A stretch of 32,000 nt of DNA, from contig NZ_JBHSTI010000008.1 of assembly GCF_042660085.1 (NCBI RefSeq), positions 2,055,604 to 2,087,603 on the forward strand. The letters run 5' to 3'. Both the position numbers and the translations under genes were made by a program. The DNA is from Longivirga aurantiaca (lineage in GTDB: Bacteria; Actinomycetota; Actinomycetes; S36-B12; CAIYMF01). Every line of letters begins with the position of its first letter. Position 1 is the first letter of the stretch. The notes below the pieces were generated by a model, which worked only from the letters and a program-made list of their open reading frames with translations, was not told the DNA's origin and ran no database searches. This document shows, piece by piece, positions 1 through 32,000 of this stretch.

Positions 1-93
1 GGCGCGGGGGCAGGAATGCACGAAGACGACGCCACGGGTGACCCGTGCGCCGCGGGGCTCGCGGGAGCCCGAGGTGCCACTGCGTTCGGTCAT
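1..93 (-). CDS. DUF3145-like conserved actinobacterial protein, N-terminal 31 codons only (gene runs off the left edge)
   Basis: Minus-strand ATG at 93-91, preceded by a purine-rich GAGAGAGAG. Translation is MTERSGTSGSREPRGARVTRGVVFVHSCPRA. The TRGV-x-x-VHS-x-PRA N-terminus matches what I recall for DUF3145 proteins. The fragment is too short for certainty. Confidence 0.45.
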   Translation of the reverse strand, partial: MTERSGTSGSREPRGARVTRGVVFVHSCPRA

Positions 94-421
94 CGCCAGC
101 TCTCTCTCGTGTCAGGGACGCCTTCCCCAGCGGCCTCACGAGAACCACGAGCACGATCACGAACGCAGGATCACGATAGCCGCTCGCGCCACGCCCGCAC
201 CACCCGCATCGCCGGTACTTCGCAGAACGTGACCGAGCGGGTACATTCGGTGAAGACCGGGTGACCCCCGAACGGGTGTCACCCGTATGGCGCAACTCGG
301 CACGACGGCTTGAGTCCACCTCCCTGCCGTGCCGAGACCATGAATGGACGGCACCGCTCCCGCGGGGCCGCGGGAGAGTGCCGGCGCACGCCGGGACCGT
401 GCACGAGGGGAGGACGTCGTC

Positions 422-850
422 ATGTCGGAGGACAGCGAGATCTTCATGACCGAGATGTACGACGAGGGCGTCGTCACCGAGGTGATCCGCCCGGCCGCGA
501 TCGTGCCCGAGGAGTCGGCGCGGGCCATCCTCGTGGAGCTCGCGCTCCAGGACGTGCAGTACGGCGGCCTCTGGCTGTCGGACCCGTCGCGCTGGGCGCT
601 CTACGACACCCCCTGGGCTGCGGCCGGCCAGCCCGGCGCCTCGCAGCTCATCGGGTCGATCCAGGTCGCCTACGGCACCCCGACCCGGTACGAGATCACC
701 ATCTACCGGGCCACGGTCACGCGCCGCGGCACCGAGCTGGGCTGGTCGGTCTCCTCGCTCTGCGACAAGGCCCTCGGCTACGGCTCGCTCGACCTCGCCA
801 CCTGCCCCCGGGCCTCGCTCACCGCTCCCCCGAAGCCGTTCCACTTCTAG
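422..850 (+). CDS. hypothetical protein (142 aa), no family recognised
   Basis: ORF 344..850 trimmed to the ATG at 422, which follows GAGGGGAGGA (about 405-414). The composition looks like a real protein (MSEDSEIFMTEMYDEGVVTEV...) and third-position G+C is high. Confidence 0.55.
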   Translation: MSEDSEIFMTEMYDEGVVTEVIRPAAIVPEESARAILVELALQDVQYGGLWLSDPSRWALYDTPWAAAGQPGASQLIGSIQVAYGTPTRYEITIYRATVTRRGTELGWSVSSLCDKALGYGSLDLATCPRASLTAPPKPFHF

Positions 851-1084
851 GCGTCAGAACCAGGTCGCCCCGAGGAAGACGGCACCGAGCATCGAGCCGA
901 CGACCAGCACGGACACGCCCACGACGACCCACCGGGCTCCCACGCGACTGATCACGCCACGACCCTAGGCGACCGGTCGGCCCGCGCCACCCGGGGCACC
1001 CTGCGGGCCCTTCGCCGCCCCTCATACGCGCGGCAGCGGGCGGCTCACACGTTCTTCACAGGATCGGGCACGAGAGTTCCTGTC

Positions 1085-2506
1085 ATGAGCAGCGCCACGG
1101 TCTCCCGCCCGAAGGCCCCGGCACCCCAGCCCGGGGCGCGCCGGACCCGCCGCACCCGCCGCGCCGGCGACGTCTTCGTCGCCCTCGCGGGCGTCGGCCT
1201 CGGGCTCGTGGTCGGCATCCAGGTCGCGACCAGCACCGGCGTGGGCGGCCCCGGCGGCCTGCTCATCGAGCTCTCCCGCTGGGCCGGCCTCGTCGGCACC
1301 TACCTCGCCCTGCTCGTCATCTTCCTCGTCGCCCGCGTGCCCGTCGTCGAGCGGGCCGTGGGCCTCGACCGGATGATCTCCTGGCACCGCAAGCTGGGGC
1401 CGCTGTCGCTGGTGCTGATCGCCGCTCACGTCGTGCTCGTCACCGCGGGCTACGGCGCCTCCGCCGCGACGTCGTACCTCGGGCAGACCTGGATCTTCCT
1501 GTCGGAGTACCCGTGGGTGCTCCCGGCCCTCGCCGGCTTCGTGCTCATGCTCGTCGCCGGCATCACCTCGTGGCGCGTGGCGCGTCGTCGGATGAAGTAC
1601 GAGACCTGGTGGGTCACCCATCTGTACTTCTACCTCGCGATCGCGCTCGCCTACCTGCACCAGATCACCCTCGGCCAGCCGTTCGCCACGCACACCTGGG
1701 CGCGGTGGGCCTGGATCGCCCTCTACCTGGTCACGTTCGTGCCGCTCGTGGTCTTCCGCGTCGCGCTGCCCGTCTGGAGCTCGCTGCGGCACAACCTGAA
1801 GGTGCACGCGGTCGTCCGCGAGAGCGCCGACACGATCAGCGTCTGGGTGAGCGGCCGCAACCTCGCGGCGCTGGACGTGAAGGGCGGCCAGTTCTTCGGC
1901 TGGCGCTTCCTCACCCGCGACCGCTGGTGGCAGTCGCACCCCTACTCGATCTCGATCGGTCCCGACGCCCGCTACCTGCGCATCACGGTGAAGGACCTCG
2001 GCGACCACAGCCGTGGCCTCGCGACCGTGAAGCCCGGCACCCGTGTGGTGGCGGAGGGCCCGTACGGACTGTTCACCGCCGACGAGCGCCGTACAGACCG
2101 CGTGCTGCTCATCGCCGGCGGCGTGGGCATCGCACCGGTCCGGTCGATCCTCGACGACCTGCCCCCGCACGTGCCGGTCGACATCCTGTTCCGCGCCCGC
2201 CGTCCCGAGGGCCTCGTCCTGCGCGACGAGCTCGAGTCGATCGCGCGGTCGCGCCCCGGCGTCCGGCTGCGCTACCTCGTCGGCAGCCGCCGCGAGTACC
2301 CCGTCAACGCCCGCACGCTGCTGCACCTCGTCCCCGACGTCCGCAGCCGTGACATCTACACCTGCGGCCCCGACGCGCTCGTCGAGTCGGTGCGCCACGC
2401 CGCCGAGGTGCTGACGATGCCGTCCGACCAGGTCCACGACGACTCGTTCTCGTTCCACTCCCCCGACCACTACTCGTTCACCACCGCGAAGGAGTCCGTG
2501 CGATGA
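1085..2506 (+). CDS. ferric-reductase-like (NOX/FRE-type) transmembrane flavocytochrome: FRD heme domain + FAD-binding + NAD(P)H-binding domains
   Basis: The N-terminal half is multi-pass membrane with His pairs inside helices (WHRKLG..AAHVV and THLYF..AYLHQ). It also has the HPYSIS FAD motif, the IAGGVGIAPV dinucleotide motif and a C-terminal YTCGP motif. Confidence 0.85.
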   Translation: MSSATVSRPKAPAPQPGARRTRRTRRAGDVFVALAGVGLGLVVGIQVATSTGVGGPGGLLIELSRWAGLVGTYLALLVIFLVARVPVVERAVGLDRMISWHRKLGPLSLVLIAAHVVLVTAGYGASAATSYLGQTWIFLSEYPWVLPALAGFVLMLVAGITSWRVARRRMKYETWWVTHLYFYLAIALAYLHQITLGQPFATHTWARWAWIALYLVTFVPLVVFRVALPVWSSLRHNLKVHAVVRESADTISVWVSGRNLAALDVKGGQFFGWRFLTRDRWWQSHPYSISIGPDARYLRITVKDLGDHSRGLATVKPGTRVVAEGPYGLFTADERRTDRVLLIAGGVGIAPVRSILDDLPPHVPVDILFRARRPEGLVLRDELESIARSRPGVRLRYLVGSRREYPVNARTLLHLVPDVRSRDIYTCGPDALVESVRHAAEVLTMPSDQVHDDSFSFHSPDHYSFTTAKESVR

Positions 2507-3006
2507 AGCGCGCGATGCTCGTCGGCGGAGGCACCCTCGCAGGTGTCGCGGCCGTCCTCGCCCTCAACCCCGACGCCACCGGCACCGCGACGGCGTCCTC
2601 GGCCCACTCCTCGGTCTCGGCGGGCACGACGTCCGGCTCCACCGGCACCGGCACCTCGGGCTCGTCGTCGTCGCGCTCGTCGTCCTCGGGCTCGTCGTCG
2701 TCGGGTTCCACGACGGCCGCCGACGGCACCTACACCGGCGACGTCGTCGACGTCGGGCAGGGCTACGGCAACGTGCAGGTCGAGATCACCGTCGCCGGCG
2801 GCCGCATCGTCGACGTGACGGCGCTCGAGACGCCGCAGAACGACCGGCGCAGCTCCCAGATCAGCAGCGTCGCGATCCCCTACCTCGTCGACCAGGCCCT
2901 CACCGCCCAGAGCGCGGACGTGGCCGGCGTGAGCGGCGCGACGTACACCTCCGGGGGCTTCGCGTCGTCGTTGAAGTCGGCCCTCGTCGCGGCAGGCCTC
3001 GCATGA
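2503..3006 (+). CDS. secreted or membrane-anchored FMN-binding domain protein (ApbE substrate)
   Basis: N-terminal hydrophobic signal/anchor (LVGGGTLAGVAAVLAL), a Ser/Gly-rich linker, then a C-terminal FMN_bind-type domain carrying the flavinylation motif GVSGATYTSGGF. Its ATG overlaps the upstream stop (ATGA at 2503-2506). Confidence 0.85.
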   Translation: MKRAMLVGGGTLAGVAAVLALNPDATGTATASSAHSSVSAGTTSGSTGTGTSGSSSSRSSSSGSSSSGSTTAADGTYTGDVVDVGQGYGNVQVEITVAGGRIVDVTALETPQNDRRSSQISSVAIPYLVDQALTAQSADVAGVSGATYTSGGFASSLKSALVAAGLA

Positions 3007-3809
3007 CCACGGCACTGATCCCCGGCACGGTGCGCACGCGCCTCGAGCACGTGTGGAGCACGGTCGTCACGCTCGACGTCCGCGACGAGCACGCGACCGA
3101 CACCGGCGTCGACGCGGCGTGGCGGTCCGTCGTCGCCGAGCTGCACCGGATCGACCGTGTGTTCTCGACCTTCCGCGACGACAGCGTCATCTCGCGGCTG
3201 CGCCGCGGCGGCAAGCAGGTCGTGGCCGACGACGTCGCCGAGGTGATCGACCGCTGCCTCGAGGCCCGCCGTCTCACCGACGGCGCCTTCGACCCGTGGG
3301 CCGCACCCGGCGGCTTCGACCCGAGCGGCCTCGTCAAGGGCTGGGCCGCCGACCGCTGCGCCGACATCGTGCGCCAGCACGGCTTCCCCTCGTTCACCCT
3401 CGATGCCGCAGGCGACCTCGCCTGCCGCGGCAGCATCCCCGGCTCGACCGAGCACCTCGGGTGGCCGATCGGGATCACGCATCCGGACGACCCGCTGGCC
3501 GTCGCGGCCGTGGTCGACGTGCGCGACTCCGCGATCGCGACCTCGGGCGTGAGCCAGCGCGGCGAGCACGTGCTCGACCCGCGCACCGGCGAGGCCGCAC
3601 GCGGCGCCCGGCAGGCGACCGTGGTCGGCACCGACGCCGCCCTCGCCGATGCGCTCGCCACCGCGCTGCTCGTCGAGGGCCGGGATGGCGCGCGCTGGTT
3701 CTCCGCACTGCCAGGATGGTCCGCGTACGTCGTCGACGGCGGCACCACGACCGCGTGGGGACCTGCCTTCACGACGTCCATCCCCAGCCCGGGGGGCGAG
3801 GAGCGATGA
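3003..3809 (+). CDS. apbE: ApbE-family FAD:protein FMN transferase
   Basis: ApbE-like sequence throughout (FSTFRDDSVISRL, FDPWAAPGGFDPSGLVKGWAADR, AIATSGVSQRGEHVLDPRTG). ATGA overlap with the upstream gene at 3003-3006. Confidence 0.85.
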   Translation: MTTALIPGTVRTRLEHVWSTVVTLDVRDEHATDTGVDAAWRSVVAELHRIDRVFSTFRDDSVISRLRRGGKQVVADDVAEVIDRCLEARRLTDGAFDPWAAPGGFDPSGLVKGWAADRCADIVRQHGFPSFTLDAAGDLACRGSIPGSTEHLGWPIGITHPDDPLAVAAVVDVRDSAIATSGVSQRGEHVLDPRTGEAARGARQATVVGTDAALADALATALLVEGRDGARWFSALPGWSAYVVDGGTTTAWGPAFTTSIPSPGGEER

Positions 3810-4573
3810 CGATGACCGGCACGATCCGCAGCGACGACGCCGACCTGCCGCAGAGCTATCTGCGCGCGGCCGACGGCGTGCCGCCCGTGCGCGTGCTCGT
3901 GGTGGACGACGAGCCCGATCTCGCCGACCTCGTCTCGACCGCGCTGCGCTTCGACGGCTGCCGCACCGCGACCGCGGGCGACGCCGACGAGGCGATGCGC
4001 GTGGCGCGCGACCTGCGCCCGGACATCGCCGTCCTCGACATGATGCTTCCCGGTGACGACGGCGTGACCCTGCTGGGCCGCCTGCGCGCAGAGCACCCCG
4101 ATCTGCCCGCGGTGTTCCTGACCGCACGCGGCGACACCCGCGACCGCATCGCCGGCCTCCGCGCCGGCGCCGACGACTACATCGCCAAGCCGTTCAGCCT
4201 CGAGGAGCTCCTCGCACGGCTGCAGGCCGTGCTCCGACGCACCGGCCGGCTCGACGAGCGCGGCGCGGTCCTCACCGTCGCCGACCTCACCCTGGACGAG
4301 CTGACCCGCGAGGTCCGTCGGGCAGGCGAGCTGGTCGACCTGACGCCGACCGAGTTCGACCTGCTGCGCTTCCTCATGCAGAACGCGCGCACCGTCGTCA
4401 GCAAGTCGCAGATCCTCGACCGCGTGTGGCACTACGACTTCGCCGGTCGCAGCAACATCGTCGAGCAGTACGTCGGCTACCTGCGCAAGAAGGTCGACTC
4501 CGACCGCGAGCCGCTGATCCACACCGTGCGCGGCGTCGGCTACGTCCTGCGCGCACCACGGGCGGGCGACTGA
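3806..4573 (+). CDS. OmpR/PhoB-family response regulator
   Basis: ORF 3053..4573 trimmed to the ATG at 3806, which overlaps the apbE stop (ATGA). It has a receiver domain (VLVVDDEPDL, VLDMMLPGDDG, KPF) and a winged-helix output domain (LTPTEFDLLRFLM, VRGVGYVL). Confidence 0.9.
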   Translation: MTMTGTIRSDDADLPQSYLRAADGVPPVRVLVVDDEPDLADLVSTALRFDGCRTATAGDADEAMRVARDLRPDIAVLDMMLPGDDGVTLLGRLRAEHPDLPAVFLTARGDTRDRIAGLRAGADDYIAKPFSLEELLARLQAVLRRTGRLDERGAVLTVADLTLDELTREVRRAGELVDLTPTEFDLLRFLMQNARTVVSKSQILDRVWHYDFAGRSNIVEQYVGYLRKKVDSDREPLIHTVRGVGYVLRAPRAGD

Positions 4574-4575
4574 CC

Positions 4576-6174
4576 ATGTCCCCCACGCCCGACGTCGACC
4601 TGCCCGGCACCGAGGTGCCAGCCGCTCAGGCGGAGCCGGCGTCCGCCGTGCCCACACGGGCACGGCCGACCCGATGGGCATCCATGACGCTGTCACGGCG
4701 CCTCGTGATCGGCCTCGTGGCGGTGACCGCGGTGACGCTCGTGGTCGTGGCGGCTGCGACCTTCCTCGCCCTGCGGTCGTGGACCGTGCAGCAGCTCGAC
4801 AACGCGCTCATGCAGCCCAAGCTCGCCGCCACGGTCGACGGCGACCGCGACGGACGCGGAGGGAACGCACGAGACCTCATCCGCGCATGGGACATCAACG
4901 GCGCCACCGTCGTGCTCCTCGCCGGGGGCACCGCCACCCCGCTGCAGGGTGGGATCCCCGGCGGCGCGCAGCCCGAGCCGTGGTCGGCGGCCGACGCCGC
5001 CGTGCTCGCCACCGTGCCCACCGACCTCGGCGCCACTCCCGTCACCGTCGACCTCGAGGCGCTCGGCGACAGCCGGGCCGTCGCGGTCCCGGGCACCATC
5101 AACGGCACAGCCGTCACCTTCGTGGCCGTCACGCCGCTGTCGCGGGCGCAGGGCGTGGCCAACCGCCTCCTGCTCGTCGAGGTCATCGCCGTGACGTTCG
5201 CCGTCCTCCTCGTCGCCTTCGCCGGCACGTGGTTCGTGCGCCGCGAGCTGCGGCCGCTGCGTCGCGTGGCCGAGACGGCGAGCGAGGTCGCCTCCCTCCC
5301 CCTCGGCCGCGGCGACGTCGTGATCCCGGGGCGTGTCGAGGACGCCACGTCCACGACCGAGGTCGGCCAGGTCGGCCTGGCGGTCAACGCGATGCTCGAC
5401 CACGTCGAGACCTCGCTGCGCACGCGCGCCGAGACCGAGGACCGTCTGCGCCGCTTCGTCTCCGATGCCGGTCACGAGCTGCGCACGCCGCTCGCGTCGG
5501 TCCGCGGGTACGCCGAGCTCATGCGCCGCGGCGCGGCCACCGACCCCGAGGCGGCGGCCCAGGCCGCGGCGCGCATCGAGGCCGCCGCGTCCCGCATGGG
5601 CCTGCTCGTCGAGGACCTGCTGCTGCTCGCGTCGCTGGACGAGGAGCGCCCGCTCTCGCAGGACCGCCTCGAGCTCGGGCCGCTCGTGGCCGACGCCGTC
5701 GCCGAGGTCAGCGCCACCGCGCTCGACCACGTGTGGGCCGCCGACGTCCCCGAGGAGCTCGTGCCGGTCGCGGTCATCGGGGACGCCTCTCGCCTGCACC
5801 AGGCCGTCGCGAACCTGCTCGCCAACGCCCGCGCACACACACCGGCCGGCACGCACGTGACCGCGGTGGTCGGCCGCGACAGCGCGACCGCCTGGGTCGA
5901 GGTCCGCGACGACGGCCCCGGCTTCCCGGAGGACCTCATCCCGCGGGCCACCGAGCGGTTCGCGCGCGGCGACTACAGCCGCTCACGCGCCACCGGCGGA
6001 AGCGGACTCGGCCTCGCGATCGTCAAGGCCGTCGCGGAGGCCCACGGCGGCACGCTCACGGTCGGCAACGCGGCCGAGGGCTCAGGGGCCGTCGTACGGC
6101 TCACCCTGCCGCTGGCGCCGGGCGGCACCATCGAGGTCGTGCCGCCGCTCACCGACACCCCCGCCACCGTCTGA
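4576..6174 (+). CDS. sensor histidine kinase (two TM segments, extracytoplasmic loop, HAMP, HisKA, HATPase_c)
   Basis: ORF 4426..6174 trimmed to the ATG at 4576, 2 nt after the regulator stop. It has the H-box FVSDAGHELRTPLASVRGYAEL, an N-box (ANLLANARAHT), and G-boxes (DDGPGF, GGSGLGLAIV). Confidence 0.9.
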   Translation: MSPTPDVDLPGTEVPAAQAEPASAVPTRARPTRWASMTLSRRLVIGLVAVTAVTLVVVAAATFLALRSWTVQQLDNALMQPKLAATVDGDRDGRGGNARDLIRAWDINGATVVLLAGGTATPLQGGIPGGAQPEPWSAADAAVLATVPTDLGATPVTVDLEALGDSRAVAVPGTINGTAVTFVAVTPLSRAQGVANRLLLVEVIAVTFAVLLVAFAGTWFVRRELRPLRRVAETASEVASLPLGRGDVVIPGRVEDATSTTEVGQVGLAVNAMLDHVETSLRTRAETEDRLRRFVSDAGHELRTPLASVRGYAELMRRGAATDPEAAAQAAARIEAAASRMGLLVEDLLLLASLDEERPLSQDRLELGPLVADAVAEVSATALDHVWAADVPEELVPVAVIGDASRLHQAVANLLANARAHTPAGTHVTAVVGRDSATAWVEVRDDGPGFPEDLIPRATERFARGDYSRSRATGGSGLGLAIVKAVAEAHGGTLTVGNAAEGSGAVVRLTLPLAPGGTIEVVPPLTDTPATV

Positions 6175-6180
6175 CCCGTC

Positions 6181-6197
6181 CTGCGAAGGGTTCGCAG
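6181..6197 (+). terminator. candidate intrinsic-terminator hairpin after the kinase gene
   Basis: CTGCGAA-ggg-TTCGCAG is a perfect 7-bp stem with a 3-nt loop, 7 nt after the stop at 6172-6174. There is no U-tract, so this is weak. Confidence 0.4.
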
Positions 6198-6394
6198 CGG
6201 CGGTCTCGGAGTGCGGACCGGGGTGGCACGGGTGGCCGCGACCTCCGTACCCTCGGCGCGTGATCTCCTCGGCGACCTCCACCGCGCACGCGCTGCGCGG
6301 CGTCGCCTGTTGTCGCTGTCTCGGCTGACGCCGCCCGGCCTCGGGTACGGCGTCCCCTCGACGCCCTGACCGCCCGACACCGGAAGACACGACC

Positions 6395-6826
6395 ATGACC
6401 ACGCTGCAGCACCACATCCTCGACCACCTCCGCGGCACCGACGACGCCCGCACCGTCGTCCGGGTGGTCGCCGACCACCGCGACCTCTGGGCCGCCCACG
6501 TCCGCTTCGACCCGGCGGCGCCGCACCACGCGACCGTCTGGGCCGACGACCGCTGGGAGGTGAGCGTCGGCGCCTGGCTGCCCGGCCAGCGCAGCGGGAG
6601 CCACCACCACGTCGGACGCCCGGGCGCGCTGCTGGTGCTGCAGGGCGCCCTGCGCGAGACCACCTGGCACGTGGCCACCGACGGGCCGGCCCCCGGACGT
6701 CGGACCGCCGTCGCCCGCGTGCACAGCACCGGTGGTCTGCGCACCCACGGCACCGTGCACGTGCACGACGTCGCCGCAGAGGGCTCGGACCCCGTCGTCG
6801 CGCTGCAGGTCCACGCGCGCCCCTGA
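6395..6826 (+). CDS. cupin-fold protein (cysteine-dioxygenase-like)
   Basis: 143 aa with a His cluster (GSHHHVGRPGALLVLQG) followed by HDV, spaced as in a cupin metal site. GGAAG lies upstream of the ATG. The family call is tentative. Confidence 0.5.
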   Translation: MTTLQHHILDHLRGTDDARTVVRVVADHRDLWAAHVRFDPAAPHHATVWADDRWEVSVGAWLPGQRSGSHHHVGRPGALLVLQGALRETTWHVATDGPAPGRRTAVARVHSTGGLRTHGTVHVHDVAAEGSDPVVALQVHARP

Positions 6827-6832
6827 CACGCG

Positions 6833-6865
6833 ACGACGCCCCCGGCCGAGGGCCGGGGGCGTCGT
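6833..6865. terminator. bidirectional terminator hairpin between convergent genes
   Basis: ACGACGCCCCCGGCC-gag-GGCCGGGGGCGTCGT is a perfect 15-bp stem with a 3-nt loop. It sits between the + strand stop (6826) and the - strand stop (6879). Confidence 0.75.
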
Positions 6866-6878
6866 GGTGCGGGCGCGG

Positions 6879-7526
6879 TCAGTGCGCCAGCGGCGGGAGG
6901 TCGATCGGACGCAGCACGCGGTCGATGCCGTGCGCGACCTGCTTGTTGAACTTGTTGATGTCGACCTGCGACAGGATCACGCGGGCGTTGCGCGAGTTCT
7001 TGTCCTTGTCCCAGAGCGAGATCTCGGGGCCGGCGTACACCGCGACGGCGAGCGTGCCGCCCTGCGCGGTCTTCAGCACGGCGCCGTTGGCCTTCACCGC
7101 GGCCGACGAGTAGATCGTGGCGCCGGGGACGACGTGGTACAGCAGCACGGCCTCGACGGTGGGGATGCCCAGCTTCGCGACCGCGTTGAAGATCTGCTTC
7201 TCCGAGATCGGCGCGATACCGGTGAGGTCCTTCACCAGCAGACGGAACGCCTGGTCGTTCGGGATGAACGCGGTGAGGGCGACCGTGCCGTCGGTGAGGA
7301 CCTTGACCTTGCTGTTCGGCTTCGCCGCGAGCACCGCGAGGACCGCCTGGGTGACGATGTCGTAGTCCTTGGCGTTGGAGTCGAACGTGCCGCCACCGTT
7401 GGCGGTGAGCACCGCGGCGAGCGAGCGCTGGCCCTGGGCCTGCGCCGCGGGGGCGGTGAGCGCGATGCCGGAGACGCCGAGGGCGGCGGCCGCGGCAACA
7501 GCCGCGACGCGGGTACGGAGCTTCAT
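6879..7526 (-). CDS. secreted fasciclin (FAS1) domain protein
   Basis: Signal peptide MKLRTRVAAVAAAAALGVSGIALTAPAAQA. FAS1 motifs are present (TAFIPNDQAF, LLYHVVPG, HGIDRVL). GGGAGAG Shine-Dalgarno upstream. Confidence 0.85.
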   Translation of the reverse strand: MKLRTRVAAVAAAAALGVSGIALTAPAAQAQGQRSLAAVLTANGGGTFDSNAKDYDIVTQAVLAVLAAKPNSKVKVLTDGTVALTAFIPNDQAFRLLVKDLTGIAPISEKQIFNAVAKLGIPTVEAVLLYHVVPGATIYSSAAVKANGAVLKTAQGGTLAVAVYAGPEISLWDKDKNSRNARVILSQVDINKFNKQVAHGIDRVLRPIDLPPLAH

Positions 7527-7687
7527 GTCTCTCCCGGATGTGAGGTCCGGCGATCCGGACGACTGCCCCTACTTCCGCCCGCGGCCCCCGCCTGGATGCA
7601 GCCCCGGCGAGGAATCTTGCGACGGGTGTCGGAGGGGGCGGCCAGGATGGCCGGAGCACCGCCCTCCCCGCACTGTCAGGAGCAGCC

Positions 7688-8206
7688 ATGAGCTGGACCG
7701 CGCCGCAGATCGAGCGCACCGAGCCGCCGTACGTCTGCGACGAGCGCACCGCGCTCGAAGCCTGGTTGCGGTTCCACCGCGAGACGCTGCTCTGGAAGTG
7801 CCAGGGCCTCAGCCACGAGCAGCTCTCGACGCGCGCCGTGCCGCCGTCGGGCATGTCCCTGCTCGGCCTCGTCCGGCACATGACCGACGTCGAACGGTGG
7901 TGGTTCCGCACCCACCTGCGCGGCGAGCAGGTCGAAGGGCCGTTCGGTCCGACGGCCAACCCCAGCGGCGACTTCGACGACCTCGACTCGATGCCGGCCG
8001 AGGAGGTGTGGCAGGCGTACCAGGCCGAGTGCGCCGCAGCCGACGCTGCCACGGCCGGCCTGTCGCTCGACACGACCTTCACGCACCGGCGCCACGGCGC
8101 CATCGACCTGCGCTGGCTCTACGTCCACATGATCGAGGAGTACGCCCGGCACAACGGGCACGCCGACCTCCTGCGCGAACTCGTGGACGGCGCCACGGGC
8201 GACTGA
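7688..8206 (+). CDS. DinB-family (DUF664-type) protein
   Basis: Characteristic sequence ERTALEAWLRFHRETLLWKCQGLSHEQL ... LGLVRHMTDVERWWF ... MIEEYARHNGHADLLRE. AGGAG lies upstream. Confidence 0.8.
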   Translation: MSWTAPQIERTEPPYVCDERTALEAWLRFHRETLLWKCQGLSHEQLSTRAVPPSGMSLLGLVRHMTDVERWWFRTHLRGEQVEGPFGPTANPSGDFDDLDSMPAEEVWQAYQAECAAADAATAGLSLDTTFTHRRHGAIDLRWLYVHMIEEYARHNGHADLLRELVDGATGD

Positions 8207-8227
8207 CGGGCAGGGCAGGATCGGGTC

Positions 8228-9199
8228 GTGACCCCCCACGACGCAGAGCCGATCTGGACCGACCTCGCCACGCTGCGCTGCACGCTGGCGCCCGACCCCG
8301 TGCCCACGGACGGTGGCGGCAGCACCCGGATCCTGGTGGTCCGCCTCGACAACCCGGCGGGCGACCTCGTCGACACCGCGGTCTTCGCCGAGCTCGACGT
8401 GCTCGGACGCCGCCTCGCCACGTCCACGGCCATCGGCGGTGTCGTCATCACCGGTCGGGAGCCCGGGATCTTCGCGCCGCACTTCCGGCTCGGCGAGATC
8501 GCCGAGGGGGCCGAGGCGCTGGGCCGCCCGGTGCCGTACGGCCTCGCGCGCCTGGCGTTCACCGGCGTCGCGGCGCTCAGCCGCAGCCGGCGCGTGCGCG
8601 ACGCCCTCCTGGCCTCGCCCGCCGCCGGGATCGCCGAGCTCGCCCGCACGCACGCGGCGCTCGACCGGCTCGGCACCCTCCCCCAGGTGGTCGTCGCGGC
8701 CATCGACGGCGACGCGCTCGCCGGCGGCTGCGAGCTCGCCCTCGCCTGCGACCTGCGCGTGATGGCCCGAGGCGAGGGCCGCATCGGTCTCGTCGAGATC
8801 ACCGCCGCGATCCCCCCGGGGGCCGGCGGCACCCAGCGCCTCGCCCGCGCTGTCGGCCACGCGCAGGCCCGCTCGATGATGCTGCGCGCAACCACCTACG
8901 ACGCGGACGAGGCCAGGGCCGCGGGCCTGGTCGACGAGGTGACGGCGCCGGACGACGTCCTTGCCACCGCGATCGCCGTGGCGACCGAGGTCGCCCGGCG
9001 CAGCCCGGATGCCGTCGCCGCGGTGAAGCGGTCGCTCGCGGGCGGCCGGGCGTGGCGGTCCGGCGTCGCGGACGAGGCCGCATCCTTCGTGAGCACGGCG
9101 TCGCGCACCCGCGCCATCGCGAGGCTCAAGGACTTCGCCGCGCTGTCCGACCAGCGGGGCACGCGCACCCCGTGGCGCAACCGCACCTGGATCTCCTGA
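8228..9199 (+). CDS. enoyl-CoA hydratase/isomerase (crotonase) family protein
   Basis: Crotonase core VVAAIDGDALAGGCELALACDLRVMA and GGTQRLARAVG. GTG start. Confidence 0.85.
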   Translation: MTPHDAEPIWTDLATLRCTLAPDPVPTDGGGSTRILVVRLDNPAGDLVDTAVFAELDVLGRRLATSTAIGGVVITGREPGIFAPHFRLGEIAEGAEALGRPVPYGLARLAFTGVAALSRSRRVRDALLASPAAGIAELARTHAALDRLGTLPQVVVAAIDGDALAGGCELALACDLRVMARGEGRIGLVEITAAIPPGAGGTQRLARAVGHAQARSMMLRATTYDADEARAAGLVDEVTAPDDVLATAIAVATEVARRSPDAVAAVKRSLAGGRAWRSGVADEAASFVSTASRTRAIARLKDFAALSDQRGTRTPWRNRTWIS

Positions 9200-9204
9200 C
9201 CCTG

Positions 9205-10734
9205 TCAGCGCAGGGACATCGCGCGTTCGGCCAGAGCTGTGATCGTCAGCGACGGGTTCACGCCGATGTTGGCGGGCACGGCGCTGCCGTCGAGCACGCG
9301 CAGGTCCTCGTGCACGTCGCCGTCGGCCGTCGCGAACACGCGGTGGTGCGGGTCGATCACGCCGTCGGCAGGCGAGCTCGCGATCACGGCGCCCCCGAGG
9401 ATGTGCGCCGTCGCCCCGATGCCCAGCACCGGATCGAGCAGCGTGCCGTACGCCGTTCCCCCGCTCGCGGCGGCCACCGCGCGGGCCGACGCGTTCGCCT
9501 GCGGGAGGTACGTCGGGATCGGTGCCGCGCCGGGCGCCAGCCGGGACCTCAGCCCCCAGCCGAGCGGGCCGCGGCGGAGCTCGAGCGCGATCTCGTTGTC
9601 GTCGTGCTGCATCACGGTCAGCACCGTGACGCGCCGGTTCCAGTCGCGGGCACGGAGGTTGGCCGTCGCGGCGCGCGGGTCCCGGATCATCGCGGTCAGG
9701 ATCCCGCGCGCGCGGGCGCCGCGGCTCTCGGCGTCGACGAGCGGCGCGAGGTACCAGCGCATGAAGCCGTACGACGCCGGGAAGCGGTTGTTCGTGACGT
9801 GCGTCGAGGCGTCGGGGTGGAAGTCGCTGCTGATCGTCGCGCCGTCGGTGCTGACGTCCGTGGAGCCGTCGGGCTGCAGCACCGCCGTGAACGCCTCGGA
9901 GTTGGTGCGCACGTGCCGCCCGAGCGCCGGCGAAGCCCACGGCAGCGAGAGCCACCGGTCGCGCGAGGCGAGCAGCAGCTCGGTCGTGCCGAGCACCCCC
10001 GCGGCCAGCACCACCTCGCGCGCGTCGAGCGTGCGCACCGGCGAGCGACGGTCGAGCGGGTCCACCACGTCGAGCCGCCAGCCCCCGCCCCGCAGGCGCT
10101 CGAGACGGCGCACCCTCGACCTCGGTGTGACGGTCGCGCCGAGCGCCTCCGCCTGCGCGAGATAGGTGCGGTCCACGCTGTTCTTCGCGCCGTGCACGCA
10201 CCCGGTGAGGCACGCCCCGCACCGGACGCAGTCGGCGAACGAGATGCCCTGCGGAGTCGGCGCGTACGTCGACCCCGCGCCGAGCGAGTTCGCGGCGGTG
10301 GACAACCAGCGGTCCTGGGCGCCGACGTACGGATTGGTCTCGACGCCGAGCATCGACGCCGCGGTCGCGTAGTGCCGGTCGAGCTCGGAGGCCCAGTCGA
10401 GGCCGGTGGCGGTCCAGCCCGCGGCCTCCCAGGCGTGCGGCGTGGGACGCAGCAGGACCGCGGCGTACACGACCGACCCGCCGCCCACCCCCACGCCGTG
10501 CACCACGACGACGTGCCGCAGGAGCGTCTGGCGGAAGTACCCCGAGAGCCCTGCCTCGGGCGCCCAGAGCAGCGCGCGCGTGCTGCGCGCACCCGCCTCG
10601 AGGTCGTCGCGGGTGAGCCTGCGGCCCTGCTCGAGCACCGCCACCGAGCGACCCGCCTGGGCATGGCGCAGCGCCGCGACGCCACCGCCGAAGCCGGACC
10701 CGACCACGGCGACGTCCACGTCGAAGCTGCTCAC
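9205..10734 (-). CDS. GMC-family FAD oxidoreductase (cholesterol-oxidase-like)
   Basis: N-terminal Rossmann motif DVAVVGSGFGGGVAA and a C-terminal GMC signature (HILGGAVI ... LRVLDGSAVPANIGVNPSLTITALAER). GTG start at 10734. Confidence 0.85.
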   Translation of the reverse strand: MSSFDVDVAVVGSGFGGGVAALRHAQAGRSVAVLEQGRRLTRDDLEAGARSTRALLWAPEAGLSGYFRQTLLRHVVVVHGVGVGGGSVVYAAVLLRPTPHAWEAAGWTATGLDWASELDRHYATAASMLGVETNPYVGAQDRWLSTAANSLGAGSTYAPTPQGISFADCVRCGACLTGCVHGAKNSVDRTYLAQAEALGATVTPRSRVRRLERLRGGGWRLDVVDPLDRRSPVRTLDAREVVLAAGVLGTTELLLASRDRWLSLPWASPALGRHVRTNSEAFTAVLQPDGSTDVSTDGATISSDFHPDASTHVTNNRFPASYGFMRWYLAPLVDAESRGARARGILTAMIRDPRAATANLRARDWNRRVTVLTVMQHDDNEIALELRRGPLGWGLRSRLAPGAAPIPTYLPQANASARAVAAASGGTAYGTLLDPVLGIGATAHILGGAVIASSPADGVIDPHHRVFATADGDVHEDLRVLDGSAVPANIGVNPSLTITALAERAMSLR

Positions 10735-10738
10735 ACCG

Positions 10739-11185
10739 TCATCCTGGCGGCACGTCCACCACGGGCGGGTCGATGTGCACGAGATCGACCTCGGGCGTCA
10801 ACTGCACCACGACCCATACGCGCTTCTTGCCGACGAGACGCAAGGGCCACCGGGCCGGCCACATGAGCGAGAAGTGCCGTCCGTACTTCGCGCGGTGCGC
10901 GCGCACGCCGTCCCTGAACTCGCTGCGGTCGAGCACCTCCGCCCGGCCGGCGACGTACGACGCATCGGGCAGCAGCCGGCCGTAGCCGTCGCAGGCGGCG
11001 ACAGCCACGAGCGGCTCGCGGCGGGCCCGCGCCACCTTGTACGAGTCGCCGAACGTCGAGACGAACAGCCGCGAGCCGTCTCCGCTCACCCACACGGGCG
11101 TGTGCGCCGGCGACCCGTCCGCACGGAAGGTCACGAGGTCGACGAACCGCTCGTCGCCGAGCGTGCGCGCGAGATCGTCGGCCAT
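10739..11185 (-). CDS. PPOX-class (pyridoxamine 5'-phosphate oxidase-like, possibly F420-dependent) protein
   Basis: ORF 10739..12853 trimmed to the ATG at 11185 (MADDLARTLGDERFVDLVTFRADGSPAHTPVWVSGDGSRLFVSTFGDSYKVARARREP...). This is a typical split-barrel PPOX pattern. It ends 4 nt before the GMC start. Confidence 0.7.
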   Translation of the reverse strand: MADDLARTLGDERFVDLVTFRADGSPAHTPVWVSGDGSRLFVSTFGDSYKVARARREPLVAVAACDGYGRLLPDASYVAGRAEVLDRSEFRDGVRAHRAKYGRHFSLMWPARWPLRLVGKKRVWVVVQLTPEVDLVHIDPPVVDVPPG

Positions 11186-11290
11186 GGCACGACTGTGCCA
11201 TGGCCGCCCGGGATTCCGATGAAACCGTGACGCCGCGGCAGAACCGCGAGCCGAGACGCCGACTGGCGTGCACTCCCCTACGCTCACCGC

Positions 11291-12406
11291 ATGAGCGACG
11301 ACGCGACCATCCCCGCCGCCGACGATGCAGCCGTGCAGGCCGCCGGCCCGCGGCCCGCGCTCGACAAGAAGAAGTCGATCATCTTCGGCCTCATCGGCCT
11401 CGCGGTCCTCGTGATCATCTTCGTCAAGGTGATCCCGCAGATCGGCAGCTACTCCGACGCGGTCGAGTCCCTGAAGCGCATGAACGTGAGCGACATCGTC
11501 CTCATCGCGCTCATGGTGCTCATCTACCTCGCGTTCTACCCGCTGCCGTTCATGGCCGCGACCCCCGGCCTGCCCTACGGCCGCGCCTTCCAGATCAACC
11601 AGGGCGCGTTCGCGATCAGCAACGGCATCCCCGCCGGAGGCGCCTTCGGGCTCGGCGTGCAGTACGCGATGCTCGCGTCCTGGCGGGTGCCGCCCACGGT
11701 CGCGACGGCGGCGATCGGAGCGGTCGGCGTGTGGAGCGTCTTCGTCACGCTCGGCCTGCCCGTGTTCGGCGTGTTCGCCCTGTGGGCCTCCGGACTCGTC
11801 GACGTGAGCTCGTACGTGAAGTACGCACTGATCGGGCTCGGCGTCCTCACCGCGATGATCGTCGTCTTCGCGCTCATCATGCGCAGCGAGGCGCTCGCCG
11901 TGAAGATCGGCGAGCTCGGCAACAAGCTGGTCAACCCGGTCCTCACGAGGTTCAAGCGCGACGCCATCGACCTCGTCGGCTCGGTGCTCAGCTTCCGCAA
12001 CGACACGGTGGACCTCGTCAAGAAGCGCTGGCACGTGATCACGGGCGCGCAGCTCGGCGTCTCGATCACCCAGGGCCTGATCCTGCTGGCCGCGCTCTGG
12101 GGCGTGCAGGGCGACGGCAACCACACGCCCGCCCTCGCCGTGCTCGGGGCCTACGCCGTGGCCCAGATCGGCATCATGATCCCGCTGACGCCCGGCGGTC
12201 TCGGCACGGTCGACGCCCTGATGCTCGGCATCCTGACCGCCGCCGGCGTCAGCACCGGCGACGCCACCGCCGCCACTCTCGTGTGGCGGGCGGCAAGCTT
12301 CGTGCCCCAGATCATCGTCGGGATCCTCAGCCTCGTGGTCTGGAGCCGCACGGCCGCCAAGGCGCTCGCCGCAGCCACGGACAGCACGGAGTCGCAGCCG
12401 GCCTGA
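11291..12406 (+). CDS. UPF0104 / lysyl-phosphatidylglycerol-synthase-TM-like ('flippase-like') integral membrane protein
   Basis: Polar N-terminus ending in KKK, then about 8 hydrophobic segments. Overall layout resembles the LPG_synthase_TM family. Confidence 0.7.
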   Translation: MSDDATIPAADDAAVQAAGPRPALDKKKSIIFGLIGLAVLVIIFVKVIPQIGSYSDAVESLKRMNVSDIVLIALMVLIYLAFYPLPFMAATPGLPYGRAFQINQGAFAISNGIPAGGAFGLGVQYAMLASWRVPPTVATAAIGAVGVWSVFVTLGLPVFGVFALWASGLVDVSSYVKYALIGLGVLTAMIVVFALIMRSEALAVKIGELGNKLVNPVLTRFKRDAIDLVGSVLSFRNDTVDLVKKRWHVITGAQLGVSITQGLILLAALWGVQGDGNHTPALAVLGAYAVAQIGIMIPLTPGGLGTVDALMLGILTAAGVSTGDATAATLVWRAASFVPQIIVGILSLVVWSRTAAKALAAATDSTESQPA

Positions 12407-12427
12407 CCCGGGGCTACGGTCCTCCGC

Positions 12428-13156
12428 ATGACCTCGGCGACGACTGACCGGACCGCACCTCCCCGCACCGCCCGCGCTCAGCGGTGGTTCCTCGCCAACG
12501 CCGCCACGGCGTGGGTCGGCCTCGCGATCCAGCTGACCATCAGCGCCACCGGCATGTACCCGAGCACGGCGACGAAGGCGAGCCAGTACGGCTACGGCAA
12601 CGCCCCCGGCATCGAGGGGCTCGTCGGCCGGCTCGTGGACCTCTTCTCGTACTTCACCATCTGGAGCAACATCACGGTCGCCGTGGTGATGACGCTGCTG
12701 GCCCTCGACGCCCGACGCGACTCCCCGGTCCTGCGCGCGGTCCGGCTCTCGGGCCTGCTGATGATCTCGATCACCGGGCTCGTGTACGGCGTGATCCTCT
12801 CGGGCGTCTCCACCCTGCGCGGGTGGGAGGTGCTCGCGAACCTCTTCATCCACCAGCTCGTGCCGCTGCTCACCCTGGTGGTGTTCGTCGTCGCCGGACC
12901 GCGCGGCTGGATCGACCTTCGCGTGCTGCTCGGCTCGTTCGTGCTCCCTATCGTGTGGCTGGTCTACGTGCTCGTCCGCGGAGCCGTGATCGGGGCCTAC
13001 CCCTACTTCTTCATGGACGTCGTCACGCTCGGGTACGGCACGGTGCTCCTCAACCTCGGAGGCGTGCTGCTCCTCGGGCTCGTCATCGCCCTCGTGCTCT
13101 GGGCCCTCGACCGCTGGCTCGCCCGACGCGCGGGCACCGGATCACCGACCAGGTAG
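12428..13156 (+). CDS. Pr6Pr-family-like (FAR-17a/AIG1-like) integral membrane protein
   Basis: Six predicted TM segments. The FSYFTIWSNI motif after the first extracytoplasmic loop is what I recall for Pr6Pr proteins. Confidence 0.5.
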   Translation: MTSATTDRTAPPRTARAQRWFLANAATAWVGLAIQLTISATGMYPSTATKASQYGYGNAPGIEGLVGRLVDLFSYFTIWSNITVAVVMTLLALDARRDSPVLRAVRLSGLLMISITGLVYGVILSGVSTLRGWEVLANLFIHQLVPLLTLVVFVVAGPRGWIDLRVLLGSFVLPIVWLVYVLVRGAVIGAYPYFFMDVVTLGYGTVLLNLGGVLLLGLVIALVLWALDRWLARRAGTGSPTR

Positions 13157-13360
13157 CCCTGGACCCGGTCGACCGCAAGCGCGCCGAGCCGCTCGAAGAC
13201 CAGCGAGGTCTCGACCCCTTCGGCCGTCACGGCCGGGACCGAGCTGGTGCCCGAGCGAGACGGCGTTCTCGACGATGATCGCGTCGTCGAGGTTGTGCAT
13301 CGGGTCGGCCGAGACGGGCTCGCGGTCGATCGTCACCGTGGTGAACCGGTACCAGAGCAC
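13138..13360 (-). pseudogene. remnant of an EAL-domain (c-di-GMP phosphodiesterase) gene: C-terminal about 75 codons, frameshifted, N-terminus missing
   Basis: Two minus-strand frames read TIDREPVSADPMHNLDDAIIVENAVSLGHQLG and then, after a 1-nt shift near 13240, VTAEGVETSLVFERLGALAVDRVQGYLVGDPVP. Joined, they match the conserved EAL C-terminus (KIDRSFV...DD.AIV..I..LAH.LG..V.AEGVET...L..LG.D..QGY.F..P). The upstream translation is not EAL-like, and the fragment overlaps the 3' end of the Pr6Pr-like gene. Confidence 0.55.
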
Positions 13361-13454
13361 TGGGTGCGCGCCTCGGTGACCGACACCGCGAGCGGCACCG
13401 TGGTGGTGCGCTCCCCTGTGGTGGCGGCCGCTGCCTGCACCTCGCTCCAGCGGC

Positions 13455-14609
13455 TCACGCGTTCGCTAGCGCGAGGTCGAGCGTCTCGGCGACGAGCGCG
13501 AACACCCGCTCGCGCTCGACGAGGAAGCCGTCGTGCCCGTACGGCGACGGGATCACCCGCAGACCGCCCACGGCGCTCGGAACGCCGTCGGCGACGAACG
13601 CCTGCGTGTGCAGCGGGTAGAGCCGGTCGCTGTCGATGCCCGCCACCACCAGCGGGACACCGACGCGCGCCAGCGCCGCCTCGGCGCCCCCGCGGCCGCG
13701 TCCGACGTCCCAGGTGTTCATCGCGTCGGTCAGCGCCACGTAGGTGCCCGCGTCGAAGCGGTGGACCAGCTTGGTCGCCTGGTGGTCGAGGTACGACTGC
13801 ACGGCGTACCGCCCGCCCGCGAGCGGGTCCTCACCGTCCTGCGGCGCGCTCGCGAACCGGGTCTGCAGCTCGAGCTCGCTGCGGTACGTCAGGTGCGCGA
13901 TCCTGCGGGCGATGCCGAGGCCCGCCGACGGGCCGTCCCCCGGGACGGCGTCGTGGTAGTCGCCGCCGCGCCAGCGCGGGTCCGAGGTGATCGCCAGGAT
14001 CTGCGCGGTCTGCGTCCCGATCTGGTCCGCGGTGGCGACCGCGCCGGAGGCCAGGAAGAGGGCGGACGCGATCCGGTCGCCGTGCCCGACCGCCCACTCC
14101 AGCGCGCGCATCCCGCCCATCGAGCCGCCGATCACCGACGCCCAGCGGGTGATCCCGAGGACGTCGGAGAGCGCCGCCTCGACGCGCACCTGGTCGCGCA
14201 CGGTGATCCGCGGGAAGCGGGAGCCGTACGGGCGGCCGTCGGGGGCGAGCGACGCGGGGCCCGTGCTGCCCTGGCACCCGCCGAGGATGTTCGGTGCGAC
14301 GACGAACCAGCGGTCCGTGTCGAGCGGCGCGCCGGGGCCGACGAGACCGTCCCACCAGCCGGGCGTGGGGTGCCCCGGCCCGGCCGCTCCCGCGACGTGC
14401 GAGTCGCCGGTGAGCGCGTGCAGGACGAGCACGGCGTTGGACCCGTCGGCGTCGAGCTCGCCCCAGGTCTCGTAGGCGACCGTCACCGACGGCAGGCTGC
14501 CGCCCAGCTCGAGGTCGACCCCGCCCAGGTGCGCGAAGAGGCGGTCGCCCACGTGCTCACCCTCCCGCCAGGCACCGCTGGCGGGAGGGAGGGCCGGGGC
14601 GTCGCTCAT
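13455..14609 (-). CDS. metX: homoserine O-acetyltransferase
   Basis: ORF 13455..15512 trimmed to the ATG at 14609. MetX hallmarks are present: [43 protein letters not shown] and GGSMGGM. Confidence 0.9.
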
Positions 14610-14614
14610 TCCGG

Positions 14615-15931
14615 TCAGGCGCCCTTCGCGGCGCGGAACCCGGCATCGAGGTCGGCCAGGATGTCCTCGATGTTCTCGAGGCCGACCGACAGCCGCACGA
14701 GGCCCGGGGTCACGCCGGTGGTGGCCTGCTCCTCGGCCGTGAGCTGCGAGTGGGTCGTGGACGCCGGGTGGATCACGAGCGAGCGCACGTCGCCGATGTT
14801 GGCCACGTGGCTGTGCAGCTCGAGGCCCTCGACGAAGCGCTTGCCCGCCTCGACACCGCCCTCGATCTCGAAGGCGAGGACGCCGCCGGTCCCCTTCGGC
14901 GCGTACTTCTGGCCGCGCTCGTGCCACGGCGAGCTGGGCAGCCCGGCGTAGTTCACCGCGAGCACCTCGTCGCGCGCCTCGAGCCACTCGGCCACGCGCT
15001 GGGCGTTCTGCACGTGCCGCTCCACGCGGAGCGACAGCGTCTCGATGCCCTGGGCGATGAGGAAGGCGTTGAACGGCGAGACCGCCGAGCCGAGGTCGCG
15101 CAGCAGCTGCACCCGCGCCTTGAGGATGAACGCGAGGTTCGCGCCGAGCGCCGACCCCACGCCGAGGTCCCGCGCGTACACGAGGCCGTGGTAGCTCGGG
15201 TCGGGCTGGTTGTAGTTCGGGTAGCGCTCCGGGTCGGCGGCGAAGTCGAAGCGGCCGCTGTCGACGATGACGCCCGCGATCGACGACCCGTGCCCGCCGA
15301 GGTACTTCGTGGCCGAGTGCACGACGATGTCGGCGCCCCACTCGAACGGACGGATGAGGTAGGGCGTGGCGACCGTGTTGTCGACGATCAGCGGCACGCC
15401 GACCTCGTGCGCGACCGTGGCCACGCCCTCGATGTCGAGGATGTCGTTCTTGGGGTTGGAGATGGTCTCGCCGAAGAACGCCTTGGTGTTCGGTCGCGCC
15501 GCGGACCTCCACTGCTCGAGGTCGTCGGGGTCCTCGACGAACGAGACCTCGATGCCGAGCTTCGGGAAGGTGTAGTGCAGGAGGTTGTACGTGCCGCCGT
15601 AGAGCGACGGGCTGGCCACGATGTGGTCGCCGGCCTCGGCGACGTTGAGCAGGGCGATCGTCTCGGCCGCCTGACCGCTCGACACGAGGAGGGCCGCGAG
15701 GCCGCCCTCGAGCGCGGCGACGCGATCCTCGACCGCCGCCTGGGTCGGGTTCATGATGCGGGTGTAGATGTTGCCGAACTCCTTGAGCCCGAACAGGTTG
15801 GCCGCGTGCTCGGTGGAGTCGAACGTGAACGACGTGGTCTGGTAGATCGGGAGGGCGCGGGCGTTCGTCTGGCTGTCGGGCGTCTGGCCCGCGTGGATCT
15901 GCTTGGTCTCGAAGCTCCAGTCGGCGCTCAT
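14615..15931 (-). CDS. metY: O-acetylhomoserine aminocarboxypropyltransferase / sulfhydrylase (PLP-dependent)
   Basis: ORF 14615..16246 trimmed to the ATG at 15931 ([19 protein letters not shown]...PIYQTTSF...YTRIMNPT...[10 protein letters not shown]). Its stop lies 5 nt upstream of the metX start. Confidence 0.9.
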
Positions 15932-16330
15932 GGCGTGAGATCTCTCTTCTGTGCGTCCCGTGTCGGGGGGGTGGGTGAGGGTCGTGCGCCGCGTCAGGCG
16001 GCTGAGTGCGGGGGCGGCCACGAGGGCCGGGACGCGCGCCCGGGGAGGGCGGTGGGTGCGACCGCGGGACGACGAAGGCCGGAGAGTCTCTCTCCGGCCT
16101 CGGGCGCGAGTCTGTCGGGTCCCGCTAGGGACGGTCGCACGGCCGCATGCCGGGCATTCGACACATCTGCGACGACACGCGACCGAGGTCCACGTGACGG
16201 CGTGAGGTGAGGGCCGGGCGGCGATGCATGGACAGGACCGTAGCAACGGGCACGGAGGTGCGACAACGCGGGGTCGCGGAACACCCCTTGTTGCAAGGAC
16301 TTTGCAGGACTCGGCGGAGCCCCGGCAGGC
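15932..16330 (-). promoter_or_regulatory. long untranslated leader/promoter region of metY-metX (possible riboswitch or attenuator; class not established)
   Basis: 399 nt without a credible ORF, between the stop of the upstream gene (16331) and the metY ATG. It contains a perfect hairpin at 16076-16100. Confidence 0.3.
16076..16100 (-). terminator. strong hairpin: either the terminator of the upstream glycan operon or an attenuator in the metY leader
   Basis: AGGCCGGAGAG-tct-CTCTCCGGCCT is a perfect 11-bp stem with a 3-nt loop. On the minus strand it is followed by TCGTCGTC. It lies 231 nt below the upstream stop and 145 nt above the metY ATG. Confidence 0.5.
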
Positions 16331-17992
16331 TCAGTAGGCGCCGCGGGACGCGAGCACTGCGCGCACCGTGCGCACAAGGATCGCGATGTCGAGCAGGAAG
16401 CTCCAGTTCTCGACGTAGTACAGGTCGAGGCGGACCGAGTCCTCCCAGCTGAGGTCGGCGCGGCCGCTGACCTGCCAGAGACCGGTCAGGCCCGGCTTGA
16501 CGAGCAGGCGTCGCTGCACGTGGTTCTCGTACTGCGCGACCTCGCGCGGCAGCGGCGGGCGCGGGCCGACGAGCGACATCTGGCCGAGCAGCACGTTGAC
16601 CAGCTGCGGAAGCTCGTCGAGCGAGGTGCGGCGGAGGAACCTGCCGACGCGGGTGACGCGCGGGTCGTTGACGACCTTGAGCATCGGGCCGTCGTCCCCG
16701 TGCACGTTGTCGGCCTTGATGTCCTCGAGCCGGTCCTCGGCGTCGACCGACATCGATCGGAACTTCAGCATCGTGAACGTGCGGCCGGCACGGCCCACCC
16801 GCTCCTGGCGGAAGAAGGCCGGGCCCTTGGAGTCGGCGCGCACCGCGATCGCGAGCATGAGGAACAGCGGCGACAGCAGCACGAGGGAGACGAAGGCGAC
16901 TCCGCGGTCGAACAGGCCCTTGAACATGCGGCGGAAACCGGTGAACTCCGGCTTCTCGACGTGCAGCAGCGGGAGGCCGGCCACCGGCCGCACCGAGATG
17001 CGCGGGCCGGAGACGTCGGTGAGGTTCGGCGTCACGAGGATGTCGACGTGGGTGCCCTCGAGCTCCCACGACAGGCGGCGGAGCTCGGCCTGCGAGAGCG
17101 TCGACCACGCGCCGAAGGCGATGGTGTCGGCGCCGCACCGGATGAGCGCATCCGCGGCGTCTCGGGACGTGCCCACGACCTGCACACCCTCGACGGTGTC
17201 GCCCTGCGCGGAGTCGACGAGCGCACCCACGACCAGGAACGGGTGGTCGTCGTGGCGACGGAGCCGGCGGATGAGCTCGGCGGTCGAGCGCTCGGTGCCG
17301 ATGACGAGCACGCGGCGCGAGGCCGTGCCCTCCTTCTCGGCGTTGCGCTCCACGCGGCGCCCGATCGCGCGGACGATGAGGCTGAGCACCGTGGCGAGCG
17401 GGATCGCGACGATGGCGTAGCCGCGCGCGAAGTCCCAGTTGAGCAGGTACGACGACAGCGCGAGCAGCGCCAGGAAGCGCACCGCGGAGTCGAGCACCCG
17501 CCGGAACTCGTCGGTGCCGTCGCCGATGAAGCGCGCCTCGTAGGCGCGACCCAGGGCGAGCACCCCCGTCCATGCGAGCGGGAAGAGCAGCGTGATGGGG
17601 AGGTACAGCGCGTTCGGCCCGTAGCCGACGTCGACGCCGAAGCGGATGACGAGGGCGATGGAGGCTGCGAAGAACGCGGCGAGGGCGTCGGCGAGGATCA
17701 GGCCCCGGATGTACCGCTGGACCCAGCGCACCCTGCGCAGCGAGATCGCCTCCAGGTCGGGTCGCCGGTCCTCCGGCGTGAGGTCGGCCTTGAAGACCCG
17801 ACGTGCGGCCTGGTCCGGAACGGCGGACAGGCGGGGCGCATCGCCCTGCCGGGGCTCCGCCACGGGGGCGAGCAGCACGGCATCCGTGTCGAGGGCAGGA
17901 GCTGCGGTCCGAAGGGCGTCGTCGGCGTCGCGCGCGACGCCCGCACCACTGGCCCGCTGCCGCTCCACCGCCACCGCTTCCTCGTCGAGCAC
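16331..17992 (-). CDS. polyprenyl-phosphate glycosylphosphotransferase (WbaP/CpsE-type priming sugar transferase)
   Basis: Several N-terminal TM segments, a central linker, and a C-terminal bacterial sugar-transferase domain (SLVGPRPPLPREV...VKPGLTGLWQVSGRADLSWEDSVRLDLYYVENWS). GTG start at 17992 after AGGGGGAA. Confidence 0.9.
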   Translation of the reverse strand: MLDEEAVAVERQRASGAGVARDADDALRTAAPALDTDAVLLAPVAEPRQGDAPRLSAVPDQAARRVFKADLTPEDRRPDLEAISLRRVRWVQRYIRGLILADALAAFFAASIALVIRFGVDVGYGPNALYLPITLLFPLAWTGVLALGRAYEARFIGDGTDEFRRVLDSAVRFLALLALSSYLLNWDFARGYAIVAIPLATVLSLIVRAIGRRVERNAEKEGTASRRVLVIGTERSTAELIRRLRRHDDHPFLVVGALVDSAQGDTVEGVQVVGTSRDAADALIRCGADTIAFGAWSTLSQAELRRLSWELEGTHVDILVTPNLTDVSGPRISVRPVAGLPLLHVEKPEFTGFRRMFKGLFDRGVAFVSLVLLSPLFLMLAIAVRADSKGPAFFRQERVGRAGRTFTMLKFRSMSVDAEDRLEDIKADNVHGDDGPMLKVVNDPRVTRVGRFLRRTSLDELPQLVNVLLGQMSLVGPRPPLPREVAQYENHVQRRLLVKPGLTGLWQVSGRADLSWEDSVRLDLYYVENWSFLLDIAILVRTVRAVLASRGAY

Positions 17993-18251
17993 CGTTCCCC
18001 CTGACTGACCTGCCGTCCACCGGGTACGCCCGGCGGGACCTGACTCCTAGTGTCCTGCACTCCTCCGACTGAATCGGTGGCTCATGAACGCACCTTGAGA
18101 ATCAGGCGGTTCTTCGGCCCCCGAACGGGTGGAGCATCCGTCACTGCATGGATACTCCAGCACCGTTTCCATCACGTTGCTTCCACCGAACGGCTGAACG
18201 TCGGACGCCACGCGGTGAGACGTCACCCGTATGGGTGAACGACGGCGACGG

Positions 18252-19760
18252 TCAGTGAGTTACAGGCGCCGGGGCGTACCGACGGTCGCCCGCGCTGCGG
18301 GCTCCGACCGCCGCCGCGAGCAGGCCCCAGACCACCCACATCGGCTGCGGCATCCCGCTGGCGGTGAAGTAGGGGAAGAAGAAGTTGATCACCGGGGCGA
18401 TGGCCGCGATACCCATCACCGAGGCTGCCAGCGCGATCTCCGCAGCCGAGTCGGCGGTGCGCAGGAACGCCTTGGCCGCGCGCCAGGACAGGTAGACGAC
18501 GGCGGCCCCGGCCACGAGCAGCGGGATCCCGCCGCGCAGCAGAAGGGTGATGTAGCCGGACTCGGTGTGGTCCCAGCTGATCCCCGGCGGGTCGGCCGGG
18601 CCGTAGCCCGTGACCCACATGCCCTGGAGCGCCGGGAGGTACTGGTCGCTCCAGACGATCCATCGGTAGAGGATCGTCTGCGGCACGAGAGAGTCGCCGG
18701 CGGTCGGCGTCGCCCTGGTCGCCTGCCCCTGCTCCGCCAGCCGCTCGCCGATGATCGGGAAGAACACGATCAGACCCACCGCTCCCCCGACCACGAGCCA
18801 GGCGAGGACGAGCCTCAGGCGCTTGATGGCCCAGCCGACGACGAGCACGCCGAGGACGAGGCCTCCGAGGATCGTGAAGGTCAGTGTGAACACCAGCGAG
18901 ACGCAGGCGATCCCCAGCGTGCCCACGAGCCACCACGTGCCGAGCACCGTCGTGTCGCGCTTGAGCAGGAGGGCGACCATGAGCAGCGACACGACCACGA
19001 GGTAGCCGCCGAGCGGGTGCCACATCGGGAACACGCTCGTCGCGCGCATGACGGGGTCGTAGCCGGGCGTGATGAAGATGCCCGTGCCGGACAGGCTCAC
19101 GGCGAGGTTCTGGAAGAACGCCGGGCCCACCATCTGCGCGATCGCGAGGAGGCTCACCGGGATGCTGGCGAGGATGAGCGCCCGCATCGCCAGCACGCGC
19201 AGGGCCGTGGTCGGGAAGGCGGCGGCCACGGTGCGGTAGAGCAGCAGGAACTGGATCGGACCGAGCATCGTGTTGATGTCGTCGCCGGTGATCATGGTCT
19301 GCTGCAGCGCCGAGTTGAGGATGCCGAAGGCCGCGGTGCCGAGGCAGTAGACGAGGGCCGCCCAGTCCCAGGCGCGCCACCGTGGTCCGGGCAGGGCCTT
19401 GGCCGCGAAGCCGAGCACCACGAGGGCACCGAAGACGACCAGCACCTCGGAGACCTTGAGACCCGGGATGCCGAGGCCGCGGCGCAGCCCCGACGTGATG
19501 GGCACCAGGGCGACGACCACGAGCGCGAGCAGCACGGGGCGCTGCGCCAGCGCGAGGCCGAGCGCGACCGCCACGATCACGGCCACCCCGAGCACCGGCG
19601 ACTGCACGGCCAGTGCTCCGGCGACCGCGGTGGCGCCGAGAGCGCCCAGGATGATCGCCCACGCGGGCAGGGGGACGACGTCCAGAACCCGCAGCTCGCG
19701 GGCCGCTGCCCGGGCCACAGGGGCCCGGGGCGCGGACGGCAGCTGCGGGGCGAGGGTCAC
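18252..19760 (-). CDS. O-antigen ligase/polymerase family (Wzy-like) integral membrane protein
   Basis: ORF 18252..20864 trimmed to the GTG at 19760, which overlaps the upstream stop (GTGA). It has about 10-12 TM segments and a large late loop (GERLAEQGQATRATPTAGDSLVPQT...), the usual Wzy/O-antigen-ligase layout. Confidence 0.75.
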   Translation of the reverse strand: MTLAPQLPSAPRAPVARAAARELRVLDVVPLPAWAIILGALGATAVAGALAVQSPVLGVAVIVAVALGLALAQRPVLLALVVVALVPITSGLRRGLGIPGLKVSEVLVVFGALVVLGFAAKALPGPRWRAWDWAALVYCLGTAAFGILNSALQQTMITGDDINTMLGPIQFLLLYRTVAAAFPTTALRVLAMRALILASIPVSLLAIAQMVGPAFFQNLAVSLSGTGIFITPGYDPVMRATSVFPMWHPLGGYLVVVSLLMVALLLKRDTTVLGTWWLVGTLGIACVSLVFTLTFTILGGLVLGVLVVGWAIKRLRLVLAWLVVGGAVGLIVFFPIIGERLAEQGQATRATPTAGDSLVPQTILYRWIVWSDQYLPALQGMWVTGYGPADPPGISWDHTESGYITLLLRGGIPLLVAGAAVVYLSWRAAKAFLRTADSAAEIALAASVMGIAAIAPVINFFFPYFTASGMPQPMWVVWGLLAAAVGARSAGDRRYAPAPVTH

Positions 19761-20905
19761 GCGCGCGGCTCGAGCCGGTCGGAGAGGTTGACGGTGCTCG
19801 CGCCGGCGGCGGAGGCGAGGTGCTTCGGGGCGAGCAGGCCCCAGACCACGGCCACGCCGTACTCCCCGAGCCGGACGAGGTTGTCGCGGACGACGGCGAC
19901 ACGGGTGCCCTCGCGGACGACCATGACCACCAGGTCGCTCATCTGGGCGCGCAGCTCGGCGCCCTCGCCGCTTCCCGGTGCTCCGACCGCGACGACTCCG
20001 ATGTCGCCGGAGTCCTCCGCGGCGCGGCCGCGGACGAGGTCCTGGCCCGTCGAGGTCGAGGACGACGTCGCGGCGACGGCCGGCACGGGGGTGTCGCCCG
20101 GGGAGTCGGGGCCGAGGCTCGCCAGCAGCGCCTTGACGTCGTCGCGCGACATCGGCGCGGTGGCCACGACCGCGACCTCCGGTGCGGGGACGCCGGAGAG
20201 CGCCCGCCACCGGTAGGCGAGGGCGCGGGCCTCGGCCGGCGTGACCGTGGCCCAGGCAGTGGCCGGGGTGCCGAGGAGGTCGGCGAGGTCGTCCACCGAG
20301 TCGATCCGGCGGTCCGAGCGCTCGAGCGCGAAGGCCGCCAGCAGGCCCACGAGGAGGCCGAGAAGCCCGCCGATGAGCAGGGAGGACGAGCTGGACTCGC
20401 CCATCCGCGCGGCCTCGGAGGGGACGGTCACGAGCTTCAGGCTGCCGCGGGCGATCTGCCCCGGCGGGATCGCGCGCGTCACCGTGGCCGCGACGGCGGT
20501 GGCCGAGTCGACCGCCACGATCGCCTGCCGGGACACCACGTCGATCCGGATGAGCGCGGTGCCGGGGTCGCTGGCGACGGTGAGGCTGTCGCGCAGGTCC
20601 TCGGTGCTGACGTCCGCCACGGTCGCGGCGGCCGACATGACGGCGTCGTCGAGCGGGATCAGCGTGGCGTAGTTGGTCGCGAGCTTCGCCGCGGCATCCG
20701 GCGACCCGGGGGGCGTCTGTCCTGCACCGACGGCGGGCACGATGACCACGGCCTCCGCGAGGTACTGCGGCGGCGTGCGCGAGGACACGAGGAAGGACAC
20801 GAGGATCCCGAGCAGGAAGCAGGTGAGCACGATGTACCACCGCCGCTGGACGGGCTTCTTCCATCGGCGGAGCGACCGGCGGATGCTGCCGGCGGGCTTG
20901 GTCAT
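19757..20905 (-). CDS. Wzz-like polysaccharide co-polymerase (chain-length determinant) with a degenerate BY-kinase-like C-terminal domain
   Basis: ORF 19757..21574 trimmed to the ATG at 20905 (ATGA overlap). It has TM1 (WYIVLTCFLLGILVSFLV), an extracytoplasmic domain starting PPQYLAEAVV, and TM2 (LLIGGLLGLLVGLLAAFAL). The cytoplasmic domain aligns to BY-kinases but lacks the Walker A lysine. Confidence 0.7.
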   Translation of the reverse strand: MTKPAGSIRRSLRRWKKPVQRRWYIVLTCFLLGILVSFLVSSRTPPQYLAEAVVIVPAVGAGQTPPGSPDAAAKLATNYATLIPLDDAVMSAAATVADVSTEDLRDSLTVASDPGTALIRIDVVSRQAIVAVDSATAVAATVTRAIPPGQIARGSLKLVTVPSEAARMGESSSSSLLIGGLLGLLVGLLAAFALERSDRRIDSVDDLADLLGTPATAWATVTPAEARALAYRWRALSGVPAPEVAVVATAPMSRDDVKALLASLGPDSPGDTPVPAVAATSSSTSTGQDLVRGRAAEDSGDIGVVAVGAPGSGEGAELRAQMSDLVVMVVREGTRVAVVRDNLVRLGEYGVAVVWGLLAPKHLASAAGASTVNLSDRLEPRA

Positions 20906-21963
20906 GGGAGTCGTGCCTCCGTTGCTGGCTCGGCGTCGGACGCCGGGTCGTCGTGCAGGTCGGTGGAGCCGCTGGGGTCCGGGAGGGCCAGCATCTCCAG
21001 CAGCTCCTGCCGCTGAGTGTCCCAGCGTCGCTGCTGGCGTGCGCGCACGGTGTCGAGGTCGCGCACGAGGCGGTCGTGGTCGCGCACCGCGAGGGCGAGC
21101 CCCGCGGCGATGCTGTCGCGGTCGTCCCCGCAGGTGACGGCCTCGGGGAAGAGCTCGCGCATGGTGCGAGTGTCGCTCATGACCAGCACCCGACGCGCGT
21201 AGCCCGCCTCGTACGCGGCACGCATCACCGAGGTCGGCTCGGTCGTGAGCGCGAGCAGGATGTCGCAGCCGTCCACCTCGGCGGCGTACGCAGCCTGGTC
21301 GAGCCAGCCGGTCAGCCGGACGTTGGCGGGCAGGTCGTCGAGGATCCCGGCAGGGGCTCGACGCGGGTCGCCGGTGACGAGCACGTCGAGCTCGGGCAGC
21401 GAGCGGGCCGCGGCGACGACCTCGGCCACCGGCTCGTCGGAGGCGAAGACGCAGGAGAACAGCACCTGCGGCCGACGGCCGTCGAGCGGCCGGGCGGGCG
21501 AGGTGGTCCAGTGCGGCGGCGCTTCGTGCAGCACCAGCGGGCGACCGCCCCACGACCGCACGACCTGCGCCCACGACTCGGTGGTGACGAGCACGCCGTC
21601 GGCCTTGCGCGCGAGCCTCGCCGTGATGCGCAGCATCTTCTGCGCCTGCGCGTTGTCCTTGGCACCGAACGACGCCGGGTGGCTGTCGAGAACGAACCGC
21701 GCCCGGGCGAGGCGGGCGTACGCGAGCGCGATGACTCCGGGGTAGACGGGCGGGTTCTGCACGACGACCGCGCGGGGACGCGACCGGGCGAGCCGTCCGA
21801 CGGTGACCAGCGAGCTGACGGCGTAGCGCAGCGGCGTGGCCTTCCGGGCGGTGAGCCGCTTCGGGTAGATCGTGACGGCCTCGCCGTCGAGATCGGCGGC
21901 CAGGTCGCGGGCGCGGCCGGCGGTCGGAGCCCAGGCGAGGAACTGCACGCGCGCGCGGCTCAT
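20902..21963 (-). CDS. glycosyltransferase (GT-B fold, GT4-like)
   Basis: ORF 20902..22173 trimmed to the ATG at 21963, with ATGA overlaps at both ends. The two-domain layout and its position between other glycan genes fit a glycosyltransferase. The motifs are divergent, so the family is tentative. Confidence 0.6.
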   Translation of the reverse strand: MSRARVQFLAWAPTAGRARDLAADLDGEAVTIYPKRLTARKATPLRYAVSSLVTVGRLARSRPRAVVVQNPPVYPGVIALAYARLARARFVLDSHPASFGAKDNAQAQKMLRITARLARKADGVLVTTESWAQVVRSWGGRPLVLHEAPPHWTTSPARPLDGRRPQVLFSCVFASDEPVAEVVAAARSLPELDVLVTGDPRRAPAGILDDLPANVRLTGWLDQAAYAAEVDGCDILLALTTEPTSVMRAAYEAGYARRVLVMSDTRTMRELFPEAVTCGDDRDSIAAGLALAVRDHDRLVRDLDTVRARQQRRWDTQRQELLEMLALPDPSGSTDLHDDPASDAEPATEARLP

Positions 21964-22916
21964 GACCCGCCGTCCCGCAGGAGCTGGAAGACGGGCGGGT
22001 CCGGCACGACCTCGACCGTGCGCGCCATGGCGCGGCGGAGGACCTCGGCGTCGAGCGCGTCCACCTCGCACGCGATCGCCACGCCGCGACGGTCGAGCTC
22101 GGCCGCGATCTGGACCTGGTGGTCGTCGACGTGCTCGCCGTGCACGAGCCGGCGCGGCAGCAGCACCGCGCACTTGCCCTCAGCCATCGCGAGCAGGCCG
22201 GAGCCGGTGCCCGAGTGCCCGACCACGAGGTCGGCCTCGCGCGCCGCGGCCGACAGGTCGGCGGACGGGATGCTGTGCTTGCCGTCGACGGGCAGGCCGG
22301 AGAGGTCGGTCTCGCCGGTCTGCCACAGGACCTCGGCGTCCGCCGGGAGCACCTCGAGCAGCTTCTCGACGGCGCGGCGGAATCCGTACGGCGCGATGGT
22401 GCCGAGCGTCACGACGACCTTCCTCGGGACGGCTGGTGCGTCGGGCAGGTCGGGGCCCGGACGGAAGCCGTCGAGGATCGACCCCGAGTAGTGCCAGCGG
22501 CCGCCGGCCCAGGCCGGGTACTGGCTGTAGGTGTTGACGCCGGGGATGCGCGACACCAGCTTCCCCGACAGCGACGGGCCGTCGGCGCGCGCGGCGCTCT
22601 CGACGTAGTGGCAGGTGATGCCGCGCGCCCGGGCCGGGACCATGAACGACACTGCGACGCTCGCGCCGGTCGAGACGACGCGGTCGTACTTCCCCGTGCG
22701 CAGCAGGTCGTTGGCGGTGCGGCCGATCCTGACCGCGACGGCGAGGTCGCGCGGTGCGGCGTACGGGACGTAGACGACGTCCTCGCCCGCGAGCAGCGAG
22801 CGCGACTGCGGGGTGTCGAAGGTGACGAAGGTGACGTCGCCGATCGGCAGACGCGGACGCAGGGTCCACATCTGCTGGAGGTGGCCGCCTCCCGAGCAGA
22901 CGAGCAGGGTGGTCAC
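21960..22916 (-). CDS. single-chain Alg14-like + Alg13-like (GT28 C-terminal type, MurG-related) glycosyltransferase
   Basis: ORF 21960..23696 trimmed to the GTG at 22916 (GTGA overlap). The N-terminal half reads LLVCSGGGHLQQM (Alg14/MurG-N-like). The C-terminal half reads VVVTLGT...VVGHSGTGSGLLAMAEGKCAVLLPR...HGEHVDDHQVQIAAEL (Glyco_tran_28_C-like). Confidence 0.6.
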   Translation of the reverse strand: MTTLLVCSGGGHLQQMWTLRPRLPIGDVTFVTFDTPQSRSLLAGEDVVYVPYAAPRDLAVAVRIGRTANDLLRTGKYDRVVSTGASVAVSFMVPARARGITCHYVESAARADGPSLSGKLVSRIPGVNTYSQYPAWAGGRWHYSGSILDGFRPGPDLPDAPAVPRKVVVTLGTIAPYGFRRAVEKLLEVLPADAEVLWQTGETDLSGLPVDGKHSIPSADLSAAAREADLVVGHSGTGSGLLAMAEGKCAVLLPRRLVHGEHVDDHQVQIAAELDRRGVAIACEVDALDAEVLRRAMARTVEVVPDPPVFQLLRDGGS

Positions 22917-23941
22917 GACGTGCCTTCCTGGTAGCCGGGCGAGACGTACGAGGCGCCCGGCGTCCCCGCGGGGAGCGCGGCCCCGGCCGCCGTCGTGCGC
23001 AGCTCGACGGCGTCGGCCCAGACCGACGGCGGGCGGAGCATCCCCTCGAGGTCGCTGCGCTGGTCGACGAGCACGATGTCCCGTGCGCTGAGCCACGGGA
23101 CGACGTCGTCGGTCCAGAGCAGGTACGCCGCACCGCCGTTCGCGCCGTCGGGCTCGCCGGTGATCACGATGCGCCGCAGGTCGAACTCCTCCGGCGGGGT
23201 GTCGACGAACTGCTGCGGCAGCAGGAAGAGGCCCTGGTACTCGGTGGATCCCGTGAGGCCGTCGACGCGCAGGCGCGCCGGACCGGCCCAGGTCTGCAGG
23301 ACGTCGGCGTGGTGGCCGTCGCGCGACCCGTGGACGGTCTCGACGTGGATGTTCTGCAGGACCACGGTGGCGCCCTCGGACTGGTCGAGGTTGATCCCCT
23401 CGGCGAGGTCCTGGCCGCTGATGCGCAGGCCCTCGACGTGGATCGTGCCCGTCTGGTTCTTCAGCAGCAGGCCGGTGCGCTTGCGCGAGTCCGACGCCTC
23501 GGACTTCGGCGGCACCACGATCTCGCCGCCGAGCAGGACGACGTTGCGGCCGCCCTCGATGCGCAGGCCGCCGCTGAGCAGGAGCGGCGTCGCCGGCAGC
23601 TTGACGATGTAGTCGCGGTCGGACCGGAGCTCGATCTTGGGGGTGGTGGCGGTGACCGTGACGAGGGTGGGGCTCGTGAGCTTCGGGGGTGCCCACGAGA
23701 GCCGGTCGGCCGTCTCGGCCGCCACCGACGGAGCGGGGAGGGTGGGCTCGGGCCCGGCCGCCGACTCCCCCCGCTGGGTCAGGGCGAGCGCCACCACCAG
23801 GGCGGCGAGGGCCAGCACGCAGATGCCCACGAGGAGGAGCAGACGGTTCGAGCGCGGGGGTGCGGAGTCGTCGGACGGCCGGGGACGCTCGTGCACGGAC
23901 GTCGTGCGCACCGTCACCCCCTGGTCGTCGAGCATGAGCAT
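22913..23941 (-). CDS. N-terminally membrane-anchored extracytoplasmic protein with an unassigned, probably carbohydrate-active, domain (paralog of the C-terminus of 24152..25759)
   Basis: A single TM segment (LLLLVGICVLALAALVVALAL), then about 260 aa that align with the neighbouring gene product along their whole length. Shared blocks are listed in the findings. Confidence 0.7.
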   Translation of the reverse strand: MLMLDDQGVTVRTTSVHERPRPSDDSAPPRSNRLLLLVGICVLALAALVVALALTQRGESAAGPEPTLPAPSVAAETADRLSWAPPKLTSPTLVTVTATTPKIELRSDRDYIVKLPATPLLLSGGLRIEGGRNVVLLGGEIVVPPKSEASDSRKRTGLLLKNQTGTIHVEGLRISGQDLAEGINLDQSEGATVVLQNIHVETVHGSRDGHHADVLQTWAGPARLRVDGLTGSTEYQGLFLLPQQFVDTPPEEFDLRRIVITGEPDGANGGAAYLLWTDDVVPWLSARDIVLVDQRSDLEGMLRPPSVWADAVELRTTAAGAALPAGTPGASYVSPGYQEGTS

Positions 23942-24100
23942 GGTCGGGAGAAGCCTAGGCGAGCGGTGACGGATAGTCGCGATCGCGCGGCCGGATCTAC
24001 CTGTTCGGCCTACCCCGGACGCACGCGCGTCGAGCGGGGTGAGCGCGCCCGGTCACGCAGAGCGACGAACGGTGGTGTCCCGAGGTTCCCGGAACGACAC

Positions 24101-24127
24101 GGCCCCTCCTGCGGAGCAGGAGGGGCC
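24101..24127 (-). terminator. intrinsic-terminator-type hairpin after the malectin-domain gene
   Basis: GGCCCCTCCTGC-gga-GCAGGAGGGGCC is a perfect 12-bp stem with a 3-nt loop, 25 nt downstream of the stop at 24152 on the minus strand. Confidence 0.7.
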
Positions 24128-24151
24128 GGTGCGAGGAGCACGGTGCGAGGG

Positions 24152-25759
24152 TCAGCCCGCGTATCCCGGGCTGGTGTAGCCGGCACCCGCGGAGGCCGCG
24201 AAGTCGACCGGTGCGCGGCCCTTGGTGACGTTCGGCCAGTCGCTGGAGGAGTTCCAGTTGCCGAGCCCGCCGGAGGTGAAGACGTTGTAGGTCGCGATGC
24301 CCTGCGGAGGACGGACGCGCCAGAGGATGTACTTCGCCTGGGCGTTGCCCACGATCTCGACGTTCTTCAGGACCCAGTTCTCGGTGACCGCGGAGGCCGT
24401 CGAGGTGTCGTGCGGGTTGAGGAACATGCCCTGGTAGCCGGTGGTGGCGGTGAAGCCGTCGACCAGGAGGGTGGTCGGGCCGTTCCAGCACTGGAGCGCG
24501 TCGGCGTGGTTGGTGGCCTGGGTCCCGGTGAGGACGGTGTCGATGGACACGTTCTGGACCTGCACCTTGGCCAGCGGGGCGCTGATGTTGATGCCCTCCG
24601 ACAGGTTGCCCGACGAGGAGATGAACCTGACGCCCTCGAGGTGGATCGTGCCGGTCTGGCTGAGGAAGTACGCGGCCCGCTTGACCATGCCGTCGGCGGG
24701 GACGCCGGGGCCGGTGCCGGAGCTGTACCAGCCGCCCGCCACGTCGACGGTTCCGCCGATGATGACGATGTTGCGGCCGCCCACGATCTCGAGGCCATGG
24801 GTGTTCCTGTACACCGCGTCGGTCGGGAGCCTGAGGATGTAGTCGGTGCCGGCCGAGAGGTTGATCCTGCCGTCGGGCTTGCTGGCGAGATCGATCGTCA
24901 CCGGGTTGGTGAGCGCCGGCGGGGCCCAGGAGAGCTCGGTGCCGCTCGGAGCCGGCATGGTGGCCACGGGCGCGGGGCTCGTGGTGACCGGCGCGGGAGA
25001 GCTGGTCACGGGCGCGGGGCTCGTGGTGACCGGCGCGGGCGAGGTGGTCACGGGCGCGGGGCTCGTGGTGACCGGCGCGGGCGAGCTGGTCGCGGGCGCG
25101 GGCGAGCTGGTCACGGGCGCGGGGGTCGTGCTCTCGGGTGCCGCAGCGACGTCGACGGGGTCGACGCGCAGGCCGGACACGATGGCGTAGTCCCTGCGCG
25201 CCTTGAACGCCAGCGACAGTGCGCCGTCCTTGACCGTCACCGTCGCGGAGCGGGTGAGCTCGACGTCGTGGCCGACGACCTTGTAGACGTCCAGGTTGGA
25301 GAAGACGGTGACGCCCTCGGCAGTCGCGCTGAAGACGCGCTTGCCCGAGGCCTTCCAGTACGGCTCGGCCATCACCAGCGTGACCTTGTAGGTGCCGTTC
25401 GCGACGGGGACCTTGTAGGCGCTCATCCCGAAGCGGTAGTTGCGCAGGACGCTGCCGTCCTCGGTGCCGGTGATCGGATCGGCGGTCTTGCCGAGCTTGC
25501 CACCGGTGAAGCCCGAGTCCGCGGTCCACACGGTGCCGTCGCTCGCGGTGAGGCCGGGGCCGCCCGCGTCGATGTTCAGGGACGGGATCGCTGCGTCTCC
25601 GGCGGAGGCGCCGAAGACCGAGGTGAGGCCGGCGACCACGAGGGCGGAGGCGACCCCGACGGCGGTGGCCGAGCGGCGGGACGAGGCGGCGGTGCGACCG
25701 GTGCCGGCGACGGTGCGTCGCGGCATCTCCGTGTGGCGCCCGGATGACGTGGTAGCCAT
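24152..25759 (-). CDS. secreted three-part protein: malectin-like carbohydrate-binding domain, P/T/S-repeat linker, unassigned C-terminal domain
   Basis: ORF 24152..25906 trimmed to the ATG at 25759, 9 nt after GAGGAG. The signal is Tat-like (SSRRSATAVGVASALVVAGLTSVFGASA). A malectin pattern is present (IDAGG...W.AD..F.GG...ITGT.D..L....RFG...Y..PV.NGTYKVTL..AE........GKRVF......G.....NLDVY). The linker is 8 x SPAPVTT. Confidence 0.8.
   Translation of the reverse strand: MATTSSGRHTEMPRRTVAGTGRTAASSRRSATAVGVASALVVAGLTSVFGASAGDAAIPSLNIDAGGPGLTASDGTVWTADSGFTGGKLGKTADPITGTEDGSVLRNYRFGMSAYKVPVANGTYKVTLVMAEPYWKASGKRVFSATAEGVTVFSNLDVYKVVGHDVELTRSATVTVKDGALSLAFKARRDYAIVSGLRVDPVDVAAAPESTTPAPVTSSPAPATSSPAPVTTSPAPVTTSPAPVTTSPAPVTSSPAPVTTSPAPVATMPAPSGTELSWAPPALTNPVTIDLASKPDGRINLSAGTDYILRLPTDAVYRNTHGLEIVGGRNIVIIGGTVDVAGGWYSSGTGPGVPADGMVKRAAYFLSQTGTIHLEGVRFISSSGNLSEGINISAPLAKVQVQNVSIDTVLTGTQATNHADALQCWNGPTTLLVDGFTATTGYQGMFLNPHDTSTASAVTENWVLKNVEIVGNAQAKYILWRVRPPQGIATYNVFTSGGLGNWNSSSDWPNVTKGRAPVDFAASAGAGYTSPGYAG
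24959..25126 (-). repeat. in-frame 21-bp tandem repeat, 8 copies, encoding (S/T)PAP(V/A)(T/S)(T/S)
   Basis: The plus strand shows alternating ggtgaccggcgcgggcgagct / ggtcacgggcgcggggctcgt units. Translation is TPAPVTS SPAPATS SPAPVTT SPAPVTT SPAPVTT SPAPVTS SPAPVTT SPAPVAT. Confidence 0.9.
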
Positions 25760-26186
25760 GATGTTGTGCTCCTCAGTCGGCACTGACGGCTGTGAAGGGC
25801 CGCCTTGCGGAAGTGCGCGAACACATGGGGTTTCGGGACAGCGAGGGGCTGGCTTGACCCCTCTGGGCGCGGATGGGCCATGTGGGTTACGTGCCCAAAG
25901 ACACATCTGCGACGGTCCCCGTCACGCGTCAGGAGGGCCGTCCCTGGCCCGTCCGGAGGAGGTGCTCCTCACCCCGCTGCGGTGCCGCCAGCGGTCCGTC
26001 CGTGTCGACTCCGTCACGCGGGGCGACGCCACTCACCCGATCGGCTCAGGGAGCGACGACCCGAGGGGGTCGGGTCGCCGATATCCGGCCAGTGGCGTGA
26101 TGTGACGTCGCCGACGTCGCTCTCCAGCCGCTCTCGCTCCGGCCGTGGTGCCGCGCCCGTCGCCGCGGATCGCGGCGTGGTCGGGT

Positions 26187-27233
26187 TCACCCGCGAGGAG
26201 CAGCCGCCTCTTGCCAGAGCGCCACGTTCCGGCTCACCTCGACCTCGGCCATGAGCGCATCGGTCCCCTCGTCGGCCGACAGCACGATCCGGTCGAGGAT
26301 CCGAAGGCCCGCGCGGGCCCAGGCGAGGACGAACAGCGCGGGCTCGAGGTCGGCGTCCGCCCTCCGCGCGACGTGCTCGGCGAACACCCGCCGCGCGCCA
26401 CCGTCCGGGCGCACGAGGTCGCGCACGAACACGTCCCGCTCGGCCGCCACGCCGTGCACGGCGGCGTCGGAGAAGGCCAGGAACGCGAGCAGCTGGGCGA
26501 GGTCGTGACCGACCACGCCGCGCTCGAGCCCGAGCTCCCAGTCGACGAGCCCGACCCTCGTGGTGCTGCCGCCGTCGAGGACGAGGATGTTGGGGTGCGC
26601 GGGGTCGCCGTGCTCGAAGACCGTCGGCAGCGTGCGTCCGCGGAGGGGCGACACGGCGTCGCGGGTGGCTGCGATCGTGCCGTGCAGCGCGTGACCGTCG
26701 GGCAGCAGCGCGGCGAGCCGCTCGAGCCGCGGCTCGAGCAGGGTGTCGAGCAGGTCCGTGCCGGAGCGCTCCCCCGTCACGGGCAGCCCGTCGATCCAGG
26801 CGAGGGCGCTGGCCCGGGCACCGGCGTCGGACCGCGCACGGGCGTGGGTCAGCGGCTGGCCCACGAGGGGCGTCTCGAGGAGCACGCGCCGCGACCCCAC
26901 CATCGCGCAGGCCACGACCGACGGCGTGGCCCCGAGCAGGCCGGGGGCGGCCTCGGACAACCGGCGCAGGACCGTCGCCTCGTGCACCACCGCGTGGTCG
27001 TCACGGACCGAGCGGGGCACCTTGAGGACGCTGCGGAGCCGGCCCTTGCGGTCCAGGACGAGGCCGACGACGTGCCGGGACTCCACGAAACCCGGTGTCA
27101 CGAGAAGGATCCGGGCCCCCTCCGGCAGCGCGTCGGACACTGCGGCCGAGGGCGCCGACCAGTCCAGGGGGTCGTCCGTCGCCGGCATGCCTGCCCGGAG
27201 GGCGTCCGCCACCACGTCGAGGTAGGTGCTCAC
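26187..27233 (-). CDS. APH / choline-kinase-fold phosphotransferase family protein
   Basis: ORF 26187..29951 trimmed to the GTG at 27233, which overlaps the flippase stop (GTGA). The kinase catalytic loop FEHGDPAHPNILV and the downstream GLVDWELG (Brenner and DxE-type motifs) are present. Confidence 0.7.
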   Translation of the reverse strand: MSTYLDVVADALRAGMPATDDPLDWSAPSAAVSDALPEGARILLVTPGFVESRHVVGLVLDRKGRLRSVLKVPRSVRDDHAVVHEATVLRRLSEAAPGLLGATPSVVACAMVGSRRVLLETPLVGQPLTHARARSDAGARASALAWIDGLPVTGERSGTDLLDTLLEPRLERLAALLPDGHALHGTIAATRDAVSPLRGRTLPTVFEHGDPAHPNILVLDGGSTTRVGLVDWELGLERGVVGHDLAQLLAFLAFSDAAVHGVAAERDVFVRDLVRPDGGARRVFAEHVARRADADLEPALFVLAWARAGLRILDRIVLSADEGTDALMAEVEVSRNVALWQEAAAPRG

Positions 27234-29344
27234 GGCTCGTCCGTCCGTCCTGTCGCGATACGGTCGCGCGCCACCCACGCCACGAGCCCCACCGAGACCA
27301 GCACGCGCGCCGCGAAGGAGAGCACCCTGCCCCGTCGGCTGCCCTCGTGCCGGTGGAGCGCGGCGAGCACCACCGGCCGGGCGTCGAGGGGGACGAGCAT
27401 CGTGCGGGCGCTGCGGCGCGGCGCCTCCCAGTGGAGCGACACGTCGCGCAGGCCGGCTGCCTCGAGGGCGCGCGTGGTCGAGCGCAGCGAGCGCCGGGTG
27501 GCCGCCACCTCGATCACGACCCAGGTGCCCGACGGGACGTCGCGCAGGGCGTCGGAGAACTCCGAGGGGTGGAGGCGCCCGAGACGGACGCCCGCGCCGA
27601 CCTCGGGCAGCAGGAACAGCGGGTCGTCGACACGGGGGTCGAGCGCCGCGAGCGCACGCGCCGTGGCGCCCTGCTCCCCCTCCGCTGCCGGAGCGCTGCC
27701 CGAGCCGCCGGCGCTGGAGGCCACGCGGTAGGGGTTGCGGGTGCTCCGGGCCCCGCGGGACGAACCCCTGCGGAGCAGCGGACCCGCGACCGGGATCTTC
27801 AGCAGCTCGGGGAACGTGTGCGCGACGTCGAGGTACGGCAGCGTCACGAACAGGACTCCGAGGGTGGCCGCACCCGTCAGGAGCACGGACAGGATGAACC
27901 CGGCCCCGACCCAGTACTGCAGCAGCGACGTCAGCACGACGCCGAGGAGCATGGCGGTGTACGGCGCCGCCATCCACGGCTCGACGACACCGGACGGGAG
28001 CCCGCGCAGGCCGAGCTGGCGCACCACGTTCCCGAGGACGAGCGACAGCGCCATGCCGACAGCGGCGCCCCACGCGCCGAGCGGCGGGATGAGGGCGAAG
28101 GCGAGCACCGTGCCCAGCACGAGCACCGCCATGTTGGAGAAGAAGATGAAGCGCAGCCGACCGGCGGTGGCCATGAGGATCGCGCTGAAGCCCGACGCCG
28201 CCTGGAACCAGAAGCCGAACCCGAGGATCGCGAGCAGCGGGGCGCTGTCGGCGTACTGCGAGCCGAGCAGCGTCACCGTGACGGGCTCGGCGAACGAGAC
28301 GCTGAGGACCAGCGCCGGGTACGACACGAGGGCGACCCACAGCGCGGTGCGCCAGTAGGTGAGGCGCACCCCCTCCATGTCGCCGCGCTGCCAGAGCCGC
28401 GTCACCATCGGCGGGAACAGCACCCAGAAGGCGCCCGCGGCGGCCATCGAGAGCTGCGCGATGGGCATGACCGCCCGCAGCGACGCGACGTCGGCCGCGG
28501 TGCCGACCGCGCCGAGGACGAACGTCGGCAGCGCCATGACCACGACGTAGACCAGCGAGGAGGTCAGGAGGGGGAAGCCCTCGCGGAGCATGGGGCGCAC
28601 CGGCATCGTCACGCGGCCGTGCAGCTCGGCGAAGAAGCCGAGCCGCGAGAGCAGACGCAGCACCATGACGACGTAGATCGACACGCCGAGGAGCGAGGCG
28701 AGGACGTACCCGACGGTCAGGCCGTAGACGCCGGCGCCGAGGAAGAACACCGTGACGATCGCGGTGAGGCGAAGGCCCGGCTCGAGCAGGTAGCGCCGTA
28801 CGAAGACGGCACGCGCGCTCGCGAACGTCGCGAACGTGTTGACCACCATCGCGTCGAGCGCGGCGAGAGGCGCGAGCAGCACCATGAGCACCAGCAGGTT
28901 CGCCGCCGTCTCGGACGGCGCGATGCCCGGCGACAGGCGTCCGTGCCAGAGCAGCACGAGCAGGAAGACGATCGAGCCGAGGGAGATCACCACGAGCGCC
29001 TCGGTCACGAGGACGCCGACGACCTTGCGGTCGTCCCCCTCCTCGTCGTACTTCGCGAGGAAGCGGGAGTCGACCCGGTCGAGACCGAGAGGGATCAACG
29101 ACTGCACGAGCGTGACGATCGAGAGCGCCCAGGCGAACGCGCCGTAGTCGTCCTTGGTGAGCACGCGGACGAGCAGCAGCTGGATGACCAGCCCGAGACC
29201 CATGCCGAGCAGGCGACCGACGAGCAGCAGCGCGGAGCCGCGCATCTGCGACTTCGACGACGCCTTGCCCCGCGGGGCGCGCACCGGAGCAGCCTCGCCG
29301 TCCCCGGGCACCGCGTTGCTGTCGAGCGCCTCCTCGGCGCTCAC
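27230..29344 (-). CDS. Wzx-like MOP-superfamily polysaccharide flippase fused to a roughly 190-aa soluble C-terminal domain of unknown function
   Basis: About 12-14 TM segments beginning GSALLLVGRLLGMGLGLVIQLLLVRVL (typical Wzx N-terminus). A Gly/Ser/Ala linker and a non-membrane domain follow, up to the stop at 27230. I chose the GTG at 29344 because it forms a GTGA overlap with the upstream stop, as at other junctions in the locus. Alternative starts are the GTG at 29359 (ORF track) and the ATG at 29245. Confidence 0.75.
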   Translation of the reverse strand: MSAEEALDSNAVPGDGEAAPVRAPRGKASSKSQMRGSALLLVGRLLGMGLGLVIQLLLVRVLTKDDYGAFAWALSIVTLVQSLIPLGLDRVDSRFLAKYDEEGDDRKVVGVLVTEALVVISLGSIVFLLVLLWHGRLSPGIAPSETAANLLVLMVLLAPLAALDAMVVNTFATFASARAVFVRRYLLEPGLRLTAIVTVFFLGAGVYGLTVGYVLASLLGVSIYVVMVLRLLSRLGFFAELHGRVTMPVRPMLREGFPLLTSSLVYVVVMALPTFVLGAVGTAADVASLRAVMPIAQLSMAAAGAFWVLFPPMVTRLWQRGDMEGVRLTYWRTALWVALVSYPALVLSVSFAEPVTVTLLGSQYADSAPLLAILGFGFWFQAASGFSAILMATAGRLRFIFFSNMAVLVLGTVLAFALIPPLGAWGAAVGMALSLVLGNVVRQLGLRGLPSGVVEPWMAAPYTAMLLGVVLTSLLQYWVGAGFILSVLLTGAATLGVLFVTLPYLDVAHTFPELLKIPVAGPLLRRGSSRGARSTRNPYRVASSAGGSGSAPAAEGEQGATARALAALDPRVDDPLFLLPEVGAGVRLGRLHPSEFSDALRDVPSGTWVVIEVAATRRSLRSTTRALEAAGLRDVSLHWEAPRRSARTMLVPLDARPVVLAALHRHEGSRRGRVLSFAARVLVSVGLVAWVARDRIATGRTDEP

Positions 29345-30597
29345 CGCACGCCCGACCACGTGCGCCAGACGAGTGACTCGACCTCGCGGCGCACGGTCTC
29401 GGCATCGTTCGTCGCATCCACGACGACGACATTGTCATACCGGTCGCGCAGGTCGAGGTAGCGCTGGCGCCGCTCCTCGAGGATCTCCGGCGTGTGCTCA
29501 CCCTTCCGGTCGAACATGAGCTGCCCCGGGGCGTCGAGCACGACGAAGACGTCGGGTGCCGGGCAGCTGTGCAGGAGCAGCGAGTAGCTGACGCGGGCGC
29601 GGAAGGTCGGCTTGCCCGGGCGCAGCAGGGCGTCGACGACGTGCCGGTCGTAGAGCACGACCCGGCCGCGGCGCTGGTCGACCGCGGCCTTGGTCGAGCG
29701 CCAGCGCAGCTTCGCGAGCTTGAGGCCGAGACCCACCCCCGGGACGCGCTGCCAGGCGGGCTCGTGCGGGTCCACTCGGAAGACCCCGAGGTAGCGCACC
29801 GAGACGGCGAGCGGGATCGCGTCGCGCAGACCCTCGACGAGGGTCGTCTTGCCGGCGCCGTCGGGGCCGAGCACCGCGAGGGCGACACCGGGGCTGCCCG
29901 GCGACCTCCAGGAGAGCGCGTCGCGCAGCCGCCGGGCCTGGCGGGCGGCACGACCGGGTCGACGCTTGAGCACCGGCTCCCACCGGGCGATCAGCTCACG
30001 GAGCTGGGAGTCGTCGCCGCCCAGCGCGGCGGCCGCGGCGGCAGCCCCGGCTGCGGCCTGGCCGGCACCGAGCAGGGCGTCCACCGCACCGGGCAACGGG
30101 CCGCCCGGGTGCGGTACGCCGGTGAGCGAGGCAGTCCCGCGGTGCACGGCGCGTACGAGGGCGAGCCAGTCGCGGTCCTCGGCGGCGACCCGGCGCACGC
30201 CGTCGTCACCGAGCTCGGCGCGCGCGAGCAGGTCGTCGAGCACCGGCAGCACGGCGCTCCTCGGCCCGGCCGCCTCGACGACGGGGAGGAGGTCGAGCAC
30301 GAGCCAGCCGTCGTCGGTGGAGGACCGGCGCACGAGCAGCCGGTGCGGCAGGTGCTCGGGCGCACGCCGGAGCACGAAGCCGGTGGCGACGAGCGCGGGC
30401 AGCACCCGCGGCAGGTCTGCCTCGCGCACCAGGACGTCGACGTCGCCGCCGGGACGGTCGAGCGCGCCGCGCAGCACGGCCCAGGCGGCGCCGGTGGAGT
30501 CGAGCGCGCTGAACGCGGCCACGAGGTCGGGGTGGACGTCGGCAGCACGGTCGGGGCTGGCGACGGGGCCCGCCTCGTCCGACGGCGGAGTGAGCAC
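29341..30597 (-). CDS. two-domain protein: N-terminal nucleotidyltransferase-like domain (NTP_transf_5-like) + C-terminal P-loop kinase (thymidylate-kinase-like fold)
   Basis: ORF 29341..31761 trimmed to the GTG at 30597, which shares 1 nt with the upstream TAG. The N-terminal half reads AWAVLRGALDRPGGDVDVLV...ATGF. The C-terminal half has Walker A (VLGPDGAGKTTL) and LYDRHVVD. The start position is uncertain. Confidence 0.6.
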   Translation of the reverse strand: MLTPPSDEAGPVASPDRAADVHPDLVAAFSALDSTGAAWAVLRGALDRPGGDVDVLVREADLPRVLPALVATGFVLRRAPEHLPHRLLVRRSSTDDGWLVLDLLPVVEAAGPRSAVLPVLDDLLARAELGDDGVRRVAAEDRDWLALVRAVHRGTASLTGVPHPGGPLPGAVDALLGAGQAAAGAAAAAAALGGDDSQLRELIARWEPVLKRRPGRAARQARRLRDALSWRSPGSPGVALAVLGPDGAGKTTLVEGLRDAIPLAVSVRYLGVFRVDPHEPAWQRVPGVGLGLKLAKLRWRSTKAAVDQRRGRVVLYDRHVVDALLRPGKPTFRARVSYSLLLHSCPAPDVFVVLDAPGQLMFDRKGEHTPEILEERRQRYLDLRDRYDNVVVVDATNDAETVRREVESLVWRTWSGVR

Positions 30598-32000
30598 TAC
30601 GACAGGACCTCGATCGCGTTGACCTGAGGGTTGTCGAGCCCGGGGACGCGACCGAACGAGATCACGACGGGGCCGGACGTGGTCACCGTGAACTCGCGGA
30701 CGACGCCGCGCCTGGCACCGCCGGCCGCCGCGAAGATGTCGAACCGCGTCAGCACCTTCGTGCCGTTGATGCTCACGTCGAACGCGCGCTTGCCCGCAGC
30801 AGTCCAGTAGTTCTCCGAGAAGTAGAGGCGCACCGTGTAGGTGCCGGCCTGCGGCACGGGCATGGTCCACACCATGTCCTTGCCGCCCGACACGTCGTAC
30901 CGGTACGTCTGGAAGAGCGCGGCCGGCGTGCCCGCGGGCACGGACGGGTCGGAGACGTTGATGGCCGACGTCGTCGACCCCGTCTTGAGCTTGGCCGCGG
31001 CGGTGTTCGCCCAGGACGAGGGCGACGACGAGGTGTCGGCCAGCCAGCCGCCGGACAGCGCCGCGCCACCGGCGTTCACGCGGTCGATGGGCGTGCCGCT
31101 CGTGAGCGGCGGGCTCACGACGACCGTGCGCGAGGCGGAGGTCGAGCCTCCGGAGTTGGTCGCCGTGAGCGTGACCACGTACGAACCGGCCGCGGTGAAG
31201 GTGTACGAGGGGTTGCGGCTCGTGCTGGTGCCGCCGTCGCCGAAGTCCCATGCCCACGAGGTCGGGGCGCCCGTGGACGTGTCGGTGAACGAGACCGTCA
31301 CCGGAGCAGTGCCCGACGTGGTCGAGGCCGTGAACGACGCGGTCGGCGGCGTCACGACGGGCTCGGACACCACGATGGTCGCGGACGCCGACGTCGAGCC
31401 GCCCGCGTTGGTCGCTGTGAGCGTGACGGTGTACGTGCCCGGCGTGGAGTAGGTGTGCGCCGGGCTTGCGACGGTGCTGGTGCCGCCGTCGCCGAAGTCC
31501 CACGCCCACGACGTGGGCGCACCGGCGGAGGTGTCGGTGAAGGACACCGTGACCGGCGCGGTGCCCGAGGTGGTGGACGACGTGAACGACGCCGTGGGCG
31601 CGGTGACCGAGGCGGTCGTGACGACGACGGTCGTGGACGCCGACGTGGAGCCGCCGTCGTTGGTCGCGGTCAGCGTGACGGTGTACGTGCCGGGATCGGC
31701 GAAGAGGTGCGACGGGTTCTGCGCGGTGCTGGTGCCGCCGTCCCCGAACGACCACGACCACGACGTGGGACCGCCCGTGGACGTGTCGGTGAACGAGACA
31801 CCGAGCGGCGCCGCACCCGTGGTGGCCGACGGCGTGAACGACGCGGTCGGAGCGGTCGGGGCGGCGGAGCCGGAGTCGGCGTACCAGTAGCGCGGCGAGA
31901 TCTCCGTCGCAGCGAGCACAACGACCCCCGAGGTCGCCGTCGCCGGCTGCTTGCTCGAGGTCGCGTTGTTCATCGTCGCGTTCGCGACGTCGCGCAGCAC
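30597..32000 (-). CDS. secreted protein with three PKD domains and a C-terminal malectin-like domain (N-terminus beyond the right edge)
   Basis: Three roughly 84-aa repeats match the PKD signature (VSFTDTS.G.PTSW.W.FGDGGTS....P.H.Y...G.Y.VTLTATN.GGS.S). The malectin pattern follows (IDRVNAGG...W.AD...YRYD...M.W..PV..GTYTVRLYF.E......GKRAFDVSINGT.VL..FDI). The ORF is open at 32000. Confidence 0.8.
   Translation of the reverse strand: MLRDVANATMNNATSSKQPATATSGVVVLAATEISPRYWYADSGSAAPTAPTASFTPSATTGAAPLGVSFTDTSTGGPTSWSWSFGDGGTSTAQNPSHLFADPGTYTVTLTATNDGGSTSASTTVVVTTASVTAPTASFTSSTTSGTAPVTVSFTDTSAGAPTSWAWDFGDGGTSTVASPAHTYSTPGTYTVTLTATNAGGSTSASATIVVSEPVVTPPTASFTASTTSGTAPVTVSFTDTSTGAPTSWAWDFGDGGTSTSRNPSYTFTAAGSYVVTLTATNSGGSTSASRTVVVSPPLTSGTPIDRVNAGGAALSGGWLADTSSSPSSWANTAAAKLKTGSTTSAINVSDPSVPAGTPAALFQTYRYDVSGGKDMVWTMPVPQAGTYTVRLYFSENYWTAAGKRAFDVSINGTKVLTRFDIFAAAGGARRGVVREFTVTTSGPVVISFGRVPGLDNPQVNAIEVLS
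31116..31850 (-). repeat. three tandem, roughly 252-bp intragenic repeats (PKD domain units)
   Basis: The repeat period is 84 codons. Units 2 and 3 are near-identical at the protein level (PTASFT.STTSGTAPVTVSFTDTS.GAPTSWAWDFGDGGTST...). Confidence 0.8.

Follow-up and report, generated by a model that had tools for sequence, protein, structure and literature searches.

A beta-helix domain shared by two predicted exported proteins of a Longivirga aurantiaca glycan locus may cleave surface polysaccharide

INTRODUCTION

What two neighboring, related genes for extracytoplasmic proteins do inside a glycan locus of Longivirga aurantiaca is the question raised here. The window, the whole 32,000-nucleotide stretch of DNA that was analyzed, contains a polysaccharide assembly locus in which genes A and B encode a common domain of about 260 residues. 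A sequence-only reading placed that domain in no family, guessed a parallel beta-helix fold and proposed that a glycanase, lyase or epimerase trims, releases or remodels the polymer made by the locus. Here, we find that the domain is an unclassified predicted right-handed beta-helix, that it is linked to Wzy-type genes across Actinomycetota, and that the copy in B is affiliated with temperate phages.

RESULTS

The locus and its two beta-helix genes. Pfam and NCBIfam matches of the locus genes bear out the proposed Wzx/Wzy type (Table 1). The glycosyltransferase gene downstream of A resembles WelK in NCBIfam (7e-34, below the cut-off) and also PssD and PssE, and the thymidylate-kinase-like gene belongs to the part of the locus conserved among close relatives. 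Genes A and B were present on the minus strand as described, and both had coding-type GC3 (0.96-0.97). From its N terminus, A is predicted to have a short cytoplasmic part and then a single membrane-spanning anchor, which a Pro/Ala linker connects to the beta-helix domain. It has one strongly hydrophobic segment (Kyte-Doolittle maximum of 3.21 in a 19-residue window, residues 34-52), and because Arg residues lie immediately N-terminal of the anchor, the domain is predicted to be outside. The TGA stop of A overlaps the GTG start of the downstream glycosyltransferase gene (GTGA), and thus the two are likely translationally coupled. The identical 342-residue product was found on three other metagenome contigs, and A had no match in Pfam or NCBIfam.

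B is predicted to comprise a signal peptide, a malectin domain, a Pro/Thr/Ser linker and the beta-helix domain. An exact match, WP_386767649.1 of L. aurantiaca, carries no annotation beyond malectin domain-containing carbohydrate-binding protein. The N terminus is signal-peptide-like: residues 31-53 are moderately hydrophobic, with RR before them at 28-29 and ASA|GD after them, and export by the Tat pathway is possible. The malectin domain matched PF11721 (E=9.2e-20; 71.7 bits, cut-off 23) and malectin chains in the PDB (E=7e-6). In the linker, 7.8 copies of a 21-bp tandem repeat at 24961-25123 specify PAPVT[TS]S. Both proteins therefore carry predicted export signals, and the earlier view of one membrane-anchored and one secreted copy agrees with the hydropathy of A and with the signal-like N terminus, malectin domain and linker of B.

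Table 1. Predicted features of the glycan locus, with coordinates in the window
Feature	Coordinates	Strand	Basis or remark
Priming polyprenyl glycosylphosphotransferase	16331..17992	-	Bac_transf 2.7e-70; TIGR03025 435 bits, above cut-off
Wzy-like polymerase	18252..19760	-	Wzy_C match below cut-off
Wzz/CpsC-like chain-length determinant	19757..20905	-	Weak family matches only
GT4 glycosyltransferase	20902..21963	-	Pfam
PssD/PssE-type glycosyltransferase (Alg14 + GT28_C)	21960..22916	-	Pfam, NCBIfam
Gene A, 342 aa	22913..23941	-	ORF list, GC3 0.97, exact-sequence look-up
A beta-helix domain, residues 81-342	22916..23701	-	AlphaFold2, Foldseek, conservation
A transmembrane anchor, residues 34-55, LLLLVGICVLALAALVVALALT	23777..23842	-	Hydropathy
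Gene B, 535 aa	24152..25759	-	ORF list, Pfam, exact match WP_386767649.1
B beta-helix domain, residues 275-535	24155..24937	-	AlphaFold2, Foldseek, tree, alignment with A
B Pro/Thr/Ser linker, residues 204-274	24938..25150	-	PAPVT[TS]S heptads
B malectin (CBM57-like) carbohydrate-binding domain, residues 61-187	25199..25579	-	Pfam PF11721
B export signal, residues 1-53	25601..25759	-	Hydropathy and motif reading
APH-family kinase-like gene	26187..27278	-	Conserved in close relatives only
Wzx-type flippase (Polysacc_synt)	27230..29359	-	Pfam
P-loop thymidylate-kinase-like protein	29341..30597	-	Weak match
Secreted protein, C-terminal part, three PKD and malectin domains	30597..32000	-	Extends past window end

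A and B share an unclassified beta-helix domain. The two products are homologous by BLASTP with composition-based statistics (105/291 identical residues, 36%; 50% positives; E=3e-39), over residues 64-337 of A and 264-533 of B. The domain boundaries drawn earlier were correct, and all ten blocks listed then fall within the alignment: LSWAPP.LT.P, DYI[VL][KR]LP, GL.I.GGRN.V..GG, QTGTIH.EG.R, L[AS]EGIN, V.QN, HAD.LQ.W.GP, VDG.T..T.YQG.FL, Y.LW and a C-terminal G[AS][SG]Y.SPGY. Similarity resides in ordinary nonrepetitive sequence, and the linker of B lies outside the aligned part. Thus, the claim of paralogy holds as to homology, but a simple local duplication does not fit, as A-type and B-type domains form old, distinct clades.

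The shared domain had no match in Pfam, NCBIfam, PHROGs or PDB sequence searches, in keeping with the earlier failure to place it; the same searches found no characterized relative of the family, and the malectin domain of B was the one part recognized. AlphaFold2 modeled short, stacked beta-strands for both A (pLDDT 95.9, pTM 0.93) and B (pLDDT 90.5), and all Foldseek matches to either model were right-handed parallel beta-helix proteins. Most were polysaccharide lyases (PL6, PL1 and PL3), glycoside hydrolases (GH87, GH28 and GH49) or phage depolymerase tailspikes; AlgE6, pectin methylesterases and the nonenzymatic adhesins PfbA, SRRP and Awp14 also appeared. No match was significant (best E=0.065 for A and 0.089 for B, TM-score <=0.52), so the comparison establishes the fold class alone. 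We conclude from the models that the domain folds as a right-handed beta-helix, in agreement with the parallel beta-helix guessed earlier. An epimerase of the AlgG/AlgE type, one of the activities first suggested, is unlikely, as neither protein has a DPH[DE] motif.

The family is large and its polar residues are conserved. At E<=1e-30, 1,871 cluster representatives were found. Conservation over 309 sequences, which are just 30-50% identical overall, marks the following residues of A as family invariant (counts where tabulated): D110 (306), Y111, H168 (284), E170 (300), E181 (E/D, 307), N197 (293), H211 (305), D213 (307), Q216 (305), W218, D227 (300), Y235, Q236 (307), R256 (R/K, 273) and the C-terminal GxxYxSPGY. 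In B, D254 is replaced by V and R256 by K, and the invariant residues are otherwise retained. The conserved Asp/Glu/His/Asn/Gln/Arg set suggests that the family is probably enzymatic. A rough criterion, an uncharged stretch of 18 or more residues near the N terminus, picked out 92 of 153 short members. Anchors or signals at this end are frequent, and the family appears to be extracytoplasmic. Most fusion partners are soluble-glycan carbohydrate-binding modules (CBMs). Partners include malectin (6 members), ricin-B, F5/8-C, CBM6, CBM60, CBM96, lectin, SLH, CWB2 and dockerin domains, and some members are fused to PhoD, phosphoesterase or metallophosphatase domains.

The family is linked to Wzy-type loci in Actinomycetota. 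Co-occurrence with such loci had been proposed as a check, and 47 of 64 Actinomycetota loci contained at least one homologue of the Wzy, Wzz, GT4, GT28C or priming-transferase genes of this locus, with at least two in 33 of the 64. The commonest neighboring module, GT4 with Wzz-like and Wzy-like genes, accompanies the family in distant actinobacterial orders, and the neighborhood is conserved across Actinomycetota. Just 1 of 12 nonactinobacterial loci had such homologues. Homologues in the PVC group are stand-alone proteins of about 290 residues that adjoin AraC/LacI sugar regulators, GH130 and GH10. A UGDH (uronic-acid) gene was absent from all 79 loci and from the window.

Actinomycetota loci often hold 2-4 copies of the beta-helix gene. 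So many paralogues would not usually be expected of an enzyme that simply trims, and this counts against reading the family as cleaving.

The domain of B is affiliated with temperate phages. The beta-helix of B is 63-72% identical to the products of genes in temperate phage genomes (72% for prophage protein P0254), whereas it is just 46-52% identical to the syntenic genes of the closest relatives, in which flanking genes are 72-92% identical. It falls in a clade that is otherwise from temperate phages (neighbor-joining bootstrap 87/100), and the relatives' genes at the same position group in another clade (77/100). Its closest homologues were examined in four contexts, each of them a temperate phage genome with tape-measure, tail and integrase genes. 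There, the B-type gene sits beside likely lysis genes where the late operon ends, adjoining the integrase; in contexts L084 and L105 it directly follows genes for holin-like membrane proteins, and in L084 it also follows a weakly M15-peptidase-like gene. Relatives were encoded on 16 IMG/VR contigs, and a search of 50,697 deposited phage genomes gave just one weak match. The phage proteins are 330-370 residues long, with an N-terminal hydrophobic or coiled-coil segment and a Pro-rich linker. Because this is not the classical tailspike architecture, we infer their role as well. We conclude from identity and tree position that the domain of B is affiliated with phage.

DISCUSSION

How A and B act on glycan is best explained if both belong to an exported, unclassified beta-helix family that cleaves the surface polysaccharide made by the adjacent Wzx/Wzy machinery, a reading that we hold at slightly better than even. 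Precedent, together with genetic context, fused domains and conserved residues, suggests a role in trimming, release or remodeling, and we lean slightly toward hydrolysis over beta-elimination. A, presumably anchored on the outside of the membrane and cotranslated with glycosyltransferases, would trim or release chains that are nascent or lipid linked, or control their length. B would be secreted, with its malectin module and a flexible linker keeping it on the polymer, and would remodel polymer present in the wall or medium. Temperate phages of related hosts, in which a B-type enzyme is placed just after likely lysis genes, may use it to enter through, or exit, the same glycan layer.

Precedents exist for polymer-specific enzymes encoded with synthesis genes. 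WceF of Pantoea stewartii is a Tat-exported beta-helix glycanase of the stewartan Wzy cluster, and its loss gives longer chains (PMC7949094). WceF, AmsF and WcaM, the colanic-acid counterpart in E. coli, are, like A and B, beta-helix proteins within Wzy-dependent exopolysaccharide clusters, and WceF shares with A and B a right-handed beta-helix, export and a place in the biosynthetic cluster of its own target. WceF, however, is a 736-residue trimeric, tailspike-like protein, whereas in A and B the domain is compact, at about 260 residues, and is joined to a membrane anchor or malectin module; their envelope is of the Gram-positive type. A relationship of WcaM to the family profile was not detectable by sequence (hhalign probability 0.2%). 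RbmB, PslG, PelA, BcsZ and AlgL follow the same logic but belong to other families and, except for the beta-helix RbmB, which is among the weak Foldseek matches, have other folds; no sequence similarity to A or B was found.

The best structural match is to PL6 lyases (alginate lyase Pedsa0632 and chondroitinase B), single-chain right-handed beta-helices of similar length. The model of A aligned with 7o7a and 7o84 over about 240 columns (TM-score 0.47-0.52, identity 13-14%), at an E value of 0.065 that is not significant. In PL6 enzymes, Lys serves as the base and Arg as the acid, and Asn/Glu/Glu form a calcium site. No conserved Lys occurred among the positions tabulated for the 309 sequences, and A and B had no sequence match to PL6 and no uronic-acid gene nearby. 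Tailspikes and depolymerases of HK620, P22, Klebsiella and Acinetobacter phages and of Curtobacterium prophages have the same fold, but A and B had no PHROG match and no significant Foldseek match in BFVD or to PDB tailspikes. Moreover, the B-type phage proteins have their hydrophobic or coiled-coil segment and linker where tailspikes have a particle-binding domain. Glycopolymer depolymerases are reported downstream of the lysis module in actinobacterial prophages (PMC9862828).

The target might instead be the cell wall. A hydrolase directed at peptidoglycan, at the linkage unit of a wall glycopolymer or at a teichoic-type polymer could open the host wall so that polymer can be inserted, and serve as an accessory lysin in phage. 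The phage copies, with an export signal and, in L084 and L105, a position after holin-like genes (in L084 also after the weakly M15-peptidase-like gene), and the fusions of some members to SLH or CWB2 wall-binding, PhoD, phosphoesterase and metallophosphatase domains point that way. We consider it unlikely, as linkage to one specific Wzy/Wzz/GT4 module in distant orders favors the product of that module, most fusions are to soluble-glycan CBMs, and the PVC homologues have sugar-regulated contexts. Alternatively, the beta-helix groove might modify sugars after polymerization without cutting, as a C5-epimerase (AlgG/AlgE) or an esterase (CE8 pectin methylesterase). AlgE6 and pectin methylesterases were weak structural matches, conserved His and Asp fit acid-base chemistry, and a tethered A coupled to assembly genes suits modification during export. 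Nonetheless, such a modifier seems rather unlikely: CE8 and epimerase matches were absent from Pfam and PDB sequence searches, the epimerase motif is missing from A and B and UGDH from the 79 loci and the window, and phage carriage and the PVC sugar regulons suit degradation better.

Perhaps A serves the Wzy pathway as a transglycosylase or release factor that frees the finished chain from undecaprenyl-pyrophosphate or transfers it to a wall acceptor, the role of an LCP ligase in other systems. Its anchor and coupling to assembly genes, the tight association of the family with Wzy and Wzz homologues, the occasional phosphoesterase fusions and the lack of an LCP-family gene among the annotated genes of the window are consistent with the idea. 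LCP genes could sit elsewhere in the genome, however, stand-alone phage and PVC copies have no obvious need for a ligase, and the proposal, reached purely by inference, is improbable. Finally, the domain might be noncatalytic and order the surface polymer as a glycan-binding scaffold, adhesin or sheath component, or act in phages as a receptor-binding protein. The catalytic residues are putative, and adhesins and nonenzymatic tail fibers with the same fold were among the matches. We find this very unlikely, since a dozen polar residues invariant in about 95-99% of the 309 sequences resemble an active site rather than a binding surface, separate carbohydrate-binding modules are routinely attached to the domain, and PVC sugar regulons contain short copies that stand alone.

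If cleavage of the locus's own glycan is indeed the function, A and B would represent a new family of beta-helix polysaccharide depolymerases. What is new, moreover, is that the beta-helix of B is closer to genes of temperate phages than to the syntenic genes of related hosts.

RESULTS

Genes A and B encode adjacent proteins of 342 and 535 residues that share an extracytoplasmic domain of about 260 residues. Residues 64-337 of A aligned with residues 264-533 of B at 36% identity (BLASTP with composition-adjusted statistics, E=3e-39), and the domain thus lies where the sequence-only reading had put it, at residues 81-342 of A and 275-535 of B. Every sequence block listed in that reading fell inside the alignment, no part of which was low-complexity. 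Both ORFs are real coding regions, with a GC3 of 0.96-0.97 in a window of high-GC actinobacterial DNA. As had also been proposed, A is predicted to be membrane-anchored, by a single strongly hydrophobic segment (residues 34-55), and B to be secreted, by a signal-like, RR-containing N terminus that ends ASA|GD. A malectin/CBM57 domain is found in the N-terminal part of B only (PF11721, residues 61-187, E=9.2e-20, 71.7 bits against a cut-off of 23; E=7e-6 against PDB malectin chains), and it is followed by a PAPVT[TS]S linker encoded by a 21-bp tandem repeat of 7.8 copies (window 24961-25123), with 42- and 84-bp periods also seen. Members of the 90% cluster of B are 520-535 aa long, a spread that may be due to variation in repeat number within the linker. 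B exactly matches WP_386767649.1 of Longivirga aurantiaca (Sporichthyales), which is annotated as a malectin domain-containing carbohydrate-binding protein and nothing more.

The shared domain, which the earlier reading could not place either, belongs to no family that we searched. Pfam, NCBIfam and PHROGs gave no match to the domain of A or B, and PDB chains gave no sequence match, whether single sequences or a 45-sequence profile was used. Judged by the gathering threshold of PF13229 (Beta_helix), A and B are not members, as neither matched it at E<=1. One of the 45 homologues did match PF13229, weakly (E=0.009), which may explain the lone UniRef name "Right handed beta helix domain-containing protein"; family members are otherwise called hypothetical protein, where the source names them at all. 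A literature search found no study of this beta-helix family or of Longivirga glycans.

Structure prediction pointed to a single fold. AlphaFold2 models built on homologue alignments were all-beta and rung-like with repeated short strands, both for the A domain (pLDDT 95.9, pTM 0.93) and for the B domain (pLDDT 90.5, pTM 0.89). The pectin-lyase-like fold consists of stacked rungs of three short beta-strands in a right-handed helix, and the 50 top-ranked matches listed from each Foldseek search of PDB and BFVD were all right-handed parallel beta-helix proteins. The matches included PL6 alginate lyases, PL1/PL3 pectate lyases, GH87, GH28 and GH49 enzymes, pectin methylesterases and RbmB, as well as the HK620, P22 and other tailspikes and a few adhesins. 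None was significant, the best E values being 0.065 for the A model and 0.089 for the B model, with TM-scores of at most 0.52. On these models the domain is predicted to fall in the right-handed parallel beta-helix (pectin-lyase-like) fold class. The sequence-only reading had guessed at a beta-helix carbohydrate-active fold, be it glycanase, lyase or epimerase, and the fold is upheld by the models and by Foldseek. The epimerase part fared less well. AlgG/AlgE mannuronan C5-epimerases carry a DPH[DE] catalytic motif on a beta-helix; A and B lack it, and an AlgG-type epimerase is unlikely for that reason. AlgE6 ranked 50th in Foldseek (E=1.3).

The family is large and strongly conserved at a few positions. 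When a profile was run against 1.84 billion cluster representatives, 12,539 matched at E<=1e-3, 7,753 at <=1e-10 and 1,871 at <=1e-30, the loosest count being an upper bound because some profile columns are non-core. In an alignment of 309 sequences whose overall identity is only 30-50%, a set of polar residues is near-invariant (A numbering, sequences of 309 in parentheses): D110 (306), Y111 (294), H168 (284), E170 (300), E181 as E or D (307), N197 (293), H211 (305), D213 (307), Q216 (305), D227 (300), Y235 (299), Q236 (307) and R256 as R or K (273). The GxxYxSPGY tail at the C terminus is likewise conserved, and B retains all of the listed residues, with K at the R256 position. Such a set is the pattern that would be expected of an active site. 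A crude rule based on hydrophobic runs assigned an N-terminal anchor or signal of that kind to most short members. Among longer members, the fusion partners are malectin (6/57), PhoD, phosphoesterase or metallophosphatase domains (4/57), or ricin-B, F5/8-C, CBM6, CBM60, CBM96, legume lectin, SLH, CWB2, PKD, fn3 or dockerin domains, a repertoire that looks like that of an extracellular carbohydrate-active catalytic domain.

Genes of the glycan assembly locus in the window
Gene	Coordinates	Strand	Remark
Priming polyprenyl glycosylphosphotransferase	16331-17992	minus	TIGR03025 above cut-off
Wzy-like polymerase	18252-19760	minus	
Wzz/CpsC-like protein	19757-20905	minus	
GT4 glycosyltransferase	20902-21963	minus	
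PssD/PssE-type GT28_C transferase	21960-22916	minus	
A	22913-23941	minus	
B	24152-25759	minus	
APH-like kinase	26187-27278	minus	
Wzx flippase	27230-29359	minus	
P-loop thymidylate-kinase-like protein	29341-30597	minus	
Secreted protein, three PKD domains then malectin domain	30597 to beyond 32000	minus	Leaves window end

By Pfam and NCBIfam, the genes around A and B form a Wzx/Wzy-type glycan assembly locus. The stop codon of A (TGA) and the start codon of the following glycosyltransferase (GTG) overlap as GTGA, and the called coordinates overlap by four bases at each junction from the GT28C-type transferase through the Wzy-like gene. Thus, A belongs to the assembly operon. B is the next gene upstream, 210 bp away, and a scan of the region around B (22500-26400) found neither a sigma-70 promoter nor an intrinsic terminator consensus; Rfam and tRNA scans of the whole window were empty. 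Two plus-strand ORFs picked by the GC3 filter (30841-31452 and 31453-31890) are shadows of the PKD-malectin gene and have no family matches. The APH-like and thymidylate-kinase-like genes are kept in the closest relatives only and, together with the phosphatase-type fusions elsewhere in the family, hint at a phosphorylated glycan. Directly after the priming transferase, a metX/metY-like pair encoding an alpha/beta-hydrolase and a Cys/Met-metabolism PLP enzyme (13455-16021, minus strand) holds the same position in the four closest relatives and probably has nothing to do with the glycan locus. At its C terminus the Wzz-like protein carries a long cytoplasmic extension that showed no Walker-A GK[ST] motif on inspection by eye and may be a degenerate BY-kinase domain. 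In a related genome (L106:10001-20930, GCA_964269125.1), a third, short beta-helix paralogue of 309 aa (P0239) has downstream of it several very large PKD/fn3 proteins, along with a GT2 and a PKD-malectin gene, and this gene set is probably what lies just past the right end of the window.

The domain tracks the assembly locus across Actinomycetota. With one genome taken per species, 76 loci were found, most of them in Actinomycetota: Nanopelagicales-type MAGs (identity up to 85%), Cellulomonas, Actinotalea, Kineococcus, Acidothermaceae, Solirubrobacterales, Gaiellales and Acidimicrobiia. The rest were in PVC-group bacteria, Abditibacteria and Saccharibacteria. Co-occurrence with Wzy-type loci, proposed in the sequence-only reading as a check, was counted by tblastn with the window's own locus proteins and held up: at least one of the Wzy, Wzz, GT4, GT28C and priming transferase genes was present in 47 of 64 Actinomycetota loci versus 1 of 12 elsewhere, two or more in 33 versus none, and Wzy in 35 versus none, counts that are not fully independent because some loci overlap the same genomic region. 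Actinobacterial loci often hold two to four beta-helix copies around the module, and independent look-ups in Cellulomonas aerilata and Blastococcus montanus showed the same arrangement.

Elsewhere the homologue stands alone. In PVC bacteria a protein of about 290 aa adjoins AraC or LacI regulators, with GH130 next to it in one case (L006) and a GH10 among the neighbors. Around the stand-alone homologues of PVC-group and other non-actinobacterial hosts (loci L006, L013, L019, L039, L053, L055, L056 and L067), AraC-family regulators made up 6 of 70 neighboring proteins, and no glycan-synthesis genes were found beside the homologues. These neighborhoods suggest a catabolic role; the regulators and glycoside hydrolases fit a sugar-inducible degradative enzyme, and the stand-alone copies indicate that the domain is useful without Wzy machinery.

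The beta-helix of B is of a phage type. Searched alone, it best matched proteins of 330-370 aa at 60-72% identity and without malectin, in a list that is incomplete because the word-indexed search missed B's own cluster. Each of the four contexts examined for the best matches proved to be a temperate phage genome: P0254 (L084) comes after a tape-measure protein and a "tail protein" by PHROG, with an integrase downstream; P0272 (L105) comes after minor tail genes and a tape measure of the PhageMin_Tail type, with integrase and repressor-like genes downstream; P0253 (L104) directly precedes an integrase and an HTH repressor; and P0270 (L085) is on a phage-like contig of 83.6 kb that has an r1t-type holin. 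Moreover, 16 IMG/VR viral contigs encode relatives, three at 62-65% identity. INPHARED deposited phage genomes gave one weak match only (Microcystis phage, 29%), and the phage link therefore rests on prophages and metagenomic viral contigs. No close relative of the A-type domain was found in viral contigs. Some of the phage proteins start with a hydrophobic segment rich in Ala and Gly plus a Pro/Thr/Ser linker, and others with a coiled coil plus a Pro-rich linker.

Two of the prophages (L084:8072-11107 and L105:8431-11110) share one gene order: a small one-TM protein, a multi-TM protein, a 219-240-aa protein, the beta-helix gene and the integrase region. The multi-TM protein is holin-like (165-172 aa) with a duplicated DSTRRA motif, and the 240-aa protein of L084 matches Peptidase_M15_4 weakly (E=0.001, below cut-off). 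Given these holin-like and M15-like upstream genes, the beta-helix gene appears to follow a lysis cassette, and the arrangement resembles a lysis cassette that includes an accessory depolymerase. Depolymerases of actinobacterial prophages have been reported in the position after the lysis module (PMC9862828).

A neighbor-joining distance tree (244 domain columns, 100 bootstraps), which gives grouping and not the direction of transfer, placed B with the phage-type clade (87/100), A with its orthologues (98/100), and the host genes syntenic with B in the closest relatives (P0297, P0290, P0289 and others) in a clade of their own (77/100). In those relatives the syntenic genes are 46-52% identical to the B domain, A is 72-85% identical, and the adjacent glycosyltransferase is 88-92% identical. 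The malectin module of B is 71% identical to that of P0289, and its beta-helix is 52% identical to that of P0289 and 72% to that of the prophage protein P0254. B is thus a mosaic in which the malectin and beta-helix parts have different closest relatives. The fusion itself is real, since full-length B at 93-96% identity is found on several independent contigs.

DISCUSSION

The fold and the idea of a cluster- or phage-encoded beta-helix glycanase are already well known. The sequence family appears to be unclassified, a judgment that covers Pfam, NCBIfam, PHROGs and the PDB. PL6 enzymes are defined by a Lys/Arg catalytic pair and a calcium site. PL6 was the best Foldseek match for the A model, at E=0.065 and a TM-score of 0.47-0.52. 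PDB chains gave no sequence match, and no Lys conserved throughout the family was seen among the tabulated positions. Tailspike depolymerases have an N-terminal particle-binding domain, a trimeric beta-helix and membership in a phage protein family. B-type homologues are encoded in phage genomes; the family has no PHROG match or significant BFVD match, and the N termini of the phage proteins are hydrophobic or coiled-coil. WceF was absent among the top Foldseek matches listed, and homology to WcaM was rejected when profile A1 was compared by hhalign with WcaM of E. coli K-12 (probability 0.2%, E=0.34). WceF is nevertheless the nearest functional precedent, being a Tat-exported beta-helix glycanase inside a Wzy cluster whose loss lengthens chains (PMC7949094). 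What stands out here is the fixed association of the family with a conserved actinobacterial Wzy module, the frequent multiple copies per locus and the phage-type and mosaic nature of B.

The best-supported reading is that the domain is a polysaccharide-cleaving enzyme that acts on the product of the window's glycan locus; catalysis, substrate, the division of labor between A and B, and the phage role are steps that we infer. A would be tethered at the outer face of the membrane, made together with the glycosyltransferases, and may trim nascent chains or release them. B would be secreted, with malectin holding it to the polymer, and may remodel the polymer further out. Phages, in turn, may encode the same enzyme as a means of breaching or escaping the glycan layer.

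Cleavage could be by a lyase or by a hydrolase. A lyase would be in keeping with PL6 as the best fold match, with the basic residue conserved at position 256 and with a neighboring transferase that resembles the glucuronosyltransferases WelK/PssDE, albeit below the family cut-off. A hydrolase, by comparison, would be in keeping with the invariant Asp/Glu/Asp/His set that lacks a conserved Lys, and with the finding that neither the window nor 79 related loci contained a UDP-glucose dehydrogenase homologue.

A polysaccharide-cleaving domain shared by host and phage invites a larger scheme, one that we think unlikely to be right. The domain would be a new carbohydrate-active family that is both a fixed part of a conserved actinobacterial Wzy-type surface-glycan system and the weapon of temperate actinophages against that glycan. 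In the secreted B protein of Longivirga, a catalytic domain of phage type would then have been joined to a malectin module of the host, and the host would strip or shorten its own phage receptor with it (receptor remodeling or superinfection exclusion). Alternatively, the phage enzyme could have come from this host lineage.

Because Longivirga aurantiaca has been described and named as a species and its genome has been sequenced, the polymer and enzymes should be obtainable and the predictions directly testable. If activity is confirmed, the domain would found a new beta-helix glycanase or lyase family of thousands of members and no characterized representative. It would also offer a handle on a surface-glycan system common to many little-studied Actinomycetota, abundant freshwater lineages included. 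Finally, the sharing of the B-type domain between host and phage suggests that the polymer of the locus is a phage receptor or barrier and, if so, an enzyme that removes it would be available from both the host and the phage sides, a natural experiment.

Follow-up and report, generated by a model that had tools for sequence, protein, structure and literature searches.

A shortened methyltransferase-like domain fused to a predicted Wzx-type flippase and its association with an APH-fold kinase in glycan loci

It is poorly understood how Wzx flippases select what they transport and how flipping is coordinated with late decoration in the cytoplasm. The window analyzed here, 32,000 nt of Longivirga aurantiaca DNA (NZ_JBHSTI010000008.1; all coordinates are window positions), raises the question of why a predicted polysaccharide flippase should continue into a soluble domain, here termed domain X, whose end overlaps the start of a kinase gene.

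The flippase gene and its extension

The flippase-X fusion gene was located on the minus strand at positions 27230 to 29359 as a 709-aa open reading frame (ORF) counted from the first GTG, on the basis of the ORF list, Pfam, and homologues. As originally predicted, no stop codon was present between the last transmembrane (TM) segment and position 27230. The probable true start was the GTG at 29344, which gives a 704-aa protein with the N terminus MSAEEALD, as in homologues, whose aligned N termini at the equivalent position read MSADKALD, MNAEEALD, or MTAEEALD. A GTGA overlap between the stop of the upstream P-loop gene and this probable flippase start was read directly at 29341 to 29344 (minus strand). 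The predicted overlap at the other end of the gene was also read directly, as GTGA at 27230 to 27233 (minus strand), where the end of flippase-X (...GAG CCG TGA) overlaps the start of the APH-fold kinase gene (GTG AGC ACC). A tight flippase-X/APH junction was likewise found in L005, L007, L014 to L020, and L035. Homologues of flippase-X were 674 to 711 aa in length and had the same layout.

The TM domain (27815 to 29359, minus strand; residues 1 to 515) was delimited by hydropathy and by Pfam matches across residues 40 to 374. These matches were to Polysacc_synt (PF01943; residues 40 to 318, 64.8 bits, cut-off of 28.2) and Polysacc_synt_3 (PF13440; residues 62 to 374, 40.1 bits, cut-off of 23). 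By profile scores above curated cut-offs, this part is a MOP/Wzx-type polysaccharide flippase with predicted translocation activity. Thirteen segments had hydropathy of ≥1.5 and one, at residues 375 to 397, reached 1.47, so that 14 TM helices were estimated from hydropathy, the last ending at about residues 507 to 512. Both ends of the flippase were predicted to be cytoplasmic because Arg/Lys-rich flanks occur on both sides (hydropathy-based topology).

The TM region is followed by a juxtamembrane segment and linker (27641 to 27814, minus strand; residues 516 to 573), delimited from the alignment of homologues, and then by domain X in a short form (27233 to 27640, minus strand; residues 574 to 709), delimited from an AF2 model, profile search, and hhalign. 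The same frame was confirmed to run from an Arg-rich juxtamembrane stretch through a G/S/A-rich linker (approximately residues 531 to 573) into a nonhydrophobic domain. The original estimate of a soluble C-terminal domain of ~190 aa held as to a folded soluble domain but not as to its size, since only ~136 aa belong to the domain and the remainder consists of the juxtamembrane segment and linker. In the homologue alignment, the juxtamembrane motifs TFPELLKIPVAG..LRR and NPY were invariant, and the linker was gapped and variable in length. A related flippase in L026 ends ~10 residues past TFPELARVPVVRR.

Residues 679 to 697 of the extension were hydrophobic (hydropathy of 2.06) and were modeled as a high-confidence helix, after which the chain continues into a sheet strand. 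A TM helix at this position was rejected because the equivalent segment precedes cytosolic kinases and ends P-loop proteins, and because the helix was confidently modeled with the next strand in the sheet. The extension was thus not found to be membrane embedded, with the helix belonging to the soluble fold in the AF2 model.

Joining of two genes by an assembly or frameshift artifact is scarcely credible as the origin of the extension and was rejected, because third-position GC in the fusion frame was 0.90 to 0.98 throughout the extension and across the junction and because the uninterrupted ORF is shared by independent genomes and metagenomes. The fusion was present in 17 protein clusters of ~700 aa and was uninterrupted by stops in 6 related genomes and in 7 named MAG loci; no stop or frameshift separated the flippase from the domain in these 17 clusters or in at least seven other genomes. 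The dN/dS ratio of domain X was 0.28 to 0.33, versus 0.21 for the TM part, in the only two valid comparisons (L014 and L015); L016 and L017 were left out because of wrong frames.

Fold and family of domain X

No Pfam or NCBIfam model exists for the domain X family. Scans of the extension against these databases returned only noise (DUF6232 and Glyco_transf_43, both at an E value of ~0.1), and a sequence search of the PDB with the extension profile gave nothing meaningful. No methyltransferase profile in Pfam or NCBIfam scored above threshold for the window's X or for the family; Methyltransf_23 matched 8 of 118 family members below threshold (best E value, 0.012), and the window's copy was not among them.

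The AF2 model of the window's X (pLDDT of 92.8) was a five-stranded alpha/beta domain of ~136 aa. Foldseek searches with this short form returned methyltransferases, with weak matches (best E value, 2e-3; TM score of about 0.3 to 0.4), and a long-form relative was therefore folded instead, which gave clear matches. This relative, a free-standing X (P0029), was modeled with seven strands (pLDDT of 89.7) and had 155 PDB matches at an E value of ≤1e-3. All 50 of the PDB matches listed were class I methyltransferase-fold proteins or the noncatalytic domain of anamorsin, and on these models full-length members of the family were shown to have the class I methyltransferase fold. The anamorsin N-terminal domain (4m7r, 2yui, and 2ld4), which ranked with the best structural matches to long-form X (E value of 1.7e-5), has this fold and is termed methyltransferase-like without being an enzyme. 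Anamorsin differs from X in being a eukaryotic protein of Fe-S protein assembly with no detectable sequence relationship to X.

Homology of the window's X extends over the C-terminal two thirds of the family fold (hhalign, 99.9% over 116 columns). The hhalign alignment to the long form starts only at the helix after LFLLP, with the first 27 residues outside it. A MAFFT pairing of the window's LFLLP with long-form beta4 was disfavored because short-form X-APH proteins show D.RFLLP and then directly one strand. A class I S-adenosylmethionine (SAM)-dependent methyltransferase is expected to have a seven-stranded sheet with a beta6-beta7 hairpin, versus the five strands modeled for the window's X, which lacks the N-terminal strands, the third of the fold that bears motif I. 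GxGxG (motif I) was present in 3 of 102 family sequences and GxG in 14 of 102, and the consensus lacks GxGxG. Judged from sequence and models, the window's X is a shortened and probably inactive methyltransferase-like module, since this motif is missing from the family and the N-terminal third from the window's copy.

The original prediction had also seen in the stretch LxEVGAG a faint resemblance to a degenerate Rossmann motif I. The general idea fared well in that the family does have a Rossmann-type methyltransferase fold, but the glycines are not conserved: the corresponding stretches in more divergent flippase-X proteins read FFPPTGVVRVG (L005) and FLTPTGAPVTMLVG (L007). Homology of the stretch to motif I was rejected on the grounds that it is unconserved and that the motif I region is missing from the window's copy. 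The strongly conserved motifs of X were DWRFLLP, PGGW, WHAP, and RHxGxRxGR; these could make up a site for a ligand and not a surface for protein contact.

A profile built only from flippase-fused X copies was searched against 1.84 billion representatives and found 152 proteins (for example, P0022 at an E value of 1.8e-15). The commonest state was a free-standing X of ~200 aa (94 of 150 representatives), followed by X fused N-terminally to the same APH kinase (~37 of 150; 470 to 570 aa). Five of 150, among them P0028, P0030, P0044, and P0088, had X at the C terminus of the upstream nucleotidyltransferase (NTase)/P-loop kinase-like protein. Flippase-X accounted for three of 150, two of separate origin, and one representative (P0051), whose flippase part was 38% identical to that of the window, was a single flippase-X-APH chain; in L012, flippase, X, and APH are encoded in one ORF. 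Free X was always directly upstream of the kinase gene, between the P-loop and APH genes and with 4-bp overlaps. In L026 and L027, a flippase of the window's subfamily is followed by a free long-form X and then by APH. In L035, long-form X is fused to a flippase with no BLAST-detectable similarity to that of the window and is followed by an overlapping APH gene. Fusion states were scattered across the X tree, on which flippase fusions occupy two or more positions and P0051 lies within an X-APH clade.

Comparison of orthologous loci thus recovered X fused to the flippase, fused to the kinase, and free standing, with P-loop-X as a further state. The alternative that the extension is the detached N-terminal part of the kinase was upheld to the extent that ~37 of 150 X-APH fusions and the triple fusion P0051 exist, but X is mostly free standing and in some proteins is joined to the P-loop protein instead, so that it is a separate module and not simply a kinase fragment. 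X was shown to be a fixed component of a cassette, [NTase/P-loop kinase-like protein]-[X]-[APH-fold kinase], in Wzx/Wzy-type glycan loci, and it appears to be an obligate partner of the uncharacterized APH-type kinase in these loci.

Neighboring genes and known systems

The downstream gene (26187 to 27233, minus strand) encodes a 348-aa protein of the APH/choline-kinase fold (Pfam APH, 35.9 bits; cut-off of 23.2). Its catalytic set is intact (the Lys of VLKVPR, HGDPAHPN, and DWE) and is invariant in 33 X-APH fusions. A profile of these 33 proteins had weak matches to choline/ethanolamine kinase (E value of 0.0034) and APH structures, and the window's kinase alone had no sequence match in the PDB at an E value of ≤1. 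The kinase stops soon after the kinase fold. The upstream partner (29341 to 30597, minus strand) combines an NTase-like half (GDVDVLV) with a thymidylate-kinase-like P-loop half (GPDGAGKTT and DRH). It had sub-threshold Pfam/NCBIfam matches to Thymidylate_kin/DTMP_kinase and NTP_transf_5 and matched thymidylate kinases in the PDB at an E value of 2.4e-5. A literature search for the kinase/NTase/flippase gene combination found no paper and no experimental study.

The Lic pathway of teichoic acid in Streptococcus pneumoniae includes the choline kinase LicA and TacF, a substituent-specific MOP flippase, and so resembles the window in placing an APH/choline-kinase-fold kinase and a MOP flippase in one pathway. 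The window's kinase differs from the Lic choline kinase in matching choline/ethanolamine kinases only weakly (E value of 0.0034), and the scanned part of the window had no cytidylyltransferase, LicD, or choline transporter. We know of no fusion of Lic pathway parts to the flippase.

A likeness in domain order was found in WbdD of Escherichia coli O9a and Klebsiella pneumoniae O3, in which an N-terminal methyltransferase domain of ~200 aa adjoins a kinase that acts on the cytoplasmic side of the membrane to phosphorylate a lipid-linked glycan (PMC3482155). X-APH fusions have this domain order and similar sizes; in the window, two overlapping genes encode the methyltransferase-fold and kinase parts, with X carried by the flippase. 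WbdD combines an active, SAM-binding methyltransferase with a Src-like kinase, whereas X lacks motif I and the window's kinase is APH type; WbdD has a coiled-coil ruler and an ABC transporter, and the window's locus is of the Wzx/Wzy type. No WbdD chain was matched at an E value of ≤10 when the profile of 33 X-APH proteins was searched against the PDB. ORF6 of K. pneumoniae O7, an N-terminal methyltransferase-kinase terminator, likewise has its kinase domain after a methyltransferase domain; the kinase domain has the APH-fold kinase AmiN as its nearest structural relative, and ORF6 phosphorylates a glycan repeat-unit mimic in vitro (PMC11231755). The likeness of ORF6 to X is one of domain layout; its methyltransferase is active and lies within a coiled-coil polymerase protein of an ABC-transporter pathway.

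A fused inactive cytoplasmic domain on an actinobacterial MOP flippase has a counterpart in mycobacterial MviN/MurJ (Rv3910), whose catalytically inactive pseudokinase domain in the cytoplasm is a target of PknB phosphorylation, recruits FhaA, and mediates protein-protein contacts (PMC11898655, citing Gee et al. 2012). In MviN/MurJ, an additional TM helix and an extracellular domain come after the pseudokinase, and the substrate is lipid II. The window's extension is a shortened methyltransferase-fold domain, not a kinase fold, with no further TM helix, and its flippase is predicted to act on a glycan repeat unit.

Possible roles of X on the flippase

The favored reading, which we place at about even odds (roughly 0.5) from sequence and models, is that X is an adaptor that tethers or docks the glycan kinase to the flippase. 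We infer that in this lineage the flippase gene came to sit between the P-loop gene and X, fused to X, that the fusion swapped the N-terminal third of X for a flexible linker, and that the kinase remained translationally coupled downstream. X would have lost SAM binding and methylation and would now dock or scaffold the APH-type kinase and perhaps the P-loop protein as well. Through its fusion to the flippase, X would position the kinase at the cytoplasmic entrance of the transporter, and phosphorylation of the lipid-linked unit, or addition of a phosphate-linked substituent, would come just before flipping. Alternatively, the kinase could act on a small molecule and not on the lipid-linked glycan. 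As originally suggested, X may physically couple modification in the cytoplasm to repeat-unit export; this is plausible because X is fused to two MOP flippases that are unrelated to each other, and an overlapping kinase gene is retained in both cases. Such fusion and adjacency argue for shared function and are not proof of contact. Because most X family members are not attached to a flippase, the module clearly does not depend on tethering.

X may instead read a ligand, with a remnant methyltransferase pocket binding a phosphorylated sugar or kinase product and selecting modified units for export, a quality check in place of a kinase dock. The most conserved motifs, WHAP and RHxGxRxGR (Arg rich in the window's clade), would be compatible with phosphate binding, X persists despite deletion of its nucleotide-binding half, and the WbdD methyltransferase domain binds the phosphorylated glycan end beside the kinase (PMC3482155). 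This role is unlikely, however, for a short form without a third of the fold, and by itself it offers no explanation for X fused to the P-loop protein.

It is quite unlikely that the fusion is functionally neutral, with stop loss having joined adjacent cotranslated genes and X serving the kinase only. In L026 and L027, the flippase ends 12 nt before the free X gene, so that a small deletion would suffice to fuse the two, and most copies of X are not fused to a flippase. Nevertheless, the fusion has been kept across lineages whose X is 42 to 48% identical to that of the window, with a dN/dS ratio of ~0.3 in the two closest comparisons; it arose anew with an unrelated flippase (L035), and a triple fusion exists. 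Selection would, moreover, be expected to act against a soluble partner tied permanently to the membrane if its location were immaterial.

The extension could also be a regulatory tail that the neighboring kinase phosphorylates or binds to switch flipping, a role made conceivable by the precedent of MviN/MurJ (PMC11898655), by the translational coupling of the kinase gene to flippase-X, and by invariant Ser/Thr residues in the domain (e.g., in TRR.LRS and EGS). We regard it as improbable, since the kinase and its closest weak matches are of the APH/choline-kinase type, acting on small molecules and sugars, and since X accompanies the kinase at many loci with no attached flippase, so that flippase regulation cannot be its primary role. 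Least probable by far among these roles is that the window's X is an active SAM-dependent methyltransferase acting on phosphate or sugar, as in WbdD and ORF6: the family fold, the sub-threshold Methyltransf_23 matches, and the methyltransferase-like-then-kinase order common to X-APH, WbdD, and ORF6 would suit it, but motif I glycines are missing from the family consensus, the copy has five strands against seven in the long form, and no methyltransferase model reached threshold.

The analysis defines a domain family of ~130 to 200 aa and gathers the ~200-aa "hypothetical proteins" between genes annotated as "thymidylate kinase" and "aminoglycoside phosphotransferase" into one degenerate methyltransferase-fold family. 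The WbdD cap is read by a carbohydrate-binding module of the ABC transporter. A doubtful extension of the adaptor reading is that the X-fused flippase is an export checkpoint, at which a dead methyltransferase-fold domain would recruit the glycan kinase, and perhaps the NTase/P-loop enzyme, so that only phosphate-decorated units would pass; if true, this checkpoint would correspond, in the Wzx pathway, to the WbdD cap. Flippase-X and the natural flippase-X-kinase chain are ready-made constructs for testing whether modification and export are physically coupled.

Flippase ORF with a C-terminal extension

The ORF at 27230..29359 (minus strand, 709 aa) contained a flippase region annotated by Pfam Polysacc_synt (64.8 bits; cut-off, 28.2), which together with Polysacc_synt_3 spans residues 40 to 374. 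Hydropathy placed 14 membrane segments in the protein, the last ending at approximately residue 510. Beyond this point, the frame stayed open through a juxtamembrane segment that is invariant (TFPELLKIPVAG..LRR), then NPY, then a length-variable segment rich in Gly, Ser, and Ala, and last a non-hydrophobic region, here called domain X (residues 574 to 709). The sequence, read directly on the minus strand, placed the TGA of this flippase-X ORF (27230-27232) in a GTGA overlap with the GTG (27231-27233) at which the APH-fold kinase gene starts. The kinase (348 aa; 26187..27233, minus strand; Pfam APH, 35.9 bits; cut-off, 23.2) had intact catalytic residues. Just downstream of the kinase (24152-25906) lies a secreted protein whose malectin domain scores 71.7 bits in Pfam and which also has eight Pro/Thr/Ser repeats. 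The upstream gene (29341..30597, minus strand) combined a nucleotidyltransferase-like (NTase) half and a thymidylate-kinase-like P-loop half. The first GTG of the flippase ORF is at 29359, and a further GTG at 29344 forms the sixth codon; because homologues begin there with MSADKALD or MNAEEALD, the latter is probably the true start, which would create a second GTGA overlap with the TGA of the upstream gene. With both overlaps, all three genes would be translationally coupled.

Long open frames occur by chance in a genome of 73% G+C. GC3 in the flippase-X frame was 0.90 to 0.98 across the whole extension. Residues 520 to 709 as a query recovered 17 clusters, 16 of which contained proteins of 674 to 711 aa with PF01943 plus the extension (53 to 86% identity). 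The frame was also uninterrupted in 6 related genomes, and 7 named loci, mostly from MAGs labelled Candidatus Nanopelagicales or Actinomycetota, had the P-loop gene first, then flippase-X, then the APH kinase gene. The dN/dS ratio of domain X was 0.28 to 0.33 in comparisons with two related loci (L014 and L015), versus 0.21 for the membrane part. These results exclude, for practical purposes, a frameshift artefact. The original observation of a flippase with an extra C-terminal domain, whose stop overlaps the kinase GTG, was thus confirmed by the uninterrupted ORF, GC3, and homologues, with no stop or frameshift separating the two parts in these clusters, genomes, and loci.

Fold and catalytic motifs of domain X

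Searches of the extension against Pfam, NCBIfam, and PDB sequences returned nothing reaching significance. The model of residues 560 to 709, built on a 118-sequence alignment, was a five-stranded alpha/beta domain (mean pLDDT, 92.8). A hydrophobic stretch at residues 679 to 697 was considered as a membrane helix and rejected, since a matching segment also occurs in front of cytosolic kinases; it was modelled as a helix within the soluble fold, with a short helix and the sheet's final strand after it. The extension was therefore predicted to be soluble, as originally proposed, and the 14 membrane helices with their Arg-rich flanks place it in the cytoplasm.

Foldseek searches with this model, a short form of the domain, returned weak matches only, all to methyltransferases (best E value, 2e-3). 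The model of a free long form (P0029, 212 aa; pLDDT, 89.7) had seven strands and clear matches, with 155 in the PDB at E ≤ 1e-3. All 50 that were listed were class I SAM-dependent methyltransferases, related enzymes sharing that fold, or anamorsin, in its non-catalytic methyltransferase-like domain. Alignment of the window's clade to the family by hhalign covered 116 columns (99.9%), starting at the helix that precedes the PGGW strand and running through to the end, so the window's copy retains the C-terminal two thirds of the fold, without beta1, the following helix, and beta2. Similar short forms occurred in some proteins in which X precedes an APH kinase.

The family consensus at the position of the methyltransferase GxGxG loop was V-[AG]-Y-x-G-x-x-D, with GxGxG itself in 3 of 102 sequences. 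No recognised methyltransferase motif was present among the best-conserved features (DWRFLLP, PGGW, (H/Y)WHAP, VPLD, and RHxGxRxGR). We infer that X is non-catalytic, most confidently in the truncated copy of the window. The suggestion that LxEVGAG in this copy is a degenerate Rossmann motif I held for the family fold, which is that of a class I methyltransferase, but not for the motif, given the rarity of GxGxG and the loss of the motif I region from the window's copy.

Architectures, gene contexts, and fusion history

A profile of X built from ten flippase-fused copies only, scored against 1.84 billion representatives, matched 152 proteins. The architectures of the 150 listed were sorted by Pfam scans and by phmmer with the window's three proteins. 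X alone (<260 aa) accounted for 94 representatives, a few of them gene-call fragments, and in about 37, X was N-terminal to a homologue of the window's APH kinase. X was located at the C terminus of an NTase/P-loop protein in 5, behind a flippase in 3, and in a flippase-X-APH protein of 1073 aa (P0051) in 1; the listing also held 5 low-complexity false positives, and the remaining 6 sequences had no detectable partner domain. The count of free-standing X is slightly too high because two apparently free short copies (P0019 and P0020; 114 to 127 aa) are gene-call fragments, the former differing at one residue from the flippase-X tail encoded in locus L005. In several lineages (proteins P0028, P0030, P0044, and P0088), the long form was part of the NTase/P-loop protein, as its C terminus, and the APH gene overlapped downstream; X is thus linked to both cassette enzymes. 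X was thus found fused to the flippase, fused to the kinase, and free-standing, and the approximately 37 X-APH representatives support the proposal that the domain is a detached N-terminal part of the kinase, elsewhere a single protein. The distribution of X was patchy (found in 12 of the 301 genomes sampled from the phylum), with one copy in this genome.

Free X lay between the P-loop and APH genes, overlapping by 4 bp, with a MOP flippase gene close by, and fused versions filled the same slot. Loci L026 and L027 encode a flippase from the same subfamily as that of the window (37 to 40% identity), which ended approximately 10 residues after the TFPEL motif; a free X gene (212 aa) came 12 nt further on, and after it an overlapping kinase gene. 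The arrangement in the window can be derived from the unfused state seen at these loci. Locus L035 carried a second, independent flippase-X fusion (4874-8918), in which a long-form X was joined to a MOP flippase without BLAST-detectable similarity to that of the window; the next gene, APH, overlapped by 4 bp, and the overlapping upstream neighbour was not the P-loop protein and appeared by eye to be Wzz-like (two hydrophobic segments around a long Ala/Gln-rich region). P0051 (locus L012, 6668-9889) joined a window-subfamily flippase (38% identity), a long-form X, and an APH kinase, and the preceding P-loop gene ended on the base at which P0051 starts. In a tree of X (138 columns; low resolution), the window clade, P0038, and P0051 were apart, with P0051 nested in one clade of X-APH proteins. 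An X-like match at 1026-1655 of L031 (genome G307) contained one in-frame TGA, perhaps because the copy is broken or because two genes are present. GH16 glycoside hydrolases, several GT2 transferases, PKD-repeat proteins, and a YdjM-family protein recurred around the P-loop/X/APH cassette in three loci (L011, L012, and L034), a hint that these loci have a type of polymer in common, perhaps an exopolysaccharide resembling beta-glucan.

Potential coupling of modification to export

X, the APH kinase, the NTase/P-loop protein, and the MOP flippase were associated in three ways: their genes are conserved neighbours, stop codons overlap the start codons that follow, and most of the possible pairs occur as fusions. 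From this sequence evidence, X appears to be a structural partner of the kinase. In this lineage, X is joined to the flippase by a flexible linker of 25 to 45 residues; the fusion would keep the kinase at the transporter's cytoplasmic entrance, and the lipid-linked repeat unit would be modified immediately before flipping. The original proposal of physical coupling between a cytoplasmic modification and export is plausible. Alternatively, X may read the modified sugar, it may be a regulatory tail, as in mycobacterial MviN, which sets the precedent for fusing an inactive cytoplasmic domain, there of a different fold, to a MOP flippase (PMC11898655), or the flippase-X fusion may be neutral.

The X-APH fusions resemble WbdD, in which an N-terminal methyltransferase domain (residues 1 to 210) adjoins a kinase (residues 211 to 459) and which adds first a phosphate and then a methyl group to the end of a lipid-linked O antigen (PMC3482155), and the K. 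pneumoniae O7 terminator, a methyltransferase followed by an AmiN-like kinase (PMC11231755). They differ from WbdD in having no sequence match to it, a degenerate methyltransferase half, and Wzx-type loci. A full-text literature search for this combination of genes returned no paper. Glycan modifiers that combine a methyltransferase with a kinase, and MOP flippases bearing an added cytoplasmic domain, are known kinds of protein; new here are the flippase tail as a truncated member of a methyltransferase-like family, the census of X architectures, the unfused and triple-fused intermediates, and the model-based case for a soluble, probably inactive tail. Flippase-X gives a direct handle on a possible coupling of modification with Wzx-dependent export.

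What the first reader, a model, noticed from the sequence alone, without database searches (positions are those of the whole stretch)
26187..30597. Two different kinase folds plus a nucleotidyltransferase-like domain flank the flippase: a possible substituent activation and phosphorylation module
**Seen:**
- 29341..30597 combines a GDVDVLV-type nucleotidyltransferase-like N-terminal half with a Walker-A kinase half (GPDGAGKTT, LYDRH..D).
- 26187..27233 has the HGD....N and DWE motifs of the APH/choline-kinase fold.
- Both are start/stop-overlapped with the flippase gene.

**Established:** APH-fold kinases such as LicA, together with a nucleotidyltransferase, activate small substituents such as phosphocholine for attachment to surface glycans. 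P-loop kinases phosphorylate sugars or nucleotides.

**Inference:** the locus may decorate its repeat unit with a phosphate-linked substituent by a route that does not use the classical LicC-type transferase. The substrate is unknown, and I know of no characterised example of this gene combination.
Basis: partly seen in the sequence, partly recalled or inferred. Interest (0 to 1): 0.6.

Follow-up and report, generated by a model that had tools for sequence, protein, structure and literature searches.

The report
Flippase-linked kinase and nucleotidyltransferase module
Three translationally coupled genes in an actinobacterial surface-sugar operon encode four intact parts (a nucleotidyltransferase fused to a thymidylate-kinase-like kinase, the sugar-unit flippase carrying a methyltransferase-like adaptor domain, and an antibiotic/choline-kinase-type kinase) that recur together and as fusions in other bacteria, and whose chemistry nobody has tested.

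Summary
Observation confirmed. 30597..29341 (-) encodes a 418-aa fusion: a Pol-beta-type nucleotidyltransferase (PF14907-like) plus a thymidylate-kinase-fold P-loop kinase. 27233..26187 (-) encodes an APH/choline-kinase-fold kinase. Catalytic residues are invariant across homologues in both.

The ~190-aa tail of the flippase is a methyltransferase-like domain ("MTL") with no Pfam family. Elsewhere it stands alone or is fused to the NTase-kinase, to the APH kinase, or to Wzx.

The order NTase-kinase > Wzx > MTL > APH recurs in several actinobacterial families and one unclassified MAG. In 401 sampled genomes of the phylum, 6 of 7 carriers of this APH family also carry the fusion, within ~3.5 kb.

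Function is inferred only. Most likely this is a flippase-tethered cytoplasmic module that puts a phosphate-based group on the lipid-linked repeat unit before export.

- It is not a Lic pathway: no LicC or LicD was found in the window.
- It is not housekeeping Tmk, which lies elsewhere in the genome.
- It is not a resistance or defence gene by curated cut-offs.
- A WbdD relation was not shown.

The only characterised PF14907 enzyme is PsmN. E. coli yghQRST is a partial, unstudied analogue. Earlier notes of this scan describe what appears to be the same module on other DNA; no paper found describes it.

The parts
29341..30597 (-). NTase-kinase fusion gene ('NTK', 418 aa)
   Evidence: 69 homologue clusters were found. 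Invariant or near-invariant residues: D52, D54, D102; D246-G-A-G-K250; D317-R318; R364-K-G-E367.
30025..30540 (-). Pol-beta-type nucleotidyltransferase domain (residues ~20-191), PF14907-like
   Evidence: 19 of 22 homologues hit PF14907. Fold matches: MenT1 Z 10.2 and ANT(2'') Z 8.5. The strand carrying D-V-D and the later strand carrying D102 fit the NTase carboxylate triad.
29344..29901 (-). Thymidylate-kinase-fold P-loop kinase domain (residues ~233-418)
   Evidence: PF02223 at 25.1 bits; TIGR00041 at 26 bits against a cut-off of 83. TMPK structures: Z 15.5, Foldseek E 1e-8. The P-loop Asp, the DR(H) motif and a basic LID are kept. TMPK's base-reading S..AYQ is replaced by D..LRP.
27851..29359 (-). 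MOP/Wzx flippase, membrane part (start 29359, 29344 or 29245)
   Evidence: PF01943 at 64.8 bits and PF13440 at 40.1 bits. Start-codon candidates are read.
27233..27823 (-). Methyltransferase-like adaptor domain ('MTL') fused to the flippase C-terminus
   Evidence: No Pfam hit. 39 relatives were found, occurring alone or fused to NTK, APH or Wzx. In the P0110 model the domain has a class I MTase fold: Z 10.9 to 1vl5 and 10.7 to the anamorsin N-domain. No SAM motif is conserved. The window copy appears to lack ~40 aa of the Rossmann core, by my reading of DPLFLLP as the DWRFLLP motif, which MAFFT did not align.
26187..27233 (-). APH/choline-kinase-fold kinase (348 aa)
   Evidence: PF01636 at 35.9 bits. 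K71, E85, H208, D210, N215 and D231-W-E233 are invariant in 16 homologues. The start overlaps the flippase stop as GTGA.
30597..32000 (-). Context: 3' part of an upstream secreted protein (three PKD domains plus malectin) in the same operon
   Evidence: PKD_4 at 196 bits and Malectin at 71.6 bits. Its TAG shares one base with the NTK GTG.
16331..25906 (-). Context: rest of the glycan operon
   Evidence: Malectin protein, unknown 342-aa protein, GT28-like, GT4, unknown 369-aa protein, Wzy-like protein (24.3 bits, below the 31.7 cut-off), Bac_transf priming transferase.

Best explanation
The three genes form a conserved four-part cytoplasmic tailoring module attached to the Wzx flippase of a Wzx/Wzy polysaccharide pathway.

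Proposed mechanism:
1. The methyltransferase-like domain on the flippase tail is a non-catalytic adaptor. It docks the APH-fold kinase, and probably the NTase-kinase, at the cytoplasmic mouth of the flippase.
2. The APH-fold kinase phosphorylates a sugar hydroxyl of the undecaprenyl-diphosphate-linked repeat unit.
3. The thymidylate-kinase-like domain is built to phosphorylate a phosphate monoester. It either extends that phosphate or handles the nucleotide by-product.
4. The PF14907 nucleotidyltransferase domain adds a nucleotidyl or sugar-phosphate group to the phosphorylated site, as PsmN is required to do on phospho-serine.
5. The decorated unit is then flipped and polymerised.

Shown: folds, intact catalytic residues, gene order, translational coupling, fusions, co-occurrence. 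Inferred: every substrate, the order of the steps and the docking role.
For: - Folds and invariant catalytic residues.
- Order NTK > Wzx > MTL > APH in the window, L064, L065 and L008. L056 and L058 show the same order but without an MTL hit.
- NTK-MTL followed directly by APH in L004 and L055. L001 and L002 carry NTK2 > APH plus a separate NTK-MTL.
- MTL is fused to Wzx (window, P0099), to NTK (P0029, P0045, P0105) or to APH (P0110, P0122, P0130), or stands alone (P0097, P0098, P0104).
- The MTL-APH fusion models as one rigid unit, pTM 0.90.
- 6 of 7 genomes with this APH family among 401 sampled also carry NTK, within ~3.5 kb; NTK background is 27/401.
- Bac_transf, Wzx or Wzy lies within 10 kb in most loci.
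- No LicC, LicD or other substituent transferase was seen in the window ORFs scanned.
- PsmN, a PF14907 enzyme, is required for adding hexose to a kinase-phosphorylated substrate, and its D134A/D136A mutant is dead (PMC6993621).
- From established knowledge, not tested here: WaaP, WaaY and KdkA are kinase-fold enzymes that phosphorylate lipid-linked glycans on the cytoplasmic face.
Against: - No chemistry is known for any member, and no structure of this organism's polymer is at hand.
- The APH domain's nearest folds are small-molecule kinases.
- The kinase half keeps NMP-kinase hallmarks (P-loop Asp, DR motif). This fits a soluble nucleotide-like substrate at least as well as a glycan.
- About half of the full-length NTK loci lack this APH family and MTL, so the parts can work apart.
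- Fusion of MTL to Wzx could arise from simple adjacency.
- The authors of the PsmN paper could not exclude that PsmN only makes a donor for a host transferase.
Confidence: 0.42

Rival explanations
1. Soluble donor synthesis. The APH-fold kinase phosphorylates a free alcohol or sugar. The NTase domain joins it to an NTP to give NDP-X. The TMPK-like domain phosphorylates that nucleotide or recycles NMP. One of the locus's transferases then uses the donor. This would work like LicA/LicC, AmgK/MurU, or the NTase-kinase fusions PAPS synthase, CoA synthase and NadR.
For: - The APH domain is structurally tied with LicA, fructosamine-3-kinases, homoserine kinase and aminoglycoside kinases, Z 14-15.
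- The kinase half keeps TMPK's P-loop Asp and DR motif. NadR appears among the fold matches.
- The window locus has no nucleotide-sugar synthesis genes.
- A phosphonate gene-cluster family has PEP mutase flanked by a thymidylate kinase and PF14907 (10.1101/2021.04.07.438883).
Against: - Pol-beta-fold NTases are not the known sugar- or alcohol-phosphate nucleotidylyltransferases, which have the LicC/MurU type of fold (established knowledge).
- No LicD-like or other transferase for NDP-X was found in the window ORFs scanned.
- A soluble pathway gives no reason for the repeated fusion of the MTL domain to the flippase.
- No PEP mutase lies near the locus.
Confidence: 0.28
2. Control rather than decoration. 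The kinases cap or mark the repeat unit or growing chain, or phosphorylate the flippase or polymerase, to license export or set chain length. This would work like WbdD (methyltransferase plus kinase) or BY-kinases.
For: - The MTL-APH fusions have the same domain order as WbdD, methyltransferase-type then kinase-type (WbdD described in PMC3482155, listed).
- The module is tied tightly to Wzx.
Against: - WbdD did not appear in a profile search of PDB sequences, nor among the top 50 rows of Foldseek or VIA-align.
- MTL has no conserved SAM-binding motif and is partly deleted in this window.
- WbdD works in ABC-transporter pathways, not Wzx/Wzy ones (established knowledge).
- Protein kinases score lower than small-molecule kinases: YabT and Rio1 at Z 10.6 against 15.
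Confidence: 0.12
3. The genes are unrelated to the glycan. They would be an antibiotic-resistance kinase, a MenT/AbiEii-like toxin, a defence system, or a spare thymidylate kinase that merely sits in the operon.
For: - The best fold match of the N half is the toxin MenT1.
- Pfam names the third gene 'APH'.
- Some source databases call the fusion 'thymidylate kinase'.
Against: - NCBIfam resistance models score 17 bits against cut-offs of 205-675.
- No credible PADLOC match: the only hits were the P-loop against two AAA-type models at 13-15 bits.
- A true Tmk (161 bits) lies on another contig.
- Synteny and fusions with Wzx are conserved across families.
Confidence: 0.04

Closest known systems
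PsmN with PsmK of the pseudomycoidin lasso-peptide cluster (Bacillus pseudomycoides; PMC6993621)
   Same: PsmN is annotated as an uncharacterised nucleotidyltransferase. It models on ANT(2'') and needs its D-x-D pair. It works with a partner kinase and is required for adding hexose to a phosphorylated substrate. The window's N half hits PF14907 and ANT(2'').
   Different: The substrate there is a peptide serine and the partner is an HPr-kinase-type enzyme. There is no fusion to a TMPK-like domain, no flippase and no APH kinase. I did not test PsmN's own Pfam membership. The PF14907 link to PsmN comes from earlier scan notes.
Thymidylate kinase (Tmk; PF02223, TIGR00041; e.g. PDB 5x7j, 4s35)
   Same: Same fold, Z 15.5. 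The P-loop G-x-D-G-x-G-K-T-T with its Asp, the D-R-(Y/F/H) motif and a basic LID are all kept.
   Different: It scores 26 bits against the 83-bit TIGR00041 cut-off. The base-recognition segment is replaced. It is fused to an NTase. The genome has a true Tmk elsewhere.
Lic phosphocholine pathway (LicA kinase, LicC cytidylyltransferase, LicD transferase)
   Same: An APH/choline-kinase-fold kinase sits in a surface-glycan locus. LicA 4r77 matches at Z 15.2. By published classification, which I cite from memory, LicD has an NTase fold.
   Different: No LicC-type or LicD-type gene was found in the window ORFs scanned. The Pfam hit is PF01636, and no choline-kinase family was listed for the window APH. 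The LicA score is tied with many other kinases.
E. coli K-12 yghQ-yghR-yghS / yghT (uncharacterised)
   Same: YghR, YghS and YghT match my HMM of the kinase half at 39-56 bits. They lie beside YghQ, a Polysacc_synt/MOP flippase at 36.4 bits.
   Different: They have no NTase domain, and no APH or MTL partner was seen in that stretch. In K-12 an IS5 element lies immediately next to yghQ. No functional study was found.
WbdD of E. coli O9a (methyltransferase + kinase chain terminator)
   Same: Same domain order as the MTL-APH fusions of this family. WbdD acts on a lipid-linked glycan at the cytoplasmic face.
   Different: WbdD was not detected by sequence profile or in the top structural lists. 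MTL lacks SAM motifs. The export pathway is different.

Membership tests
Thymidylate kinase (TIGR00041 / PF02223) | Score above the curated family cut-off | tested here: not met
   TIGR00041 at 26 bits against 83.25; PF02223 at 25.1 against 27.
Thymidylate kinase (TIGR00041 / PF02223) | TMPK fold with P-loop, DR(Y/F/H) motif and LID | tested here: met
   Z 15.5 to 5x7j. D246-G-A-G-K250, D317-R318 and R364-K365 are invariant.
Thymidylate kinase (TIGR00041 / PF02223) | It is the genome's housekeeping dTMP kinase | tested here: not met
   A separate Tmk at 161 bits lies on contig C3.
PF14907 NTP_transf_5 (PsmN-type nucleotidyltransferases) | Profile match | tested here: inconclusive
   The window protein scores 15.1 bits against the 31.2 cut-off. 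19 of 22 homologues match at E<=1, best E 4.6e-8.
PF14907 NTP_transf_5 (PsmN-type nucleotidyltransferases) | Pol-beta NTase fold with D-x-D and a third carboxylate | tested here: met
   D52 (near-invariant), D54 and D102 are conserved. Fold matches: MenT1 Z 10.2, ANT(2'') Z 8.5.
PF14907 NTP_transf_5 (PsmN-type nucleotidyltransferases) | Acts on a phosphorylated substrate made by a partner kinase | not testable with these tools
   This needs biochemistry.
APH / choline-kinase superfamily (PF01636) | Profile above cut-off, with the catalytic H-x-D-x4-N and the D-x-E metal loop | tested here: met
   35.9 bits against 23.2. K71, E85, H208, D210, N215, D231 and E233 are invariant.
Aminoglycoside resistance APH enzymes (NCBIfam APH(3'), APH(9)) | Score above the curated cut-off | tested here: not met
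   About 17 bits against 205 and 675.
Lic phosphocholine pathway | LicC-type cytidylyltransferase and LicD-type transferase in the locus | tested here: not met
   Neither appeared in Pfam scans of the window ORFs or of selected ORFs in the 17 kb upstream. The whole genome was not searched for them.
WbdD-type kinase-methyltransferase | Detectable sequence or structural relation to WbdD | tested here: inconclusive
   WbdD was not in the PDB profile search nor in the top 50 rows of Foldseek or VIA. Lower ranks were not seen.
WbdD-type kinase-methyltransferase | SAM-binding methyltransferase domain | tested here: not met
   No conserved glycine-rich motif I or acidic beta-2 residue in 17 MTL sequences. 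The window copy lacks that segment. This is a sequence inference, not a binding assay.
Anti-phage defence / MenT-AbiEii toxins | Match to a defence-system model | tested here: not met
   PADLOC gave only 13-15-bit P-loop noise. No DUF1814 hit in Pfam.

The most novel reading that the evidence does not exclude
The module is a previously unrecognised kind of flippase-docked enzyme complex. It would install a new class of polysaccharide decoration, such as a diphosphate-, nucleotide- or sugar-phosphate-linked group, on the lipid-linked repeat unit just before export. A pseudo-methyltransferase domain would act as the docking hub. The same chemistry would underlie the unstudied yghQRST genes of E. 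coli and related cassettes in other phyla.
Probability: 0.25. Interest if true: 0.8.

Novelty: new variant of a known kind. Interest (0 to 1): 0.55.

Why it matters
Phosphate-based decorations change the charge, antigenicity, phage recognition and material properties of bacterial surface polymers. The known routes (Lic, PEtN transferases, WaaP-type kinases, Stealth, WbdD) do not include this gene set.

In the data examined here, the four-part module recurs beside the flippase in several actinobacterial families and in an unclassified MAG. Relatives of the fusion occur in Chloroflexota and other MAGs, and a partial analogue exists in E. coli. Yet database entries label the fusion only as 'thymidylate kinase' or 'hypothetical'.

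Working out its chemistry would add a new step to polysaccharide assembly. It would also correct a frequent mis-annotation. It could further show that Wzx flippases carry docked tailoring enzymes, which bears on how flippases select completed units.

Tried and rejected
Neighbourhoods came from the search for related loci, the genome search and the fetch from genomes instead.
- Phosphonate link: the only paper that mentions PF14907 describes PEP mutase flanked by a thymidylate kinase and PF14907. In this genome the only strong PEP_mutase-family hit is on another contig, and the family rings in 11 of 14 control genomes. Rejected for this locus.
- NAGPA phosphodiester glycosidase ~15 kb upstream: it looked like a hint of sugar-phosphodiester chemistry. 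It is not linked to the module in four other carrier genomes and is common in the controls. Kept only as a passing note.
- WbdD lead: not recovered by sequence profile or in the top structural lists.
- The APH family has no solved close relative by sequence; best profile E is 0.0013.
- Literature searches for thymidylate-kinase-like proteins in polysaccharide loci and for yghQRST found no functional study.
- The plus-strand ORFs 30841..31452 and 31453..31890 have high GC3 but no Pfam hits. They are antisense shadows of the PKD/malectin gene.
- The N-terminal ~200 aa of the 532-aa L056 protein looks Rossmann-like by eye but does not match my MTL HMM. It is not counted as MTL.
Full report
**Setting.** The window is ~73% G+C. 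An earlier scan note names the organism as Longivirga aurantiaca; I did not verify this. Third-position GC picks out one long minus-strand operon. Pfam scans give this gene order:
- secreted protein with three PKD domains and malectin (runs off the window, ends at 30597)
- NTase-kinase fusion ('NTK', 30597..29341)
- MOP/Wzx flippase (29359 or 29344..27230)
- APH-fold kinase (27233..26187)
- malectin protein
- unknown 342-aa protein
- GT28-like transferase
- GT4 transferase
- unknown 369-aa protein
- Wzy-like protein (24.3 bits, below the 31.7 cut-off)
- Bac_transf priming transferase (17992..16331)

The plus-strand ORFs at 30841..31890 are antisense shadows of the PKD/malectin gene.

**Observation.** The APH GTG overlaps the flippase TGA as GTGA. 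The NTK TGA overlaps a candidate flippase GTG at 29344 (GTGA) or the longer ORF start at 29359. An ATG at 29245 cannot be excluded. The NTK GTG shares one base with the TAG of the upstream gene.

**NTase-kinase fusion.**
- 69 homologue clusters were found, most ~410-450 aa. Source databases call them 'thymidylate kinase' or leave them unnamed.
- In an alignment of 22, these are invariant or nearly so: D52, D54, D102; the P-loop D246-G-A-G-K250; D317-R318; R364-K-G-E367.
- 22 of 22 hit PF02223 and 19 of 22 hit PF14907 at E<=1.
- The model has pLDDT 86.8 and pTM 0.82.
- The C half is a TMPK fold: Z 15.5 to 5x7j, Foldseek E 1e-8 to 4s35.
- Residues 20-191 are a Pol-beta NTase fold: MenT1 Z 10.2, ANT(2'') Z 8.5.
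- It is not the housekeeping enzyme. TIGR00041 scores 26 bits against 83, and a true Tmk at 161 bits lies on contig C3.
- The kinase half keeps TMPK's P-loop Asp and DR motif, but TMPK's base-reading S..AYQ segment reads D..LRP. The acceptor is therefore probably a phosphate monoester other than dTMP. This is inference.

**APH-fold kinase.**
- PF01636 scores 35.9 bits against a cut-off of 23.2.
- K71, E85, H208-G-D210, N215 and D231-W-E233 are invariant in 16 homologues.
- Resistance models fail.
- No solved structure is close by sequence.

**A fourth part.**
- The flippase carries ~190 soluble residues after its last membrane segment.
- A full-library search found 39 relatives.
- My HMMs show this 'MTL' domain in four settings:
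  - standing alone: P0097, P0098, P0104
  - fused behind NTK: P0029, P0045 of Arthrobacter, P0105
  - fused in front of the APH kinase: P0110, P0122, P0130
  - fused behind Wzx: the window and P0099
- It has no Pfam family.
- I modelled the fusion P0110 because it holds both domains; it is not the window's own protein. The model has pLDDT 90.5 and pTM 0.90, a single rigid unit.
- In that model MTL has a class I methyltransferase fold: Z 10.9 to 1vl5 and 10.7 to the anamorsin N-terminal methyltransferase-like domain.
- The APH part matches APH(3'')-Id and LicA at Z 15.2, MPH-E at 15.0 and fructosamine-3-kinase-like proteins at 14.7. These are all tied.
- The 17 aligned MTL sequences share no glycine-rich SAM loop and no acidic beta-2 residue.
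- The window copy keeps the conserved motifs (FLLP, G-W, W-H/E-A-P, VPL, RH-G-R-G). It appears to lack ~40 residues of the Rossmann core, if DPLFLLP is read as the DWRFLLP motif, which MAFFT did not align.
- I read MTL as a pseudo-methyltransferase adaptor. This is inference.

- The HMM survey shows NTK > Wzx > MTL > APH in the window, L064, L065 and L008 (an unclassified MAG).
- L056 and L058 have NTK > Wzx > APH with no MTL hit.
- NTK sits directly beside Wzx in L007 and L053.
- NTK-MTL is followed directly by APH in L004 and L055.
- In Arthrobacter L001 and L002, an NTK paralogue is followed by APH, and a separate NTK-MTL gene lies further on. In L002 a P450 and an AMP-binding enzyme sit between them.
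- Bac_transf lies within 10 kb in many loci.
- In 401 sampled genomes of the phylum, 27 have an NTK match at E<=1e-10. That tally includes three unpublished genomes (G018, G048, G239) with weak partial matches; no other claim rests on them, and the count is 24 of 398 without them.
- The APH family occurs in 7 of the 401. Six of those carry NTK, each within ~3.5 kb. The seventh genome is only 62% complete.
- These genomes are related to each other, so this is a description and not a statistical test.
- About half of the full-length NTK loci show neither this APH family nor MTL.

**Comparison with known systems.**
- The only paper mentioning PF14907 describes a phosphonate cluster family in which PEP mutase is flanked by a thymidylate kinase and PF14907. 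No PEP mutase lies near this locus.
- PsmN is annotated as an uncharacterised NTP transferase that models on ANT(2''). It is needed to add hexose to kinase-phosphorylated pseudomycoidin and is killed by D134A/D136A. Its authors could not say whether it is itself the transferase.
- E. coli YghR, YghS and YghT match my kinase-half HMM at 39-56 bits. They flank YghQ, a Polysacc_synt flippase. No functional study was found.
- WbdD was not recovered by profile or in the top structural lists.
- PADLOC gave nothing credible.

**Mechanism.**
- Best reading, confidence ~0.42: a flippase-docked module decorates the lipid-linked repeat unit with a phosphate-based group.
- The soluble-donor reading (~0.28) remains serious. 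The APH neighbours are small-molecule kinases, and the kinase half looks like an NMP kinase.
- A regulatory or capping role (~0.12) and an unrelated role (~0.04) are less likely.

**Earlier notes of this scan.** They describe what appears to be the same module on other DNA several times. They gave me the PsmN, WbdD and YghRST leads, which I tested as stated. They are not independent support.

Noticed in passing
window 30597..32000 (-), continuing beyond the window: The secreted protein with three PKD domains and a C-terminal malectin domain ends with a TAG that shares one base with the NTase-kinase GTG. The plus-strand ORFs 30841..31452 and 31453..31890 have GC3 ~0.96 but are antisense shadows with no Pfam hit.
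   Followed up: partly
L073:13580-14911 (-), about 15 kb beyond the window end (window-equivalent 45580..46911): A 443-aa protein carries a NAGPA 'phosphodiester glycosidase' domain at 68.5 bits. This family removes a sugar from a sugar-phosphodiester. It is not linked to the module in four other carrier genomes, and the family is common in control genomes.
   Followed up: yes
L002:4141-11839 and L001 (Arthrobacter spp.): There are two NTase-kinase paralogues per locus. The first is followed by the APH kinase and scores lower on the kinase half (94-126 bits against ~200). The second is fused to MTL. In L002 a cytochrome P450 and an AMP-binding (acyl-CoA-synthetase-type) enzyme lie between them.
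   Followed up: partly
L008:5359-8715 and L002:15314-17197: In the MAG locus L008 the module is preceded by two sulfotransferases with a Na+/H+ exchanger gene between them. It also contains a second MTL-APH fusion and a lone TMPK-like gene. A Na+/H+ exchanger also lies near the Arthrobacter locus L002.
   Followed up: no
L070 (E. coli K-12 NC_000913.3 3131341-3134823): yghQ is a Polysacc_synt/MOP flippase with an IS5 element immediately adjacent. It is flanked by yghR, yghS and yghT, which are homologues of the kinase half of the fusion. No functional study was found.
   Followed up: partly
window 13455..16021 (-): Directly downstream of the priming transferase lie a Cys/Met-metabolism PLP enzyme (448 bits) and an alpha/beta hydrolase. 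They look like a metY/metX-type pair and are probably unrelated to the glycan.
   Followed up: no
L056:1395-2630 (+) and L056:2668-3300 (-); same in L058: A second, more distant APH-family protein (PF01636 at 63.6 bits) and a lone weak TMPK-like gene lie ~6 kb from the main module in two related genomes. This suggests extra kinase copies in some loci.
   Followed up: no
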